Shown here: positions 1-53,840 of the stretch, piece after piece
Layout: every line of letters starts with the position of its first letter
Position numbering within the stretch: position 1 is the stretch's first letter
IMG/VR virus record: IMGVR_UViG_3300019360_000004
Location: 1-53,840 of that record
Length of the DNA stretch: 53,840 nucleotides
DNA from: a virus
Lineage: Duplodnaviria > Caudoviricetes
Direction: 5' to 3' (one strand)
The notes under the pieces: generated by a model
Databases searched by the model: none
What the model was told of the DNA's origin: nothing
The model's input: only the letters and a program-made list of their open reading frames with translations
Program-made: the position numbers and the translations under genes

Positions 1-123
1 AACCAAAATGCATGATGAGTGTACCCCCGGCAGTGAGGCCGAGCAGGTCTATTGTGCGGCCAAGGCCTTCGACGGGTGGGATCTGGCGAGTGTGTTTGTC
101 ACCTTAGATCCGCCGTTGCGCAC
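1..123. repeat. Terminal direct repeat, left copy (circular assembly overlap)
   Basis: Bases 1-123 are identical to 53718-53840. Confidence 0.97.
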
Positions 124-187
124 AGTGTACTATTGGGAGAAAGACGGGATTTATAGTCTATAGCATGTTTATTTATTACGAGGACAT

Positions 188-736
188 ATGATTCCCAATA
201 ATGGGAGTGGCCCCGGTATTACCGCGATGGCACAGCGGCGTGAGGAGATTGCCCGCCGGTATTTACAAGGGCAATATCAGTCACAAATTGCGCGAGACAT
301 GGGCATCACCCAATCGGCGGTGAGTCTGGCGCTGAAGAAGATTCGCGCGGAGTGGTTGGCTTCGTCCCTGCGTAACTTTGACGCCCTCCAGGCCGAGCAG
401 CTCGCGAAGATCGATCTCGTCGAGGTCGCAGCGTGGGAAGGGTGGGCGCGGAGTCTGCTTCCCCGCGAGGTCTCGGTGACGGAAGCAACCGAGGGGAAGG
501 CGCAGCCGACCGTCCGGAAAGCGAGTCTGCGTCGGGAAGGCCAGGCGGGTGATCCACGTTTCCTGGTTTGTGTACAGAAATGTATCGATCAGCGTATTGG
601 CATTTTGGGCCTGGGGGCGGAGCAGGAGGCGTTGCAGCAGGCCGCACAAGGGATTTCCGTCGTTTTGGAGCAGGCACGGCAGCTGGCGGCAAAGCCCGTG
701 GCCACGTCCCCAACACCACCAATGGCAGAGGCATAA
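188..736 (+). CDS. terS: Terminase small subunit (HTH)
   Basis: N-terminal HTH (QSQIARDMGITQSAVSLAL), GDPRFL motif, RBS GAGGA, upstream of terL. Confidence 0.75.
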   Translation: MIPNNGSGPGITAMAQRREEIARRYLQGQYQSQIARDMGITQSAVSLALKKIRAEWLASSLRNFDALQAEQLAKIDLVEVAAWEGWARSLLPREVSVTEATEGKAQPTVRKASLRREGQAGDPRFLVCVQKCIDQRIGILGLGAEQEALQQAAQGISVVLEQARQLAAKPVATSPTPPMAEA

Positions 737-738
737 AC

Positions 739-1101
739 ATGGCCACACGTATTGTCGCTTGTGTATTCGATCAGGCTGAGAAAAAGGAAGGGGTGCGGAA
801 AGATAAAGATCAGGCATTGATATTTTGGACGAAAGCTTATCCTCTTGGATTGGTTTCTATGGATTGTGAAGGGGAAATCTGTATTGAATGGGTAGGCCCT
901 CTTGGGGAAGTGAGACTTATTTTGCCTGTATCAGACAGTCTTGTCCCCTATGTGTATTATGCATCTGGATCAGCGTATGGTATTGATAACCTTGATGATC
1001 CTCAGAAACTTCGCGCATTGCTCAAAAGTATGACTGCGAATGATTTTGATTCTGCCACGTTTGTGTCCTTGTGGCAGCGTTGGCAAGAATTAAATGGATG
1101 A
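739..1101 (+). CDS. Hypothetical protein
   Basis: ATG just after the terS stop; AT-richer; xEGEICIEW motif. Confidence 0.6.
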   Translation: MATRIVACVFDQAEKKEGVRKDKDQALIFWTKAYPLGLVSMDCEGEICIEWVGPLGEVRLILPVSDSLVPYVYYASGSAYGIDNLDDPQKLRALLKSMTANDFDSATFVSLWQRWQELNG

Positions 1102-1471
1102 TGACCATTCGCAGCATTCAACCATCGCAAAAATGTTGAGTTTTCAACAGTTGCCGGTCGGCTGGCATTATGGCGAAGGTCGTCCATGTGTCGTGGTTGC
1201 CTTATTGCAAGCTCTTTACCTGCATCGCTATGCGCAAATACTTGGTCTCACTGAGACAGATGCCTTTCCTGGCATTGACGGTGCGCTTTTGTTGACGGTC
1301 TATGATGGGGATGACACGCTTGCGTTTCAGTGTGAATTAGATGGCTCTATTAGCTATGTGTTGGAGAGAAATGATCTCGAGGTAGCCGAGACAGAAGACC
1401 TGACGATGGCGCAAGCGCGGACCATACTATATGCCCATGTCATGCAGAAAAGCTGCCCAGGCTCGTACTGA
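1094..1471 (+). CDS. Hypothetical protein
   Basis: Overlaps previous gene; LPVGWHYGEG...FPGIDG pattern. Confidence 0.6.
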   Translation: MDDDHSQHSTIAKMLSFQQLPVGWHYGEGRPCVVVALLQALYLHRYAQILGLTETDAFPGIDGALLLTVYDGDDTLAFQCELDGSISYVLERNDLEVAETEDLTMAQARTILYAHVMQKSCPGSY

Positions 1472-1487
1472 CGGAGGAATACATCCT

Positions 1488-1868
1488 ATGGTTGAGATGC
1501 GGATATTCTCTCTGGGGGCTATTGTAGCCTATAGTCCTGCCTGTTTTACAGATGGTGATATGTCCGTACCGGATGTCGACGACTGGCGGGTGGTCGCCAT
1601 CGGGATGCATTGGCGAGACGTCGTGAAGCGGTGGCCGAAGGAAAGCGAAAGAAAGTCGTTGTCATGGACCTATTTGTTACAGCCGCTCGATGGTGATCGT
1701 CGTCGTCAGGTATGGGCAGATGCGGATCATGTATTCCAATGGGATATTGCTGAGCGAGCGTCTACCGTATTTTATCTTCGTAAAGACCCATTGCCCCCGG
1801 TAGTATGGAAATGTGCCGTTGATACGGGGGAAGGGGATGACGATGCATCAAAAATGTTTTACTCGTGA
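1488..1868 (+). CDS. Hypothetical protein
   Basis: ORF with GGAGG RBS upstream of ATG 1488. Confidence 0.5.
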   Translation: MVEMRIFSLGAIVAYSPACFTDGDMSVPDVDDWRVVAIGMHWRDVVKRWPKESERKSLSWTYLLQPLDGDRRRQVWADADHVFQWDIAERASTVFYLRKDPLPPVVWKCAVDTGEGDDDASKMFYS

Positions 1869-1874
1869 TAGAAT

Positions 1875-3413
1875 GTGTACACTATGCAGATGATTCCCGC
1901 CGCCGGGTTGCGTCGTCAACGGGCACGGGTGACGTTCTCACCACTCTATCAGGCGCATCTCCACACCTATGCGGCATTGCGGGAGATGTGGCGGGATAAT
2001 CCCATATTTTATGTGCGGTGGCGCTTTGGGATTGAGCCTACGTGGCAACAGGCGCAGATCCTGCAAGCCATTGTCCCGCCAGGGAGTAAGGTCTCAGTAC
2101 GGTCAGGGCATGGGATCGGCAAAACGACGGCGGCGGCCTGGGCGCTGTATTGGATGCTGGAAACACACGACTATGCCAAGGTGCCGTGCACTGCGCCGTC
2201 CTCGCATCAACTCCGTGATATTCTGTGGGGCGAGCTCAGCAAATGGCGACGTATTGCCGATGCAATGAGTATGCAACGCAGCGAGCATTCCACGGTGACG
2301 TTGGGCAAACTGTTTCGGCTGGTGACAGATAGTCTGTATGATCCGAGCGCACGCGAATGGGGGGCCTTTGCGCGGACGGCTCGCAAGGAAAATCCTGAGG
2401 CATTACAGGGGTTTCACGCAGAGCATTTATTGTTCGTGGTAGACGAGGCTTCGGGTGTTCCCGAAGAGATTTTCGAGGCAGGAGAAGGGGCATTATCGAC
2501 ACCCGGTGCGCGGGTGCTCTTGCTTGGAAACCCGACTCGCACGCAGGGGACGTTTGCTGCCAGCCATCTTCACAATCGTGGGGACTATACGACGCTGCAT
2601 TTTCGCTCCCAGGATTCCCCGCTGGTGCACGGAGGGTATCGTGAGCAATTGGTGCGAAAATGGGGTGAGGGGAGTAATATGGTACGGGTCCGCGCGGATG
2701 GGGAGTTTCCGCGCCAGGACGATGATGTATTGATTCCCCTAGACTTAACTGAACCATGTCTCATGCGTGATTCGGTCGAGGGGGTAGGCCCGCGTTGTCT
2801 TGGTGTGGATGTCGCGCGTATGGGCGCAGATCGTACGACGCTCGTGCTCCGTCAGGGGGCTCTGGTGACACATATAGCGATCTATGCGAAGCAGGACACG
2901 ATGCAGACGGTCGGCCAGATTGTGGGAGTGTTAGACCGATGGGCAGTGGATACTGTGATGGTTGACGTGATCGGGTTAGGAGCAGGCGTCTATGATCGCC
3001 TGGTGGAGTTAGCCCGCCAGGGGGTGGTGAAAGTGCCCATAGTTGCCGTCAACGTAGCGATGGCGCCTCCACGTCAATCATTGGTGGGAGAGGCACGGCC
3101 GCGGTTACTGCGGGATTATCTTTGGTTGGCGATGGCCTGCTGGCTGCGGGATGACGCGCCAGTGTTTACCGCACCTGATCGCCAGGCATGTGAAGACCTC
3201 GCGGGGGAACTGGCGAGCGTGCATTATCGACTGGACAGTAGCGGATGTATCGTGGTCGAGGACAAAGATACTATGCGGAAACGCCTGGGACATTCACCCG
3301 ATTTGGCCGATGCGTTAGGGTGTACGTTTGTCCCCCAGCGGGAGTCCTTGCCTCCGATGAACTTGGGCGCGGTATTGGAAGATTTATCACAGGTGAGTCG
3401 CTGGAGGGAATAA
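1875..3413 (+). CDS. terL: Terminase large subunit
   Basis: Walker A SGHGIGKT, Walker B FVVDEASG, GNP motif, nuclease GVDVARMGADRT and SPDLADAL. Confidence 0.95.
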   Translation: MYTMQMIPAAGLRRQRARVTFSPLYQAHLHTYAALREMWRDNPIFYVRWRFGIEPTWQQAQILQAIVPPGSKVSVRSGHGIGKTTAAAWALYWMLETHDYAKVPCTAPSSHQLRDILWGELSKWRRIADAMSMQRSEHSTVTLGKLFRLVTDSLYDPSAREWGAFARTARKENPEALQGFHAEHLLFVVDEASGVPEEIFEAGEGALSTPGARVLLLGNPTRTQGTFAASHLHNRGDYTTLHFRSQDSPLVHGGYREQLVRKWGEGSNMVRVRADGEFPRQDDDVLIPLDLTEPCLMRDSVEGVGPRCLGVDVARMGADRTTLVLRQGALVTHIAIYAKQDTMQTVGQIVGVLDRWAVDTVMVDVIGLGAGVYDRLVELARQGVVKVPIVAVNVAMAPPRQSLVGEARPRLLRDYLWLAMACWLRDDAPVFTAPDRQACEDLAGELASVHYRLDSSGCIVVEDKDTMRKRLGHSPDLADALGCTFVPQRESLPPMNLGAVLEDLSQVSRWRE

Positions 3414-4766
3414 ATGGCTGAGATACGCCGTAATGGAAGCACTACACATGGTCTCCCAACTAATTTGATGATGGAGTTGGGGACTACTGGCCTCCGGCGG
3501 TACGGTGGGTACATTCGTGAGCAGTACCTCCCAGCGCTTGTCGGTTTGCAGGGTGTGCGTACCTTCAAACAAATGGGCCGCGATTCTATTCTAGGTGGTG
3601 TGCTCTATGCCAATGAAACGTTGATCCGGCAAGCAGGCTGGCGAGTAGACCCTGCCGATCACTCGAATCTAGCCCAGGCACATGCCGATCTGGTTGACAG
3701 CATGCTGTTCCAGGATATGAGTCAGTCCTGGCCGGTCTTTCTGAGTGAGGCGCTGAGTTTTCAGCTCTATGGCTGGGCATATCATGAGATTTGCTGGAAG
3801 CGTCGCTTAGGCGAGATACCACCGTCGGGATATGATCCGACGAGTCCCGAGTGGGATTGGTGGGCGACCAGTCAGTATGATGATGGACTGATTGCTCCCC
3901 GCAAATTGCCGATTCGGTCGCAGGATACGTTGCTGCAATGGGAGTTTGACCGCAGTGGTGGCGTCCAGGCCATGGTGCAGCAAGATCCCATCGTCGGGAA
4001 ACAGGCGACCATTCCGATAGACAAGGCCTTGCTCTTTCGCCTTTTCTCGGAAAAGGCGAACCCCGAAGGACGGAGTTTGTTTCTTGCGGCGTATGATGAT
4101 TGGTATGCTGCGAAACATATTAAGCGCATCGAAGGGATTGGGATTGAACGCGACCTTGCGGGGATGTTTCACGCGCGGCTTCCGCCGGAATATCTGAGTG
4201 CCAATGCCTCCCTCGAGGAGGCAAATATCCGCGAATACGTCAAGAAAATGGTCACGCAAGTACACCGCGATGAGCTGGAAGGTTTGGTCACGCCTCTGGC
4301 GTATGATGCGAATGGCAATGAGTTATTTCAATTTGAACTTTTGACGACTGGGGGCACGCGGCAATTTGATACCACCGCGATCATTCAACGTTATGATACT
4401 CGTAAGTTACAAGCGGTATTAGCGAATATCCTGATGGTAGGGATGCAAGGCCGTACGGGAAGCTATAGTCTTGGTGAGACGCTGAGTGATCTGTACATGG
4501 CGGGCCTGACCGCCATTGCGCATAGTTTGACAGAGGTATTGAATCGCCATCTGCTCCCCCGGATCTGGGCACTGAATGCGTTACCGCGTGCGACCATGCC
4601 GCGTGTGGTGCATGGGCACTTGAAACAGGTCGATTTTGATAAATTTACTTCCGGAGTGCTACGGCTCAGTCAGGCTGGGATGGTATTAACGCCCCAGGAT
4701 GAAATCCATATTCGCATGGAGTCCGGCTTTCCGCACGTCGTCCCTGATGCACAGGAAGAGATCTAG
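3414..4766 (+). CDS. Portal protein (DUF935-like)
   Basis: 450 aa directly after terL; YGWAYHEICW, NPEGRSL and GIERDLAG motifs. Confidence 0.88.
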   Translation: MAEIRRNGSTTHGLPTNLMMELGTTGLRRYGGYIREQYLPALVGLQGVRTFKQMGRDSILGGVLYANETLIRQAGWRVDPADHSNLAQAHADLVDSMLFQDMSQSWPVFLSEALSFQLYGWAYHEICWKRRLGEIPPSGYDPTSPEWDWWATSQYDDGLIAPRKLPIRSQDTLLQWEFDRSGGVQAMVQQDPIVGKQATIPIDKALLFRLFSEKANPEGRSLFLAAYDDWYAAKHIKRIEGIGIERDLAGMFHARLPPEYLSANASLEEANIREYVKKMVTQVHRDELEGLVTPLAYDANGNELFQFELLTTGGTRQFDTTAIIQRYDTRKLQAVLANILMVGMQGRTGSYSLGETLSDLYMAGLTAIAHSLTEVLNRHLLPRIWALNALPRATMPRVVHGHLKQVDFDKFTSGVLRLSQAGMVLTPQDEIHIRMESGFPHVVPDAQEEI

Positions 4767-5656
4767 TGCCTTTTATCGTTACGTTTGGGCATCAGCGTTT
4801 GAGGAAAGCGCACGATCAGCGTTCATCACTCGAACGGCTCATTGAGGATACCGTGCCACGGATGCAGGCTGATGTGCTTATTGTCCTCGCCGGTACTGGT
4901 GCAATGCTCGCTCGTGAGACGATTGGTCGCCTACTGACATTGGGTGACGATGTCACGTTGACCGCGGTTCTGAGTCGGGACTGGGACGATAATGGAGAGC
5001 AGGACTTACGGGATGCGCTGATTGCCGCCATGGTGGGCCTGGGCTTAGCGGCCGTGCGTGTGACTCCAGGTCCTGAGGGCGTGTCGTCTGCGCCAGAACT
5101 GGCATTGGAAGCACTGCTGATGCAGTACGCCACGATGGAGATCGATGCGCTGACCCTCACAACCCGCGCCGCAATCCCTGACATCCTAGCGATGGCCCAC
5201 GCCTCCGAACTTCCACTGGCGGATCAGATTGATCTAGTACAGAATACCTTGGGACTTACATCGCGCCAGGTGCAGACGATAGCACGGTACCGGGCGGGTT
5301 TGGAGGCCGCTGGGGAATCCTCGCAACGTATCAGTGCTATGCTAGCGCGTCGTATCACGGCATTGCGACAACAGCGGGCAGAGACGATTGCGCGGACTGA
5401 AGCGCAAAATGCCGTGGTCCTGGGACAAGAGGCGGTCTGGCAGGATGCAGTGCAGCGTGGCCTCGTGCAGGCGGGCGATATCCGGCGCTATTGGGTCATT
5501 GGCGCCGGGGCATGTCCGACCATCTGTGCATTAATTCCCGGCATGAATCAGGAAGGCCGGGGTCTGGAGGAGCCGTTTGAAACACCAATTGGACCGATTA
5601 TGCGTCCTACAGCCCATCCCAACTGTAAGTGCAGTCTTGCAGGACGATGGATCTAG
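4766..5656 (+). CDS. Head morphogenesis protein (Mu gpF/SPP1 gp7-like)
   Basis: RAETIARTE, CPTIC and C-terminal PTAHPNCKC. Confidence 0.85.
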   Translation: MPFIVTFGHQRLRKAHDQRSSLERLIEDTVPRMQADVLIVLAGTGAMLARETIGRLLTLGDDVTLTAVLSRDWDDNGEQDLRDALIAAMVGLGLAAVRVTPGPEGVSSAPELALEALLMQYATMEIDALTLTTRAAIPDILAMAHASELPLADQIDLVQNTLGLTSRQVQTIARYRAGLEAAGESSQRISAMLARRITALRQQRAETIARTEAQNAVVLGQEAVWQDAVQRGLVQAGDIRRYWVIGAGACPTICALIPGMNQEGRGLEEPFETPIGPIMRPTAHPNCKCSLAGRWI

Positions 5657-5690
5657 GGATCGCAGGGGTACTCTGAGAGGATCATCCTAC

Positions 5691-5885
5691 ATGTCTTCCC
5701 GTTCAGCCATTACTCTCTTAGATATTCTCCAACGGCATGGGCTGTCGATTGCAGTGTTAGAGCTGTGGGTTCAGCATTGTGAACGGAAGCGCACGGGCTT
5801 TTTTGGCTGTCATACGGTTCATGGGGAGATTGAACTGTATGAGGCATGTTGTAAGGAAAAGGTGAAACATCTGGAGGAGGCTTGA
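5691..5885 (+). CDS. Small hypothetical protein
   Basis: 64-aa ORF; LDILQRHG shared with ORF 31070-31273. Confidence 0.5.
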   Translation: MSSRSAITLLDILQRHGLSIAVLELWVQHCERKRTGFFGCHTVHGEIELYEACCKEKVKHLEEA

Positions 5886-5910
5886 CAAACGTCTAACACT
5901 AGTGTACTTG
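5882..5910 (+). promoter_or_regulatory. Putative sigma70-type promoter
   Basis: TTGACA-17 bp-TACTTG (weak -10). Confidence 0.35.
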
Positions 5911-5990
5911 TTCTAGTCAGTTAGACATTTTTGTCCATCCGACACCATAGATGCCAGCATATACATGCTGAGCGGGCCAACGCACACACG

Positions 5991-6040
5991 AGTCCCACCC
6001 TCCTGACCGGCAGGTCAGATGGATGGGGCTTTTTTATTTC
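5991..6040 (+). terminator. Intrinsic-terminator-like hairpin
   Basis: agtccca..ctgacc-ggca-ggtcag..tggggct followed by a T-tract. Confidence 0.6.
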
Positions 6041-6050
6041 GGGAGTTGTG

Positions 6051-6446
6051 ATGCCGTCCCTTTCTATCCCTATTACCAAGGCTGATGATGTGACCCAGTG
6101 TGTGTTTGGTTGGGCGTCCATCGCAGTCACGAAAACCGGGGAATCCCTGGTGGATTTGCAGGGCGATGTGATCGATATCTATGACCTCGAGCAGGCATTC
6201 TATGAGTATGTCAAAGCATCAGGCGAGTTGAACTTCCATCATACCGGTGCAATCCGAGGCCAGCTCATTGAAGCGATGGTGTTCACTCCTGAAAAACTTA
6301 CAAAAATGGGTATCCCTCCTGGTATGGTGCCGCTGGGGGCCTGGGTCGGCTATCACTTACCGGATAGGGCGGATTATCAGCAAGCACGAGAGGAAGGCCT
6401 GCTTATGTTCAGCATTGAGGGCATGGCTGAGCGGGTGGAGGTGTAA
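6051..6446 (+). CDS. Prohead protease, XkdF-like
   Basis: VFGWAS, DLQGDVI, HHTG, GAWVG and FSIEG motifs; precedes scaffold and capsid genes. Confidence 0.8.
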   Translation: MPSLSIPITKADDVTQCVFGWASIAVTKTGESLVDLQGDVIDIYDLEQAFYEYVKASGELNFHHTGAIRGQLIEAMVFTPEKLTKMGIPPGMVPLGAWVGYHLPDRADYQQAREEGLLMFSIEGMAERVEV

Positions 6447-6448
6447 GC

Positions 6449-7831
6449 ATGGCTACACGTCTCACAAAATTGTCCATCGGTAAAGTGGCGCTGGTGCCAA
6501 AAGGGGCGAACCAGGAAGCTTATGTCTTGCTCTATAAGATGGACAAAGCGGAGTGGACCACGGCGACGGTCAACAATTTTCCCGATAGTTCATTCGCCTA
6601 TGTCGAGCCGGGTGATAAGGATCCGGACGGGAAGACGACTCCACGCAGCAAGCGTCACCTGCCCTACAAGGATGCGGCTGGGAAGCCCGATGCCGCCCAT
6701 ACACGCAACGCCCTTTCGCGGCTTCCGCAGACGAACATTTCGGCCAGCGCGAAAGCCAGCGCCAAGCGCAAACTTTTGGCGGCCGCACGCTCGTTGGGGA
6801 TTAACGCCACTACTAATACACAAAAGGATCTAGGGATGGATGATACGGCGATGGCGATGGATGAGGAGCGAGAATCTCCGCCGATGACGTTAGAAGAACG
6901 GCAGCAGGCGCGCCAGCTCTATGCGCAATGGGGGCCTCTCTGGCGTGATTTCTGCGCGACTGTTAACGAGATTATGGACTGGGACGATGACGATGCGCAA
7001 TATGCCGACATTCTGATGCAGTCTATTGAGCAATTCTCGACACAGGCAACTGCCATCTTGTCCGACCTGGGCCTTCTTACCAAAGCTGCCCCGCTATTTG
7101 CCGTGCTGAATGAGGTGACGAAGGCCGGGGCCGTAATGAGCGGAGCCCGTCGAGCGCGTTTACAAGCGGCGATTGGGGCCTTACAGGCTATTCTGGATGA
7201 AGCGAATCCACAAACGGGTGGAGAAACGACCACCCCAGCGACGAAAGGAGTCCGCATGACTGTGACTGTTGATGAAATAACCAAACGGGCTGAAACCGCT
7301 GAGGCTCGTGTGCATGTCCTCGAAGCGGAATTGCTCCAGGCGAAAATGTCGCCTGAGGAACAAGAAGCGGAATACCTCAAGAATTTGCCCGATGCGGTGC
7401 GGAAGCAGTACACAGCCGATAAGGTGGAAAAAGCTGCCCTGCGTGAGGAACTGCGAATTGAGAAAGAGGCGCGGCAGCGGCAGGAGTACATCGAAAAGAC
7501 GGTGACGTATCGCCTCGTTGGGATGACACCCGATCATTGGAATGTGCTAAAGGCGATTGATGGCCTGCCGCAGCAGGAACGTGATGAATTGCTCCGCATG
7601 TTGGCCAGTGCCCATGAGGTGATCAAAACGTCTGGGCTGTTGAAAGTCCATGGGAAAGACGGTGTTGCCCCTGTGATGGGAAGCGCCCTCGAGCGCATCG
7701 AAAAAATGGCACGCGAGCGTGCGGCCGCAAGTGAGGGCAAGCTCACCTATGAGCAAGCCTATGATCGGATCAGTAGCGAACAACCGACGTTGTTTGCTGA
7801 GGCTCGGAGCGAGCAGCGGAGGGTGGCATAA
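6449..7831 (+). CDS. Capsid scaffold / maturation-associated protein
   Basis: VALVPKGAN N-terminus, FPDSSFAY...HTRNALSR domain, coiled-coil C-terminus; internal RBS+ATG at 7256. Confidence 0.7.
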   Translation: MATRLTKLSIGKVALVPKGANQEAYVLLYKMDKAEWTTATVNNFPDSSFAYVEPGDKDPDGKTTPRSKRHLPYKDAAGKPDAAHTRNALSRLPQTNISASAKASAKRKLLAAARSLGINATTNTQKDLGMDDTAMAMDEERESPPMTLEERQQARQLYAQWGPLWRDFCATVNEIMDWDDDDAQYADILMQSIEQFSTQATAILSDLGLLTKAAPLFAVLNEVTKAGAVMSGARRARLQAAIGALQAILDEANPQTGGETTTPATKGVRMTVTVDEITKRAETAEARVHVLEAELLQAKMSPEEQEAEYLKNLPDAVRKQYTADKVEKAALREELRIEKEARQRQEYIEKTVTYRLVGMTPDHWNVLKAIDGLPQQERDELLRMLASAHEVIKTSGLLKVHGKDGVAPVMGSALERIEKMARERAAASEGKLTYEQAYDRISSEQPTLFAEARSEQRRVA

Positions 7832-8223
7832 TGGCCTTTGAATATCCACGCTTTGTGCGGACGTATAAAGCAACCGCCGATCTGTCGGCGAAACAATTCT
7901 ATCATATCAAATATGATGCCACCGGTGATGGAGTGACCGCCATTACCGCAGATACGGATGTGCCATTTGGGGTGTTACAGAACAATCCGGGAAATGGTGG
8001 GGCTGCGGAGGTTCTCCATCATGGGATCAGTAAAGTGTCCGCTGATGCGGCTATTACACGAGGCGCTGTTATAGGGACCTCTGCTGATGGCCAGGCGATT
8101 ACACGTGCGATTGGTACAGACACGACGAAATACGTTTCTGGCGTTGCCCTGCAAACCGCAAGTGGGGTGAATAGTCTTATTGCGGCCATGATTAACTGTA
8201 TGGATCCTCATCGGGCTGCATAG
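7831..8223 (+). CDS. Capsid decoration/cement protein
   Basis: ATADLSAKQF...GVLQNNP...GISKV pattern; lies between scaffold and major capsid gene. Confidence 0.75.
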   Translation: MAFEYPRFVRTYKATADLSAKQFYHIKYDATGDGVTAITADTDVPFGVLQNNPGNGGAAEVLHHGISKVSADAAITRGAVIGTSADGQAITRAIGTDTTKYVSGVALQTASGVNSLIAAMINCMDPHRAA

Positions 8224-8236
8224 GAGAATATAGACT

Positions 8237-9214
8237 ATGCCTCAGCCATCCTTTTTAGATGTGCATGTGGATGTGCCGCTGACCAATATGTCAGTCGCGT
8301 ACATCCAAAGCCAGGACATGTTTATCGCCACCAAGGCCGCTCCGATTGTCCCTGTGGACCACAAGTCTAATAAGTATTATGTATGGAACAAAGACGATTG
8401 GTTCCGGGATGAGGCACAACTCCGGGGCGACTCTGAAGAGTCGGCCGGCGGGGGGATGCGGCTTTCCACGGATAACTATTCCTGCGACGTTTTTGCTTTC
8501 CACAAAGATGTGGGGCATTTGACGCAGGCTAATCAAGATCCGCAGGTGAATATCGATCGGGCCTCGACGTTGCTCGTGACGCAGCGTATGCTCCTGCGTC
8601 GGGAGAAACAGTGGGCGACGGATTACTTCACCACGGGCGTGTGGGCGACTGATCGTACGGGTGTCGCCTCCTCTCCATCGGCAACGCAGTTTGTCTATTG
8701 GTCGGATTACAGCGTGTCTGATCCGATTAATGATGTTGAGACTGGGAAAAGCACGATCCTGCTCAATACCGGATTTATGGCGAATACTCTGGTATTAGGC
8801 TACCAGGTTTTTGCTAAATTGAAACAGCATCCGGATCTTATTGATCGGATCAAATACACCCAGCGGGGTGTCGTGACGGAAGAAATCATGGCTGAGGTGT
8901 TCGGGGTACAAAATCTGTTGGTCGCCAAGGCGGTGCAGAACACTGCGGATGAAGGGCAGACCGGCTCGTATAGTTTTGTGCACGGCAAAGCGGCCTGGTT
9001 GGGCTATGTGAATCCGGCGCCGGAAATGATGGCCCCAAGTGCGATGTACACGTTTGGCTGGACTGGCGTGAGTGAAGGCATGGGGGCCACGATTGGGGTC
9101 GCGAACTTCTACCTCCAACATCTCAAAACCTGGCGCTACGAGGCTGAGATGGGATGGGACAATAAGGTTGTTGCGACTGATCTGGGCTATTTCTTTGCCT
9201 CTGCTGTTGCTTAG
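8237..9214 (+). CDS. Major capsid protein
   Basis: 325 aa; HVDVPLTNMSVAY start, LKQHPDLIDRIKYT, DLGYFFASAV end. Confidence 0.9.
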   Translation: MPQPSFLDVHVDVPLTNMSVAYIQSQDMFIATKAAPIVPVDHKSNKYYVWNKDDWFRDEAQLRGDSEESAGGGMRLSTDNYSCDVFAFHKDVGHLTQANQDPQVNIDRASTLLVTQRMLLRREKQWATDYFTTGVWATDRTGVASSPSATQFVYWSDYSVSDPINDVETGKSTILLNTGFMANTLVLGYQVFAKLKQHPDLIDRIKYTQRGVVTEEIMAEVFGVQNLLVAKAVQNTADEGQTGSYSFVHGKAAWLGYVNPAPEMMAPSAMYTFGWTGVSEGMGATIGVANFYLQHLKTWRYEAEMGWDNKVVATDLGYFFASAVA

Positions 9215-9226
9215 TAAGAAGGGTAT

Positions 9227-9436
9227 ATGCAATACGAAGTGCTGCGACCTTTTGAATGTGCTGGAGTGCAACTTCAGCCTGGAACGATTGTGGATGTCTC
9301 CACCTGGCGCCCGCGATGTGTCGAGGGCCTGATCAGTGATCGGCGCTTACGCCCGGTGAATATGCCCGCAGGCTTTGACGTGAAACTGGAACGCCGGAGC
9401 GGCAAGACCGCGCCTCTGTTCAGGGAGAAAACATAA
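9227..9436 (+). CDS. Small virion-associated protein
   Basis: YEVLRPF...QPGTIVD small-protein pattern typical after a major capsid gene. Confidence 0.55.
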   Translation: MQYEVLRPFECAGVQLQPGTIVDVSTWRPRCVEGLISDRRLRPVNMPAGFDVKLERRSGKTAPLFREKT

Positions 9437-9936
9437 TGCCGAATTATTTGTTGCAAGCCGGCTTTCAGACAAACGCGATAGCGGCCGCTGTCATCGATGC
9501 GGCTGCTATCGAAAAAGTGCATACCGGCATTCGCGTTGACCGTGTCGCTGGCGCCTTACCAGCTACGACCACCCTCAATATTTTCAGTGTCACTGGGACC
9601 GTCTTGTTGACCGGCTTTCTGGGGGTCGTTGGCACGGTCATTCAGACGCAGACCTGTAACCTGAAGGTCTCTCTGATTGATACCCTTACCAGCACCACTA
9701 CCGATATATGCGCCAACCTCAACGTGAGCGCGAAAGCGGCGGGATCGCTGTTTACGATTACTGGTACGCTGGCTACAGCGTTGCAGAGTGGGCTCGTGCT
9801 TCCAGCGCAGGCCGCTCCTGTGATTCTCGTCCCGGGCACAGTGATACTGACGACGTCAGCAACAAATACGGGAACAGTTGCGTGGTCGGTCTGGTATCAC
9901 CCGCTGACCACCGGGGCCTCGATGACGGCTCTCTAG
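9436..9936 (+). CDS. Putative virion structural protein
   Basis: Beta/Thr-rich; translationally coupled. Confidence 0.55.
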   Translation: MPNYLLQAGFQTNAIAAAVIDAAAIEKVHTGIRVDRVAGALPATTTLNIFSVTGTVLLTGFLGVVGTVIQTQTCNLKVSLIDTLTSTTTDICANLNVSAKAAGSLFTITGTLATALQSGLVLPAQAAPVILVPGTVILTTSATNTGTVAWSVWYHPLTTGASMTAL

Positions 9937-9945
9937 GAGGCGACG

Positions 9946-10374
9946 GTGCTGTTTCCTAACCGACAATATACGTTGCTTGCGACGGGCACCATCAGTGCAG
10001 CACAGAGCAACCAGCTTTCCCCTGTTGCGTATGATCTAGCTGGCATGATTGTGCTTATCTGTCAGGCCGGATTTCTGTATGGCTCAGGAGGTACGTCAGT
10101 CGATGCCTATGTCCAGACGTCGTTTGACGGCGGGACAACCTGGGTGGATATCATGGAGTTTAGCTTTACGACTAGCGCTGCAACGCGCTTGCATAGTGTG
10201 CGCGTTTATACTGCCGTTGCGGCGAACTATACGCCTACCGATGGGACGCTGACGGCCAATACGATTAAGGATGGCCTGCTCGGAGCGGCCCTGCGGGCAA
10301 AGTGGAGCAGCGTAGGAACGTATGCTGGTGCCACAAGTTTGACGATAGCGGCCGTCGTGAAAGGGCTCCGATGA
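9946..10374 (+). CDS. Putative virion structural protein
   Basis: AGGAGG RBS; QTSFDGGTTW Asp-box-like motif. Confidence 0.55.
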   Translation: MLFPNRQYTLLATGTISAAQSNQLSPVAYDLAGMIVLICQAGFLYGSGGTSVDAYVQTSFDGGTTWVDIMEFSFTTSAATRLHSVRVYTAVAANYTPTDGTLTANTIKDGLLGAALRAKWSSVGTYAGATSLTIAAVVKGLR

Positions 10375-10793
10375 CCTGGACGTATAGCGGCAATCCCAGT
10401 GCTTCGACGCTCGATCAGGTGCGGTATCTGTGTCAGGACACAGATAGCACCGAGCAGCTCTTGCAGGATGCCGAGGTGACGTTTGAAATTGCGCAAAATC
10501 CCAACCCTTATCTGGCAGCAGCGGCCTGTGCGGAACGACTTAGTCTTAAGTTTGGTCGAGACGTGACCTTCCGCGTTGGGGATACCCAGGTAAACTATGG
10601 GGAGCGTGCGCGGGAGTATCGCCTACTAGCTACGCAATTGCGTCAACGGTATGCACTTCGCAGTGCGATGCCGTATGCTGGCGGGTTGAGTATCAGCGAA
10701 AAACAGACGATCTTAGCAGATACTGATCGGGTGGAACCTGCGTTTCATCGACAAGAGCCGGATGATACACCCGTCTGGGGGAACAGCGAGTGA
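10371..10793 (+). CDS. Head-tail adaptor
   Basis: MTWTYSGNP...VRYLCQDTD...LLQDAEV pattern. Confidence 0.75.
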   Translation: MTWTYSGNPSASTLDQVRYLCQDTDSTEQLLQDAEVTFEIAQNPNPYLAAAACAERLSLKFGRDVTFRVGDTQVNYGERAREYRLLATQLRQRYALRSAMPYAGGLSISEKQTILADTDRVEPAFHRQEPDDTPVWGNSE

Positions 10794-10832
10794 TGGCAAC
10801 CGGCGACGAGTGAGCTTGAGGAGTGGCGAGTA

Positions 10833-11180
10833 ATGGCTCTCTCACAGGCCATGTTGACGCGTATGGCCCGAACGGTCATGCGGGCGGAAGGCAGCCTTGT
10901 TGAAGTGGTGACCTATGTGTGGCGTAGTACGCCTGATGCCATGCCAGTCCAATATCCTGACCTTCGAGCCCTCATCACGGGGTATCAATATTGGCAGATT
11001 GATACCATGATTATTCAGCGTGAGGACCGACGCTTACGACTTCCAACTGCTGATGTGCTCTGGGTTCCAACTCCACTAGATACTGTTCTCCGCGCTGATA
11101 ATTCGTTGTGGCAGGTATTGACGGTTTCAGGGGGGCTGGCTGAGCCGTTTACGTTTTTCCAACTGCGACATATTGGGTGA
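10833..11180 (+). CDS. Head closure/stopper protein
   Basis: Size and synteny. Confidence 0.55.
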   Translation: MALSQAMLTRMARTVMRAEGSLVEVVTYVWRSTPDAMPVQYPDLRALITGYQYWQIDTMIIQREDRRLRLPTADVLWVPTPLDTVLRADNSLWQVLTVSGGLAEPFTFFQLRHIG

Positions 11181-11198
11181 GACATTGAAGAGGTCTGA

Positions 11199-11465
11199 AT
11201 GATTCGTCGTGTACTATATTTGGCGGTGTTTCCTGTCTGTATGGGTGTGATAGTCGGATTTTTCGTATTTAGATTTCTTGGTTTTTGTATAACGCAGACA
11301 TCTATCCCTTCACCAATTTATAAGCAACATCTAGCTACTGATCATGACCATCGAACGGATGATGATTGTATGACTAAAGTCCAGAAAGAACAAATTCGTG
11401 CATGCTATGAGGCACAAATTAAAAAGTTTCAAAAACAATTGGCTGAGATACAAGGAAAGAAATAG
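11199..11465 (+). CDS. AT-rich membrane-anchored hypothetical protein
   Basis: N-terminal hydrophobic helix; AT-rich. Confidence 0.5.
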   Translation: MIRRVLYLAVFPVCMGVIVGFFVFRFLGFCITQTSIPSPIYKQHLATDHDHRTDDDCMTKVQKEQIRACYEAQIKKFQKQLAEIQGKK

Positions 11466-11472
11466 AATAGCT

Positions 11473-11982
11473 ATGATCCGATTGACACTTCAGACAGGCG
11501 ATACAGTACGTATATTCGCTATTCTTACCACGCATTTAGGCGATTTGAGTCCAGTTATGGCGCAAGCGCGGGATCTGTTGTTGCGCTCAGTGCGGGAGAA
11601 TTTCGCACAAGGCGGCCGGCCTTCCTGGCGACCCCGTCGGCCTCCGCGCCAGGGTACGCCCCTGGGAGGTGTGAGCAGTCGTCTGGTCAACAGTATTACG
11701 TCGACCACAACTCCCACGAGTGTCACGCTCACGAGCAGTCTCCCCTATAGCGCGATTCAACAGTATGGCGGGACGGTGCATCTGCCGGCCATGGTTGCCG
11801 CACCACATCGCGCCTTTCGTTTTGTCACCGCAGATAACACCGTGGTCTTTACGAAGCGCGTGCGAGCACACAGTGTCACGATCCCCGCGCGACCGTATCT
11901 GGTGGCCCAACCCGAAGATGAACGGGAATTAGTGCGATTGACTGAGCGCCATCTTGGCCAATCTGTCGAGACGGCGAGATAG
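11473..11982 (+). CDS. Virion morphogenesis / tail completion protein (Mu gpG-like)
   Basis: ENFAQGGRPSW, YSAIQQYGG and IPARPYL motifs. Confidence 0.85.
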   Translation: MIRLTLQTGDTVRIFAILTTHLGDLSPVMAQARDLLLRSVRENFAQGGRPSWRPRRPPRQGTPLGGVSSRLVNSITSTTTPTSVTLTSSLPYSAIQQYGGTVHLPAMVAAPHRAFRFVTADNTVVFTKRVRAHSVTIPARPYLVAQPEDERELVRLTERHLGQSVETAR

Positions 11983-12058
11983 CCTTGAGACAGGTGCAGC
12001 GCTCTGGGCTCAGAAGCTCTGGACTCCGAGGCTGTCTCGCTTCCTATACGGGGGAACC

Positions 12059-12406
12059 ATGCGTCATTTGTGGCATGAAATTCTGCGTATACGTTGGATG
12101 CTGATGATCGCGCTCATCATGATTGCGTTACGTAGCCAGCAATGGCTCCCCGACATGTCTCTGTGGGCACTCGTCGTTCATAAGCCTGCGCTGGCGGCGC
12201 TAGGGTTTATCGCGGCGCACATTGCCTACCAACAAGCGTTTCCCTATCTTGATCAGCGACAAATATATGAGCAGGCTTCCATTATACGCTATGGCCAAGC
12301 CACTGACCCAGCCGCTCATAGAGCAGCGTATCTTTTTGTGGGCCTCTGTGTCATGCGTGGACTGATCTATGCTTCTTTTGTGCTGGGGGTGAGCCTTGGT
12401 CTCTAA
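12059..12406 (+). CDS. Putative holin (Holin_2-3-like)
   Basis: Three hydrophobic segments; AFPY and C-terminal RGLIYASFVLGVSLGL; upstream of the endolysin. Confidence 0.7.
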   Translation: MRHLWHEILRIRWMLMIALIMIALRSQQWLPDMSLWALVVHKPALAALGFIAAHIAYQQAFPYLDQRQIYEQASIIRYGQATDPAAHRAAYLFVGLCVMRGLIYASFVLGVSLGL

Positions 12407-12905
12407 TAATTGCGATGAGTTGACGTTATTCTGCTCACAATATAAAACCTTGCGCCATTGCGAGACGGTGCGTAATTACCTCAATGCCTGCATAATTGAG
12501 CTGCTTCGTCGGGGTGAACAGCACGACCAGTCGAAATTGCAGGAACCGGAACTGTCAACCTATGCTACGGTGATGGGCAAATTGCAGAGGCTCACCTATG
12601 GCTCGCCAGAGCATCAGGCGAATCTTCAACAGCTTGGTTCGGCGTTGTTGCATCACTATGAGAGCAATCGACATCATCCAGAGCATTTCAAGCATGGTAT
12701 TCGTGAGATGACCCTGCTTGATCTCATAGAGATGCTGGTGGATTGGCAGAGCGCTACAATACCTCACAGTGATGGAAACATTCACAACAGTATTGCGATC
12801 AATCAGCAACGGTTTGGTTATGGTGATGAACTGGCACAAATTTTTCGTAATACCGCCGTCTGGCTCCTCCATCAAGACGTGTTCCACCATGCGGAGGAGT
12901 CCTAA
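12396..12905 (+). CDS. DUF5662-like HD-type protein
   Basis: HDQSK...HHYESNRHHPEHF...DLIEMLVDW. Confidence 0.75.
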   Translation: MVSNNCDELTLFCSQYKTLRHCETVRNYLNACIIELLRRGEQHDQSKLQEPELSTYATVMGKLQRLTYGSPEHQANLQQLGSALLHHYESNRHHPEHFKHGIREMTLLDLIEMLVDWQSATIPHSDGNIHNSIAINQQRFGYGDELAQIFRNTAVWLLHQDVFHHAEES

Positions 12906-12906
12906 A

Positions 12907-13554
12907 ATGGCCTTGTGTCTATGGCTCATCATGTATGCACTGTGGTGTGGTCTGCCTACCTGGGCGCTGGCGCAGCTCCCCGCCGGTATGCCTCCTGGCG
13001 TATTGCGCTACCGTGCCCAGGTGGTGCGCGAGGTGCACTTTACATGGGGGGTCCAGCAACCTGTCGCAGTCTTTTTTGCGCAATTGCATCAGGAATCGGC
13101 GTGGCATGCTGCGGCACGCTCACGCTATGCGAGCGGTCTAGCGCAGTTTACGCCGGGCACTGCTCGTGCCGCACAGACACGCTTTGCCACTTTGCAGACC
13201 CTTTGCGCTGATGCGGCAGGATGTCCCTTACAGCCGGCCTGGGCAATACGTGCCCTGGTGTTGTGGGATCGATTCCTCTATCAGCATCGCAACCTCGTGC
13301 AGCAAGCAGAAGAACGGTGGGGGTTTACCCTCGCTGACTATAATGGGGGACCTGGGTGGATTAATCGAGAAATCCTCTATTGTCGGCAGTTTGGAACTTG
13401 TGATCCAACACGGTATTTTGGGGAGGTGCAGTGGGCGTGTGGACGCTCTACGCCCGCCCGGGTACCATGGGCCTGTGCCGAGAACCGGCAATATCCTGCG
13501 CAGATTCTATATCGATGGCGGCCGTTATATACGCGGTGGTTAGCGAGTGGATAA
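12907..13554 (+). CDS. Endolysin, SLT lytic transglycosylase with N-terminal signal/anchor
   Basis: QLHQESAW, GLAQFTPGT, ADYNGG and ENRQY motifs. Confidence 0.9.
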   Translation: MALCLWLIMYALWCGLPTWALAQLPAGMPPGVLRYRAQVVREVHFTWGVQQPVAVFFAQLHQESAWHAAARSRYASGLAQFTPGTARAAQTRFATLQTLCADAAGCPLQPAWAIRALVLWDRFLYQHRNLVQQAEERWGFTLADYNGGPGWINREILYCRQFGTCDPTRYFGEVQWACGRSTPARVPWACAENRQYPAQILYRWRPLYTRWLASG

Positions 13555-13795
13555 CACAGGGAAAAGACAACTCATGATATGTCGTGTTGGTATATTGCTG
13601 GGGAGTCTGATGCTGCTGGGCTGTGCCTCTATTACTGCGCCGGAATTTATTCAGGCGTTAAATGCGGCACATGTCGCGCATTGTGTACAGATCAATGCCG
13701 CCTTCCCCCCCTATGGCAATGCTGCTATCTATGCTACAGCAGGTGAGTTGGATTGTCTTACGCTCTGGAAGGCGCGTATGCAATTAGGACAATGA
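13547..13795 (+). CDS. Lipoprotein, possible spanin component
   Basis: Hydrophobic stretch then lipobox LLGC; follows the endolysin. Confidence 0.6.
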   Translation: MDNTGKRQLMICRVGILLGSLMLLGCASITAPEFIQALNAAHVAHCVQINAAFPPYGNAAIYATAGELDCLTLWKARMQLGQ

Positions 13796-13800
13796 GTTCT

Positions 13801-13923
13801 ATGGCTGATGATGCCCATGATGATCTCGTGCGCTGGCGTGTGCGCGTGGAGGGACGGCTCGAACGTCTTAAAGAGTTAGTGGGGGACATACGAGAGACGT
13901 TACACGGGGTCCAACAAGTGTAA
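13801..13923 (+). pseudogene. Truncated paralog of the 14046-14279 gene
   Basis: MADDAHDDLVRWRVRVEGRLERL...RETLHGVQQV* vs MAETARDEMLRWRVRIEARLERV...RETLHTVQ. Confidence 0.65.
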
Positions 13924-14045
13924 CAAAACGGTGGCTCATAAGCGAATAATGCACAAACTTGTTGATCTCTCTTGCGGAGGAGAGGAAATACAAGATGGTC
14001 TTATTTCTTGATGAGGTTATCGGTCATGTAGACCGGAAAGGCACC

Positions 14046-14279
14046 ATGGCAGAAACCGCTCGGGATGAAATGCTCCGATGGCGTGTACGTATAGAAGCGC
14101 GTCTGGAACGTGTGGAGGAACTAGCGCGTGAGATGCGCGAAACGTTGCACACTGTGCAGCGAGAACAAAATGTTGGTGCGCAGTGGCAAAGTAAGATTGT
14201 TGGTATTGGTATTGCCAGCATGGTGATTGTTTCAGTTTTGTTTCAGTTGCTTACGTTATGGTTCAAAATAAATAAATGA
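14046..14279 (+). CDS. Coiled-coil plus C-terminal TM protein (XhlA/holin-accessory-like)
   Basis: Coiled coil followed by one TM helix. Confidence 0.55.
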   Translation: MAETARDEMLRWRVRIEARLERVEELAREMRETLHTVQREQNVGAQWQSKIVGIGIASMVIVSVLFQLLTLWFKINK

Positions 14280-14584
14280 ACGAATTACTCCAACTATGTT
14301 CAGACATATTCACCGGGGCGGGGATCGTCTTATATGGATTTCTCGTATGGGTATTTGGCAGTCAGCGGAATGGGCTATTTGCTTTTTTCGTCTGTTTTTT
14401 CATTATGTTTGTAGGTTTGGGGATTTTTGATTTTGTCTATCTTGGGGGCTGGCTGACTCTTTATCAACAGAGTCTCTTGCGTCGATTGTGGGGCCGGGGA
14501 CTTATGGTCCTCGGAGGGAGCCTTTTAGTCGCCAGTATTTGTGTGCAGCGACGAAGACAGAAACCATTGATTACTATGAAGTGA
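14276..14584 (+). CDS. Membrane protein (3 TM)
   Basis: Three hydrophobic helices and a basic C-terminus. Confidence 0.6.
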   Translation: MNELLQLCSDIFTGAGIVLYGFLVWVFGSQRNGLFAFFVCFFIMFVGLGIFDFVYLGGWLTLYQQSLLRRLWGRGLMVLGGSLLVASICVQRRRQKPLITMK

Positions 14585-14588
14585 GACG

Positions 14589-15125
14589 ATGGCAACAGGA
14601 ACGATTCTGCTGTGGCCCGGAGAAGTGACCCTGCCAGATGGTACATCAGGGAATGTCTTCGCCCAGGCGCAGATTTTCAAATCCACTGGCACGGCGCCAA
14701 CCAACGGGCCGGTGTTGTTTGGGACGGAACTGCTCTTTGATGGCACGACCGACGAGCATGTGTTTTTCGCCTTTGGCATGCCCCAGGACTATGCATCTGG
14801 TGGTACGTTGTACATCAACTGGAAGCGGGCCTCTGGTACTGGTGCCGCAGATGTGGTGTGGAAAGGGGCAGTAGCCGCAGTGACGCCGGGTGGGACGGAA
14901 GTTCCGAACACGAAAGCACTCAATACCGTGGCAACTACTACCACAAACGCAGGCACAACGAGTCAAGCTCTACAACAAACAACCATCACTCTCACGATGG
15001 ACAGTGCCGCGGCACGGGATAGCGTCTGGGTCATGTTGGGTCGTGATGCCGACAACGCCGCAGACACGCTGAATGTTGTGGATGCCCAGGTCACGAGTGT
15101 GTGGCTGGAGTATACGACTACGTAG
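14589..15125 (+). CDS. Putative virion structural protein
   Basis: Beta-rich; MPQDYASGGT...GRDADNAADT pattern. Confidence 0.6.
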   Translation: MATGTILLWPGEVTLPDGTSGNVFAQAQIFKSTGTAPTNGPVLFGTELLFDGTTDEHVFFAFGMPQDYASGGTLYINWKRASGTGAADVVWKGAVAAVTPGGTEVPNTKALNTVATTTTNAGTTSQALQQTTITLTMDSAAARDSVWVMLGRDADNAADTLNVVDAQVTSVWLEYTTT

Positions 15126-15332
15126 GAGACGCTGTGCAGACGTTTTATTTTCTGGGTTTTGTCCTTCTACGCAACGGGAGTTTACATACGCTACCACTGA
15201 CCATTCAAGCAACTGATATGATTCATGCTGAAGCGGCTGCGATGCAGCAATGCGAGGACGAGGCGCGAATCAAATACGGCAAGCGAGTCATGATGGTGAC
15301 TGTGCAGCAGGCGGTCTTTGTAGGAGAATAAC

Positions 15333-15561
15333 CATGGCGGATTATCTTTTTCAGTTCACCGTCTTACGCAGTGATGGATCAACATATGTTGCGACCATTG
15401 ACGTTACTAATAGCAAATCTTTGGCACAAGCAACTGTCGATGCGAATGACGCTATCAGCCGAAACGCAGACCGATATGGCGACGGGAAAAGCATTACAAG
15501 TCTCTCTGTTCTTCAAGCTACACGACCGACAATAGGAATAGTTGATGCCCCTGCTCTTTGA
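15333..15561 (+). CDS. Hypothetical protein
   Basis: AGGAG RBS and ATG (MADYLFQF). Confidence 0.45.
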
Positions 15562-16312
15562 TGGGATTGACGATAGAATCAATGCAGCAAATACGGGGAT
15601 TCCTGTAGCATATCCCATTACAGCCATGGCATTGGTTCGTCCAGGTAGTGTTAGTGTATACCAAAGTATTTTTCAGGTTGATAGGGCTCGTAGCGGAAAC
15701 GGCGAATGGCATCTAGAGATTACTGATACGGGAAAAGTAGAATGGGGTGCGAATAATAGTGGAACTCTATCTGTAACTGGTTCAATAAGTGCGAATCAGT
15801 GGCAGTTGATAGGTGTTGCAAACGCCTCTGCGACGGCTCGACGGTTTTTTTCTTGGAATTATGAAACATTGACATTGGCTATTAACGAGAGTGACACTAC
15901 AAGTAGGCCTATATCCGGCAGTCTCGCGGATGATGTCAAGATTGGGACATTTGAATTGGCGGACGGAGTTTATGCTGATTTTTTCACTGGTCATATTAAT
16001 TGGATAGCTATCTGGAATGTTAATCTGGACCTGGATGGTATGATGGCGGTTCAGTATCTTGGCCCACTTGCCGTGCGCAGGCCAACACATTTTTGGCCGT
16101 TTTGGGAGAATACTGGCACTACGGTGCAAGACATTATTAACGGCAATACCGGCACCATGACCAACTTTCCCGCCTCGCCGTGGGAAGCCACCAGTCTACC
16201 GGGGCCGTGGTGGGCGCGTAGTCCACACCGAGTGATTCGGCGCCAGGCCGCCGTTCCTCCTCCGGCTGGCTTACCAACAGGTCAGATGATGCGTACAGGC
16301 GTAGGAAGATAA
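15542..16312 (+). CDS. LamG/concanavalin A-like domain virion protein
   Basis: FDGIDDRI, FFTGHINWIAIWN and WPFWENTGTTVQD. Confidence 0.75.
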   Translation: MMPLLFDGIDDRINAANTGIPVAYPITAMALVRPGSVSVYQSIFQVDRARSGNGEWHLEITDTGKVEWGANNSGTLSVTGSISANQWQLIGVANASATARRFFSWNYETLTLAINESDTTSRPISGSLADDVKIGTFELADGVYADFFTGHINWIAIWNVNLDLDGMMAVQYLGPLAVRRPTHFWPFWENTGTTVQDIINGNTGTMTNFPASPWEATSLPGPWWARSPHRVIRRQAAVPPPAGLPTGQMMRTGVGR

Positions 16313-16333
16313 GGAGATAGGAGATAATGTCGT

Positions 16334-17869
16334 ATGGCTGACAACATTACCCTGAATTCTGGTGTTGGTGGTGCAACACTGGCGACCGACGATATTAGTG
16401 GTACACATTACCAACTGGTGAAAGTCGTTTTTGGTGCGCTTGATAGTGCCACACTTGTTTCGACATCCAACGCTATGCCAGTCGATCTGCGGACGAATAA
16501 CCTCTCTGGCAACCTAAACGTTAACATTGCTGCGTCTGCGGCCACGGTCACGGTCTCGGGAACGATTACCGCCAATGCTGGCACGGGGACATTCACAACC
16601 CAAGATACCGCGTCACTCGTGGATGATGCGGCTTTTTCTCCGGCCTCCTCACGGGTGCTCCCCGTGGGCTTTACGTTTGACGACGTAACCCCAGATTCTG
16701 TGAATGAAGGGGACATTGGGGCCGCTCGTATGTCAGCCAATCGCAATGTCTATGTCACGTTGCGTGATGCGGCCGGCAATGAGCGGGGCCTCAACGTCGA
16801 TGCGGCCGGGGCCATTGCCGTGACCGATGGCGCAGGAAGTTTGACCGTTGATAATACGACACTCTCTGTAACAGGCGGCGGGGTAGAGGGGACCGCGCTG
16901 CGTGTGACCATCGCGAACGATTCGACTGGTGTACTGAGCGTAGATGATAATGGCGGATCACTGACTGTGGATGGCACTATTACTGCGAATGCGGGCACCG
17001 GCACCTTTACAACACAGAGTACCGCCTCGATTGTTGATGATGCTGCATTTACCCCTGGCACAGATCGCATTTTAATGATGGGTGCCACCGCAGATGAAAC
17101 AGCACCAGATAGTGTGAATGAGGGTGATGGTGGTGCATTGCGGATGTCATTAAACCGTAACCTCTACACGGTCCTTCGTGACGCCGCAGGCAATGAGCGT
17201 GGAGCCAATATTAATGCGAGCAACCAACTCAGTGTGAGCGTTGATAATACCGCCACTGTGAACATTAATTCCATGCCTAACGAAGGCCAGCAGACGATGG
17301 CCAACAGTATCAGTGTAGCTATCTCGTCTGATCAGAGTAACGTACCGGTATCGCAAGCTACAGCGAGTTCGCTCAATGCCCAGGTAGTCGGCAATATAGC
17401 CCATGACGGTGTTGATTCTGGGAATCCCGTCAAGATCGGTGGGATTGCAAGGACGACAAATCCAACCGCTGTCGCCGCGGGCGACCGGGCGGATTTATTT
17501 ATGGATGATCTTGGGAAGGCGATAGTCTATCCAATTGCTCCGCGGGATCGCATTGTGGCGGGCGGGAGAATTTCGCTCACCTCTACGACAGAAACGACCT
17601 TGATAGCCGCCGGCGGTGCTGGGGTGTTCCGTGATCTGGTCATGCTCATGATGTCCAATGAGGCCGCGACGGAAGTCCGCGTGGATTTCCGCGATGCAAC
17701 AGCAGGCACGGTGCTGTTTTCAATCGATCTTGCTCCTGATGGAGGCGGTGCGATTGTGCCATTTCGGGTGCCATGGCCCCAAGCAACAGCCAACGGGAAC
17801 TGGACTGCACAGCTTTCAGCTGCTGTGAGCACGGTGTACATCACGGCCTTGGCGGTGGAGAATAATTAA
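16334..17869 (+). CDS. Fibre/decoration-like structural protein with an internal duplication
   Basis: 511 aa; ~85-aa segment GTITANAGTGTFTTQ...RDAAGNERG occurs twice. Confidence 0.7.
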   Translation: MADNITLNSGVGGATLATDDISGTHYQLVKVVFGALDSATLVSTSNAMPVDLRTNNLSGNLNVNIAASAATVTVSGTITANAGTGTFTTQDTASLVDDAAFSPASSRVLPVGFTFDDVTPDSVNEGDIGAARMSANRNVYVTLRDAAGNERGLNVDAAGAIAVTDGAGSLTVDNTTLSVTGGGVEGTALRVTIANDSTGVLSVDDNGGSLTVDGTITANAGTGTFTTQSTASIVDDAAFTPGTDRILMMGATADETAPDSVNEGDGGALRMSLNRNLYTVLRDAAGNERGANINASNQLSVSVDNTATVNINSMPNEGQQTMANSISVAISSDQSNVPVSQATASSLNAQVVGNIAHDGVDSGNPVKIGGIARTTNPTAVAAGDRADLFMDDLGKAIVYPIAPRDRIVAGGRISLTSTTETTLIAAGGAGVFRDLVMLMMSNEAATEVRVDFRDATAGTVLFSIDLAPDGGGAIVPFRVPWPQATANGNWTAQLSAAVSTVYITALAVENN

Positions 17870-18048
17870 TGGCTGAAGAAATCACGATTCGTTCACGCAA
17901 TAAGGCAACAGTGCAGGCAGAACTGCGAGAGTTTATGCTCTCGCAGTGTGACGAGGATATTCGCGACCTTTTTACTATGCATTTTTACACACTGGAACCG
18001 CTACTGATACAACTCATTCGTGAGATCAAAGCATTACGAAAGGTATAA
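17869..18048 (+). CDS. Small hypothetical protein (below ORF-track cutoff)
   Basis: 59 aa, MAEEITIRSR...KALRKV; TAATG-coupled. Confidence 0.5.
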   Translation: MAEEITIRSRNKATVQAELREFMLSQCDEDIRDLFTMHFYTLEPLLIQLIREIKALRKV

Positions 18049-18049
18049 G

Positions 18050-18229
18050 ATGCAAATTAGCCATATGGATTTAAAAGTACTCTATGGTCTGCTTAATAAT
18101 CAACAGCAGGAAATTTGTGATCTCTCTGAGAAATTATTGCGGATGGAGCAAGAACTCTACAAACTCCGCCCATTGGCAGCTCAAAATGGAGAATATGACC
18201 ATGTCCATTCTTCTGCTCCAAAATCTTAA
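18050..18229 (+). CDS. Small coiled-coil protein
   Basis: ATG just after the previous stop. Confidence 0.45.
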   Translation: MQISHMDLKVLYGLLNNQQQEICDLSEKLLRMEQELYKLRPLAAQNGEYDHVHSSAPKS

Positions 18230-18358
18230 TATGGGCGGGACTGAAACCAGTCCGCCAGTTGGTCCTGGGGCTGATCGTGCACTGATGCTGGTTTCTGTTG
18301 GACGGTGTCTCATTGGAGCAATGCTGGGCGTTTTGTGTGCGGTCCTCGGGGGTGGCTA

Positions 18359-18865
18359 ATGCTGGGGTGGGTGCTGAATCTCGGCTTCGCTGGTTCGCCA
18401 GTACTCGCCGCCAATGCAACATTGGCGATTCTCGCTGCCGTTGTTGCCAAATTGGGAGCCATACCAGGCGTGCAGCGAGTCTATACCTACCGACCGGTGG
18501 CGACTGCGCCTGGGAGCATTCCCAGCGTGATGGGGCCATCGACGGCCGTCGACTATTGGACAGTACGTTTTCAGTCCAGTACGGCCACACGGGAGGTCGG
18601 CTATGTCGTAATTAAGCAACATATTATTCAATTTGAGCACTATTATTCAGTAGGGGTCCCAACAATCACAACACCCCTAGTCGATGCTCTTATTACCGCC
18701 GTCATCAATGCGTTTAGCCTGGTATTTTCCATCACGCCATATGCGGAAGTCACAGGACCGTTATCAGTAACCTCGTGGGCTCACGAGGTGTGGTTAGCAG
18801 ATGTCTTTTTGACCTATCGAACGGAATATCAATTGCCAGTGCAGGAGTATCTTGTTGTCCAGTGA
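18359..18865 (+). CDS. Putative tail terminator
   Basis: Size, synteny upstream of tail tube, AVVAKLGAIPGV helix. Confidence 0.55.
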   Translation: MLGWVLNLGFAGSPVLAANATLAILAAVVAKLGAIPGVQRVYTYRPVATAPGSIPSVMGPSTAVDYWTVRFQSSTATREVGYVVIKQHIIQFEHYYSVGVPTITTPLVDALITAVINAFSLVFSITPYAEVTGPLSVTSWAHEVWLADVFLTYRTEYQLPVQEYLVVQ

Positions 18866-19061
18866 GCCGGCGTCATATACTACAACGCATGTCACATCTA
18901 CTACTATAGGTCAAACTCGTTTGGAACTCATGCAAGATCTCATACAGGCGTGGGCGAAGGAAATGGGACAACATGAGGTGGGATGCTTAGAACTCCACTT
19001 TAGTGGACAGCAGGTCAAAGCCGTACTCAAAGTAAGTCTAGGGATGAAGAAAAACCCCTAA
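18852..19061 (+). CDS. Small hypothetical protein (DUF2292-like pattern)
   Basis: GCLELHFSGQQVKAV. Confidence 0.4.
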   Translation: MLSSEPASYTTTHVTSTTIGQTRLELMQDLIQAWAKEMGQHEVGCLELHFSGQQVKAVLKVSLGMKKNP

Positions 19062-19145
19062 TTGCTCGTCGCCTATCCGAATGAGGACGGTGCTCGATGC
19101 CCACTCGCATAGCGCTAGCGTTGCTAGCCGGGAAAGGTGACGATC

Positions 19146-20543
19146 ATGGCGGAAGGTGTAGCCTATCTTGCAGTCAGTGCAGTCGGAGAGGAAACGACTC
19201 CGAATATTGCGGTGAATGCCACCCAGCGTATCCCGTATCTCGAATGGGCGGCGACGCCGGAAGTGCAGCACCTCATGGATATGGCGCTCCAGGGACAGAT
19301 TGCCCAGGCCACCCCTGAATTAGGATTTTTTGATATCCGGGGGACGTGGCGTTGCAACGCCACGTATACCCAAAATAATCTACTCCTCAAGCATTTTATC
19401 GGATCACTCGCATCAAATACGTACACATTTGTGGATTCCCTGGTCGGGAAAGCCCTCACATGGCCCATCGACAAACAGGTTTCAATCTGGGAACTCTCGG
19501 GCGTGAAGCTCCCACAGTTGGTTCTCAATTGGGGACCGGATGGAGTCAGTTATTCAGGCACGTCCATTGCGCAAGGGATTGCATTTAACTCTCTTACGTA
19601 TACCGCAGGGACCATCAGTGCAGATAGCACGGACAACTCCATTAATGACAGTGCGACGTCTTTCCCCGCCTTTGTTGCTGGCGACAAAATTACAATTCAA
19701 GGGTTTACCGGGTCGACCAGTAACAACGGGGTGGGGATTGTGGTATCCCGCACGACCGCGAAGATTGTGATTAGTGAGTTGACCTTGACGACAGATGCCG
19801 CAGGGGAATCGGTCACCATTTATGGTGGCCAGAATACCGCCGCAGAGTTGGCAGCACTCCTCCCCAATACTGATACCCGCATAAAAATTGCCCCTGATCT
19901 CAACACCCGTCTGGGCCTTTATAGTGCTGCTCTGGGTGTGGGGGATGAGATTAAAGCTGTCGAGGGGACGCTGACGCTGACGCGTCCAATGGTTGAACAG
20001 CACGTGAGCGGGCAACGGGGAATACTCGAGCCCGCCCCGAACAACTTCGTCGCAGGGATCTTTTCTCTCACGTTGTCCAGGTTTAGTACGAATCAGTATG
20101 AATTGTGGAAAATCACACGGCAACGGTTGTCCCTGCGAGTCTATTTTAAAAAAGAGGGGGGAACAGCCTCGCAGGAATGGATCATGCCGAATGTTGTCCT
20201 AGTCACAACGCCCAGTCCGATCAGTGGTCCTGGGTTTATTCCACAGACCATCACTGGAACTATCCATATCGGACAAGATAAATACGGTCCCAGCACAGTC
20301 ACTTCGGCGAGTACAACGGATGATAGTTTCAATACGACCGCGAATGATTTCCCCATGCTGTATCCAGGCGCGAAGCTCTTTGTCAGTGGGTTTGTCAGTG
20401 CGGCCAACAACGGTGTACACACTGTGGTGAGTCGGACAGTAAGCAAAATCATTGTCACGACCAACCTGACCACAGAAGCAGCGGGGCCTTCAGTAACGCT
20501 GGTTGGGCGTAATCCGTTTGTCATTGTGAACGAAACAGCATAG
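19146..20543 (+). CDS. Tail tube protein with two accessory beta domains
   Basis: AVGEETT N-terminus, LLLKHFIG; two similar ~70-aa domains. Confidence 0.65.
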   Translation: MAEGVAYLAVSAVGEETTPNIAVNATQRIPYLEWAATPEVQHLMDMALQGQIAQATPELGFFDIRGTWRCNATYTQNNLLLKHFIGSLASNTYTFVDSLVGKALTWPIDKQVSIWELSGVKLPQLVLNWGPDGVSYSGTSIAQGIAFNSLTYTAGTISADSTDNSINDSATSFPAFVAGDKITIQGFTGSTSNNGVGIVVSRTTAKIVISELTLTTDAAGESVTIYGGQNTAAELAALLPNTDTRIKIAPDLNTRLGLYSAALGVGDEIKAVEGTLTLTRPMVEQHVSGQRGILEPAPNNFVAGIFSLTLSRFSTNQYELWKITRQRLSLRVYFKKEGGTASQEWIMPNVVLVTTPSPISGPGFIPQTITGTIHIGQDKYGPSTVTSASTTDDSFNTTANDFPMLYPGAKLFVSGFVSAANNGVHTVVSRTVSKIIVTTNLTTEAAGPSVTLVGRNPFVIVNETA

Positions 20544-20556
20544 ACTTAAAAGAACC

Positions 20557-20883
20557 ATGCCACTAGAAATTGATCTGACTACACAACAACAAGTCCTACT
20601 GAGCGCTATCCCGAAGACCTTAGAGGGATGTCCAGGTGCTTTGGCTGGCCCAGTGGTCTATACGTTAAATACGGGGAATTGTACGCTGGTTCCTGTTGGA
20701 GATGATCGCAGTGTCCTGATTGTTTCTGGGGACCACGCAGGATACAGCGTTATGCTCGTATCTGCAGAGGCAGATCTCGGCAAGGGCGTAGAAACCATTA
20801 CAGATATCGTAGTCGTTCACGTGATAGACGCTCATACGGCCGTTTTGGGTTTAACGGTGGGTACGCCAGAACTCAAAGCATAG
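20557..20883 (+). CDS. Ig-like small structural protein
   Basis: Beta-rich; ADLGKGVETI motif. Confidence 0.5.
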   Translation: MPLEIDLTTQQQVLLSAIPKTLEGCPGALAGPVVYTLNTGNCTLVPVGDDRSVLIVSGDHAGYSVMLVSAEADLGKGVETITDIVVVHVIDAHTAVLGLTVGTPELKA

Positions 20884-20899
20884 CGCCGCGGGGCATTAT

Positions 20900-22054
20900 A
20901 TGGCTGATACTCTTGGTCTGAATCTTCGCGCGGGCTTCACACGCGAGGCCATTGTCACGGCTCAACAATGGCCTGCTACTGTAGCTGCTGCCATCACCCA
21001 ACTGTTACCAATTGTGGATGTACAGCCGAATGATGGTGTAACCAAGCAGGGGTATACCACCATAGAGAGCGGTGGCCGTGGTCCCATTGCCTATGATGTG
21101 ATGAGCATCAAACCGACCGTGCAAGTCCCGCTTGTATGTACCTATGAAGGGCTGGAGACACTATGGGCGTGTGCGCTAGGTTATATGGCGAAACGTATCA
21201 GTGGGACTGTCATGCCGGAGCTCGTGACCACTGGCGTCTACCGCCACCTCTATGAGATTGATCCTGGTCTAAGTACTGCCTGGGCCTGGGATGCCACCGC
21301 GGATGGCTTTCTAGGAGGTGAACTGAGTCCTGGTCAACGGAAAGTCCGCCGCGGCACGTTCGCAGTTGATATGACGGACACTGTCTGGGAATGGCTTTCC
21401 GCGATGGTGAGTGCTGTCACGCTGCAATGTGATCTGCAAGGCGTCACGCTTATCATAGACCTTGTATCGCATAGTCTCAGTGATACCTCGAGCATTAATA
21501 CTCTTACGACACTGCGAACAGTATTACCTCTTGTCACACCAAGGGTGTTACCCACACAACTCGTATGGCGTATTGCCCCGTTTTCGACCGGCACACCGCT
21601 GGGCCTGGCTGATGTGGTGAAAGTGAACTCATGGACGTTACGCCTAGAGAATCAGCTTGAGGCAACCCCTGGCCTAAATACCGGCACAGCGCCACTGGAA
21701 TATGAACGAGTCAGAGATTATCCTGTAGTCACAGTGACATTTGTGTTACCACGACACACAGCCAATATATGGCAAACGCGCTGGCGCGCCAATACGGTTT
21801 TAATGGCCGATGCGAAATGGACCAGTGAGGTACAGATCACGAGCGGGCAACCATGGCGTTTGCACGTCTATCTGCCGAGTTGCATTGTCAGCAATGCACA
21901 ACTCCAACCGGCGGGTGCGGGCCTCCCGTCTGACACAGTGCAACTCCTGGCTATCGTGCCGAGTGCTGCCCCCGCGGGGTTCCCGACCACGCGCTTTCTT
22001 GGGGCGCTGGCGGTGGAACTTTATACCCGTGCAAGTTTGCATCCCTTGCTCTAA
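20900..22054 (+). CDS. Second tail-tube-like protein
   Basis: YEGLETLWACALG, YRHLYEI, WTLRLENQL and LHVYLPSC tube-like segments. Confidence 0.55.
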   Translation: MADTLGLNLRAGFTREAIVTAQQWPATVAAAITQLLPIVDVQPNDGVTKQGYTTIESGGRGPIAYDVMSIKPTVQVPLVCTYEGLETLWACALGYMAKRISGTVMPELVTTGVYRHLYEIDPGLSTAWAWDATADGFLGGELSPGQRKVRRGTFAVDMTDTVWEWLSAMVSAVTLQCDLQGVTLIIDLVSHSLSDTSSINTLTTLRTVLPLVTPRVLPTQLVWRIAPFSTGTPLGLADVVKVNSWTLRLENQLEATPGLNTGTAPLEYERVRDYPVVTVTFVLPRHTANIWQTRWRANTVLMADAKWTSEVQITSGQPWRLHVYLPSCIVSNAQLQPAGAGLPSDTVQLLAIVPSAAPAGFPTTRFLGALAVELYTRASLHPLL

Positions 22055-22260
22055 GGAAGACGTTATGGCCGGAGAAGTTGCTAACAGTCCCTATCCCCGC
22101 TTGAGTATGAGAAAAACAACTGGAGTTTCCTCAAAAGACTCCAGTAAATCTTACACTAATACACAAACAATTATGCTACCCGAAGATCATAACAATTTGG
22201 ACTATGCATATATTATGATCTTCAAATCAGAACTTATAGATATATGAATAGGAGTATTAT

Positions 22261-22773
22261 ATGAGTTTCCGCTCACGGAGTATGGAAGAACGATTGAGCC
22301 ATGTCTACGAAGGAGCGACGATTTTCTATCATCGCCTTTTACAGGAAGAAAAGGATAAGGCCAAGCATGCGTCAACCGAGCGTGGAGATCTCCACGACTA
22401 TCTGTTTGTCTTGCGGGTCGCTCAACTCGCCGTGGATGGTTGGCAGGAAGATGGTCAGGTACTGAACGCTGATGGTCATCCGATCCCTGTGCCTATAGGG
22501 ACTCGCGAGGAACGTCGTGCTGGGATTATCGCCGAGGTAGCCAAGTGGGATAGCGAACTCCTTCTGCAAATATTCTCCTTGTCTATGGGGAAGGAGGATC
22601 CGGAACAGATAAGAAAAAACTCGCCCGATATCTTTCGCGCCGGTTCGCCCTCACCAGCCGACGTACCGGCTTCGAGCTTACCTGTGGCGAGTGCCGACAC
22701 AGCCGAGGTGCCGACGGACTCCCCATTCCCTGCGATACCGGAGGCTTGGCCGCTTGTCTCTACTGGGACCTGA
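22261..22773 (+). CDS. Tail assembly chaperone (G-like)
   Basis: Upstream of tape measure; contains an in-frame slippery heptamer. Confidence 0.75.
   Translation: MSFRSRSMEERLSHVYEGATIFYHRLLQEEKDKAKHASTERGDLHDYLFVLRVAQLAVDGWQEDGQVLNADGHPIPVPIGTREERRAGIIAEVAKWDSELLLQIFSLSMGKEDPEQIRKNSPDIFRAGSPSPADVPASSLPVASADTAEVPTDSPFPAIPEAWPLVSTGT
22614..22620 (+). other. -1 ribosomal frameshift site A AAA AAC
   Basis: X XXY YYZ in frame; the -1 frame stays open to 23030. Confidence 0.75.
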
Positions 22774-23030
22774 TGGATGCCAGCCCGGGTGAGCCAGTGG
22801 ACTATGCGGATGTGCACGCGGTCGAACTATACCAACAGATTCAACGCCACGGCTGGTCCATGGTGGCGGCGCTGGTCCCCTTGCCAGAGAGCGCCGCAGC
22901 ACGTGAGGCATTGTTTATCCGATTAGACTGGCTCACACAGCATTATCCGGCGATGTTGGCGCAATGGCAGGGATCAGCACCAACATCGTCACAGGAGGCC
23001 CCGACGTATGATCAGAATCGATATGGATAA
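22614..23030 (+). CDS. Tail chaperone T-like extension (GT product)
   Basis: -1 frame KKLARYLSRRF...CGEC...AVELYQQI; no good independent start. Confidence 0.7.
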   Translation, partial: KKLARYLSRRFALTSRRTGFELTCGECRHSRGADGLPIPCDTGGLAACLYWDLMDASPGEPVDYADVHAVELYQQIQRHGWSMVAALVPLPESAAAREALFIRLDWLTQHYPAMLAQWQGSAPTSSQEAPTYDQNRYG

Positions 23031-23286
23031 TGCTGGACATATTTGGCGTTATGAGGACGGGATACCTACGGTGGAACTGTATGAGAGTACCCCTGAGGAT
23101 GCAACGATTCTTGGACTTGTGCGGTATGGCGACGGGTATCCCGGCGAACGGTGGGAAGTGGGTGAAGGAGTGACTCCTGCACAGGTGCTTTGTCTCTATT
23201 ATATGCCACCAGTGGCATCCCGTGATCTTATTGAAGAGTTCCTCCCAGAAATGGATGATCCCTTGAAGCCGGGTGAGGGGGCATAA
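23008..23286 (+). CDS. Hypothetical protein
   Basis: AGGAGG RBS and ATG. Confidence 0.5.
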   Translation: MIRIDMDNAGHIWRYEDGIPTVELYESTPEDATILGLVRYGDGYPGERWEVGEGVTPAQVLCLYYMPPVASRDLIEEFLPEMDDPLKPGEGA

Positions 23287-23288
23287 CC

Positions 23289-26200
23289 ATGCCGATGGTA
23301 GTGCTCGAACTACAGGCGAAAGGCGCGGCAGAAGCGACGCAGGCCGTAAAATCGGTTGGGGATGCGCTGACGCAGTTTGCCACGGTGGTTGCCCGGAGCA
23401 GTGCCGATACGGCGGCGCTCGCGCAGGCCGTTGCCAAAGCCGAAGCCACCATGGGGCAGCTACGTCCAACCACCCAGGCCGATGCTGACAATTTGCGGGT
23501 GTTGCAACAACAAGTGACCGCTGTCAAAGACAGCTTGGGGGCTATGACCACGGCGACACAGCAGACCGCCACTGCAACGCAACAAGGTGCAACGAGTATC
23601 AAGCAGTTTGAACAAACGGTGCAGAGTAGTAGTCAGGCTGTTAAAGGAGCAACTCAGGATAGTCGAACGTGGCAAGTGTCGTTGCTCGATCTTGCCAAAG
23701 CTGGCGCCGTGATGGGTCTCGGCTTTCAGGGGATTTCGACAATTGCAGGGTGGTTTCGGGATGCTATGAGTAGCACCGTACAATTTCAACAGGCAATGGC
23801 CAATGTCAATACGCTTGTTCTCGGCAGTACGCAAGTGCAGGCACAATTACGAACTGAATTGCTGCAATTACCGCCAATCTTGGGCTCTGCTACCGAGTTA
23901 GCGAAAGGATTATATCAGGTACTCTCTGCGGGAGTAGAACCTGCAAAAGCCGTGGCGTTTCTCAAGGAGTCTGCGCTATTAGCCAAGGCTGGCTTAGCTG
24001 ATCTTGACACCGCAACGATTGCCCTGACCAAGACAATGGCGGCCTATAAAATCCCCGTCGAGCAGGCGTCCGCAGTCAGCGATGTATTATTCAAAGCTGT
24101 CGAAGTTGGCCAGGGCACGCTTCAGCAATTTGCCCAGGCGATGCCCCAGGTGACGCAATTGGCTGCGGCAATGGGCGTGAATTTCAAAGATACCGCCGCA
24201 GTGATGGCCACATTGTCGCAGACATTTAAAAGTACTGACACGGCTGCGACCGGCTTCGCATCGCTTCTGCGTCAGCTCTCGCAAAACAGTGCAGAATTTT
24301 TGGCATTAGGCATTGATATCAAGAAAGTGATCAGTGAAGAGGGCATTATTGGGGCTATTCGTATTCTGCAACAGGTCACAGGAGGTAGTTCCGAACGACT
24401 GCGTAAATTTGTCCAAGATGCCGAGGGCGTCAACGCTGCCTTGGCCTTGATGGGACCACAGTTTCAAACACTCATTGAGGCCCAACGGAAAATGGGTGAG
24501 GCCGCTGGCGTGGTAGGAAAAGCAGTCAAAGAACAGACGCAGACCGCAGGCGAAGCCTGGACGGCCCTGGTGAGTAGTCTTGATAAACTAGCACAGCAAC
24601 TTGCCCCGCCGTTTCTTGGGGCATTTGCAGCGATTGTGCAGGGTGCTGTGATATTGATAGAAAATCTTCGCACGTTGACCAAGACCGTCATCAATTTGTT
24701 TACTTTTAAGCCGACCAATGTGCTACCGACGGAAATACAAAAAACGGGTGAAGCTGCCAAGGCCGCCGCTGAAAATGTCAAACTATTGGATGATGCATTT
24801 AGAGACACAACTGATCGAGGTGAGCGAGTGAAACGGGCATTGGAGAATGTAAAGCCAACGCTCGAAGGGAATACCATAGAGTATACCAATCTTGGCACAA
24901 CATTGGGTGTGGTTATACCACAGATGGACACAGTAGCCAAAAAAGCAGAAGCACAGAAAAATGCTTTTGATGAGTCAACTAAAACCCTGACAGGCTTTAA
25001 TACTGCCCTCAATAATATCAAGAAATCTGGTGAGATTGGGCAGATCATTCCTACTGAGGAACTTCAGAAAAACCTGAAAACAGTCATCAACAGTCTTGGG
25101 GAGTTTGCTGAATCCGGCATACTGAGTAATACACAAGTACGTCAAGCGTTTGTACAGACTGAGAAAACCATTCGAGAAACGCAAGGCACGGGCTCCCAGA
25201 CATATCAAGATCTGATCGCCATGTGGAGTGGCTGGGAGGCGCAGGTACGCAACAGTACAGGAGTCGTATCGAAAGAAGTAGCCCAGGCCGCCGCGGTACA
25301 AGCGGCGGCCGCCGCGCAAGCCAAGCAGGCGCTGGAAGGCGAAGCCCAGGCCCGCCTCGCCGAGGCGCAGGTCATGCTCCAGCTCGCCGAGAGCAAGACT
25401 GTTGCGGAGCGCAAGATTGCGCAGGCCGCCGTCGATACCGCGAAACAGGCGGTCCTTAGTGCACGGGAACAGACCCTTGCTGCTGAGCAAGTGGCGCTTG
25501 CGAAGCAAAAGCAAGCCGTACAAGCGGACCTTACCGTCAAAGTGGAGGAGCGTAACGCCAGACTCATTGAGATCAATGCCAAGATGGAAGCGAATGCCGT
25601 GGAGCAGGCGGCCTTGGCTCACATCAGGGCCGGTGAGGCCGCGCTCGCCGCGGCACGACAGAAGCAAGTTGCCGCTGAAACTGCCTTGCGACTCGTTGCG
25701 GCGCAGCGTGAAGAAGCGCAAGCAGTCGTGCAGGGCGCGCAGGCGGTCGTGGCTGCGGCAGAGAGTCGGCTACAAGCCGCGTTGGTGACGAGTCGCGGGG
25801 TGATCGATGCCAATGTCCGCATGGCACAAGGGGACGTGGAAGCGGCGAAACAAGCCCTCTTTGCGGCGCAGCAGAAGGAACTGGCTGCACAACAAACCGC
25901 ATTGGCCTATAAGCGCGTTGAAATTGCCTCTGATACCAGTACGAGCACAGAGGTACGGAATCAGCAGTTGGCAGCGAACGCAGCGCAACAAGCCGCACTA
26001 GCCAGAGAGAAAGGCGCCGCGCAGGCGGCGGAGGGCTACCGCCAAATTCAGCAGTCAAGCCAGACAGCGGGGAAATCGGAGAGGGAACGCATAGATGCCC
26101 TCCGAGAGGGCTTCACAGACACGGAGAGCGGCATCACGAAGTTCAGTGATGGGCTGTCGCTTAACATTAGCAGAGTGAAAGACCTCAGTTTTACGATTAC

Positions 26201-27338
26201 TGGCATGGCGGCATCGGTGGGACTCTGGCTGAGTAATACCCCAGTCATTTGGGAAAAAATGGGATCGGATATCGCCACCGTTACGCGGCAAATGAGGGAA
26301 TTAGAGGCAGCTCAAAGGCGCCTTTATACAGACTTAATACAATGGCAATTCCCTGGCACCGGTGCATTTAACTGGATCAATAAGGGCCAGTTAGAAATCC
26401 TTGGTCAGCTCGGAAAGAGACTGCATGAACTCATGATGCAGTGGGCTAGAGACACGACCGATGTCCAGGCTCTTTCCGTAGCGATGGCTCGTGATGTCAA
26501 CCTGGCCTTCGCCGCACTCGGAATACAGACAGGACAAGCACTGAAAGCCGCCGCTGAGAAGGCGATTGCCGCTTTTCAGGCCATCCAGCGGAGTGGCACC
26601 CTGACCGGCGAAGCGCTGCAAGAACTGTTTGTCCGCAATGTATTACCAGCCATCCAGCAAGCCTATGGCAGAATGACAGGCTCGATCATGGCCATGAATA
26701 TGACGATGGTCGATGCTGTAGCCGCCGCGCTCGATTTCTTAGGTGCCAAATCCGATAAGATGTTGCGAGACGAGGCCGACGCGGCCAAGCGTGCCTTTGA
26801 GATTATCAAAGCGGCAGGTGCAGCCACCGGCCAAAATCTCGAGGATATCTGGACCAACGATGTCCTTCCCAAAATCGAAAAAGCTTACGGCAAGATGGCC
26901 GATAAGATTGTCGACGATAATAAGAAAATCCGTGACAGCGCGATGGAAGCCGCAGCAGCCGTAGGGCTCTTGGTCCCCACGAGTGTTGCTCCGCCCACTG
27001 GCCCTTTCCCTGGACCTCCGTCTGATGTCCCCTATGTTCCGCCATTAGGCCCTGGACCAGCTTCATACCAGCACGGCACCGCCTACGTCCCACGTACCGC
27101 CTGGTACCAACTCCACCAGGGCGAGCAGGTCGTGCCGCGTGGCATGCCCCAAGGGCAACCAGGGCGCGATGTGGCCGGCCCGATTCAGGTCACGTTTGGC
27201 CAAATCACCGTGCAGGTCCAGGGTGACGCCGGTGGCCGGGCCCCACAACAGCTCGGCCGTGACGTGGAAGAAGCCCTGGATAAAGCGATTCGTGCGGGAC
27301 GGTTTACCTACCAGATGAAACGTGCACTAGGATTGTAA
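23289..27338 (+). CDS. Tape measure protein (TP901-like core)
   Basis: 1349 aa, Ala/Gln-rich helical; FQQAMANVNTL...GLYQVLSAG; C-terminal GTAYVP..LHQGEQVVP. Confidence 0.92.
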   Translation: MPMVVLELQAKGAAEATQAVKSVGDALTQFATVVARSSADTAALAQAVAKAEATMGQLRPTTQADADNLRVLQQQVTAVKDSLGAMTTATQQTATATQQGATSIKQFEQTVQSSSQAVKGATQDSRTWQVSLLDLAKAGAVMGLGFQGISTIAGWFRDAMSSTVQFQQAMANVNTLVLGSTQVQAQLRTELLQLPPILGSATELAKGLYQVLSAGVEPAKAVAFLKESALLAKAGLADLDTATIALTKTMAAYKIPVEQASAVSDVLFKAVEVGQGTLQQFAQAMPQVTQLAAAMGVNFKDTAAVMATLSQTFKSTDTAATGFASLLRQLSQNSAEFLALGIDIKKVISEEGIIGAIRILQQVTGGSSERLRKFVQDAEGVNAALALMGPQFQTLIEAQRKMGEAAGVVGKAVKEQTQTAGEAWTALVSSLDKLAQQLAPPFLGAFAAIVQGAVILIENLRTLTKTVINLFTFKPTNVLPTEIQKTGEAAKAAAENVKLLDDAFRDTTDRGERVKRALENVKPTLEGNTIEYTNLGTTLGVVIPQMDTVAKKAEAQKNAFDESTKTLTGFNTALNNIKKSGEIGQIIPTEELQKNLKTVINSLGEFAESGILSNTQVRQAFVQTEKTIRETQGTGSQTYQDLIAMWSGWEAQVRNSTGVVSKEVAQAAAVQAAAAAQAKQALEGEAQARLAEAQVMLQLAESKTVAERKIAQAAVDTAKQAVLSAREQTLAAEQVALAKQKQAVQADLTVKVEERNARLIEINAKMEANAVEQAALAHIRAGEAALAAARQKQVAAETALRLVAAQREEAQAVVQGAQAVVAAAESRLQAALVTSRGVIDANVRMAQGDVEAAKQALFAAQQKELAAQQTALAYKRVEIASDTSTSTEVRNQQLAANAAQQAALAREKGAAQAAEGYRQIQQSSQTAGKSERERIDALREGFTDTESGITKFSDGLSLNISRVKDLSFTITGMAASVGLWLSNTPVIWEKMGSDIATVTRQMRELEAAQRRLYTDLIQWQFPGTGAFNWINKGQLEILGQLGKRLHELMMQWARDTTDVQALSVAMARDVNLAFAALGIQTGQALKAAAEKAIAAFQAIQRSGTLTGEALQELFVRNVLPAIQQAYGRMTGSIMAMNMTMVDAVAAALDFLGAKSDKMLRDEADAAKRAFEIIKAAGAATGQNLEDIWTNDVLPKIEKAYGKMADKIVDDNKKIRDSAMEAAAAVGLLVPTSVAPPTGPFPGPPSDVPYVPPLGPGPASYQHGTAYVPRTAWYQLHQGEQVVPRGMPQGQPGRDVAGPIQVTFGQITVQVQGDAGGRAPQQLGRDVEEALDKAIRAGRFTYQMKRALGL

Positions 27339-27340
27339 AC

Positions 27341-27712
27341 ATGGCGCTGACACTGACCAAGAATGCATTGTCGGTGACATTCCCTCGTGGCCGGATTTTC
27401 CCGACGACGACAGGCTACCGGATTAACCAGGTGCTCGAGGAGTCTGAAGACTTGACACCGCAGGCCACTGAGCTAGGCGGCACACTGACGGAGTACCAGG
27501 TCGAGCTCCTCGGCGTGGATACGACACTCGAAGCAAGTTTTCGCACCTTCTTCGAAGACGCTAGCGTACGCTGGGCGCTCAACACCATTACGCTCACCCT
27601 AGAGGACGCGACGACTTTTACCGGGCGCTGGTGGGGGCCGCTCAGTCATCAGCCTACGCAATATACGGCGGGGCTCTTTCGTATTAGCTTTTTCTTTCGC
27701 GTGGAGATTTAA
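27341..27712 (+). CDS. Distal tail protein-like
   Basis: Synteny and size. Confidence 0.5.
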   Translation: MALTLTKNALSVTFPRGRIFPTTTGYRINQVLEESEDLTPQATELGGTLTEYQVELLGVDTTLEASFRTFFEDASVRWALNTITLTLEDATTFTGRWWGPLSHQPTQYTAGLFRISFFFRVEI

Positions 27713-27716
27713 GATT

Positions 27717-28205
27717 ATGGCTGGTGTCTACACCATTAATTCCGGGGGTGCACTCACGTTGGTCAACGCGGCATGTACCGTGGTGTTTCTCCATGCGAGT
27801 GCGACTCAATCGTTACAAGTCCTGCGGTGTTATCTAGCGCAGACCGGGACGACAACAATTGAGATGGTCCCGGTCCAACTCAGCACCCAGGTCAGCGCTT
27901 TCCCCACGCTTACAAGTGCCACCCCACGCGCACATGATGGCTGGTCTACCTCGCAAATTGTCGGCGGAACCGCAGGCGCTGCCGGGACGTGCGGCGTCAA
28001 CGCCAGTGCTGAAGGCGGGGGGGCACGTACGATTCGATGGGAAGGGGCCTTCCAGAATACCCTCGGTTGGGAATGGAAGCCCAACACGGAAGACGAGATA
28101 TGGACACTCCAGGCCAACGGAGCATCGGGCTTCGGCGTGCATATTCCCGCAGCGCTGACCGGGCGTACCGGGTGGCGTGTTTCGCTCACCTTCCGTGAAT
28201 TGTAG
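27717..28205 (+). CDS. Putative tail structural protein
   Basis: Beta-rich ORF in the tail-tip module. Confidence 0.5.
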   Translation: MAGVYTINSGGALTLVNAACTVVFLHASATQSLQVLRCYLAQTGTTTIEMVPVQLSTQVSAFPTLTSATPRAHDGWSTSQIVGGTAGAAGTCGVNASAEGGGARTIRWEGAFQNTLGWEWKPNTEDEIWTLQANGASGFGVHIPAALTGRTGWRVSLTFREL

Positions 28206-28209
28206 CCAT

Positions 28210-29679
28210 ATGAGCATTGTTTCCCTCTTGCGGAAAGACACAGATGGGGCAGGCCGCCGGCGCATCTTACGCCCGATTATGCGGGCACCCACCGGTGCAC
28301 CCATTACGGCCTCGCCGCATCTGGCCTTAGGTCGGCAACCCGTGTGGCTTGTAGAAATCCCGGGCGCCTCGCAATATCTCGCCACCCGTGAGATCACACT
28401 TGAGGGACGGAGCTATCTTCCGATCCTGGCGCCTGGCGGGATTGCGGATATTACCCGTGAACTCCTCACCGGGGATGTGCCTCGCGTCAGTAATGCGACA
28501 ATCCAAATTGTGAATGCGACGCTTTACTCTGGGCTCATCAATTCGTACCAGCTCGACAATCAGCCCATGCGTATTCTCGCAGGATTTCTTGGCTATCCCT
28601 ACGAGCAATATCGCGTACTGTTTACCGGCCCACTCGATAACTGGCAGGCCCAACGCCGGCGATTTCAACTTGAAGCGCTTGACGGAACCTTCCAACGCCA
28701 TGTCACGCTTCCGGCGATTGATGGGGCGACGTTCGGTACCCTCACCAATCCTGCCGATGTCATCCAATACCTCGCGCAAACCTATGTACCCCTCCTCACC
28801 CTCAACGTCGATAGCGTGGCACGGTTCAAGGCTGCCCGGACGGCCTGGACCTTCCAAGGGAGTGTGGATGAAGGAACCAACAGTTTCGATCTCTTCGTCC
28901 GCATGGCGCACCAGGCGCAAGGCCGATATATTGAGTCACCCAATGGGGAGGGGCAACTCATCCCACTAGAGTCGTCTACCCCACCATTGCAGACGTTTAC
29001 CGCCAGTGAGATTGCCCCGGACTCTGTGACGCTTGGGCGCTCTGCAGAATCGGAAGTCTATACCGACATTTACGTATGGTATGGCCGTGATCCTACGCTG
29101 GGGACTGCGAGCAGTGTAACCGCCTATGCCGGGGCAGTGGTGGCCACGCCGGATGGTACGACACATCCCACTGACCCACTCCATGTGCTCTGTCAGCTGG
29201 CCTCGACAGCACTCAATGGCATCAGCCACCGACTGGATTATCTAGCAGACTGGATCGGGAGTGCCACTGAGGCTCATCGTTTGCTCAAGTTCCTGGTTAT
29301 CTGGCATACGCAACGGCGGCATGTGGTGCACTTTAGCACCTGGTCACAGGCGTGGCAACGCGATGTCACGGACGCGATTACCGTGATGCATGACCTGGTG
29401 CCCGCACAGGTGCAGACGTTCGAGATTGTCGCAACCACTAACCGGGGACCGCATAGTGAGGTAGTGACTCAGGAGTTGGATCATCCCTATTGGCATGCGT
29501 GGGTTGAACATTGGGGCACCGTGACCTCTGGAGCCAATCCCTTACCACCCGGCGTTGATCCTGCACCGATTGCTGGTGATCCGTGGGACCCGACAATCCA
29601 GGAGACATTGATTATTAGTGAGGATTGGGAACCAGGCATCCTCGAACTGTTGATTCTGCGTGAGACGTGGGAGACTTGA
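28210..29679 (+). CDS. Tail hub / baseplate protein
   Basis: Synteny; VLFTGPLDNW-type hub segment. Confidence 0.55.
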   Translation: MSIVSLLRKDTDGAGRRRILRPIMRAPTGAPITASPHLALGRQPVWLVEIPGASQYLATREITLEGRSYLPILAPGGIADITRELLTGDVPRVSNATIQIVNATLYSGLINSYQLDNQPMRILAGFLGYPYEQYRVLFTGPLDNWQAQRRRFQLEALDGTFQRHVTLPAIDGATFGTLTNPADVIQYLAQTYVPLLTLNVDSVARFKAARTAWTFQGSVDEGTNSFDLFVRMAHQAQGRYIESPNGEGQLIPLESSTPPLQTFTASEIAPDSVTLGRSAESEVYTDIYVWYGRDPTLGTASSVTAYAGAVVATPDGTTHPTDPLHVLCQLASTALNGISHRLDYLADWIGSATEAHRLLKFLVIWHTQRRHVVHFSTWSQAWQRDVTDAITVMHDLVPAQVQTFEIVATTNRGPHSEVVTQELDHPYWHAWVEHWGTVTSGANPLPPGVDPAPIAGDPWDPTIQETLIISEDWEPGILELLILRETWET

Positions 29680-29682
29680 GTT

Positions 29683-30360
29683 ATGGGATTAACCAATTGG
29701 GAAATCACAACCTCAACAATCCCCTCTGGTAGTACGTTAACGGTAAAAGAGACTGTGGGCAGCATTCGGGGATTTGGGAGCCTCTATTATAACGGCGATG
29801 CTGTTAGCAGTACTTATAGCACCATAGGTTATTATGGAGCAACGGCCCGGTTGAGTAGTACATACACACGGGGCTTGACGAAAGGGCGTATACGTTTCCT
29901 GCAACGTCAGGATCTAGCCACTACTAATCAGTATCAGGGTATAGTGCTCTTTATGAGTACGGCGAACGTAACAGATACCAGCGGTAGTTGTTATATCCTT
30001 GGCGGAGATACGTTGCAATGGGCCCTCCTTAAAACAACTACGGGAATGCGTAATCTTGCCATCATTGCATCCTCAGTAACTGGGCCACTCCCCACAACAG
30101 CAACGCCATATGCGATGGAAATACATTGGGCTTCTGATGCCACGCAATATGGTGGTACCTCTATTGCTCTTTTTGCTGGTACAACGCTGAATTTTACTGA
30201 TCTCACCTTGCGACTCAATTATACAGATACTTCTAGCCCACTCAGTACCAGCGTAGGGGAAGGGCCAGCCTGGATATATCGTGTTGGTACCACAAGTCCT
30301 TTTTCAGCAAATCTTGGACGTAATGTCCAAGATAATCACAACATTTATCAATGGCAATAA
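29683..30360 (+). CDS. Putative receptor-binding lectin-like protein A
   Basis: Beta-rich; paralog of the next gene. Confidence 0.5.
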   Translation: MGLTNWEITTSTIPSGSTLTVKETVGSIRGFGSLYYNGDAVSSTYSTIGYYGATARLSSTYTRGLTKGRIRFLQRQDLATTNQYQGIVLFMSTANVTDTSGSCYILGGDTLQWALLKTTTGMRNLAIIASSVTGPLPTTATPYAMEIHWASDATQYGGTSIALFAGTTLNFTDLTLRLNYTDTSSPLSTSVGEGPAWIYRVGTTSPFSANLGRNVQDNHNIYQWQ

Positions 30361-30369
30361 GGTGCTGGA

Positions 30370-31059
30370 ATGCCCTCTGTCGCCCTCGCCGCTAACAGCG
30401 CCTGGACCTTCTACGTCACTGACGTGGGTATGTCTGCCGCGCTCAGTGCCAGTAACCCCATTCTCGGCACCAGTGCGCTGCGTATCGCCCGCAACGCCGT
30501 GGGCACCAGCAACATTAGCGCCCATGGTGCCCTCATCACCTGGTCTCATGGCTGGACCCGTGGCCGTATGCGCACCGCCTACCGCCTGGACACACATACC
30601 GCAACTACAGATCATGGCATGGGCCTCTACTGCCTTGCCTCCCAGGCAGACCTGACGGCGGGCGTCGGGGCCTGCTATGCCCTCGCACTTCGCACCAGCA
30701 CAACCGGGGGCACCATCGATAGCCTGCGCCTTGTGAAGTACAGCGCTGGCCTCGCGGCGCCCACCGGCGGCGTAGTGCTTGCGACCTATGCAACCGGCAA
30801 TATTGTGCTGGGAACCATCGTATGCATCGAACTTGAATGGCGCGTCGATCTGACCGCACTCGGCGGCGTGGCACTCACTGGTCGGTATGCGACCGGTTTC
30901 GTCTTACCAGCCCAACCTACACTGCCCACGGTACTCACCTATACGGACACCAGCAGTCCATTGACGAGCAGTGTGGGCGAGGGCGTCTGGATATTCGCCA
31001 ACGGCACAGGTGATCACACAAGCACATTTGGGGAGACCGCAGGCTTCCACCTGCCCTAG
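30370..31059 (+). CDS. Putative receptor-binding lectin-like protein B
   Basis: Shares TxGRxR and YTDTSSPLxxSVGEG with the previous gene. Confidence 0.5.
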   Translation: MPSVALAANSAWTFYVTDVGMSAALSASNPILGTSALRIARNAVGTSNISAHGALITWSHGWTRGRMRTAYRLDTHTATTDHGMGLYCLASQADLTAGVGACYALALRTSTTGGTIDSLRLVKYSAGLAAPTGGVVLATYATGNIVLGTIVCIELEWRVDLTALGGVALTGRYATGFVLPAQPTLPTVLTYTDTSSPLTSSVGEGVWIFANGTGDHTSTFGETAGFHLP

Positions 31060-31069
31060 AGGGCCCCTT

Positions 31070-31273
31070 ATGCCACCTGTGACGACTGCGCTCCATATCG
31101 CATTGACACGAGGACGCCTCCCCGCCTGGATAGTTCTCGACATATTGCAGCGCCAAGGGTATAGTGAATTTGAAACCCTCACGACGCTATTACTCGAAGT
31201 GCAATGTGGGAGTATACAGGTAGATCCACGGGGAAGATTATCTCTTCAAGAAGGGACATTATGCAGTCTATAA
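31070..31273 (+). CDS. Small hypothetical protein
   Basis: LDILQRQG similar to 5691-5885. Confidence 0.45.
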   Translation: MPPVTTALHIALTRGRLPAWIVLDILQRQGYSEFETLTTLLLEVQCGSIQVDPRGRLSLQEGTLCSL

Positions 31274-31515
31274 GCACATGCGACTATGAGGAGAAAATTA
31301 CGCTTGTACGAGCACCTACCCCTACCAAGGAAACCCGTGTTGTGGATGTCGGTCCTATCACGCGGGTACGCTGTCCTGGCTGCGGCCACACCGTGACCGT
31401 GGGTTATGCCCCTGGCGGAAGCGGGGCGTCACACTGTGGGCTAGTATTTCGCATCGAAGTGCGGCAGCTCGATCTCCTCGTGCGCCATCAGGGACAGCCC
31501 GTTGCCCGTTCATGA
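31261..31515 (+). CDS. Small zinc-ribbon protein
   Basis: CPGCG...HCG. Confidence 0.5.
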   Translation: MQSISTCDYEEKITLVRAPTPTKETRVVDVGPITRVRCPGCGHTVTVGYAPGGSGASHCGLVFRIEVRQLDLLVRHQGQPVARS

Positions 31516-31751
31516 GGGAGCATGCCGTGAATATCGAAAATCGATGTCTACATCCCATCACGACGACTCGCACGGTGCCAATTGAGCGGTATAATCGCGA
31601 TGGCACAATGAGACGCCGTGTGCCTGCGGCACAATGGCATACCTGTGTAGGTTGTGGCGCGTCCTTTTATCAGGAGGCCACCCTGCAACAAGAGGGGTAT
31701 GCAGTGCAGCCAACGCCCCCGCCCGCACAAGCGAACGACGTGTACTGCTAA
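31512..31751 (+). CDS. Small zinc-ribbon protein
   Basis: CLH...CVGCG. Confidence 0.45.
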   Translation: MREHAVNIENRCLHPITTTRTVPIERYNRDGTMRRRVPAAQWHTCVGCGASFYQEATLQQEGYAVQPTPPPAQANDVYC

Positions 31752-31993
31752 GAAATAAACACTGTGTAAATCCTAGTGTCGCCCTACCGAAATCACTCGG
31801 GGCAATGCTGTCCCATCGCCCATGATCGTACATCCCGCCAACGGCCACCGCATATGCAGTTGCATCAACGCCCGCGCAGCAAGACTGTCGATGAGAGTCA
31901 ATGAACCTACAAACGGCGTCAGTGTCATATCAAGCAAGTGTGGAATACGTATCCCACAAGGAGCATCCTGTGGGTTTAATACCACAATCTGTG

Positions 31994-32272
31994 TTAACGA
32001 CGCCATGGATACCCCCCATAAGTGTGCCAAGGCCATAGAGTAGGCCAATGCGTCCATAAGAGAGGCTGAGGCGCTATAACCACAACTGGCGGGGGTGGTG
32101 CAGGCCGCTCAGGTAATGGGGTATGCACTACTCCAAGAACAGTGCCAGAAGGACATTCCTGATTCGTAAGCAGCGCCTGCCCTGAGGCCAGATGACAGAT
32201 ACGAAGGTCTGGGGCCGCGTCCCCGCCTTCGGCCAGAAACAGCAATCCGAAACCCACAAAGCACAATACCAT
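31994..32272 (-). CDS. Small exported protein
   Basis: Signal-like N-terminus, Pro-rich C-terminus, AAGGAG RBS. Confidence 0.45.
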   Translation of the reverse strand: MVLCFVGFGLLFLAEGGDAAPDLRICHLASGQALLTNQECPSGTVLGVVHTPLPERPAPPPPVVVIAPQPLLWTHWPTLWPWHTYGGYPWRR

Positions 32273-32337
32273 AGCAAACACGGTTCTCTCCTTCTTACGG
32301 CCAGTCACCAAATGCAGGGACTGCCCACCAGTGGCCT

Positions 32338-32721
32338 CTACGGTTGGAGCGTACCACGCAAATTTTGGATCTTGTCCGGTTGTCGCAGTTGAAACATGAC
32401 CGTATTCGACGGCACACTCTCCATTCCAGCCGCATCAACGGCAGTCACGTACCAGCAATAGATCCCATTCAGCGTCACGGCACTATCCGTATAGTCACTC
32501 GAGGTGATCGGCAACGGCGTTGGTGTCAACCGGGGGAAATTGGCAGGGACTCCGATAGGACACGTCGCATTTAAGCGATAGACATGGACACCAATGGCCA
32601 AGTCCGCTCCTTGTACATACGTATCCCATGCGAGCTTGACAGAGAGAGCATAAGCAGGGATTTGGAGGATGCTCACGAGAAGCCCGAGTCCAAGTATACT
32701 ACTCCACAGTTTTCGTTCCAT
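32338..32721 (-). CDS. Secreted fibronectin type III domain protein
   Basis: Signal peptide ending AYA; VKLAWD, VYR, YTD and YCWYVTAVDAAGMESVPSN. Confidence 0.8.
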   Translation of the reverse strand: MERKLWSSILGLGLLVSILQIPAYALSVKLAWDTYVQGADLAIGVHVYRLNATCPIGVPANFPRLTPTPLPITSSDYTDSAVTLNGIYCWYVTAVDAAGMESVPSNTVMFQLRQPDKIQNLRGTLQP

Positions 32722-32764
32722 TGCTGTATCCTTTCCTCTCATTGTCTGAAATACCAAGTCATCA

Positions 32765-33289
32765 TTATCGCCCATACGGCAATACTCGGACCGCCCAGCG
32801 GATGAAGTACGCGCCATCGGCTCGCGGGATCGTCTCAGTAATACACGGGCGTACTTCAGTTTCCCACCACTGCTGAGGAACCCAGCCGCCTTGTGAGACG
32901 TGATTAACCTTGGCATTACAGTCGTAGAACATCATCCCGTGCTCGGCCGTCAACGCGACGCCGACGGTGTGGGTCTGCCGATAGGCCCAGCGGACATTCA
33001 TGGCGTCGCGCGACTGACACCAGGGACCGGTCCATTGCAGAAAGGCCAGGCCATAGTCCGGCATGGCCGCGGGGGTGCGGCGATAGGAGGCGTGAGCCGC
33101 TTCGAGCGCGGCCAATAATTGCGACGGGTTCATATAGCCTCGGCGCTCGAAGCCCTCCAGTAGCGGGCGTAACGTCATCACCGGGCGCTGGAGAATAGCG
33201 GCTAGAGCACAAGGACCACAATTAGCCCCGAACGCCTCAAAGGCATCGTGGACATCCTGGGGGGTGTAGAGTTGACTGTACAGCAGCAT
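32765..33289 (-). CDS. Papain-like / C39-like cysteine peptidase
   Basis: NCGPCALAA, THTVGV and FYDCN suggest a Cys-His-Asp triad. Confidence 0.55.
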   Translation of the reverse strand: MLLYSQLYTPQDVHDAFEAFGANCGPCALAAILQRPVMTLRPLLEGFERRGYMNPSQLLAALEAAHASYRRTPAAMPDYGLAFLQWTGPWCQSRDAMNVRWAYRQTHTVGVALTAEHGMMFYDCNAKVNHVSQGGWVPQQWWETEVRPCITETIPRADGAYFIRWAVRVLPYGR

Positions 33290-33625
33290 AGCTAAATCCG
33301 TTTCTCCGTCCAGGCCGACAATGTGACCACAGGATATTTGGCGACTCGGGGAACCCGCACTTTCCCCACATCTGTGTGCGGACGGTCCTGCAATACACCA
33401 ACACGGTCCGCAGGTGCAAGCGGCTGACGAGCTCGCCGCACTTCCTTCGACAGGGGAACCAGATTTCTCGACGTAGAAATGAATGATGAAGATTCTTCCA
33501 TACCAATCGATCTCCTTCCTCGGTTCACCCCAGCCCCGCTCTATGGCCATTTCACTAACCCCAGAGTCGAAAGAACAGCTCGGGGCACGGGTATCCCGTG
33601 TGGCCGCTGGGAGTGGAACCCTACG

Positions 33626-33922
33626 TCAATGAGATTTTTCATCGGCGTCTAACCAGCCAATACGCTGACCCACCGCCTCCGCTTCGCGTTGGGCGGCCGC
33701 AATCTCTTCCGCCGTCCATCGTGCGGCCGCGCGTCGCTGCCGCCAGGGTGTCTTCGTTTTACGAGATAATGGTCGCGTCGGACGTTCGGACGACGGCTTC
33801 CGCACCCGTTGCGTCGCGGTCCGGCTACGAAGATCCAGCAACCGCTGACGCATCAATACGCGGTCCAGAATATGGATAGCAAGGAGGTAGAAGGGGTCAT
33901 CTGCAGGAGGATGTTGATTCAT
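33626..33922 (-). CDS. Hypothetical protein
   Basis: Basic small ORF in the operon. Confidence 0.45.
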   Translation of the reverse strand: MNQHPPADDPFYLLAIHILDRVLMRQRLLDLRSRTATQRVRKPSSERPTRPLSRKTKTPWRQRRAAARWTAEEIAAAQREAEAVGQRIGWLDADEKSH

Positions 33923-33935
33923 AGAATATCCCCTA

Positions 33936-35186
33936 TCATGAGTATGCAACAATGCGTTGGGCAATCCACTCCACTACGGGGAGACAGACGCTGTTGCCCA
34001 GCAGGCGATAGCGTGCGCTATCGCTGATTGCCCGGCCATCGTCACCATAGGCGGTCCAGTTTTTTGGATAGCCCTGGAGCCGCTCACATTCCCCCGGTGT
34101 CAGGCGCCGGATTCCGAACGTTCTCCCTATTGGGCAAACAACCGCCACCTGTCCGCCACGATTGATGTGGCTTGTATCAAAGTTCATCGCTCGCAGCGTC
34201 GGCGCAATGTTTTCCTGGCTATCCTGGCCAGCGTCTTTCGAGGAAAACGCGACAATGGGTGTTCCTCTCCCTGTGCCGTCCTCGCTGGCGTCTGCCCCTT
34301 CAGCGGTGAGCGCGTGTGCAATATGTGGGTGCACCACGAATGTCTCACTCTCGAAATCGAGCCGCCCGTGATGGGCATTGCAGGCAGTGCTCACGTCAAG
34401 CGGGCCATTGGTGTTGTTCCCGCCAAACGTGATGAGTCCTCCTCCACAATCAAAGTCTGTTCCGAGTCCGCCACCTGCTTTGGCAAGATTGATCACATTG
34501 CGCTCATCCCAAGTAGTGACTACAAGATGTCCGGCCTGGGCTTGATTGTCATCTGCGCCACATGTTCCAACGCCATTTGCAGTAAGGGCGGCAACGCTCG
34601 CCCCCTCTTCACGGCGCGGCGGAGGATTCCACGCGCTGCCGTCGCGCTCAAAGAGTATTTCGACGGCGCCACCGTTTCCAAGACTTGCGACAAGGAAGAC
34701 ACGCTGGCGCCGCTGTGGTACACCATCGAATTGAGCGTCAAGCACCCGCCAGGCGACGCAATACCCGAGTTCGACCAGCCCGCGAAGGATGGTGGCAAAG
34801 TCTCGTCCGCCGGCGCTGGATAGAAGACCGGGGACATTCTCGATGACAACCCATCGCGGGTGATACAGGCCAACAGTCCGTACAAACTCGAACCAGAGCC
34901 CTGACCGCTCGCCAGCCAGTCCCGCGCGGCGTCCAGCCATTGAGAGATCCTGGCAGGGAAATCCACCGGTAAGAAGGTCAATTGGTCTTCTGCCAAAGGT
35001 TTTGGCTGTGATTGATCTGACATCGTTGACAATCTCCACGCCTGGGAAATGGCGTCGCAAGACGCTTCGTGCCTGCATCTCAATCTCGCAGAGACCTATC
35101 AGGTGAGCACCAGCACGCCGGAACGCTTCCTCGAAGCCACCAATGCCACTAAAAAGACCCACATATCTCAATGGTAGCGCTGGCAT
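33936..35186 (-). CDS. DNA (cytosine-5)-methyltransferase
   Basis: Motifs I LFSGIGG, IV GGFPCQDLS, VI ENVPGL, VIII QRRQRVF, IX RRLTPGECERLQG and X LGNSV. Confidence 0.95.
   Translation of the reverse strand: MPALPLRYVGLFSGIGGFEEAFRRAGAHLIGLCEIEMQARSVLRRHFPGVEIVNDVRSITAKTFGRRPIDLLTGGFPCQDLSMAGRRAGLAGERSGLWFEFVRTVGLYHPRWVVIENVPGLLSSAGGRDFATILRGLVELGYCVAWRVLDAQFDGVPQRRQRVFLVASLGNGGAVEILFERDGSAWNPPPRREEGASVAALTANGVGTCGADDNQAQAGHLVVTTWDERNVINLAKAGGGLGTDFDCGGGLITFGGNNTNGPLDVSTACNAHHGRLDFESETFVVHPHIAHALTAEGADASEDGTGRGTPIVAFSSKDAGQDSQENIAPTLRAMNFDTSHINRGGQVAVVCPIGRTFGIRRLTPGECERLQGYPKNWTAYGDDGRAISDSARYRLLGNSVCLPVVEWIAQRIVAYS
34520..35023 (-). CDS. Nested alternative-frame ORF within the methyltransferase (beta-subunit-like)
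   Basis: 167 aa; SLSQVLE..KYSLS..AARGILRRAVKRG..LP. Confidence 0.55.
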   Translation of the reverse strand: MSDQSQPKPLAEDQLTFLPVDFPARISQWLDAARDWLASGQGSGSSLYGLLACITRDGLSSRMSPVFYPAPADETLPPSFAGWSNSGIASPGGCLTLNSMVYHSGASVSSLSQVLETVAPSKYSLSATAARGILRRAVKRGRALPPLLQMALEHVAQMTIKPRPDIL

Positions 35187-35452
35187 AACGTCTCCTGGAG
35201 CCCAAAGAATCGACCACAGTGTGGACACGTCCACGGCATTGCCGTGATATCATGCCAGGCCCCACAGCAGGCGATCTGGAACGATGGCGTTAGAGGCCCT
35301 GGCTTGAATCGATTGGCATAGACTCGGTCTCGTGCCCTTTTTAGACAGACGACACAGTTTACATACCATGGAACTGCGGGGATATTTTTATGGTTTGGAC
35401 ACAAGCTAGCGGTCTTCCGTTCAGCATAAGAGGGGCGGTTGTAGGGAATCAC
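35168..35452 (-). CDS. Cys-rich hypothetical protein
   Basis: CVVC, CCG and CPHCG. Confidence 0.5.
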   Translation of the reverse strand: MIPYNRPSYAERKTASLCPNHKNIPAVPWYVNCVVCLKRARDRVYANRFKPGPLTPSFQIACCGAWHDITAMPWTCPHCGRFFGLQETLCQRYH

Positions 35453-35823
35453 GTATTTGTTTCTCCCTCATATTCGGCTCTAAGTTCCTCAGATCCTTCT
35501 GCCAAGGGCTCTAAATATCGCACGGGTTTTTTATGGACCTGTGCATAGTGAATCTCGCTCCTTGTGGATTCGCCAATATATCCATAGACATTCAGCACAA
35601 GGATCTCATCCGCGAGGTCAATCTTCCGTTTATGGAGTTCATCCAATTGATCTTTGACGGCCGGAGAAAAATGGAGAACATCATCACTCTGCGTATCACA
35701 ACCTACCGTCAAAACAATCCTCCCCAGCAACGTTTGTTCAAGGTTCGCCCGACGAAAGGCATCGCCGAACCGTGTCGAGCCACAAAGACAGACTATTATC
35801 GGACGTGCTATCGGTCTATTCAT
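35449..35823 (-). CDS. Nucleoside deoxyribosyltransferase-like fold protein
   Basis: IVCLCGSTRF...HKRKIDLADEILVLN..GYIGESTRSEIHYA. Confidence 0.65.
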   Translation of the reverse strand: MNRPIARPIIVCLCGSTRFGDAFRRANLEQTLLGRIVLTVGCDTQSDDVLHFSPAVKDQLDELHKRKIDLADEILVLNVYGYIGESTRSEIHYAQVHKKPVRYLEPLAEGSEELRAEYEGETNT

Positions 35824-36224
35824 AACAATGGCCTCTCTATTCGTTGATCACTATCCCCTTCGAGATCTACACATCGATCCCAGCCATTGAGGGAAGAACC
35901 ACGCTTCCACACCTCTAACACCCTCAGATCATCACAATTCATGGTCTCTCCAATACAATGAGGACCATGCCGTGGAGGATCTCCATAATGCAACATCTTG
36001 GGATGTCGCGTATCACTCATAGGGGTAAAAATACCATAATGCATTTCCACACAAAAATGTTCTTCGCAGTCTTGGCAAGCAATTTCCAGTAACACAACCA
36101 CCTCGGCATAAATATCAGGACACAAACATGGCTGAAATGGGTCAAATCGTGGCACCCCATTTTGATCCCACCACAATGGAGGATCACTGATACGACTGAG
36201 AATATCGTGATAACTCGCGTGCAT
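35820..36224 (-). CDS. Cys/His-rich hypothetical protein
   Basis: PLWWDQNGVPRF, CQDC and LHYGDPPRH. Confidence 0.6.
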   Translation of the reverse strand: MHASYHDILSRISDPPLWWDQNGVPRFDPFQPCLCPDIYAEVVVLLEIACQDCEEHFCVEMHYGIFTPMSDTRHPKMLHYGDPPRHGPHCIGETMNCDDLRVLEVWKRGSSLNGWDRCVDLEGDSDQRIERPLL

Positions 36225-36244
36225 ACTATACTCCTAGGAAAAAA

Positions 36245-36679
36245 TCACAACGCATATAGTTCCTGCCATTGTGATGGCAGATAGCGCCTGACCAGTTCCC
36301 ACCGCGTTCTTGCCTCTGGCGTGCCGCGTATATCGAGTACGGGACCGACAGACGAAGCTTCCGTCAACGTCAGACGGCGCCGCAGATGGACTGCAAGCGG
36401 CCGTCGCTCGATCCATTCGCCTAACGTAGTATCTCCTACATCACGTAGAGCATCATACACGGCTGTTTCTATCAATGCCGGGTGTGTGCGTAAATGTCCT
36501 AGCCGAGCAACTGAGGCGTGCCAGACTGGCCCCCCAAAACCTGCTTCTAATCATTCATAACCGGCATCGACTGTCACAATAATACTGAAACCATTGATCT
36601 GCCGGTGGAAACGAGGATGCATCGTCTCACATGCCAGATAACAATAATGCAGAAGCGCCGTGCGTTGCTGTCCCGTCAT
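36245..36679 (-). pseudogene. Hypothetical gene interrupted by in-frame TGA
   Basis: AAGGAG RBS and ATG 36679; one TGA at 36551-36553; same frame continues to 36245. Confidence 0.6.
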
Positions 36680-36695
36680 ATTGTGTCTCCTTCAA

Positions 36696-37073
36696 TCATA
36701 TTTTCGATAAACGAGTCACAATGGCTGGCCAGTCGCTAGGCCGCCACACTGCGCACTCTTGTCCTGCATGTTCCAACAAGGTCAGCCAGCGCGCCTGCGC
36801 CGCAGTTAGCTTACCGGTCGCCGTTTTCAGCTCGACAAACAGCACGCTTGTGCCATTGGTTAACACAAGGTCGGGGAACCCCTCAGGGCTGCGACGCGAA
36901 TCATGCGTGTGGTACGCCAGCCAGCCGTAAGATTTGGCGAGTGCAAGCACTTCATTCAGCAACTGCACTTCAGTCTGTGTCACAGGCAGCGAGGTCTCGA
37001 GGAGCGTTGGCCGGGGAATGCGCGCTAACCAGGCTGTATACTCGGCATCGCTCCAATGCAGACCGGGGCTCAT
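36696..37073 (-). CDS. VRR-NUC domain nuclease
   Basis: HDSRRSPEGFPDLVL...FVELK..GKLTAAQ..W. Confidence 0.9.
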   Translation of the reverse strand: MSPGLHWSDAEYTAWLARIPRPTLLETSLPVTQTEVQLLNEVLALAKSYGWLAYHTHDSRRSPEGFPDLVLTNGTSVLFVELKTATGKLTAAQARWLTLLEHAGQECAVWRPSDWPAIVTRLSKI

Positions 37074-37489
37074 TGTTTCTCCTCCCAGAATCCTAATTGT
37101 GGACTCTCGACCAATCGCAAGCAATGTGGCGACAGCCATAGACGCTCACGGTGGGCTTGATGCCCCTCTGCGCCACGTATGCCACCCCGGAGAAAGCCCT
37201 CGTGGAACTACTCCATGACAGCTCATCCATGCGTCTCCGCATCACGTCTCCTTCTGCGGTCACTCCATCATCTGATCGTCAGTCCACAACCAGACAGCGC
37301 CAATTGTTGAGGCCGGGCGCACGATGCAACGCAGCCCCAAAGGCGAATGGCTCATCTTGTTGTGTATTCTGAATCGACATGGCCATTAGGCCGATAGCGC
37401 TTTGTGCGTGGGTGTCGATTCCACAAGTGTGGTTCCCCTTCCCCTTCATAGGCCAGCGCCGCTGCCAGAGCGACGTAGGGGTCATTGTA

Positions 37490-37681
37490 TCACCACTCAT
37501 CCACGGTGCCGAAATCATCTAGACTCTCGCTTACTGTGATGCGCGCTCTTCCAAACGTGAGGTGGATCACGTCGAGTATTTGGCCATTTGCCAACTTCCT
37601 AGTTAGATAGGCATGACGCTTATTCAACGGGAAGAGTGGCTCAAATACGTTGTTTGTAGCCATTTCGGTTCGACCGGCCAT
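37490..37681 (-). CDS. Hypothetical protein
   Basis: Small ORF with RBS. Confidence 0.45.
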   Translation of the reverse strand: MAGRTEMATNNVFEPLFPLNKRHAYLTRKLANGQILDVIHLTFGRARITVSESLDDFGTVDEW

Positions 37682-37903
37682 TCATCCTACTCCTTGTCAT
37701 AGGGGGTGGCTGTAATCTGTTCCGTCTCTGTCAGCAACCCGTAGCCTAGTTTAAGCAGCGGTTGTGTACCAGGATGGCCCTCACAATGTGTCCGCCACAC
37801 CAGTGATAGGGTACAGCCTCCGGACTCTCACAAACCCAGCCCGCCGCGATAAGCATGCTCTCCAAGCCTGCATGTAGCTCGGCAAGATCATCGAAAAGCC
37901 CTC

Positions 37904-38548
37904 CTAGACATATTCATGAGGAAACTCCTGTACGCGCAGGTCGTACGGCCACTCGTGTGGATCACTCCCGTTACGATCACGCCAGTGATACAGGACATTA
38001 CACACCACTGGCTCATGCGAATCATCTAAGACTATACATTCTCCGACGCTACAGTTCCCCAACTGTTTGACAAACACGGGTACACGCGCTGCCTGACACT
38101 GCTGCACGACGCTGCGGAGCCAAGAAATGTTACATGGGCGAGCGTTGGGACCACTTTCGCCGCCCATAATGACCAAGTCGAGCCGGGTGTGATGATCCAC
38201 ATGGCCAACGGCTATATCACAGTAAGAACCACACAAACCAAGCGGTTCGCCATACTGTCCATGAGGGACTCCATCAATATCGAAACGAAAATCAACTGCA
38301 TCCAACGGCTCATAACTGACAAAGTGTATCGCGGCCGGCGTCTGCAACAACCAGGGCATGCGGGCATCAGCCGTAGCCTGATTTTCGATGCTGACACCCA
38401 CCCAGACCCACGGCATGCCCTCGCAGCCATGCCCGCCCATCAGTCGATAGCCTGGCCCATCAGCAGCGTCCGCAAGCCATAGAAGTCCATTGAAAGGATT
38501 CCAGATACAATGTGTCCAACGGATGTTTGTCATGATTGTTGTCCTCAT
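37904..38548 (-). CDS. Gp37/Gp68 (DUF5131)-family protein, apparently internally deleted
   Basis: IRWTHCIWNP, WVGVSIENQ, FVSYEPL, GGESGPNARP and FVKQLG present; Cys cluster after WNP absent. Confidence 0.75.
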   Translation of the reverse strand: MRTTIMTNIRWTHCIWNPFNGLLWLADAADGPGYRLMGGHGCEGMPWVWVGVSIENQATADARMPWLLQTPAAIHFVSYEPLDAVDFRFDIDGVPHGQYGEPLGLCGSYCDIAVGHVDHHTRLDLVIMGGESGPNARPCNISWLRSVVQQCQAARVPVFVKQLGNCSVGECIVLDDSHEPVVCNVLYHWRDRNGSDPHEWPYDLRVQEFPHEYV

Positions 38549-38557
38549 AGTTCCTCG

Positions 38558-38791
38558 TTAAAAAGGGATCGAAAAGCGCAGAGCCTTATAGCGCGCTAAC
38601 AGTTTTTCAATGCTAGGCGCTGTAAGCCCATGCCCAAGTCTGCCAGGACAATAGGTTTCGACAGTCCCCACAACGGTACGACGTACGGCGGCAAGATGTA
38701 CATACTGTTGTGAGGTTTCCGATTGATCGATTATTTGTCCGATCTCTCGGTCTCTCGATTGCAACCGCACATACTGTCGATAGACGATCAT
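38558..38791 (-). CDS. Hypothetical protein
   Basis: GGAGG RBS and ATG. Confidence 0.45.
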   Translation of the reverse strand: MIVYRQYVRLQSRDREIGQIIDQSETSQQYVHLAAVRRTVVGTVETYCPGRLGHGLTAPSIEKLLARYKALRFSIPF

Positions 38792-39161
38792 CTATGCCTC
38801 CCATAGTGTTGTCCTTATTGTGGTTCTACCACGCAATACCCTAGCGCTTCCAGCGTTGTCGTGCTTACCGTTGAATGTCGTGGATGTCCTGGAATATCGT
38901 GCGTCACATTCCACAACCCCACGGGGGGTGAACCACCAACACGAGGTTGCCATCCTACCCAGACGGCGGGTGCTGGCAGTCGCGGACAACGTGTTGCTCC
39001 AACAATGAGCAGACACGTCAGCAAACCGACACTCCCGAATATCACGAGGAGCATGAGGAGAGCAAAAAACATAGATTTTCCTTCTCCGTCGAATAGCTTG
39101 AAGTTGGACGATATGCTGCCGCTACCCAGGATCACGTCTCCTTCCCCTCGCCTCCTCATTA

Positions 39162-39457
39162 TCACCGGCCCTGGACGACTTGTGCCCGTTCATGCGCCAC
39201 CACGGCGGCGTACTCCTGTACGCCAGGCAACTACTGGCGTAGAGTATAGACGGCCTCGAATTACTCATCAGTCCACTCCTCCTGGGGACACGTCCAATCT
39301 GTCGCCTGGGTGAGCCGCTCGAGCCATGGGAGAGCCTCCCGCTTCAGCCGAAAATGGGCAGCGGCAGTTCCCGAAACGTGCCGGTAGCATCGACCTGGCC
39401 GAGGCGCCAGGGATTGCGACTATACGAGCAGCGGCGAAGCGTGAGCGGAGCGGACAT
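39162..39457 (-). pseudogene. Probable pseudogene (one frameshift, two in-frame stops)
   Basis: MSAPLTLRR..LPI / RLKREALPWLE..EEWTDE*FEAVYTLRQ*LPGVQEYAAV; stops at 39261 and 39231. Confidence 0.45.
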
Positions 39458-39786
39458 CAGCAATACTCCTCTCTATGCCGTACCAGCACCAACCAGGGCT
39501 GTGTATGGTTGCGAAGTAAGGGTTCCTCATATAGCGTCCCGTCCGGCGACACCTGATATATAAGCTGATCTAGCCATCGCCCCAGAGGCGCGGGTGCCTC
39601 GCGAGCCTGAATCGCATCCAACACATACCAGTCTGGGAAAGCCAGGGTGATCGTCTGCAGGAGTTCATCCCTGGTTACTGTGGGATCCGTCGCGACTTTA
39701 TACGCATGCACGCCATCCTGACAATAATATGAGCATTCGTGTCCCCATTGATCTTGCGTCATGAGTATCCTCCTAAGCATGGTCAT
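39457..39786 (-). CDS. Hypothetical protein
   Basis: ORF in the operon with RBS. Confidence 0.5.
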   Translation of the reverse strand: MTMLRRILMTQDQWGHECSYYCQDGVHAYKVATDPTVTRDELLQTITLAFPDWYVLDAIQAREAPAPLGRWLDQLIYQVSPDGTLYEEPLLRNHTQPWLVLVRHREEYC

Positions 39787-39957
39787 CCCTACCTATACAG
39801 CCTCTCATGAGGATCTTCGTTGGTAGGATAGCGAGTATGAGGAGCCCTACGACAGACAATCCTCGCAATATCCCAGGCCGTCCGCACCGAGACGCGGACC
39901 ACTCTTCCCTGTACCGTACCATGGTGCCGGCCGACCAACTGCGCAAAGAAGAGCAGT

Positions 39958-40173
39958 CTACGTAACATTCTGTCGCTCCTGAAGCAGCCCCCACCAGTGG
40001 CGGCAGGCCACTTTCGTCGCTTCTACATCGCCGCTGAGTGCGGCCGTATCGACCGCCGCTGTGGCCTCGCGCCAAGCGGATGTGTCATAGATGGCAACCG
40101 CCCCGTGGCGAACACGACGACAGATATAATCCCATGTTTGATAAAGGATAATCTGGATGTCAGGCGTCAGCAT
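39958..40173 (-). CDS. Hypothetical protein
   Basis: GAGGAG RBS and ATG. Confidence 0.5.
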   Translation of the reverse strand: MLTPDIQIILYQTWDYICRRVRHGAVAIYDTSAWREATAAVDTAALSGDVEATKVACRHWWGLLQERQNVT

Positions 40174-40188
40174 GCTCGTTCTCCTCGC

Positions 40189-40935
40189 CTAGAAGGGAGG
40201 CGCATTATCGTTGGCGGCCCGCCGCTTTTGATCGGCCATCCCGTCAGCGCCCATCGTAGGGACCGCCCGCCCTGGGGTCATGGACCGGAAGAGCGGCGGC
40301 GCATGCAGCGGGGCGCCGGCCTCGTACCAGGCGGCTTCCGCAAGCCAGTCCTCCCGATCCTGCGGATAGCGCGTGGCATGAAGTCGACAGACCTCGGCCG
40401 CACGGCGGTCTTGTTCTTCCGGAGGGAGGTGTTGGATGGCGAAGAACAGTTCGATATGCCCCGATGCCCAGGGTGATTGCTCTGCCTTGGCCGCCTGAGT
40501 GAGGGCAGTCCCTACCGCGAGGCCCTGGGCGCGTTGTTGCCGTTCCTCCTCCGCACGTTGAGCGATCTTGTCATACGCCGCGTGCATCGCCTGGATACCC
40601 TGTCGTCGTCCTTCGGCCCAACTGAGTAGGGCCCCCGTAGTGGCATCGGCCATGCCGCTATAGGTGCTGATTTGCTCGTAGACCCAACTCAGGACGCTGC
40701 GAATCGTCTCGCGCGCACGCTCGGGATCGTTCGGTAACCACCGATGCAGATAGGTGGTCAGATGGGCTTCTAAGGCTGGGACACCTTTCTGTTCAGCGAG
40801 CGCGAGATAATGAGCGTGTCGTGCGCGCGCGCCGGCGGGACTGAGCGTCTCTGGTGTTTTGATACACAGCAGACAGTCGTCTGGTATACTCAGCGTCGAT
40901 CCTACGGCGTGATTATTGTCGGTGCGTTGAGGCAT
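40189..40935 (-). CDS. Replication-associated hypothetical protein
   Basis: AAAGGAG RBS; directly downstream of the initiator. Confidence 0.5.
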   Translation of the reverse strand: MPQRTDNNHAVGSTLSIPDDCLLCIKTPETLSPAGARARHAHYLALAEQKGVPALEAHLTTYLHRWLPNDPERARETIRSVLSWVYEQISTYSGMADATTGALLSWAEGRRQGIQAMHAAYDKIAQRAEEERQQRAQGLAVGTALTQAAKAEQSPWASGHIELFFAIQHLPPEEQDRRAAEVCRLHATRYPQDREDWLAEAAWYEAGAPLHAPPLFRSMTPGRAVPTMGADGMADQKRRAANDNAPPF

Positions 40936-41860
40936 GAGTCTGTCTCCTTTGGTATTCGTAGTTACGGTGGAGCCACCCGCGAACAAAGCGTTTCCACCCT
41001 CCGGGACTTGCGGGACGTTTGCGGGGATTCTCACGGAGGTAGGCCGAGAGTTTGCCAAACTCCGCGTTGAGCCAGGGTTGACCAAAGACACCAGCAAGGG
41101 CTTGTGAAATATCTATCCACCAGTCCGCATCATTAAGCGCGTCGAAATCGAGCAATGTATAGTCGAGTAGAAGGGCTCGGAGCCAATCATCTTGGGGAAG
41201 TGGGTTCAATGAAGGGCGGCGAGTGGTGCGGGGGTAGTGCGGTTCAGGCATTTTCATCAGGGGTAGCATAGGCGTAGAGTCTGAAGGGATAGGCGGAATG
41301 AAAGGTTCGTGCCTTTCATCTCCGCCTAAACTCCTGAACGTAGTGAAGGAGTTTTCTTCTTTTTCTAGAAGATCTTCTCTAGAAGAATTCTCTAGAAAGA
41401 GTTCACGTGGTGCACTACGTAGTTCACCAGATGCACTAGGTGGTTCACGTGGTGCACTACGTAGTTCACCAGATGCACTAGTAGTGTTTATACTAGGTGG
41501 TACATCTGGTGTACTACGAAGAGAAAGTTCATCCATTTTCTCAAGGGTTGTGCTCAAGGGGAGCGATAATAAGGTATAGATGTTTTCTTCATGATGTCCC
41601 GCTCTAGCGACACGTTGGCTTTTGGCAAGAAGGTGGTGTACGGTTAAAGTTTCAAGAGTTTTGAGAATGGTGTTGCGTGAGATATGCAGTGTGCGGGCCA
41701 GAGTGGTCAGCGACGGTGTTGCATGGCCCTCGCGATCCGCATAACGAGCGAGGGCGGCATAGACGGCAATGCCATAGGCCCCAATCTGTGGGCCATAGAT
41801 ATCAACGATGATATCATGGATCCAAAACCAATGAGCTTCACGGCGGTCGCGGATTTCCAT
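40913..41860 (-). CDS. Replication initiator (N-terminal winged HTH, lambda O-like layout)
   Basis: AVYAALARYAD...PSLTTLARTLHISRNT...NIYTL; internal iterons. Confidence 0.8.
   Translation of the reverse strand: MEIRDRREAHWFWIHDIIVDIYGPQIGAYGIAVYAALARYADREGHATPSLTTLARTLHISRNTILKTLETLTVHHLLAKSQRVARAGHHEENIYTLLSLPLSTTLEKMDELSLRSTPDVPPSINTTSASGELRSAPREPPSASGELRSAPRELFLENSSREDLLEKEENSFTTFRSLGGDERHEPFIPPIPSDSTPMLPLMKMPEPHYPRTTRRPSLNPLPQDDWLRALLLDYTLLDFDALNDADWWIDISQALAGVFGQPWLNAEFGKLSAYLRENPRKRPASPGGWKRFVRGWLHRNYEYQRRQTHASTHRQ
41401..41516. repeat. Iteron-like 21-bp repeats, probable replication origin
   Basis: GTTCAC-N4-TGCACTA at 41401, 41422, 41443 and 41464; degenerate copy near 41500. Confidence 0.75.
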
Positions 41861-41991
41861 CGTGACCTCCACGCGAACCTGGTGTGCGGGAGTGGCGGCG
41901 CGGCGTGCGGGTAGGTTAGTTCCGCCAGATGCCTCTGTTGCCGCGCCGTGATGAACAGCCGTTGCTGTCCGGGCGAACAGCAACGGCTCTC

Positions 41992-42020
41992 AGTATAGCA
42001 CGCCAGGTGAGGAATGTACA
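41992..42020 (-). promoter_or_regulatory. Promoter for the replication operon
   Basis: TGTACA-17 bp-TATACT with extended TG. Confidence 0.55.
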
Positions 42021-42039
42021 TGTTTTTGCCGAAAAAAAA

Positions 42040-42048
42040 TGCTAGACT
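42040..42048 (+). promoter_or_regulatory. Extended -10 promoter for the Xre-csf operon
   Basis: TGcTAGACT upstream of AGGAGG. Confidence 0.4.
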
Positions 42049-42071
42049 TGTGTAGGAGGTGACGATGAGTA

Positions 42072-42344
42072 ATGAGTGAGATAGAGATTTTCTCGAATCT
42101 GGATATGCGGCAATTCGCGGCGCGATTGCGCGCCGCTCGGGAGCGAGCGGGCCTGACACAGACCCAGGTCGCGCTGTTTGCGGCACTGAATCTGGGCAAT
42201 TATAATGAGCTGGAATGTGGCCATAAGCCTGGCTTGCGTGCGACGACGCTCTACCGGCTTTGCCAGGTATTGCGCGTCAGCGCCGATGATCTGCTCGGGT
42301 TTGATCTGCCCATGGCGGCGCTCGCGGGGGAGACTGAGGCATGA
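42072..42344 (+). CDS. Xre/Cro-C1 HTH regulator
   Basis: RLRAARERAGLTQTQVA...LRVSADDLLG. Confidence 0.9.
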   Translation: MSEIEIFSNLDMRQFAARLRAARERAGLTQTQVALFAALNLGNYNELECGHKPGLRATTLYRLCQVLRVSADDLLGFDLPMAALAGETEA

Positions 42345-43237
42345 GCCCGTTGCATCAGCAAGTCAGCGCTGCCGTGTCTCTGCTCCCTCCCATCAGTCAT
42401 TTTTTGGCCCCTGATGCGCCAGCCGGCCCGGCGACGGGCCAATGTGGCGTGTGTGGGGTCACCACAGCGGGTATGTACCCGCGCGCCACGGTGCTCGATA
42501 CGACGGGGAGCAATATCACCACCCTCTTTCCCCACAACACGCCTTACATGTGCCGCCATTGTACCGCGCTGTGGAAACGGCCCAAGCACTGGCATCGAGG
42601 GATCTTTGCGACGGCCGAGACCACCTATTTCCCGCTGATTGCCGACAATGAGCACCGGAGCGCAGACCGCCCGCTTTGGCGCGATCTCCTCTGCACGCCC
42701 GGTTGCTGGCATGAGAGGCCCCGCGCCTGTGTCCTGACGACAGACCCCAAAAAACGTGTCTGGCCACACGCGCGGGTCTCGCAGGGGGCACGGCTCCTGC
42801 TCTATCTCCATGATCCGACTCGCGGTGTCAGTGGCAATCGGTGGGTCACCTGGGAGCGCCTGGCACAAACCCTCGCGCTCGTCGAGCAGGCATATGCGTT
42901 GGGCGCAGCCAAGGCGCAGATTGCCGAGACGCTGTATACGCCTAGGCTCCTGAAAGCCCACGGCTTGGCCCCGTTGCAGACGCTGGAAGTGGTGCTCCGG
43001 CAGGTCCGACATCTGCCGGAGTTTCTCCCGGCGCTGATTGTGGCGCAAAAACCTCCTGAGGAGACCCTGCATGCTGATACGTCCGCAGACCGACCGCATA
43101 CTGCTCCACCTGGAGTTGACCACCAGCTTGGCACACGGCGAGGCTGGTGCCAATCGCGTGGGGCCGAGCAACTTGAGCTTATTGCACCGGCAGCTCGCGC
43201 TCCTGCCGGTGAGTGCGAGTGCGAGCCTGGCGGGTGA
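42341..43237 (+). CDS. csf1: Type IV-B large subunit Csf1 (Cas8-like)
   Basis: CGVCG...CRHC zinc finger, DPKKRVW, YALGAAKAQI..LY..LKAHGL and ALIVAQK; first gene of the csf cluster. Confidence 0.75.
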   Translation: MSPLHQQVSAAVSLLPPISHFLAPDAPAGPATGQCGVCGVTTAGMYPRATVLDTTGSNITTLFPHNTPYMCRHCTALWKRPKHWHRGIFATAETTYFPLIADNEHRSADRPLWRDLLCTPGCWHERPRACVLTTDPKKRVWPHARVSQGARLLLYLHDPTRGVSGNRWVTWERLAQTLALVEQAYALGAAKAQIAETLYTPRLLKAHGLAPLQTLEVVLRQVRHLPEFLPALIVAQKPPEETLHADTSADRPHTAPPGVDHQLGTRRGWCQSRGAEQLELIAPAARAPAGECECEPGG

Positions 43238-44507
43238 CCCCCTCCTTCGCATTAGCGCAACGCTCAACCTCTTCCTGGTCGGTGATCAGGTGTTGCCCTT
43301 TCTTGATGCGCTGGATGGCCCCCAGGTGCTCGCCTGCCTGCTCGTCAGTCTGTTCCCCCAGATATACAGCGGCGAGGATGGCGAGGGCGTGGGCCTGTTT
43401 AGCGGGATGCAACGCTATCAATACCTAAGCACGCGACTCGGGGACGCTGTGGTCTCGTGCACCACCCTGGGCGAGTTGTGGGCGGTCGTGAGTCGCCATC
43501 TAGGCTTGCCGCATCCGGTGGAGGAGTGGCACGCGCCGCTGCTCGCCTTGTGCACGCTGCTGCCCCAGACACAGGCGGCAGTCATGCACGCGCTGCGACA
43601 GACGTTGCCGCTCCTCATGATGGGGGGGCGGGAAATCGCCGAGTCCGTCAAGTGCTGCAATCCTCGCTATGCCACCCGGGCCTCCAGGCCCCTGCAACAG
43701 GCCGTCGTTCCCACGCTTTCCGATGCCCAGCGTGCTACGTTTCAGCAGGCCCTGCCTGAGCGGCAGGCCGTCCTCCTGCCAGCGCTGAGTGGGAATGCGT
43801 TGCGCCATGTGCTCCTGCGGGCACCCGGCGCCGTGCGGCTGCTTCAGGCCCTAGGATTGGATCCGCAGCACGACGCCGTGCCGGTGGGCGTTGAGCGGTT
43901 CCTGTTTGGCGGCGGCAACACGGCGGCCAAAGTCAGCACGCCGAGCAACGCGGATCTCCTGGAAACGACCGTGCGCGCCCGCTATCCATTCGTGGATGCC
44001 CTGGGCGGGGCCGTGGACCGTTTCTTGTTCAGCCGCAGTCAGGTGGCCATCGCGAGTTGGATCGTCTGTCGCGAGCACAATGCGGCTACCGAGGAGATTG
44101 CCGGACTCACATCGCAGGTAAGTCTCCTTGATACGATCTACGAGGAGACCCGCACACGGGCCGGGATTGGGGGCAAGGATGCTGCGAGTGGCCAGATGAT
44201 TTTTAGCTACGAGGTTTTGCCCCTCGGCACACAGGTCCTGGTCGAGATCCGTTTCCAGCCCTGGACGTCGCCACGCACGAAGGGGGCTATGCAGCAGGCC
44301 GTGCAGGATTGGTACGCCAGCGGGGCGTGTCTCGGAGCCAAAAATGCGCAGGGACATGGCGTCTGTCGAGTGCTCCGCGCCGAACTTCCCTATGCGCAGG
44401 AGGCCGCAGACTATCTCATCTCTCTGGAGACCGAGCGGGAGGCGTTGGCGGCAGGTCTCCGAGATGCCACGTTTGGCACAGGAATGGTGTTATGCGCCCA
44501 GATCTAG
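43071..44507 (+). CDS. csf2: Type IV-B Cas7 (Csf2) with a large internal Cas11-like helical insertion
   Basis: LELTTSLAHGE, LPALSGNALRHVLLRAPG, FLFGGG, QMIFSYEVL and G-loop LGAKNAQGHG; GAGGAG RBS. Confidence 0.82.
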   Translation: MLIRPQTDRILLHLELTTSLAHGEAGANRVGPSNLSLLHRQLALLPVSASASLAGDPLLRISATLNLFLVGDQVLPFLDALDGPQVLACLLVSLFPQIYSGEDGEGVGLFSGMQRYQYLSTRLGDAVVSCTTLGELWAVVSRHLGLPHPVEEWHAPLLALCTLLPQTQAAVMHALRQTLPLLMMGGREIAESVKCCNPRYATRASRPLQQAVVPTLSDAQRATFQQALPERQAVLLPALSGNALRHVLLRAPGAVRLLQALGLDPQHDAVPVGVERFLFGGGNTAAKVSTPSNADLLETTVRARYPFVDALGGAVDRFLFSRSQVAIASWIVCREHNAATEEIAGLTSQVSLLDTIYEETRTRAGIGGKDAASGQMIFSYEVLPLGTQVLVEIRFQPWTSPRTKGAMQQAVQDWYASGACLGAKNAQGHGVCRVLRAELPYAQEAADYLISLETEREALAAGLRDATFGTGMVLCAQI

Positions 44508-45229
44508 CCCATCGTGATCCCCTCGATGCCTATGGCGCGCTGTGCGCCACGTTGCCGCATACGCCCCTGCGCGTAACCGTGCAGACGCTGACGCCGGTGG
44601 TCAGCCTTGATCTGCTCAATTTCGATGGCCTTCTGGCCAAAGCGATGGTCCTTGCCACCTGGGGCACGGGCGTGTTCCCCGCCTCGGAGTCCCCTTACTG
44701 GCTCCCTCTGCCGCTGGCATACACGGAGCATGTCGGGCTGCCTCTGTGGCACGCCACCACGCTGTTCCGGGTAGGCGGGGCGGAGGGTGCGACGCATTAC
44801 CATAAGCGCACCGAGGACAATCCATACAGCCTTCTGGCGATCCGCCCGGCGCTTGGGCAGCGCCGCCCACGCCGGCAGCCCTCCACCGCGGCAGGGCAGT
44901 ACATGAATTACCGCATTCCTGAGCCCTATCAGGTGGCGGAGTATTGGGAGTGCCTGTGTCTGGGGCATGCCGGGGAGCTTGCGCGCTTGCTGCCGTATCT
45001 TCAGGGGATCGGGAAAGATTGTGCCCAGGGCTACGGACGTATCCTGGGATGGACCGTGGAGCCGCATGACGGGCCGCTGGCCCCTGACGACACCGACGAG
45101 GTCTGGCGGCCTACACCGACGACCACAGTGACTGGTGTCCTGAGCGGGTGGACGCCTCCCTATTGGAGACGCGATCTATGGTTGCCTTGCCGTGTACCCT
45201 CGCTGACTGGGCCGCCCTGGGCATCATAG
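44492..45229 (+). CDS. csf3: Type IV-B Cas5-like (Csf3)
   Basis: LNFDGLLA, HYHKR, GQYMNYRIP, G-loop GIGKDCAQGYG and PPYW. Confidence 0.82.
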   Translation: MRPDLAHRDPLDAYGALCATLPHTPLRVTVQTLTPVVSLDLLNFDGLLAKAMVLATWGTGVFPASESPYWLPLPLAYTEHVGLPLWHATTLFRVGGAEGATHYHKRTEDNPYSLLAIRPALGQRRPRRQPSTAAGQYMNYRIPEPYQVAEYWECLCLGHAGELARLLPYLQGIGKDCAQGYGRILGWTVEPHDGPLAPDDTDEVWRPTPTTTVTGVLSGWTPPYWRRDLWLPCRVPSLTGPPWAS

Positions 45230-45999
45230 GGCAGGTGCATTATGGTCAACCGGCGCGTGCCCTGCCGTATCGGCGGGTCATTGAGTGTAAGACCTCGGCG
45301 GCGGTGGCACTGATTGCCGACTGGTGGGACAAGGTAGAGGGTCACGGTTATGTCGCTCTCTCCTTTGGCAAGGATAGTCTCGTGACTTGGCATCTGGCGC
45401 AACAGGTGGCGCCGATTCCGGCCGTGTTTGTGGCTCTTGGGCCGTTGGGCGACTGGCCCGACTGTTTGCAACTCAAAGAGGTGCTGCGTGCCGAGCATGA
45501 CTTGTCCGTGATCGAGGTTCCGGCGGTCCCGAGTCATTATGACCGCCTAGTCTTGCAACAGCGCTCTGGCCATCACCAGGGCTGGTCGACGTGTGCCGAA
45601 ACGACGGAGCGGTTTCACCACGAGCAGCCGCAGTGGCGCGGACTCCTTTGGGGCTTGCGTGGAGTCAAAGAGCCGCATCGAGAGGGTATCCATCGTGAAA
45701 TCCTTTTTCACACCCATGGCCTCCTGTACCAGCGCGCCTCGGATAGGCGGTGGGTGGGGGCACCGGTCGGCTGGTGGAAGAACCCCGAGATCTGGGCGTA
45801 CATTGACCTGCATGGGTTACCGTATCCGGCCATGTATGATGTTGATCGGGCGCGGATTCGGAATGGACCGCCTTTCACATTTCCGGGGGAAGCTGTCGGG
45901 CGGATCCGGAACATCCGCCGAGCGTTTCCCGAGATCTTCCGGATCGTCCTCAGTCTGGTACCTGCCGACTATGCCGCGCGGCTCTCACGACAGGCCTAA
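45178..45999 (+). CDS. cysH: CysH-like PAPS-reductase-family protein
   Basis: PP-loop SFGKDS, WGLRG and PVGWWKNPEIWAYI..HGLPYPAMYD. Confidence 0.85.
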   Translation: MVALPCTLADWAALGIIGQVHYGQPARALPYRRVIECKTSAAVALIADWWDKVEGHGYVALSFGKDSLVTWHLAQQVAPIPAVFVALGPLGDWPDCLQLKEVLRAEHDLSVIEVPAVPSHYDRLVLQQRSGHHQGWSTCAETTERFHHEQPQWRGLLWGLRGVKEPHREGIHREILFHTHGLLYQRASDRRWVGAPVGWWKNPEIWAYIDLHGLPYPAMYDVDRARIRNGPPFTFPGEAVGRIRNIRRAFPEIFRIVLSLVPADYAARLSRQA

Positions 46000-46058
46000 G
46001 CGTTGGAGGGCTCCAGGATGGATGACACGAGCGCGGCATCCGCCGTCATCGTCAACTG

Positions 46059-46285
46059 CTGTTTCGGCGTAGCCCTCCACGTCTCCCCGTGACGGACCGT
46101 CACCAATTTGCCACCCCATCGACATTGGTTGCTGTAATAGATTTCATGGAGACCTCCTTAGGGTGTAAACAGCCGCTGTTGGCTGAGCCATTCAGCAACG
46201 AGCGCGGGATCGAGATATTTGTCGGCCATCCGATGGAGAACGACCCGTTGTTTTGGTGTGGCCCTCCACCTCTCCCCGTGACGGA
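46059..46285. repeat. Imperfect ~38-bp direct repeat (46059-46096 and 46248-46285)
   Basis: gccctccac(g/c)tctccccgtgacgga core. Confidence 0.75.
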
Positions 46286-46370
46286 GGGTCGATTCGAGAA
46301 AGTCGATCTCCCAATCTGTGAGTGGGATAGCAACATTGTCGAGCTCTTGTAAGAGGTCATGATCGGTCAT
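46158..46370 (-). CDS. Hypothetical protein
   Basis: LTDWEIDFLES...TPKQ pattern. Confidence 0.6.
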   Translation of the reverse strand: MTDHDLLQELDNVAIPLTDWEIDFLESTLRHGERWRATPKQRVVLHRMADKYLDPALVAEWLSQQRLFTP

Positions 46371-46755
46371 TTGGGGTATCTCCGACTGGTGTGATGCGAC
46401 ATGCGGTCAGTAGTAGTTGCCGATACGCGTACATCGTCGGCCAAACGCTATCGGCGCGATCTGCTGCACGGATAATCATGCGTGCAGCGACGTAAACGTC
46501 GCTTGTGTCGCTATGAATGATATCTATGAAGGCCGAATAGACATGATTGTTACTGATCCATATACTGCCCCCTTCATGCCAGTACTGCGCAATAATGGGG
46601 CAGATGGGCCATTGAAGGTCATACGAGGTTGGTATGGTCCGAATGAGGACGCCATTCTTCTGCCAAGGAAAGGCGAGGGCGGCACCCTCGCGGAAACGGT
46701 CGAGGAAGTCGAGCATTATCTGCTCAGCAGAAGTTCTAGGGTCAATAGAAGTCAT
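46357..46755 (-). CDS. Hypothetical protein
   Basis: ORF in the operon. Confidence 0.5.
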   Translation of the reverse strand: MTSIDPRTSAEQIMLDFLDRFREGAALAFPWQKNGVLIRTIPTSYDLQWPICPIIAQYWHEGGSIWISNNHVYSAFIDIIHSDTSDVYVAARMIIRAADRADSVWPTMYAYRQLLLTACRITPVGDTPNDRS

Positions 46756-46857
46756 TGTGTTTCCCTTGTTGTTGCCTGCTGAGCGGAGTATGCTCTGCTC
46801 CGTGTGGGGTCCCTGTGTCTCGTCTGGTGTTTCCTGCCTGTGCCCGTCTGGGGTTTC

Positions 46858-47559
46858 TCAGACGGGCACATCTCCTCTTCGTGTCCGCGTTCCATATAAC
46901 CGCTCGTGGATTTTCGCGGCGTATTCCCCCGTGAATCCGAAATGCCGCCCAATTGCGGCAAATGAGCGGCCGTCCTGTACCATTTGATGGAATTGTCGTA
47001 AACTCTGGCGACCATATTTCTGCGTAAAATGCCGTGCAAATTTATCACTCCGTTTATATCCTAAAGCATTGCACCAACAGATGATACGATATGAGCTAAT
47101 GCGAATACCGAGTCGCTGCGACATGGCGATAGCGATCTCCTTATAGGTGAACCCTCGATCGAGCCTTGCACGGAGGTGCCGTGCAATCTGTTCATTGAGT
47201 TTCATACGCCCTCCCTTTCGTTGCTCCATACGCTCTCTCTCTATCTCCATCCACGCATTCCATGCCTGGTCGAGGGTACACGTTATGAGTCTGTCTCGAA
47301 TCTGTCGCTCCATAAGAGCGTCAAACGGCTCACTCCAAATATCCAGCTCCCCACTATACCCCGATGCATACTGGATGACGATTCCAGAGGTATCGACGCT
47401 AACCTCAGGATAGAGGGCCGTAATGGTCTCTGTGACCGACTGGGCCAGGAATTGTCGGAACTGTTCGGCAGCCCGAACAGGGTTCAGCCATGCCTCGCCC
47501 ATGTTCTCGGTGAGGATAGAGTAATATACATCCACTCGCGGATGATTATGCTGCGTCAT
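46858..47559 (-). CDS. Hypothetical domain fused in frame to a double-HTH domain
   Basis: TYKEIAIAM and SFAAIGRHFGFTGE HTHs; internal RBS+ATG at 47205. Confidence 0.55.
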   Translation of the reverse strand: MTQHNHPRVDVYYSILTENMGEAWLNPVRAAEQFRQFLAQSVTETITALYPEVSVDTSGIVIQYASGYSGELDIWSEPFDALMERQIRDRLITCTLDQAWNAWMEIERERMEQRKGGRMKLNEQIARHLRARLDRGFTYKEIAIAMSQRLGIRISSYRIICWCNALGYKRSDKFARHFTQKYGRQSLRQFHQMVQDGRSFAAIGRHFGFTGEYAAKIHERLYGTRTRRGDVPV

Positions 47560-47797
47560 GTGTGTCGTTCTTCCAACATGCAGGTGCCGGAACTCCGGCC
47601 CAGCGCCAACCCTGGCCGGTTGCGATACAGCGATGATATTCGACTTGCAACGGGCCGTCGTCGGGGACATCGAAACGGAGATGCCCATCCCAGACATCCC
47701 GACGGGGGAGGCACGGCACCGGTGTGCCATCTTTCAGGCGCGCCCGGCCGGTGAGGCCGTGCATGCTGACGGTCCATGGATGGATGTCGATGATCAT
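47546..47797 (-). CDS. Hypothetical protein
   Basis: GGGAG RBS and ATG. Confidence 0.45.
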   Translation of the reverse strand: MIIDIHPWTVSMHGLTGRARLKDGTPVPCLPRRDVWDGHLRFDVPDDGPLQVEYHRCIATGQGWRWAGVPAPACWKNDTHDAA

Positions 47798-47827
47798 GTG
47801 TTGCTCCCTTCAAGGAGTCTGTCGAGG

Positions 47828-47860
47828 TGCTCGTTGATCCATTGCTCGTTGATCCATTGC
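47828..47860. repeat. 15-bp tandem duplication
   Basis: tgctcgttgatccat twice. Confidence 0.85.
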
Positions 47861-48046
47861 GCGAGCATCTCGCAGTCGGTGTCAGTCGGTTCGTGTTCGT
47901 CTTGGTGGAAGTCCTCACCCATCCATTCGATGGCTGCGCCGCGGGAGAGAGTTGAGTTTCATACGTCCTCCATCCCGAGTTGTGAGTTAAGCCCATAGCG
48001 CTCAACTCGTTCAACCCTGTGCGCGGCTATGGCGCGTCGACGACGG

Positions 48047-48670
48047 CTAGGCCCATTCAGGCATGGGCCGCTCAATCACCCGGACGACGACCACGGGGCC
48101 GCGTCCATAGTAGTACCGCGAACCGGACTGGAAGCGGGACTCGCGCCGCCGCTTCTGCGCCTCGGCCTCCGCGGCCTCCCGGGAGGTGAACTTGCCGATA
48201 AGCTCGGCTTCCTCCTCTCCCCAGCCGCGGTCGGCTGTAACCACCACGACCTCGTAGCGGTCAAGGCGAACCTCGCGGAGGATGCCGAGATGGGCCCGGA
48301 GGTACGCCCTCTCATGAACACAGGTACAGATGTACTCTGTCCTGTTTTCAAAATATGAGAGGGCGTGTACCCCGGTGCCGCGGCAGCTCTGGCAACGCGG
48401 GTGGGCGCGGGCGAGTACCGCGCGGTCCACGGCACTGTAACTCATCCAGTGCCCGTGGCCGTAGGTAATTTCCTTCCCAGTGGAGGTCAAGACGACAAAG
48501 TCGTCATCCGGCAGCACCAGCTGCCGGGGGGTGCTCGGCTTCATCTCGCGGATGAAGCTGGGGCCCGTGGCGAGGTTGTGCCTCCACCAGAGAACCTGCA
48601 CCCCGATATGCCTCCGAAGAGCATCGACGACTTTTTCGCTGACTTGCGTCCCGTTTGCATACGTGGCCAT
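48047..48670 (-). CDS. Hypothetical protein with zinc-finger motif
   Basis: CQSCRGTG...CTCV; AGGAGG RBS. Confidence 0.6.
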   Translation of the reverse strand: MATYANGTQVSEKVVDALRRHIGVQVLWWRHNLATGPSFIREMKPSTPRQLVLPDDDFVVLTSTGKEITYGHGHWMSYSAVDRAVLARAHPRCQSCRGTGVHALSYFENRTEYICTCVHERAYLRAHLGILREVRLDRYEVVVVTADRGWGEEEAELIGKFTSREAAEAEAQKRRRESRFQSGSRYYYGRGPVVVVRVIERPMPEWA

Positions 48671-48831
48671 ATTGGCCTCCTGTGTGGCGATTGAGTTGGA
48701 CGTTCTACGGCGTCAGTCACGTACGTATCTCCTGCCTCGCTCGCTCCAGACAACCGGGAACGAGCGCATGCGCGTGAGTGATTCGCCGCCGACACGCCAC
48801 CGTAGCGTCAGCGCCCGCTTGGTTGGTATCC

Positions 48832-49164
48832 CTAGCGTTGGACCGAGCCAATAGGCTCACCTCGACAGGGTATCTGTCGAGAATGAATGGCCGTTTTGTA
48901 GCCGGCATAGACCTCTGCCGCCTCGACGGCAGAGCTACAGACGTAGCGGCGACCTACCCACGCTGGGGTGTCTAGCCGGTCGCGAAACGGATTGTATCCG
49001 TAGGAACTCGGATCATCGTCGTAGGTCTCCGGAACAACCCAGCCACATTCCACCACGAGCCCCTCTAGGGGACGGTGACAGATAAGCGCATAGACATCTC
49101 GCCGCCGGAAGCCAAATGATTTGCCTACCGGAAGAGCGCGGACAGTGTCCAACGTGGTGCTCAT
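48832..49164 (-). CDS. Hypothetical protein
   Basis: AAGGGAG RBS and ATG. Confidence 0.55.
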   Translation of the reverse strand: MSTTLDTVRALPVGKSFGFRRRDVYALICHRPLEGLVVECGWVVPETYDDDPSSYGYNPFRDRLDTPAWVGRRYVCSSAVEAAEVYAGYKTAIHSRQIPCRGEPIGSVQR

Positions 49165-49231
49165 TTTCTTCTCCCTTGCAGTGATGATTGGATGCGCGGG
49201 GGCACTCGCTGTCCCCGCACTGGTGAACTAA

Positions 49232-50101
49232 TTAGGTGATGTGTTGTGTCAGGTAGGCATCCACGGCCTGGGCCGTAGGATCCTTGTCGTAGAGCCAACG
49301 ACCTACGCCGAATTTTGCCGCAGCCCGTTTAAAGGCCATGGCTTCGGCATTTGACGTTGAGTCTCCGTAGCCGTCAACCTCCTCCTCTTCCTGCCCCGTG
49401 GCTTCGCGGACAATCAGGCCCTCGAGACAAGGAATGGTGAGCCGATAGGTAATCACACAAGCAGTCCCAACACGCTCGATACGCTCTACGGTGCCTTGCC
49501 AGCCGGGCGCGTAGGCATCGAGTACTTTGGCGACGGTTGTCCAATGCAGATATGCAATTTGTGCGGATTTGCCACTTTTTGCCCGGAGCGTCTTCGTGGC
49601 GATACACGCGGCGGGTAAAGGACGGCTGAGGTCGGTCACAATGGTACGAATACTGCGATGATTACTGCCCCATGCGGCGTGAGAAACGTTGGGCGTGGTG
49701 GGTGGTGGTGACGTGAGTGGTATAGACGTCGGGTCTGGCTCAGAGAGCGGGGTTTGGCCATTGATCGCATGCGGGGTTTGTTGTTGCTGCTGGAGAAAGA
49801 CATGAGCATGCTTATACAGCCCCGCTGCGATGCGATGGGCGCAGCGGCCCGCCGGTGCCTGATACCGTGCGTCGTCACACAGACACGATCCGTCCGGACG
49901 GATCGTGTGAAACTTGCCGGGTTCGGAGCGACTGGCGACCACCAGCTGCTCATCGGCGTTTTCTGCCACCTGGCCATCACGCACCAGGACAATGGCCGAT
50001 TCCATGCGATCCCCGACTAACTCGGGGAATCGCTGTTGGAGCGTGCGAGCACACGCATACACGGCGTGCTCCCAGCGTTCAGTCGGAGTTGCGATTGCCA
50101 T
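49232..50101 (-). CDS. Rad52/Rad22-like ssDNA annealing protein with N-terminal SWIM finger
   Basis: CLCDD..CAH; YLHW..LDAYAPGW; AEAMAFKRAAAKFGVGRWLY. Confidence 0.85.
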   Translation of the reverse strand: MAIATPTERWEHAVYACARTLQQRFPELVGDRMESAIVLVRDGQVAENADEQLVVASRSEPGKFHTIRPDGSCLCDDARYQAPAGRCAHRIAAGLYKHAHVFLQQQQQTPHAINGQTPLSEPDPTSIPLTSPPPTTPNVSHAAWGSNHRSIRTIVTDLSRPLPAACIATKTLRAKSGKSAQIAYLHWTTVAKVLDAYAPGWQGTVERIERVGTACVITYRLTIPCLEGLIVREATGQEEEEVDGYGDSTSNAEAMAFKRAAAKFGVGRWLYDKDPTAQAVDAYLTQHIT

Positions 50102-50161
50102 GGAATTACTCCTGTGTTTCTAGGCTCCACGCCGCGTGGAGCCTAGGTATTCTCCGATCTT

Positions 50162-50638
50162 TTAATAAATCGTTGTGCCATCTGCACGGTGTATTCTCAC
50201 CCCTACTACGCACTCCATGCCACCAAGGTTTTCAGCGGTCATAGTGCAGGCATGCCCTTGCACCTCGATGGCAATAACGGGGGCGATGATCTGTGCGGTG
50301 GGGGCATCGATGGATGCCACCCCATACGTCACCGCGTCCAGAGGATATGACGCGGTCGCGACACGGCATTCTGCGACACAGTCCTCGCACACGAGGATCT
50401 GCATGTCAGGCTCCACCGTGTAGGAAGCCTCGCAGAGCCGGCAATCCCGGGTGACCCACGTATGTGGGTCTGTGCAAGCGCGCCAGTCCATCGCCACGGG
50501 GGACCACCGTTGCCACCGGGTGACCTCCCGGGAGGTCACCCGACCATTCCAGGTATAGTCCACATGTTCCACCACGGAGCGAAACTGCTGGCCGTGCATC
50601 TCCATCGTCATCGTCCCCCCCTTATCGTAGTGCATCAA
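50162..50638 (-). CDS. Hypothetical Cys-rich protein
   Basis: CRLC..CEDC. Confidence 0.5.
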   Translation of the reverse strand: MMHYDKGGTMTMEMHGQQFRSVVEHVDYTWNGRVTSREVTRWQRWSPVAMDWRACTDPHTWVTRDCRLCEASYTVEPDMQILVCEDCVAECRVATASYPLDAVTYGVASIDAPTAQIIAPVIAIEVQGHACTMTAENLGGMECVVGVRIHRADGTTIY

Positions 50639-50951
50639 TCTTTACGACCATGGTCGTATCGTAAGCATTGGTTGGGGTTCTCCCAGCCTGTGTTGTGGTG
50701 TAGTAGGTAGGGATTTGTCGTCCCCACGGATCATACAGAGGCTCAAGGAGTTCTTCTGCCCCAGCAACCGCTGCCATTTTTGTGCGATAGACCTCCTGCG
50801 GCAGGGCTTGTCGCCCGCTCCCGGTATCGATCACCCAGGAGAGCCGTTCGCCATACTCATTCAGTGTTCCCTCGAAATGCCCCGCCCGCCGGATGGTGAT
50901 CCCGGCGGCCTGGAGGCGCTGTAATCGTTTATACATCGACAACGGTTTCAT
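50622..50951 (-). CDS. Hypothetical protein
   Basis: AAGGAG RBS and ATG (MKPLSM). Confidence 0.5.
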   Translation of the reverse strand: MKPLSMYKRLQRLQAAGITIRRAGHFEGTLNEYGERLSWVIDTGSGRQALPQEVYRTKMAAVAGAEELLEPLYDPWGRQIPTYYTTTQAGRTPTNAYDTTMVVKIDALR

Positions 50952-51045
50952 AATCCATCTCCTTGGCGCATCTCCTCTCAGGAGAGGATGCATGCGGTGT
51001 CCGTCTGATCATGCTGTATGAGATCACTCGCCGTTTGGCATTGCT

Positions 51046-51387
51046 CTAGAGTCTCAAGAACTCCACAAGTTTCTCTGCCCCACTTGTGTGTAGGGCTTTG
51101 GCAATTTCCCCCCTATACTGCTCAGGAATCGCGACCGGCTGTCGATTCACCACCAGCGGAATCAGTTCAACCTGTCCCAGTGCCCGGCGGCAGGCGATTT
51201 CTTCTGCCTCCCGCTGGGGACCAAAACTGAGGCGCGTGATGGCGGGCATTCTACGGAAATCAAGGATCAGCTTCCGTTCGATACTGATGCTCTCGTCCGG
51301 CAGGGGGACGAGGGTCCACAGAAAGACTGCCTGGGTCTGTGGTGTGTTGTCCGCGAGGATTTTTCCGTCCTGTATCGTCCATTCCAT
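51046..51387 (-). CDS. Hypothetical protein
   Basis: GAGGA RBS and ATG. Confidence 0.55.
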   Translation of the reverse strand: MEWTIQDGKILADNTPQTQAVFLWTLVPLPDESISIERKLILDFRRMPAITRLSFGPQREAEEIACRRALGQVELIPLVVNRQPVAIPEQYRGEIAKALHTSGAEKLVEFLRL

Positions 51388-51399
51388 TGCGCGTTCCTC

Positions 51400-51825
51400 T
51401 TACGCCTCTCGGAGGGCGGCCAGGAATCCACCGCGTCGGGCAATCAGCGCCTTCGCTTCCCGCAGGTAGGGAGCGAGTGGCTTCTGGGTCGTCGTGTTGA
51501 TGTGCACGATGATCGCGGTGGGCAGTACTTCGTGGTCGAGGTACGTCGCCACGTCCGCCGCGAACTGCTCCCAGGGCCGGTTGCCACGGACGCTATTGCA
51601 GTGGTGACAACACGTCACCAAGTTTTCGGGGCCATTGTCGCCGCCGTGGCTGTGCGGGGTCAGGTGGTCGAGGGTCAGTTTGATGCCGTCCTCGATGCCC
51701 TGGCCGCAATAGGCGCAGGCGAGGCCGTCGCGGAGGTAAATGGCTAATCGTTTGCCTGGCCGAATCCAGTTCATCCCTTGACCCTGTCCGTTGCTTTTCT
51801 GATGACGATCCAGTATGCTATGCAC
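51400..51825 (-). CDS. HNH endonuclease
   Basis: RDGLACAYCG..LDHLTP..GG..NLVTCCHHCNS. Confidence 0.9.
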   Translation of the reverse strand: MHSILDRHQKSNGQGQGMNWIRPGKRLAIYLRDGLACAYCGQGIEDGIKLTLDHLTPHSHGGDNGPENLVTCCHHCNSVRGNRPWEQFAADVATYLDHEVLPTAIIVHINTTTQKPLAPYLREAKALIARRGGFLAALREA

Positions 51826-51884
51826 GATTGTTTCTCCTGTGCTTTCAGAGGGAATGTGAGACTCAGGAGCCCTAGGTACTGTCC

Positions 51885-52046
51885 CTACCTGGGGCTCTCC
51901 TGTGTGTGCTGTCCGACAGGTTGCTGCGGCGGGCGGGCCGCCCATTCCGCTTCGATCCTCCGGATGTGTTCGTCCTCGATGTGCTTATACCAATCGCTGG
52001 CGCCCTTCCGTTCCTGCTTGTGGCCGGTCACGTGGCCATGCTTCAC
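51885..52046 (-). CDS. Small first gene of the early operon
   Basis: GGGAGG RBS and GTG start. Confidence 0.5.
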   Translation of the reverse strand: MKHGHVTGHKQERKGASDWYKHIEDEHIRRIEAEWAARPPQQPVGQHTQESPR

Positions 52047-52062
52047 GGTGTTTTCCTCCCTG

Positions 52063-52136
52063 CGTGTTTCGCCTGTGCTCAGGCTGAGCTGCATCCTAGC
52101 AGCCTCATCAGGGGGCGAGCGTTACGCCCCGACACG
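52063..52136 (-). ncRNA. Type III hammerhead-like ribozyme with variant stem II
   Basis: CGUGUC / GGGGCG-loop-CGCCCC / CUGAUGA / hairpins / GAAACACG. Confidence 0.7.
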
Positions 52137-52325
52137 GTGTGTTGTGATGCCGGCTCGCTGTGCTATGCGTTACGCTGCGCGGGTGCCTCCAGGGTGGCCG
52201 CCGTGTGTGGCGGGCTCCCTTCGTCCCAGGGCTTGCTGTCGGGTTACGGTGCCCGGCGTCGTCTGCCTCGTGCGTCCGACCTTGCTGGTCTCGCGCTGTG
52301 CTGTTATCATTTACTGTCTGTAGTA

Positions 52326-52354
52326 AATATACCATGGTGTTCATAGAAACACAA
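52326..52354 (-). promoter_or_regulatory. Early operon promoter
   Basis: TTGTGT-17 bp-TATATT with extended TG. Confidence 0.55.
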
Positions 52355-52377
52355 GTCTGTTTTCCCAGGAGGTGCGT

Positions 52378-52602
52378 ATGCCACCCTTCCCGGATACTAC
52401 GTTAGGTCTGCGGGTCCGTGCCGCCCGTCTGCAGGTGGGTATGAGCCAGGGCGATCTCGCCCGGCGGATTGGCATGACCCAGGCAAATCTCTGCATGATC
52501 GAGCAGGGAGATACACAAAATCCCGGCGCCGGCCGGATCCGCGCGATTGCGCAGGTGCTGCATGTGAGTGCGGATTATTTGTTGGGATTGTCGGATGAGT
52601 GA
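52378..52602 (+). CDS. Xre/Cro-C1 HTH regulator
   Basis: LGLRVRAARLQVGMSQGDLARRIG...LHVSADYLLG; AGGAGG RBS. Confidence 0.9.
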   Translation: MPPFPDTTLGLRVRAARLQVGMSQGDLARRIGMTQANLCMIEQGDTQNPGAGRIRAIAQVLHVSADYLLGLSDE

Positions 52603-52649
52603 TGAGAAGAAAGGGGGGAGCCCCAGGGTCACCGTGGGCTTAGGGCTCC

Positions 52650-52907
52650 TTACTCACAATGCTTTGGTTCAAACAGGACGCACCCGAAGGTAGGGAGCAC
52701 CCGCAGGCGTGCGGCAAAGCCGCTTCCATCTGTGACGACGGCAGGCTCCTGGAGGGCAGCCATCGTGTGCTCATGCTCGTGCGCATTGCCGTGGATGATC
52801 CGCGCGCAATAATGGTGCTCGGATTCATAGACCTCGTTCTAGTCTGTGCTATGCACATAAATCCCTTCATGGGCTCCAAAGAAACGACAGTCAACACACT
52901 GCTGCAT
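52650..52907 (-). pseudogene. Cys-rich small gene interrupted by in-frame TAG
   Basis: AAGGAG RBS; MQQCVDCRFF..STD*NEVY..DGSGFAARLRVLPTFGCVLFE; TAG at 52839-52841. Confidence 0.65.
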
Positions 52908-52911
52908 GCGC

Positions 52912-53130
52912 CTACTCCTTAGGTTCTTGTGTGTGCGGGCGACAGCGGGGACAGGCCGTGCGATGAATCCTCAGCACGGCCTGGCAGCTAAACACCTGCG
53001 CAAGCGTCACCGCTTCCATGAGTTTCCACCGCGCCAGCGGGGTCCAGTGCCCCGGCGTGCGGACTTTGGTTCTCAGGGTATATCCTGGGGGGACCCACGC
53101 CAGCTCGTGGTCCGGACAGTAGTCAAGCAT
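52912..53130 (-). CDS. Small zinc-finger protein
   Basis: CPDH...CPRC. Confidence 0.45.
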   Translation of the reverse strand: MLDYCPDHELAWVPPGYTLRTKVRTPGHWTPLARWKLMEAVTLAQVFSCQAVLRIHRTACPRCRPHTQEPKE

Positions 53131-53366
53131 AGGTCACTTCTATCGCATTCCGTGCTGCACTCCAGCGGCAACGACGTTTCATCGTGGCGGCAACGACATC
53201 GCTATGCAGGATGGAACAGTTGGGATGGAGCCAGGGAGGAGCCGAGGGACGGGAGGCAGGGAACGATTTTTCCCTGGCGCTTCGCTTTGATTTTATAGGC
53301 AGGAAGGAAAATGTCAAGGAAATTGCCGCCGATGTTTTGCGCAAGGAACGACGTAGACTGCTTCTC

Positions 53367-53567
53367 CAAAGTTTACATAATATCGGATCGCGAAGTTTAC
53401 TAGTGGTAGTTTATGCTGGTCTACATGCATGGATTATCAAAGTTTACATAATATCGGTGTTTCTCTGAAGTCTTTTTCTTTCAAGAAGTTGTAGACGGAA
53501 AAAATGCGCATTATCAGAAGTTAAGTATTTTGCTGGTGGTTGACAGTTTCGCGTATTATCAGAAGTT
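53367..53567. repeat. Direct-repeat cluster in AT-rich non-coding region
   Basis: caaagtttacataatatcgg at 53367 and 53438; attatca(g)aagtt at 53433, 53510 and 53555. Confidence 0.75.
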
Positions 53568-53694
53568 GTGAATTGTCTTGACATCCATGAAGAGGGTTTG
53601 ACAGGCGTTTCTCTGTGTGTGTACACTAGGAGCATTGTTGTTGTAGTTTGTAGGGTATGCGATGCCCGTTCTCTCGTAGTATATAGGAGGTTGT

Positions 53695-53840
53695 ATGGCG
53701 AAGGTGATGACGATTGAAACCAAAATGCATGATGAGTGTACCCCCGGCAGTGAGGCCGAGCAGGTCTATTGTGCGGCCAAGGCCTTCGACGGGTGGGATC
53801 TGGCGAGTGTGTTTGTCACCTTAGATCCGCCGTTGCGCAC
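53695..53840 (+). CDS. Small ORF spanning the circular junction (continues at 124-163)
   Basis: AGGAGG RBS; MAKVMTIETKMHDEC...EKDGIYSL*. Confidence 0.6.
   Translation, partial: MAKVMTIETKMHDECTPGSEAEQVYCAAKAFDGWDLASVFVTLDPPLR
53718..53840. repeat. Terminal direct repeat, right copy
   Basis: Identical to 1-123. Confidence 0.97.

Follow-up and report, generated by a model that had tools for sequence, protein, structure and literature searches.

A tailed phage carries an array-less type IV-B CRISPR-Cas effector cassette with Cas11 inserted in Csf2

Results

A five-gene operon in a complete phage genome

The window analysed here, 53,840 nucleotides in length, is the whole of record IMGVR_UViG_3300019360_000004, a complete 53.8-kb tailed-phage genome (123-nt terminal repeat; CheckV 100%) that encodes terminase, portal, major head and tape-measure proteins. 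Positions 42072-45999 hold an operon of five plus-strand ORFs, in the order Xre HTH, csf1, csf2, csf3 and PP-loop cysH-like, opposed to a minus-strand early arm with genes on either side (40913-41983 and 46158-46370). This map agrees with a previous sequence-only reading of the locus, which had described five overlapping genes inverted against their surroundings. The features are:

41984-42071: intergenic region between a minus-strand replication-initiator-like gene and the HTH gene; divergent promoters presumed
42072-42344, plus strand: Xre-family HTH regulator, 90 aa (Pfam HTH_31, 2.3e-8)
42341-42344: HTH/csf1 junction, 4 nt overlap (ATGA)
42341-43237, plus strand: csf1 (PADLOC typeIV_Cas8 Csf1_0_IV, 3e-11, residues 22-241)
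csf1/csf2 junction: 167 nt overlap; csf2 ATG at 43071, preceded by GAGGAG
43071-43208, plus strand: csf2 N-terminal segment, residues 1-46; two strands and a loop matching the Csf2 'catalytic loop'
43209-43754, plus strand: Cas11 (small-subunit) domain, csf2 residues 47-228 (PADLOC typeIV_Cas11; PDB 7jhy_h/7jhy_g)
43755-44507, plus strand: csf2 RRM core, residues 229-478 (PADLOC typeIV_Cas7, 5e-21, residues 242-471)
csf2/csf3 junction: 16 nt overlap
44492-45229, plus strand: csf3 (Cas5; PADLOC typeIV_Cas5 Csf3_0_IV, 4.2e-32)
csf3/cysH junction: 82 nt overlap, provided cysH starts at GTG 45148
45148-45999, plus strand: CysH-like PP-loop enzyme (CasCysH-like; Pfam PAPS_reduct, 5e-8)

The HTH protein also matched PADLOC capH (1.1e-6) and a PHROG transcriptional regulator (3.1e-9). 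Its gene is translationally coupled to csf1 through the ATGA overlap, and its GC3 (0.67) is nearer to the cassette value than to those of the neighbouring genes. Since a tblastn search of the related loci returned no homologue, and hence no Xre gene beside any relative's cassette, its role may be local. In the upstream region a promoter scan detected a promoter-like site on the minus strand (42020-41992) and no plus-strand consensus promoter across 41984-42071, where we infer that the plus-strand promoter of the operon lies.

Divergent Csf1, Csf3 and CysH-like proteins

The csf1 ORF encodes 298 aa, of which residues 1 to ~240 (to ~43060) form the conserved part (alignment A4: 11 sequences, 18 invariant columns). 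Two cysteine motifs, C35-x2-C38 and C71-x2-C74, together with the typeIV_Cas8 match, bear out the proposed Zn-finger large subunit. Homologues stop 2-6 residues past an AQK motif; here the final ~55 residues run on out of frame over csf2. This lost stop, with the ORF extended 167 nt into csf2, could mean that a recently acquired cassette has lost its function in this phage and is decaying or neutral cargo. Composition points the same way, as the cassette is atypical of the genome (G+C 63.5% versus 54.7%) and is its richest 3.9-kb stretch in G+C, and in one relative (L046; L numbers denote related loci) csf2::cas11 is broken by ~1.36 kb. Against such decay, the five ORFs are all intact with coupled starts, every family-invariant residue checked is present in the phage's operon proteins (the reference row in alignments A1-A5), and the csf1 extension is shared by L006. 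We therefore regard decay as very improbable.

Csf3 has 26 invariant columns in alignment A5. In the CysH-like protein, the SxGKDS PP-loop noted earlier is SFGKDS at residues 72-77 (45361-45378), and the PAPS_reduct match (33.6 bits) exceeds its cut-off of 22.5. A profile of 10 homologues matched PDB 2o8v PAPS reductase (2.1e-13), and residues S72, G74, D76, S77, R171, E179 and R183 are invariant in alignment A3. This phage's protein lacks an 11-residue stretch found in its four closest A3 homologues (L002-L005). None of the 10 sequences in A3 has a conserved C-terminal Cys, in agreement with the description of CasCysH given in PMC8175902. We rejected a bona fide PAPS reductase of sulfate assimilation on this ground and on its scores for PRK02090 (21.6 bits versus 154) and TIGR00434 (19.5 versus 165). 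Csf1 and Csf3 likewise scored low against their NCBIfam equivalogs (TIGR03114, 0.0068, 16 bits; TIGR03116, 9.1e-12, 45 bits; cut-off 140 for each). Because all three proteins fall far below these cut-offs, they have diverged widely from the curated members of type IV.

Cas11 is a domain within Csf2

Matches to the PADLOC typeIV_Cas8, typeIV_Cas7 and typeIV_Cas5 models and, for Csf2 and Cas11, to PDB 7jhy support the Csf identities proposed from the sequence. For Csf2, a profile search matched 7jhy_e Csf2 (1.9e-8) and Foldseek matched 8rc3_D (7.1e-7). With VIA-align, the Csf2 model superposed on 7xg0_D (Z 17.5, rmsd 3.9, 256 aligned; model 8..476 versus chain 1..344) and on 7jhy_a (Z 14.5, rmsd 3.2, 221 aligned; model 8..463 versus chain 18..288). 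The earlier gene list lacked cas11; it is in fact present, as a ~180-residue domain inserted in Csf2 after the first two strands (residues 9-16 and 38-46 in the AF2 model).

Several lines of evidence identify the insert. It matched PADLOC typeIV_Cas11 models (2.3e-4, 4.3e-4 and 2.8e-3), and a profile of the insert alone matched 7jhy_h Cas11 (7.1e-4). Modelled alone with AF2 (pLDDT 88.7), it aligned to 7jhy_g over 119/143 residues (VIA-align Z 9.9, rmsd 2.9 A), the next row having a Z of 5.3. By hhalign it matched a set of 20 stand-alone small proteins (probability 99.9%, E 7.6e-35), nine of the ten tested of which match typeIV_Cas11 models; in a weak control, where the 15 stand-alone Cas11 proteins came from more distant viral loci, the probability was only 4.3% (E 0.0094). 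Furthermore, the nearest relatives have split Csf2 proteins of 281-284 aa, which line up with fused residues 1-~45 and ~229-478 across a single gap of ~185 residues, and the separate Cas11 genes of these relatives are homologous to the insert.

The position of the putative catalytic Asp42 of Csf2, in a low-scoring alignment segment, holds Ser in this phage and, in the consensus of the family, Asn. The Csf2 backbone is therefore unlikely to cleave target RNA.

An array-less type IV-B cassette

We found no CRISPR-like array in the genome by TRF, repeat search or k-mer scan, which upholds the array-less operon of Csf-type and CysH-like parts, now supported by profile and fold. Six-frame searches of the genome with PF01867, PF09827, PF01881, PF10040 and PF09559 returned no Cas1, Cas2 or Cas6; the PF09559 search is a weak one, being positive in 0/14 control genomes, yet hmmscan detected this family in L005. 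The earlier claim that cas1, cas2, cas6 and an array are lacking thus stands; its extension to nucleases does not, as the genome encodes an HNH protein (51400-51945) and a VRR-NUC protein (36696-37139), neither in nor beside the operon. The genome yielded no Helicase_C_2 (DinG-like) or AAA_30 (RecD-like) domain, and the window no RNA partner or conserved non-coding element.

Types IV-A, IV-D and IV-E were rejected, as the searches of the genome found no DinG/RecD helicase, Cas6/Csf5 or array. All type IV-B features that we tested are present: csf1, csf2, csf3, cas11, a cysH-like neighbour without the reductase Cys, and the lack of helicase, Cas6, adaptation genes and array; the operon matches the definition as given in PMC7038947 and PMC8175902. 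The cas11 feature, which separates IV-B and IV-C from IV-A, takes the form of a domain rather than a gene. We conclude that the locus is almost certainly an array-less, horizontally mobile type IV-B effector cassette of a tailed phage, made up of Csf1, Csf2 with inserted Cas11, Csf3 and a CysH-like enzyme.

The fused form is conserved and mobile

Conservation of the fused Csf2::Cas11 form extends over at least 94 clusters of proteins (50% identity), mostly from viral contigs. Of 43 proteins found at E <= 0.001, counting this phage's own, 42 were full length (463-488 aa). In a search with the insert profile, 94 of the best 150 representatives were at least 400 aa long. IMG/VR viral contigs also yielded type IV-B loci of the split form (L032-L034 and L036; more distantly, L016-L031), and PADLOC confirmed the split loci L021, L024 and Skermania phage SPI1. 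In a tree of the Csf2 core, L032-L034 and L036 are sister to the fused clade (joint clade support 99/99), and the data are compatible with a single origin of the fused form.

Synteny of csf1, csf2::cas11 and csf3 holds in every related record that extends far enough. A CysH-like or PP-loop gene is present in 21 of 24 fused-form records; the remaining three, L006, L042 and L043, stop with csf3 or shortly beyond it. Of the ORFs outside the cassette, only three matched related loci, at 26-30% identity (terminase and portal, L011/L012; methyltransferase, L005), and no flanking synteny is common to these loci. The cassette moves between otherwise unrelated phages, and its raised G+C content within this genome accords with such mobility. 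Among viral relatives the Csf core recurs together with a nucleic-acid-processing or modifying enzyme; examples are Cas6 (L005, L044), QueC (L033), a GT2 glycosyltransferase (L035) and radical-SAM-like ORFs (L019, L021, L025).

A proposed mechanism and its alternatives

The solved Mycobacterium type IV-B complex, as described in PMC7937560, contains six Csf2, five Cas11 and heterogeneous RNA of ~55-60 nt, bound without sequence preference or enrichment of crRNAs; Cas11 bears a basic patch on the target side and does not contact the bound RNA. Our proposal borrows its RNA binding and Cas11 position from this account. Csf2::Cas11 would form a helical filament on RNA of fixed length, capped by Csf3 and Csf1, and the RNA would be supplied in trans (a crRNA of the host or some other small RNA), no phage-encoded array being its source. 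With Cas11 in each backbone subunit, the minor filament on the target-binding face would always be complete, which argues that the complex still engages complementary nucleic acid and does not merely soak up RNA. The CysH-like enzyme, with an intact ATP-binding PP-loop and no thiol for sulfonucleotide reduction, may draw on ATP for adenylation or some other modification, either of the nucleic acid in the complex or of a nucleotide, and the phage might turn the system on rival mobile elements or on the defences of its host. As a whole this mechanism is tentative, somewhat short of an even chance; for identity and mechanism taken together, we put our best explanation at roughly 55%. Borrowing or sequestering of crRNAs, a non-CRISPR guide and nucleotide chemistry by CysH, all put forward in the earlier reading, are hypotheses already found in the literature.

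The unselective RNA binding of the solved complex would fit a sponge or another non-guided role equally well. As a sponge or anti-CRISPR, the Csf filament would coat host crRNAs or small guides and leave them unused, with CysH an accessory or RNA-modifying enzyme. This idea was raised in PMC7038947 and taken up for a virus in 10.1101/2023.08.02.551345, and it suits the heterogeneous RNA of the solved complex (PMC7937560), a phage carrier without its own array, and the two relatives with Cas6 and no array on either record (L005, L044). It has difficulty with the strict conservation and covalent fixing of a Cas11 that in 7jhy sits off the bound RNA, and with the near-universal linkage to an enzyme; in addition, the authors of PMC7038947 call so complex an Acr unlikely. 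We consider a sponge rather unlikely.

We give similarly low odds to a guide-independent scaffold, in which the filament assembles on phage, host or other RNA and the CysH-like chemistry is the effector, with no base-paired target. The chemistry meant is a nucleotide signal or a nucleic-acid modification, for example in anti-restriction. Defence systems based on DNA modification do include PAPS-reductase-like enzymes (the L024 CysH matches BrxP, 1.6e-5), a comparison with DndC is drawn in PMC8175902, and PMC13676074, in summing up CasCysH, mentions proposals that it AMPylates substrates or makes second messengers. The interchange of accessory enzymes around a common core also accords with a scaffold; the complete Cas5, Cas8-like and Cas11 set, kept under selection, does not. 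Guide capping and target binding are the tasks of these parts in other class 1 systems.

More speculative still is a guide-borrowing, RNA-directed platform that loads a small RNA from the host or from another source in trans, pairs its complement on the Cas11 face and lets the PP-loop enzyme modify the target; we think it improbable. If true, phage type IV-B would be an RNA-guided nucleic-acid modifier, not a nuclease-based or silencing system. The PP-loop enzyme would then be interchangeable with the QueC, radical-SAM and glycosyltransferase enzymes of relatives.

Discussion

Type IV-B stands alone among CRISPR-Cas subtypes in having a function that a 2026 paper (PMC13676074) still describes as unclear, and the Cas11-in-Csf2 variant could aid in finding the role of these systems. 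Our results extend type IV-B beyond plasmids to a large lineage, mostly on viral contigs, whose four-gene cassette hops between unrelated phages. Welding Cas11 into the backbone subunit fixes stoichiometry and argues for a functional need of the Cas11 face, and the swapping of the CysH-like enzyme for other modifying enzymes, or the addition of Cas6, in viral relatives narrows the plausible mechanisms. Reconstitution would be simpler with a single-chain backbone, as the RNP would comprise three proteins, and the cultured Skermania phage SPI1, which carries an unannotated split version, offers a genetic system.

What is new is the Cas11-in-Csf2 architecture; viruses with array-less type IV-B have been published before (PMC10848311; 10.1101/2023.08.02.551345). 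The Mycobacterium sp. JS623 megaplasmid system (7jhy, PMC7937560) is described with the same parts, Csf1, Cas11, Csf2, Csf3 and a cysH-like gene, and likewise without array, Cas6, helicase or adaptation genes. Its folds are alike (Csf2 Z 14.5, Cas11 Z 9.9) at only 17-18% identity in structural alignments. In contrast to its 6 Csf2 : 5 Cas11, the phage form is fixed at 1:1, its carrier is a tailed phage rather than a megaplasmid, and an Xre regulator heads its operon. Fuxivirus of Bathyarchaeia (PMC10848311) and a 41-kb Methanoperedens virus (10.1101/2023.08.02.551345), reported as complete or near-complete genomes, also share csf1, cas11, csf2, csf3 and a cysH-like gene. By their descriptions they are set apart as archaeal viruses in which cas11 is a gene of its own; Fuxivirus carries a mini-array of two repeats, and for the Methanoperedens virus, as here, an array was reported as not found nearby.

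The split viral loci and Skermania phage SPI1 (Orf40-44) have a gene set and order identical to those of the fused cassette, but a separate cas11 gene (130-190 aa) lies upstream of a csf2 ORF of 280-400 aa (first listed start).

Type III-E gRAMP is a large single protein with several Cas7 domains, a monomer that acts on array-derived crRNA. Like the phage protein, gRAMP/Cas7-11 (e.g. PDB 7y84) holds Cas11 and Cas7 within one polypeptide, with a weak Cas7 fold match (Z 9.4). Unlike gRAMP, the phage protein has a single Cas7 and one Cas11 domain and must still polymerise. The joining of Cas7 and Cas11 in III-E and in IV-B, two different types, represents independent events.

A divergent type IV-B operon in a new tailed phage

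The sequence-only reading had proposed a type IV-B effector operon of five + strand genes at window 42072-45999, and the ORF coordinates bear this out. The gene model below is based on reading of the DNA together with comparison of homologues.

42072-42344, +, Xre-type HTH regulator
42341-43237, +, csf1 (conserved part up to ~43060)
43071-44507, +, csf2 (ATG preceded by GAGGAG)
44492-45229, +, csf3
45148-45999, +, cysH-like gene

Every junction in the operon overlaps, by 4, 167, 16 and 82 nt in gene order. The second overlap involves the end of csf1 (43061-43237): relatives stop 2-6 residues past an AQK motif, and the window gene has no such stop and extends 167 nt over csf2 in another frame. 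A similar extension of csf1 was seen in one related viral locus (L006, 9270-10076).

Pfam recognized HTH_31 and PAPS_reduct above cut-offs in the outer genes and gave no match for the three middle proteins. PADLOC models matched these as typeIV_Cas8 (3e-11), typeIV_Cas7 (5e-21) and typeIV_Cas5 (4.2e-32), and a typeIV_Cas11 match (2.3e-4 to 2.8e-3) fell inside the Cas7 ORF; together these matches support the type IV-B identity. The proposed content of csf1, csf2, csf3 and cysH stood, and the gene list, which had no cas11, is corrected here in that Cas11 lies within Csf2. Matches to the NCBIfam equivalogs for Csf1, Csf3 and CysH were far under cut-offs; judged from their sequences, the three are true, very divergent type IV members. 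The cassette is also the 3.9-kb stretch of highest G+C in the genome (mean 63.5% versus 54.7% elsewhere), with GC3 of 0.67-0.76 in its genes versus 0.46-0.59 in flanking genes.

The Xre gene of the window had no tblastn match beside the cassette of any relative. By eye only, the csf1 ORF of three related loci (L011, L012 and L035) has a putative winged-helix-like extension at its N-terminus, and a fourth locus (L013) has a putative small HTH-like ORF upstream.

The window, 53,840 bp long, is an entire virus record; it carries a terminal repeat of 123 nt and has a completeness rating of 100%. Its other recognizable genes are the following.

1.8-31 kb, +, large terminase, portal, head-maturation proteins, major head protein and 1349-aa tape measure
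40913-41983, minus, replication-initiator-like protein
minus-strand arm, DNA methyltransferase, Erf-like annealing protein, HNH endonuclease, VRR-NUC protein and DUF5131 protein

Pfam searches of 20 early-arm ORFs returned only DUF5131, VRR_NUC and a weak DUF4862, and neither a tyrosine or serine recombinase nor a tRNA was found in the window. Because none of 50,697 GenBank phage records has a terminase more than 39% identical to that of the window, we regard the carrier as a new tailed phage. The sole taxon label among relatives, a 7-kb contig in a Proteobacteria MAG bin (L002), is a weak pointer to the host. The replication-initiator-like gene contains an iteron-like tandem repeat of about four 21-nt units (window 41400-41485), which lies ~600 bp away from the operon.

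Cas11 is embedded in the Csf2 chain

The product of csf2 is a 478-aa Csf2::Cas11 protein that is kept as a single chain: a search at E <= 0.001 gave 43 proteins, counting that of the window, of which 42 have lengths of 463-488 aa and align over the full query. The homologues P0002-P0006 are 61-62% identical to the window protein. An AlphaFold model of the whole protein (pLDDT 83) has two N-terminal strands, nine helices (57-203) and an RRM core. The family profile matched a solved Csf2 (7jhy_e, 1.9e-8), from the type IV-B complex of a Mycobacterium sp. JS623 megaplasmid, over three segments in colinear order (9-38, 226-314 and 374-460); between the first two, at residues 112-197, the same profile matched the solved Cas11 of that complex (7jhy_h, 5.3e-3). 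In VIA-align the whole model aligned from residue 8 to 476 with the type IV Csf2 7xg0_D (Z 17.5, rmsd 3.9 A, 256 aligned) and with Csf2 7jhy_a (Z 14.5, rmsd 3.2 A, 221/228 aligned); since the alignment on Csf2 chains starts at model residue 8, the first strands are part of Csf2.

The insert, residues 47-228, also matches Cas11 when taken alone. A profile of 13 insert sequences of 172-179 aa matched 7jhy_h at 7.1e-4, and the isolated insert was predicted to fold with pLDDT 88.7. VIA-align placed it on the Cas11 chain 7jhy_g (Z 9.9, rmsd 2.9 A, 119/143 residues; next row Z 5.3), and Foldseek also ranked 7jhy_g first with probability 0.92, but at E 0.44.

The insert profile picked up 206 proteins at E <= 0.001 among 1.84 billion representatives. 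The best 150 of these comprised 94 proteins of at least 400 aa, 46 of less than 200 aa and 10 between, and some of the short matches are fragments of fused proteins. Twenty short proteins aligned to the insert by hhalign with probability 99.9% (E 7.6e-35), and nine of ten short proteins tested matched typeIV_Cas11 models. With 15 stand-alone Cas11 proteins of more distant viral loci the hhalign match was weak (probability 4.3%, E 0.0094), and the link from insert to stand-alone Cas11 is therefore made through the closer proteins. Stand-alone homologues of the insert occur on four viral contigs in the order csf1, cas11, csf2 (281-284 aa), csf3. The split Csf2 of these four closest loci covers residues 1-~45 and ~229-478 of the window protein in an alignment with a single gap of ~185 residues.

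The fused lineage is seen mainly in viruses

After excision of the insert, the Csf2 cores of 38 rows, half of them fused and half split (19 each), were used for a maximum-likelihood tree. Rows that were cut, interrupted or duplicate (L010, L012, L028, L043 and L046-L048) were omitted, as were L037-L039, which share a record with L005. All fused forms fell on one side of a branch with support 91/82, the four close split loci were their sister (99/99), and 94% of bootstrap trees require one change between fused and split. A single gain of the fusion is compatible with these sequence-based trees but not proven, because the root is a midpoint root only.

Viral and metagenome contigs yielded nothing to single-protein queries, and relatives surfaced only with alignments as query. 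A collection of 185,579 species genomes gave one match, on a 7-kb MAG contig; IMG/VR, searched with the first profile, gave 29 loci, 13 of them fused; and in the 117-member ESM Atlas cluster of the window protein, viral entries make up 90% of the members with a record. The fused lineage is thus seen mainly in viruses. GenBank phages gave no blastn match to the operon, and Csf2::Cas11 as a tblastn query found none in 50,697 phage records and one weak match (25% identity, E 7e-4) in 72,556 plasmids. The closest split relative of the fused protein likewise had no match among GenBank phage records. The only GenBank phage record matching a split viral Csf2 was the cultured Skermania phage SPI1 (L049, KR011061.1, 32609-36242), in which Orf40-44, all annotated as hypothetical proteins, correspond to Csf1, Cas11, Csf2, Csf3 and a PP-loop ORF. 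PADLOC values for the first four were 1.9e-28, 5.9e-15, 1.2e-66 and 2.1e-36, and the fifth carries the PP-loop SGGKDS.

No flanking synteny common to the window and related loci was found. Outside the cassette, three window ORFs alone match a related locus, and weakly: those for terminase and portal have a counterpart in L011/L012 and that for methyltransferase in L005, with identities of 26-30%. Because of this, we conclude that the cassette moves between phage backgrounds. In one related record (L046:8642-10001), ~1.36 kb with a 413-aa ORF splits csf2::cas11 within the conserved GLFSG..RYQY motif, which may be a mobile-element insertion.

No array found with the fused form

We looked for CRISPR-like arrays in the window and in every fused-form locus and found none. 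The window likewise gave no Cas1, Cas2, Cas6, DinG-like or RecD-like domain and no Rfam family at gathering score. Two repeat pairs, of 42 and 20 nt, were considered as mini-arrays. Just 3' of cysH lies a 42-nt direct repeat, 86% identical (window 46060-46101 and 46249-46290). As we read the DNA by eye, the two copies specify similar peptides on the minus strand, the second within a 70-aa ORF (46158-46370) and the first as a short or broken copy; we therefore rejected the pair as an array and take it as a paralogous gene-fragment duplication at the cassette edge. An exact 20-nt pair (53367-53386 and 53438-53457) and a 24-nt pair, 83% identical (53506-53529 and 53551-53574), lie in a non-coding stretch ahead of the terminal repeat, amid TTGACA-like hexamers. 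The 20-nt pair was rejected on account of its promoter-like surroundings and lack of a hairpin, and both pairs are probably operator or packaging sites.

A feature resembling a CRISPR mini-array occurs on another viral contig (L018:3014-3123), where a 36-nt spacer parts two identical copies of a 37-nt repeat that contains a palindrome able to form a hairpin; a split type IV-B locus follows ~7 kb downstream.

A PP-loop enzyme and its neighbours in related loci

A CysH-like or PP-loop gene is present in 21 of the 24 fused-form records, and the remaining three stop at or just past csf3; the order is csf2, cysH, csf3 in eight records. Ten CysH-like proteins, drawn from viral loci of both the fused and the split form, share the invariant PP-loop residues S72, G74, D76 and S77 and also invariant G169, R171, E179 and R183; their alignment has no conserved C-terminal cysteine. 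The best solved relatives of the profile are PAPS reductases (2o8v, 2.1e-13) and CysD, with a weak match to Cap9 (9nto_B, 5.4e-4).

Other enzymes occur in related cassettes. Two fused cassettes that are 96% identical carry a Cas6 (PF09559, 4.3e-43) between csf3 and cysH (L005:5605-6228 and L044:4343-4963), and a search of the 17-kb record of the former gave no CRISPR array. A split locus (L033:3549-4993) has a QueC (PF06508, 6.6e-54) and a 248-aa ORF of unknown type between csf1 and cas11, and tblastn gave no match there for a CysH-like gene. Radical-SAM-like ORFs of 449-493 aa occupy the CysH position after csf3 in three loci (L019:11864-13315, L021:11513-12994 and L025:7227-8576), with Radical_SAM below the Pfam cut-off and a B12-binding or N-terminal domain at or just above it. 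Finally, a fused locus has a family 2 glycosyltransferase (GT2, 2.5e-8) between cysH and csf3 (L035:3497-4171). These hints fit a theme of a Csf core joined to an RNA-processing or modifying enzyme.

A possible mode of action

Parts, folds, conservation, coupling in one operon and mobility are all observed, and that the cassette is dead cargo we hold to be highly improbable. For the solved Mycobacterium complex it is reported that Csf2 polymerises along ~55-60 nt of RNA, that the Cas11 subunits are each seated where two Csf2 subunits meet, clear of the bound RNA, and that Cas11 has a basic patch typical of target-side small subunits (PMC7937560). By analogy, the phage complex would assemble on RNA supplied in trans, the built-in Cas11 would mean that the target-binding face matters, and CysH might carry out ATP-dependent adenylation or modification of whatever the complex holds. 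We give this combination of a guide in trans and an enzyme a probability of roughly 0.35-0.4. A complex that is purely a sponge is unlikely by our estimate, and we are about equally doubtful of a scaffold that acts independently of a guide. In a complex prediction of Csf1(1-240) and Csf3 run without controls, CysH as partner scored 0.15 against a mark of 0.32. At the position of the putative catalytic Asp42 of 7jhy Csf2, a low-scoring alignment of the N-terminal loop places Ser in the window and Asn in the consensus, and backbone RNase activity is therefore not expected.

Comparison with known type IV-B systems

Reviews and surveys describe type IV-B loci as array-less, carrying cas11 and cysH, having an unknown function, and residing on 'some phages and prophages' as well as on plasmids and ICEs (PMC7038947, PMC11656645, PMC13676074). 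Two virus genomes with type IV-B are described in PMC10848311 and 10.1101/2023.08.02.551345; a phage-borne, array-less locus is therefore not new in kind. As for type IV fusions, csf1-csf3 is the only one mentioned in the sections consulted of PMC7038947 and PMC8175902, and our literature search surfaced no published description of Cas11 inside Csf2, of which supplementary tables may hold cases. The features of the window CysH-like protein agree with the account of CasCysH in PMC8175902, where it is an ATP alpha-hydrolase-like protein that lacks the cysteine of the reductases, and the locus as a whole is of interest for the function of type IV-B systems.

Follow-up and report, generated by a model that had tools for sequence, protein, structure and literature searches.

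A phage-borne type IV-B csf operon encodes a Csf2 backbone subunit with an internal Cas11-like domain

Among class 1 CRISPR-Cas subtypes, type IV-B is the least understood, and a 2026 paper still describes its function and full architecture as unclear (PMC13676074). The gene content of the subtype has been described (PMC7038947, PMC8175902), and its closest structural reference for the locus reported here is the type IV-B system of Mycobacterium sp. JS623 (PDB 7JHY; Zhou et al. 2021), which has the gene set csf1, Cas11, csf2 and csf3 with no adjacent array, cas6 or helicase (PMC7937560). In 7JHY, the backbone is a helix of six Csf2 subunits on RNA, and five copies of Cas11, a separate 162-aa protein in this system, form a minor filament in which each Cas11 is placed on a Csf2-Csf2 interface (PMC7937560). 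The IV-C complex contains six Cas7-Cas11 pairs along the guide (PMC13676074), and a separate cas11 gene is found in type III, IV-C and other IV-B systems (PMC7937560, PMC13676074).

Fusions on record among these subunits comprise csf1-csf3 in IV-E, the Cas8-Cas11, Cas10-Cas11 and nuclease-Cas11 fusions, and the tandem proteins Cas7-11e and Cas7-11i. In Cas7-11e (gRAMP, type III-E) and Cas7-11i (type III-I), a single protein serves as the effector and holds three or four Cas7 domains in tandem, with Cas11 located between Cas7 domains, and a small subunit is likewise covalently attached where Cas8 or Cas10 carries a C-terminal Cas11-like domain, in several type I subtypes and in III-H (PMC12669027). 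Here, we describe a phage-borne csf operon whose Csf2 protein, P0001, is interrupted by a helical insert that we read as the Cas11 small subunit.

A type IV-B gene set in a tailed phage genome

The window analysed here, a 53,840-nt stretch of DNA, is a whole IMG/VR virus record, rated 100% complete and carrying direct terminal repeats of 123 nt. PHROGs matches identify the genome as that of a tailed phage, with genes for a terminase large subunit (1875-3413), a portal (3414-4766), a head protease (6449-7831), a major head protein (8237-9214, E = 1.4e-88) and a tape measure protein (23289-27338), and, on the minus strand, for a DNA methyltransferase (33936-35234) and an Erf-like annealing protein (49232-50101); the JS623 system, by contrast, resides on a megaplasmid. 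The csf operon occupies a plus-strand block at 42.3-46.0 kb with a G+C content of 0.63, versus 0.49-0.57 across the first 42 kb. The operon and the genes flanking it, which are small ORFs and a replication-initiator-like gene, contained no cas6, helicase or adaptation genes. In the genome as a whole, neither a CRISPR-like array nor a family of array-like repeats was found, and Rfam and tRNA scans gave no match. A pair of 42-nt repeats at 46060 and 46249 was considered as a CRISPR mini-array and rejected, as the copies lie 189 nt apart and correspond to a 70-aa minus-strand ORF and its truncated paralogue, a duplicated small gene.

The operon consists of four overlapping plus-strand genes in the order csf1, csf2::cas11, csf3 and cysH-like. 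The csf1 gene (42341..43237) encodes a Cas8-like large subunit of 298 aa that matches the PADLOC typeIV_Cas8 profile PDLC01721 (E = 3e-11, residues 22-241 on profile positions 13-221 of 227) and reaches 16.1 bits, below the cut-off of 140, on NCBIfam TIGR03114. It is followed by csf2::cas11 (43071..44507), encoding the 478-aa Cas7 backbone subunit P0001, and by csf3 (44492..45229), whose ATG lies 16 nt within the 3′ end of csf2 and whose 245-aa Cas5 product matches PADLOC typeIV_Cas5 PDLC01727 (E = 2e-32) and, under the cut-off, NCBIfam TIGR03116 (E = 4.3e-12). The last gene (45148..45999, with GTG 45148 or ATG 45178 as start codon) is a cysH-like (CasCysH) accessory gene that scores 33.6 bits on Pfam PF01507 PAPS_reduct, above the cut-off of 22.5 (E = 5e-8), and a linked cysH-like gene is also found in most IV-B loci (PMC7038947). 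With a Csf2 backbone, Csf1 and Csf3 in the same operon, this linked cysH-like gene and no array, the gene content is that of type IV-B apart from the missing cas11 between csf1 and csf2, the feature that makes the locus a variant; the Cas11 small subunit is encoded instead as a domain in Csf2. The first-pass annotation had stated that no separate small-subunit gene exists, and this holds: an HMM of 16 stand-alone viral Cas11 proteins found no stand-alone Cas11 in the window (best E = 3.4), and the start of csf2 is covered by the end of csf1.

This csf1/csf2 overlap of 167 nt exceeds that of the relatives, which could point to an assembly or annotation artefact or to a decaying pseudogene. We consider the chance of this negligible: the reading frame of P0001 runs through 478 codons with no stop and is preceded by a GAGGAG Shine-Dalgarno sequence 7 nt ahead of ATG 43071, read-through of neighbouring genes cannot produce an internal insertion, and the occurrence of the same architecture in 138 full-length proteins refutes an artefact by conservation.

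Architecture of P0001 and identity of the insert

P0001 comprises a Cas7 N-terminal segment (residues 1-46, 43071..43208) with strand 1, the AHGE loop and strand 2 (NxxLxxR), an inserted region (residues 47-229, 43209..43757), and a Cas7 C-terminal core (residues 230-478, 43758..44504) that resumes at the PxxSGNxLRH strand and helix, all on the plus strand. Within the inserted region, a Cas11-like fold spans residues ~63-198 (nt 43257-43664) and is flanked by connectors of ~16 aa on its N-terminal side (residues 47-62) and ~31 aa on its C-terminal side (residues 199-229). In an alignment with canonical Csf2 proteins (n = 11, 274-338 aa), residues 1-~41 and ~227-478 of P0001 were colinear with the canonical form, the shared parts being strand 1, the AHG(E/D) loop and the NxxLFxR strand, and then the sequence from PxxSxNxxR onwards; H22 and N34 were invariant throughout, and the ~185 mostly helical residues between both Cas7 parts were present in long forms only.

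The same interruption was seen with profiles and with a predicted structure. An HMM of the Cas7 core with the insert taken out matched P0001 in two pieces around the insert, at positions 2-44 and 40-293 (i-E = 3.5e-118), as it did the long proteins of the related loci L002-L008 and L010-L014, and its matches to short proteins, which lack the insert, fell into one or two pieces; the PADLOC typeIV_Cas7 model matched P0001 at residues 230-460 only (E = 4.6e-21). The AlphaFold2 model of P0001 (pLDDT 81.7, pTM 0.72) placed strands at residues 9-16 and 38-46, ten helices within residues 57-225 and a strand at residues 231-239, followed by the Cas7 core, and it aligned with Csf2 chains over ~250 residues from model position 8 to ~470-476, around the insert. 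The alignment and the model confirm the initial description of a 478-aa protein that leads from the first Cas7 strand through a helical insert into the core. In a profile alignment, JS623 Csf2 passes from residue 51 to 58 across the site of the insert in P0001, so the insertion falls at a tight hairpin turn, one of about 6 residues in JS623 Csf2.

P0001 contains one Cas7 core only, with no tandem Cas7 domains enclosing a Cas11 domain, and the operon retains csf1 and csf3, which bears out the proposed distinction from the type III-E Cas7-11 architecture. Unlike Cas7-11e and Cas7-11i, which descend from type III, P0001 descends from type IV and is a single Cas7 interrupted by Cas11, which would have to multimerise and would still need Csf1 and Csf3. 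The Cas8 and Cas10 fusions differ in another way, as they join the small subunit end-to-end to the large subunit, in one copy per complex, whereas P0001 carries it as an insertion in the repeating backbone, one per Cas7.

Several sequence comparisons connect the insert with type IV Cas11. A phmmer search of P0001 against 177,635 PDB sequences returned a sole match, 7jhy_h ‘Csf4 (Cas11)’ (E = 9.9e-4), with P0001 residues 119-197 aligned to Cas11 residues 70-146. A profile of 10 inserts from viral loci found the same 7JHY Cas11 chain (E = 8.4e-4), and a whole-family profile matched both 7JHY chains, Csf2 with E = 6.9e-9 and Cas11 with E = 3.3e-3. The PADLOC Cas11 models PDLC01482, PDLC01697 and PDLC01008 matched P0001 residues 105-194 with E-values of 2.2e-4 to 2.7e-3, although only 3 to 5 of the 29 family members reached E ≤ 0.01 on any model. 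The first-pass annotation had likened a segment opening with RYQYL at 43413 to type IV-B Cas11; the segment does start there, at residue 115 of P0001, and both the phmmer match and the PADLOC models support the resemblance.

Modelled alone (pLDDT 91.0, pTM 0.87), the insert adopted the helical-bundle fold of type IV Cas11 (7JHY chains g and h) in the predicted structure, covering 123 of 143 Cas11 residues in the structural comparison. Foldseek ranked 7jhy_g first among 350,542 chains, yet with an E-value of 1.2. Lower-ranked structural matches included small-subunit-type domains, namely the Cas8c C-terminus, Cas10d, type I-A Cas11, CasB and the Cas11 region of Cas7-11. Both parts of P0001 match the two 7JHY chains, with an identity of 17% in structural alignments.

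The insert alignment was colinear with that of the 16 stand-alone viral Cas11 proteins over 107 columns in hhalign (E = 0.018), with a probability of only 2.6%, too low to serve as evidence by itself. Searched against 3,886 six-frame ORFs, the insert HMM recovered only the long csf2 genes themselves at E ≤ 0.01; of its best 7 sub-threshold matches, 4 were stand-alone cas11 ORFs (16 in all), a rank enrichment with a hypergeometric P of 7e-9 that has to be read with the 16 ORFs being mutually related and the cut chosen post hoc. These ORFs, none individually significant, aligned with the insert HMM via the C-terminal helices, the part in which sequence conservation between the insert and Cas11 is strongest. 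Neither the insert region nor the insert profile found a stand-alone relative at E ≤ 10 in a 5.8-billion-protein index, in a search that required shared 5-mers and scaled E-values to 5.8 billion sequences.

Given single E-values of only about 1e-3, the Foldseek and hhalign figures above, and the fact that structural scores of helical bundles are inflated and middling Z values possible by chance, the insert might be an unrelated helical bundle resembling Cas11, gained in a Csf2 lineage that lost cas11. We regard this as very improbable, since sequence, fold and the rank enrichment of cas11 ORFs all indicate the same single protein in very large libraries, and type IV Cas11 has been described as having a fold unlike that of other small subunits (PMC7937560). 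It is this convergence of independent lines on one protein, together with the margin over the second-ranked match, that leads us to read the insert as a Cas11 domain despite the caveats.

An insert of Cas11 descent may no longer serve as the small subunit, and could instead have become a docking platform for the CysH-like enzyme or a host factor, or a spacer that alters filament geometry. The insert has ten invariant residues among 29 aligned members, with the motif GxGLFxGxxRYxxLxxRL, which is not seen in the stand-alone viral Cas11 consensus or in the aligned 7JHY segment; residues 47-62 and 199-229 add elements beyond the Cas11-like fold, and the lack of close stand-alone relatives in the searches above indicates a strongly diverged domain. 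We nevertheless consider repurposing unlikely, as the fold spans most of Cas11, sequence conservation with Cas11 is best in its C-terminal helices, and no other Cas11 was found in the window or any long-form locus, which would leave the small-subunit role otherwise vacant. Retention of the Cas11 role is our preferred reading.

Reciprocal loci and a single clan of long forms

Pattern scans with the family alignment yielded 28 viral loci and one MAG contig. Long csf2 genes were present in 13 of these loci (L002-L014), in which L003 and L008, and likewise L011 and L012, share the same ORF layout and HMM scores; L009 begins within the gene, so upstream sequence is available in 12. In all 12, the long csf2 directly adjoins a csf1 homologue or overlaps with it (largest gap, 66 nt), and no stand-alone Cas11 was found in the long-form loci (HMM best E = 1.1). 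Downstream of the long csf2 lies csf3 and then cysH, or cysH and then csf3, with cysH-like homologues in 13/13 long-form and 12/16 short-form loci.

The 16 short-form loci (L015-L030), all on IMG/VR viral contigs, have the type IV-B order csf1, cas11, csf2 and csf3, and their Cas7 core is 23-34% identical in tblastn segments. They differ from the long forms in having a Csf2 of about 280-340 aa and, directly upstream of it in 16/16 loci, an ORF of 146-202 aa encoding a separate Cas11; 15 of these 16 ORFs match the PADLOC typeIV_Cas11 models PDLC01570/PDLC01573 (best E = 2.2e-67), and one member matches PDLC01187 (E = 1e-10). Across both sets, long Csf2 proteins co-occur with the absence of a cas11 gene. 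Homologous replacement predicts just such a match, seen without exception in 12 + 16 loci, between having the domain and lacking the gene, which argues further against an unrelated helical bundle.

The family extends well beyond these loci. A word-index search returned 43 clusters of 384-488 aa with 32-62% identity, and searching 1.84 billion representatives at 50% identity with a profile recovered 790 proteins at E ≤ 1e-3, 141 of them at E ≤ 1e-30. Among the matches listed, 98 of 150 were full-length long forms by HMM classification, the rest being fragments or short Csf2. In all, 138 full-length long forms were classified, with 31-62% identity and from many sources, and most of the instances found are on viral contigs.

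In an unrooted FastTree phylogeny of the Cas7 core (175 sequences, insert columns removed), a split with support 0.917 separates all 138 long forms from all 30 complete short forms, those of the short-form loci among them; 7 ‘short’ sequences that group with the long forms lack the N-terminal segment and represent truncated fragments or a long form that has diverged. The long form is thus one clan in the Cas7-core tree. As type III, IV-C and other IV-B systems keep a separate cas11, a single insertion event would be the parsimonious account.

P0001 has no match in Pfam and NCBIfam, the family member names encountered are all ‘hypothetical protein’, including those of NCBI nr entries from a Caulobacteraceae MAG, and tblastn searches of 50,697 phage records in GenBank and of 72,556 PLSDB plasmids gave no match, so that a whole Cas protein lineage has been missed by current annotation. 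No description of a type IV Cas7 interrupted by Cas11 was found in the literature searched, and the available text of PMC7038947, PMC8175902, PMC7937560, PMC10848311, PMC12669027, PMC10910872, PMC13676074 and PMC11127173 makes no mention of such an insertion; a listing in a supplementary table may exist. The possibility first raised from the sequence, that of an undescribed type IV variant, is therefore upheld in our judgement: the long csf2::cas11 form is a real and new type IV-B variant.

A proposed self-sufficient filament subunit

Taking these observations together, we propose, with a probability of roughly 85% for the explanation as a whole, that P0001 is the Csf2/Cas7 backbone of a phage-borne type IV-B-like effector, in which Cas11 has been inserted as a domain at a β-hairpin turn, after the conserved AHG(E/D) loop and before helix α-1, and which likely assembles on RNA with Csf1 and Csf3 at a 1:1 ratio of Cas7 to Cas11. 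Its domain architecture, its homology to both 7JHY chains, the conservation and complementary distribution of the long form and its single clan are observed; from these we infer occupancy of the Cas11 position, assembly of the complex on RNA and a role for the phage.

By analogy with canonical Csf2, the chimera would polymerise on RNA via its Cas7 core, together with Csf1 and Csf3. The two connectors would give the Cas11 fold access to the ‘belly’ of the complex, either on the subunit that carries it or on a neighbouring one, such that each backbone subunit would bring its own Cas11 module there. Because each backbone subunit carries its own Cas11, the Cas7:Cas11 ratio would be fixed at 1:1 and one gene saved. 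Capping of the complex would fall to Csf1 and Csf3, and the output would come from the CysH-like enzyme as the presumed effector or accessory activity. A two-copy complex prediction of P0001 with the family alignment scored 0.00 and speaks neither for nor against self-assembly.

The invariant Asn34 of P0001 aligns, in a weak piece of the alignment, with the putative catalytic Asp42 of JS623 Csf2. With Asn34 in place of this aspartate, we tentatively refrain from predicting cleavage of target RNA by the fused backbone.

Seen more broadly, the long form may represent a further independent covalent joining of Cas7 and Cas11, in addition to those of III-E and III-I, and the first in which the domain was inserted into one repeating Cas7, giving a self-sufficient filament subunit in a large IV-B lineage found mostly on viral contigs so far; we consider the case for and against this view to be evenly balanced. 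A natural Cas7::Cas11 chimera provides an independent evolutionary argument for 1:1 pairs of Cas7 and Cas11 along the guide, marks the Cas7 loop that faces the small subunit, and, with three proteins in the complex, could simplify reconstitution and cryo-EM. If the proposal is true, the lineage could deserve a variant name of its own, and the union of backbone and belly in one chain may alter assembly on RNA and capping, to the benefit of the phage.

Conserved residues and gene boundaries of the fused csf2

In the 478-aa Csf2::Cas11 product, residues 22-34 (window 43134-43172) show strong conservation. The AHGE loop is nearly invariant in the long family, with AHGD at the same place in short Csf2, and Asn34 is invariant in both the long and short forms. 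In a weakly aligned stretch, Asn34 falls opposite Asp42, the putative catalytic residue of Csf2 from the Mycobacterium sp. JS623 type IV-B effector. The last 167 nt of the upstream csf1 frame overlap csf2 (window 43071-43237), and this frame ends in a low-complexity tail. In the related loci, the overlap between stop-to-stop csf1 and csf2 frames is at most ~120 nt, and 36-52 nt in L002-L004, L006, L008 and L010-L012, with the exception of L013, where it reaches 250 nt. The original stop codon of the window csf1 may have been lost.

Repeats and termini of the phage genome

Just 3′ of the cysH-like gene, two 42-nt direct repeats (window 46060-46101 and 46249-46290) are 86% identical and 189 nt apart. 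A CRISPR mini-array was ruled out, as the copies lie within a 70-aa minus-strand ORF (46158-46370) and its truncated paralogue (45996-46106). An RHGExWRATPKQ motif is common to both ORFs, and the repeat pair is a tandem gene duplication. Five to six tandem copies of a 21-nt repeat (41393-41521), which also encode a repeated SASGELRSAPRE peptide, lie inside a minus-strand gene (40913-41983) whose product carries an HTH_36 domain (E 2.6e-7) and weakly matches DnaD_N. These copies look like replication-origin iterons sited within a putative initiator gene; in lambda, the origin iterons are placed within the initiator gene O. Exact direct terminal repeats of 123 nt (1-123 and 53718-53840) are consistent with a complete phage genome.

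Gene order and base composition of the type IV-B block

The long-form loci fall into two subgroups by the order of csf3 and the cysH-like gene, which is swapped in L006, L007 and L011-L014 relative to the window, L002-L005 and L008-L010. L004 and L010 each have a further, more distant PAPS-reductase-like ORF in the vicinity. The G+C content of the type IV-B block (42001-46000) is 0.63, compared with 0.49-0.57 over the 42 kb of phage sequence that precede it, which suggests that the block was acquired comparatively recently.

Follow-up and report, generated by a model that had tools for sequence, protein, structure and literature searches.

The locus considered here raises the question of whether a hammerhead ribozyme in which two hairpins stand in place of stem II can be a genuine self-cleaving element, and of what such an element would do in front of a phage early operon. 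The window (i.e., the whole stretch of DNA that was analysed) is an entire viral record; its 53,840 bp are bounded by direct terminal repeats. Structural genes occupy the plus strand over about 1-31 kb, while a minus-strand gene block at 32-52 kb includes a C5 methylase, an Erf/Rad52-like protein and an HNH endonuclease (Table 1). The leftward operon opens with orf53, continues with the HNH endonuclease gene and later includes the Erf/Rad52-like gene. The element that precedes orf53 is read here, with a probability of roughly 0.6, as a genuine type III hammerhead self-cleaving ribozyme, inherited along with the HNH gene that it precedes.

Table 1. Features of the window, with positions counted from its first base.
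Feature	Position	Strand	Remarks
Mu-type portal	3414-4766	+	structural block
Tape-measure protein	23289-27338	+	structural block
Erf/Rad52-like gene	49232-50101	-	further along the leftward operon
HNH endonuclease gene	51400-51825	-	141 aa, GTG at 51825; Pfam HNH_5 4e-10, PHROG HNH families, homologues
orf53	GTG 52046 to stop 51885	-	no family match
Shine-Dalgarno GGGAGG	52060-52055	-	ahead of the orf53 GTG at 52046
Type III hammerhead ribozyme, whole	52136-52063	-	sequence, Rfam, shuffles, R2 model, covariation
Stem III 5' strand CGUGU	52136-52132	-	5 bp with ACACG 52067-52063
C17	52131	-	site GUC; predicted scissile bond between 52131 and 52130
Stem I GGGGCG/CGCCCC	52130-52125 with 52117-52112	-	6 bp
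Loop I UAACGCU (heptaloop)	52124-52118	-	fits the UNmYN loop-1 motif
Core strand CUGAUGA (C3-U4-G5-A6-U7-G8-A9)	52111-52105	-	
Extra G	52104	-	directly after CUGAUGA
Hairpin A GCUGC-UAGGAU-GCAGC	52103-52088	-	
Linker UCA	52087-52085	-	between hairpins A and B
Hairpin B GCCUG-AGCA-CAGGC	52084-52071	-	directly 5' of G12
GAA (G12-A13-A14)	52070-52068	-	
Stem III 3' strand ACACG	52067-52063	-	pairs with CGUGU 52136-52132
Non-coding leader, about 190 nt	52132-52319	-	5' fragment that the predicted cleavage would release
Promoter-like site	52354-52326	-	TTGTGT 52354-52349, 17-nt spacer, TG 52334-52333, TATATT 52331-52326; by eye
Copies of GCGTAACGC	52175-52167, 52127-52119 and 25550-25558	-, - and +	
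XRE-type helix-turn-helix regulator gene	52372-52602	+	76 aa; PHROG phrog_8 1.1e-16; divergent from the leftward operon

The phage has no close relative in the phage collection, nor in IMG/VR when the Erf-like protein and the 512-aa ORF at 1875-3413 serve as queries. A nucleotide search of the phage collection with 51400-52800 gave zero matches in the near and distant modes, and tblastn of the HNH protein against this collection gave a single weak match (43% identity over 43% of the query) to an unannotated metagenomic record. The product of orf53 matches no PHROG family and has no similarity to orf65 of the related contig L002, described below. Near the right genome end lie a perfect 20-nt direct repeat (53367-53386 and 53438-53457, spacing 71 nt) and a 24-nt repeat (53506-53529 and 53551-53574, 83% identical, 45 nt apart); both adjoin promoter-like sites and may be operator, origin or packaging signals.

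The core features of the Rfam family RF00008 are all present in the element: the strand C3-A9, the bases G12-A13-A14, the A15.1-U16.1 pair (A52067-U52132) and H17, which is C52131. The topology is that of type III hammerheads, with stem I capped, stem III open and both stems flanking the cleavage site, and the element sits in non-coding DNA, with a promoter-like site on one side and the operon's first Shine-Dalgarno sequence and start codon on the other. An earlier note, made from the letters alone, had drawn the minus-strand sequence and architecture at 52136-52063, predicted cleavage between 52131 and 52130 and placed a ribosome binding site right after the ribozyme. The sequence and architecture agree with that drawing letter for letter, the cleavage coordinates coincide, with C17 at 52131, and the binding site is the GGGAGG that is followed by the GTG of orf53. 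Two further observations concern this stretch. An ATG at 52092-52094 (minus strand) lies within hairpin A, formed by the loop end and the first base of the 3' strand; it shares the frame of orf53, and GAGG precedes it by 8 nt, so that an alternative 69-aa start would fall inside the ribozyme. In addition, a 15-nt direct repeat (14 of 15 positions identical) links 52065-52079, which spans loop B, the 3' strand and GAAACA, to 51829-51843, just upstream of the HNH start; it may have been left behind when orf53 came to lie between ribozyme and HNH gene, or it may be due to chance.

When Rfam is applied to the whole window at gathering scores, no family matches. With E-value thresholds, RF00008 (Hammerhead_3) matches 52138-52061 over the full length of the model (positions 1-54) with 33.1 bits and an E-value of 0.0026, the sole match at E<=1 when 4227 families are compared with all 53,840 bases. 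The hammerhead identity proposed in the earlier note is, thus, borne out by the Rfam covariance model, though at a score below the gathering score of 48.5, which is a threshold set by the curators and not a structural feature. The score is reduced because a 25-nt insertion falls in stem II. The canonical hammerheads of the related loci L002 (29.2 bits) and L203 (39.4 and 36.0 bits) likewise score below 48.5. A descriptor that calls for CUGANGA, GAAA, U16.1, H17, a stem III of at least 5 bp and a stem I of at least 6 bp matches none of 1000 dinucleotide shuffles of the window; once relaxed to stems of at least 4 bp each, it matches 22 of 1000. A covariance model, R2, built only from the hammerheads of L002, L003, L004 and L203 and, thus, excluding the window sequence, ranks the window site first (25.7 bits, E 3.3e-5) among 99 sources with 397,013 bases. 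A model built from L003 and L004 only (R1) does not find the window site at E<=10; L009 and L220-L223 were covered by R1 alone, not by R2.

The relatives of the HNH gene place this match in a family context. With the HNH protein as the query, the comparison covered 8 viral loci, 80 of 391 metagenomic loci and 21 genome loci (mostly metagenome-assembled genomes (MAGs) of several phyla). Locus L002 has a type III hammerhead at 2931-2985 (29.2 bits), 16 nt before the start of its HNH gene. L003 and L004 (records that also appear as L012 and L016) bear their hammerhead at 2918-2980, and in it a single additional U separates A9 from G10.1; this hammerhead has no RF00008 match at E<=1, yet its stems covary with those of the L203 hammerheads. 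L203, a contig of a Verrucomicrobiota MAG, has two near-identical type III hammerheads (566-627 and 1096-1157) that flank an HNH gene with its ATG at 673 and its stop at 1091, the first ribozyme ending 45 nt before the start codon and the second beginning 4 nt after the stop. Double cleavage in L203 would excise a monocistronic RNA of about 530 nt with 5'-OH and cyclic-phosphate ends. The reading of the window element as a hammerhead is strengthened by these relatives (L002, L003/L004 and L203), which bear hammerheads at the same place by HNH homologues. Most other HNH loci have no hammerhead in the Rfam, R1 and R2 scans; therefore, the association with HNH genes is a minority one, with five distinct lineages among roughly a hundred loci. 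Twister-P5 ribozymes also occur in this neighbourhood. One lies downstream in L002 at 3645-3708 (44.1 bits, above the gathering score of 37.6), such that hammerhead and twister bracket the HNH gene plus a 65-aa ORF, and another is found downstream of the HNH homologue of L006 at 5562-5614 (45.8 bits, above the same gathering score).

Comparison of the ribozymes adds evidence of covariation. With the window among the aligned sequences, 12 of 17 pairs are changed on both sides and 97.5% of the cells are paired, figures that are somewhat flattering as the alignment was fitted to the model. None of 500 shuffles reaches the observed pairing, and controls in which the alignment was slid are 32-49% paired. 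Over five homologous hammerheads, every position of stems I and III is paired (100%), and compensatory changes occur. The core is identical between the window and L002, though their leaders are 29% diverged, and stem III differs between the two at three pairs yet pairs in both (CGUGU/ACACG in the window and GAGGU/ACCUC in L002). A MAFFT alignment of three hammerheads was judged wrong and was left out.

The feature that sets the window element apart is found where a G10.1-C11.1 pair of stem II would adjoin A9 and G12: two hairpins are present instead, of which A adjoins A9 and B adjoins G12. The A9 strand runs on into hairpin A and the G12 strand into hairpin B, so that a junction takes the place of stem II. 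Alone, the 78-nt element is predicted to fold into stems III and I and hairpins A and B at -33.0 to -35.1 kcal/mol. The fold with hairpins A and B of 5 bp each has -33.0 kcal/mol; the best core-free fold, in which A gains a G52104-U52087 pair and becomes a 6-bp hairpin, has -34.3 kcal/mol; and the minimum-free-energy fold, in which A is extended by UGAG:CUCA and covers U7-A9, has -35.1 kcal/mol. Two other arrangements are possible but disfavoured by their predicted energies, namely, a Y-shaped stem II closed by a G52104-C52071 pair (-24.6 kcal/mol, 8.4 kcal/mol worse than the two hairpins at -33.0) and a single long stem II (-22.0 kcal/mol, about 11 worse). Most likely, one hairpin would stack on the G8-A13 and A9-G12 pairs as stem II, while the other would project outwards.

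Each hairpin has features that would suit it to the role of stem II. Docking between loop I and loop II is described for the motifs UNmYN and RNnA (PMC2632901). Of the two hairpin loops, AGCA of hairpin B conforms to RNnA and could pair through AGC with the GCU of loop I, whereas loop A (UAGGAU) fits neither UNmYN nor RNnA; these are matches of sequence only. Loop B may, thus, dock with loop I through AGC and GCU. Hairpin B as stem II would make hairpin A an insertion at the A9/G10.1 junction. In the CChMVd(+) hammerhead an additional residue, A10, follows A9 and precedes G10.1 (De la Pena and Flores 2001, cited in PMC3705267 and PMC6155905) and lowers the rate only moderately, and a G at this extra position is strongly detrimental (PMC3705267). 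Hairpin A, in turn, resembles stem II of L002, as GCUGC/GCAGC matches GCUGG/CCAGC at four pairs and has a compensatory change at the fifth. The insertion adjoins catalytic residues at the A9/G10.1 junction or at the C11.1/G12 junction.

The two-hairpin form is seen in the window only: it is found in none of the 109 HNH loci and in none of 112 loci whose stem II region is long. The latter come from a scan with a pattern that allows 18-44 free bases, which gave 112 stretches, 9 of them passing a loose descriptor. Only two of the nine (L109 and L132) are convincing, and their design differs from that of the window. A two-hairpin candidate in L199 was set aside, its poor stem I marking it as probably due to chance. 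The ribozymes of L109 (12485-12553) and L132 (8710-8778), both on the minus strand, are type III hammerheads in which stem I has 6 bp and A9 is followed by a G. Their loop I is complementary to the beginning of the stem II region, and the Shine-Dalgarno sequence lies inside that region (in L132 also the ATG), such that the ribozyme overlaps the translation start. In the literature searched, no natural hammerhead bears a hairpin insert at stem II, although variants published only in supplements would escape such a search. The two-hairpin hammerhead, known from a single sequence, is on this basis regarded as a genuine though atypical representative of an established class of ribozymes.

Several explanations compete with that of a genuine, inherited ribozyme. 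A chance resemblance, in which a GC-rich leader has CUGAUGA and GAAA between complementary stretches by accident, is hardly credible. It could draw on the RF00008 score being under the gathering score and on loose searches with the same family, which also give matches in 7 of 14 control genomes, but it is at odds with an E-value of 0.0026 across the whole window and family library, with the absence of the descriptor from 1000 shuffles, with the recovery of the site by the independent model R2 and with the hammerheads that relatives carry at the same position. The main rival, unlikely but to be taken seriously, is a relic: an ancestral canonical hammerhead, similar to that of L002, would have been disabled recently by insertion of a hairpin of 17-20 nt, the intact core would reflect recency alone, and the RNA would no longer cleave. 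The uniqueness of the architecture to the window sequence, the low Rfam score and the position of the insertion next to A9/G10.1 or G12, where a G after A9 is detrimental in CChMVd (PMC3705267), all suit a decayed ribozyme, as does the rearrangement of the lineage, in which orf53 lies between ribozyme and HNH gene, unlike in L002, and the 15-nt repeat joins 52079-52065 to 51843-51829. Against decay, the core bases and both outer stems are intact despite the 29% divergence of the adjacent leader from that of L002. By rough arithmetic, about 13 core bases would stay unchanged by chance in about 1% of cases, a figure that is uninformative should the insertion have happened very recently. Both hairpins are, moreover, perfect 5-bp stems, and the core strands are free in the near-optimal fold at -34.3 kcal/mol.

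A further explanation, which is rather improbable, is that of a regulated ribozyme, switched by the extra hairpin or by the leader. Either UGAG:CUCA would hide U7-A9, or the 3' strand of stem I would pair with the Shine-Dalgarno GGGAGG, so that protein, temperature or transcription speed would gate both cleavage and translation. The earlier note had suspected that the core could be sequestered, and the minimum-free-energy fold does pair U7-G8-A9-G (U7-G10.1) with CUCA, the core-free folds making up 8.6% of the ensemble of the 78-nt element. When the hammerhead fold is enforced on longer precursors, it comes out 3.0 kcal/mol (146 nt) and 5.0 kcal/mol (265 nt) above the ensemble, and in the fold predicted for the 265-nt precursor the CCCC of stem I is taken up by the Shine-Dalgarno sequence. 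The covered core and these energies also count against the main reading of an active hammerhead. The 9-mer GCGTAACGC, of which the window has three copies versus 0.34 expected, could likewise be counted in favour of regulation, with one copy in the leader and one in stem-loop I, 48 nt apart. The suggestion of the earlier note that the ribozyme is switchable fares less well. The gap between the core-sequestering and core-free folds is only 0.8 kcal/mol (-35.1 vs. -34.3), a difference that ordinary tertiary docking would outweigh; the architecture and its alternative pairings are known from one sequence only; and there is no ligand-like domain, the hairpins being too small for a plausible ligand pocket. 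L002 has no comparable Shine-Dalgarno sequence or hairpin. The predicted energy for opening the Shine-Dalgarno sequence shifts little on cleavage (4.0 kcal/mol before and 2.8 after), a change too small and too model-dependent to serve as evidence. Fold predictions for one sequence, thus, leave a switch possible but lend it no positive support.

The region upstream of the ribozyme is itself conserved. A -10-like sequence, TGgTATATT (52334-52326), aligns with TATAAT in L002 and belongs to a promoter-like site that a scan for consensus promoters does not call, because its -35 hexamer matches at only three of six bases. Transcription from this site would start near 52319. The leader at 52292-52143 is 71% identical to 2771-2924 of L002 over 156 nt (79.7 bits, compared to a maximum of 31.1 in 200 shuffles) and matches no Rfam family at E<=10. 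ORFs of 78 and 80 aa over the two leaders were rejected as genes, since 1-nt indels between the leaders break any shared reading frame. Patterns drawn from the leader occur only on the L002 contig in the viral collection and nowhere in the genome contigs, and nhmmer with the leader finds, among 223 loci, the window and L002/L010 only. When the 13.8-kb L002 contig is compared to the entire window at E<=1e-5, only HNH ORFs are in common, namely, the homologous HNH gene and a second ORF at 4871-5467 (43% over 44 aa). As leader and HNH gene are common to the two while the rest is unshared, the leader, hammerhead and HNH gene travel together between otherwise unrelated phages. Of the two neighbouring copies of GCGTAACGC, that in the leader is conserved in L002 and the other forms the loop and part of stem I of the hammerhead. 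Candidate roles for the conserved leader are those of an sRNA, of a leader bound by a protein or of one part of a mobile HNH cassette. With the promoter-like site, the leader and the divergent XRE regulator in place, the label of early-operon leader given in the earlier note is fair, although it depends on a transcript start that we infer.

For the reading as an inherited and active hammerhead, the proposed mechanism is as follows. The early leftward transcript would start near 52319, and the RNA would fold into stems III and I and the two hairpins and cleave itself co-transcriptionally after C52131. The 5' product would be the conserved leader of about 190 nt with a 2',3'-cyclic phosphate end, while the 3' product would be the orf53-HNH mRNA, which would start with a 5'-OH and a compact hairpin (stem I) and have its Shine-Dalgarno sequence 3 nt (52062-52060) past stem III. 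Most likely, then, the ribozyme would serve to cut the conserved leader off the orf53-HNH early mRNA. Such processing of the early mRNA by the hammerhead is a reasonable inference from the sequence and agrees with the proposal made in reviews that hammerheads of bacteria and phages process polycistronic or leader-bearing mRNAs (PMC6155905, PMC6765202, PMC3088659).

Among known systems, the closest are the type III hammerheads of RF00008, many of which are described from phages and prophages (Perreault et al. 2011; PMC3088659). The window element shares with these its core, the GUC site, the type III topology, the intergenic position in a phage and the mRNA strand. It differs in having two hairpins, with 34 nt in total between A9 and G12, and no single stem II. 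The variants described by Perreault et al. include small core insertions (A6a, U13a and G2a/C2b) and a stem II as short as 1-2 bp (PMC3088659); the insertions there are of one or two nucleotides, although the supplementary figures of that source may hold unusual variants. If hairpin B is stem II, the insertion site at A9/G10.1 is shared with CChMVd(+), which keeps its activity, and with L003/L004; by contrast, the insertion is of one nucleotide in these and of 20 nt, including a whole hairpin, in the window. ORFs flanked by ribozymes are also known, as in the triple hammerhead around ardA (Perreault et al. 2011; PMC3088659), and hammerhead and twister ribozymes have gene neighbourhoods in common (PMC6765202, PMC6155905). 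The HNH homologues of L203, with twin hammerheads, and of L002, with hammerhead and Twister-P5, are similar to these, whereas in the window the 5' hammerhead stands alone, the Rfam comparison at E<=1 giving no second ribozyme in 53,840 bases. A link between hammerheads and HNH endonucleases is absent from the literature searched.

Engineered hammerheads offer a comparison of another kind. RiboJ-type insulators are 5' processing elements, and aptazymes have aptamers grafted onto stem II. Like a RiboJ-type insulator, a hammerhead in the 5' UTR of the window operon would remove upstream RNA of variable sequence and leave a defined 5'-OH before the ribosome binding site; unlike the engineered elements, it is natural, and its extra hairpin corresponds to no known aptamer. 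A bolder reading, and a long shot, is that of a mobile leader-hammerhead-HNH cassette that moves among unrelated phages and includes a four-helix hammerhead whose hairpin toggles over U7-A9 and times leader release; the released RNA of about 190 nt may then have its own function with the HNH protein. If true, this would be the first example in nature of a hammerhead that contains its own regulatory arm and would give phage self-cleaving ribozymes a concrete role in insulating and timing a selfish nuclease gene.

The role of bacterial and phage hammerhead and twister ribozymes is still called open by reviews (PMC6155905, PMC6765202). The locus described here ties such ribozymes to one gene family, that of a small HNH endonuclease accompanied by a 5' hammerhead, by twin hammerheads or by a hammerhead and a twister, and two otherwise unrelated contigs additionally have a conserved non-coding leader in common. 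If the window element is inactive, it is simply a decaying ribozyme. If it is active, stem II of the hammerhead would be replaceable by a helical junction, a natural precedent for stem II engineering. The wider idea, which is testable, is that ribozymes cut the mRNA of a mobile nuclease gene free of its surroundings.
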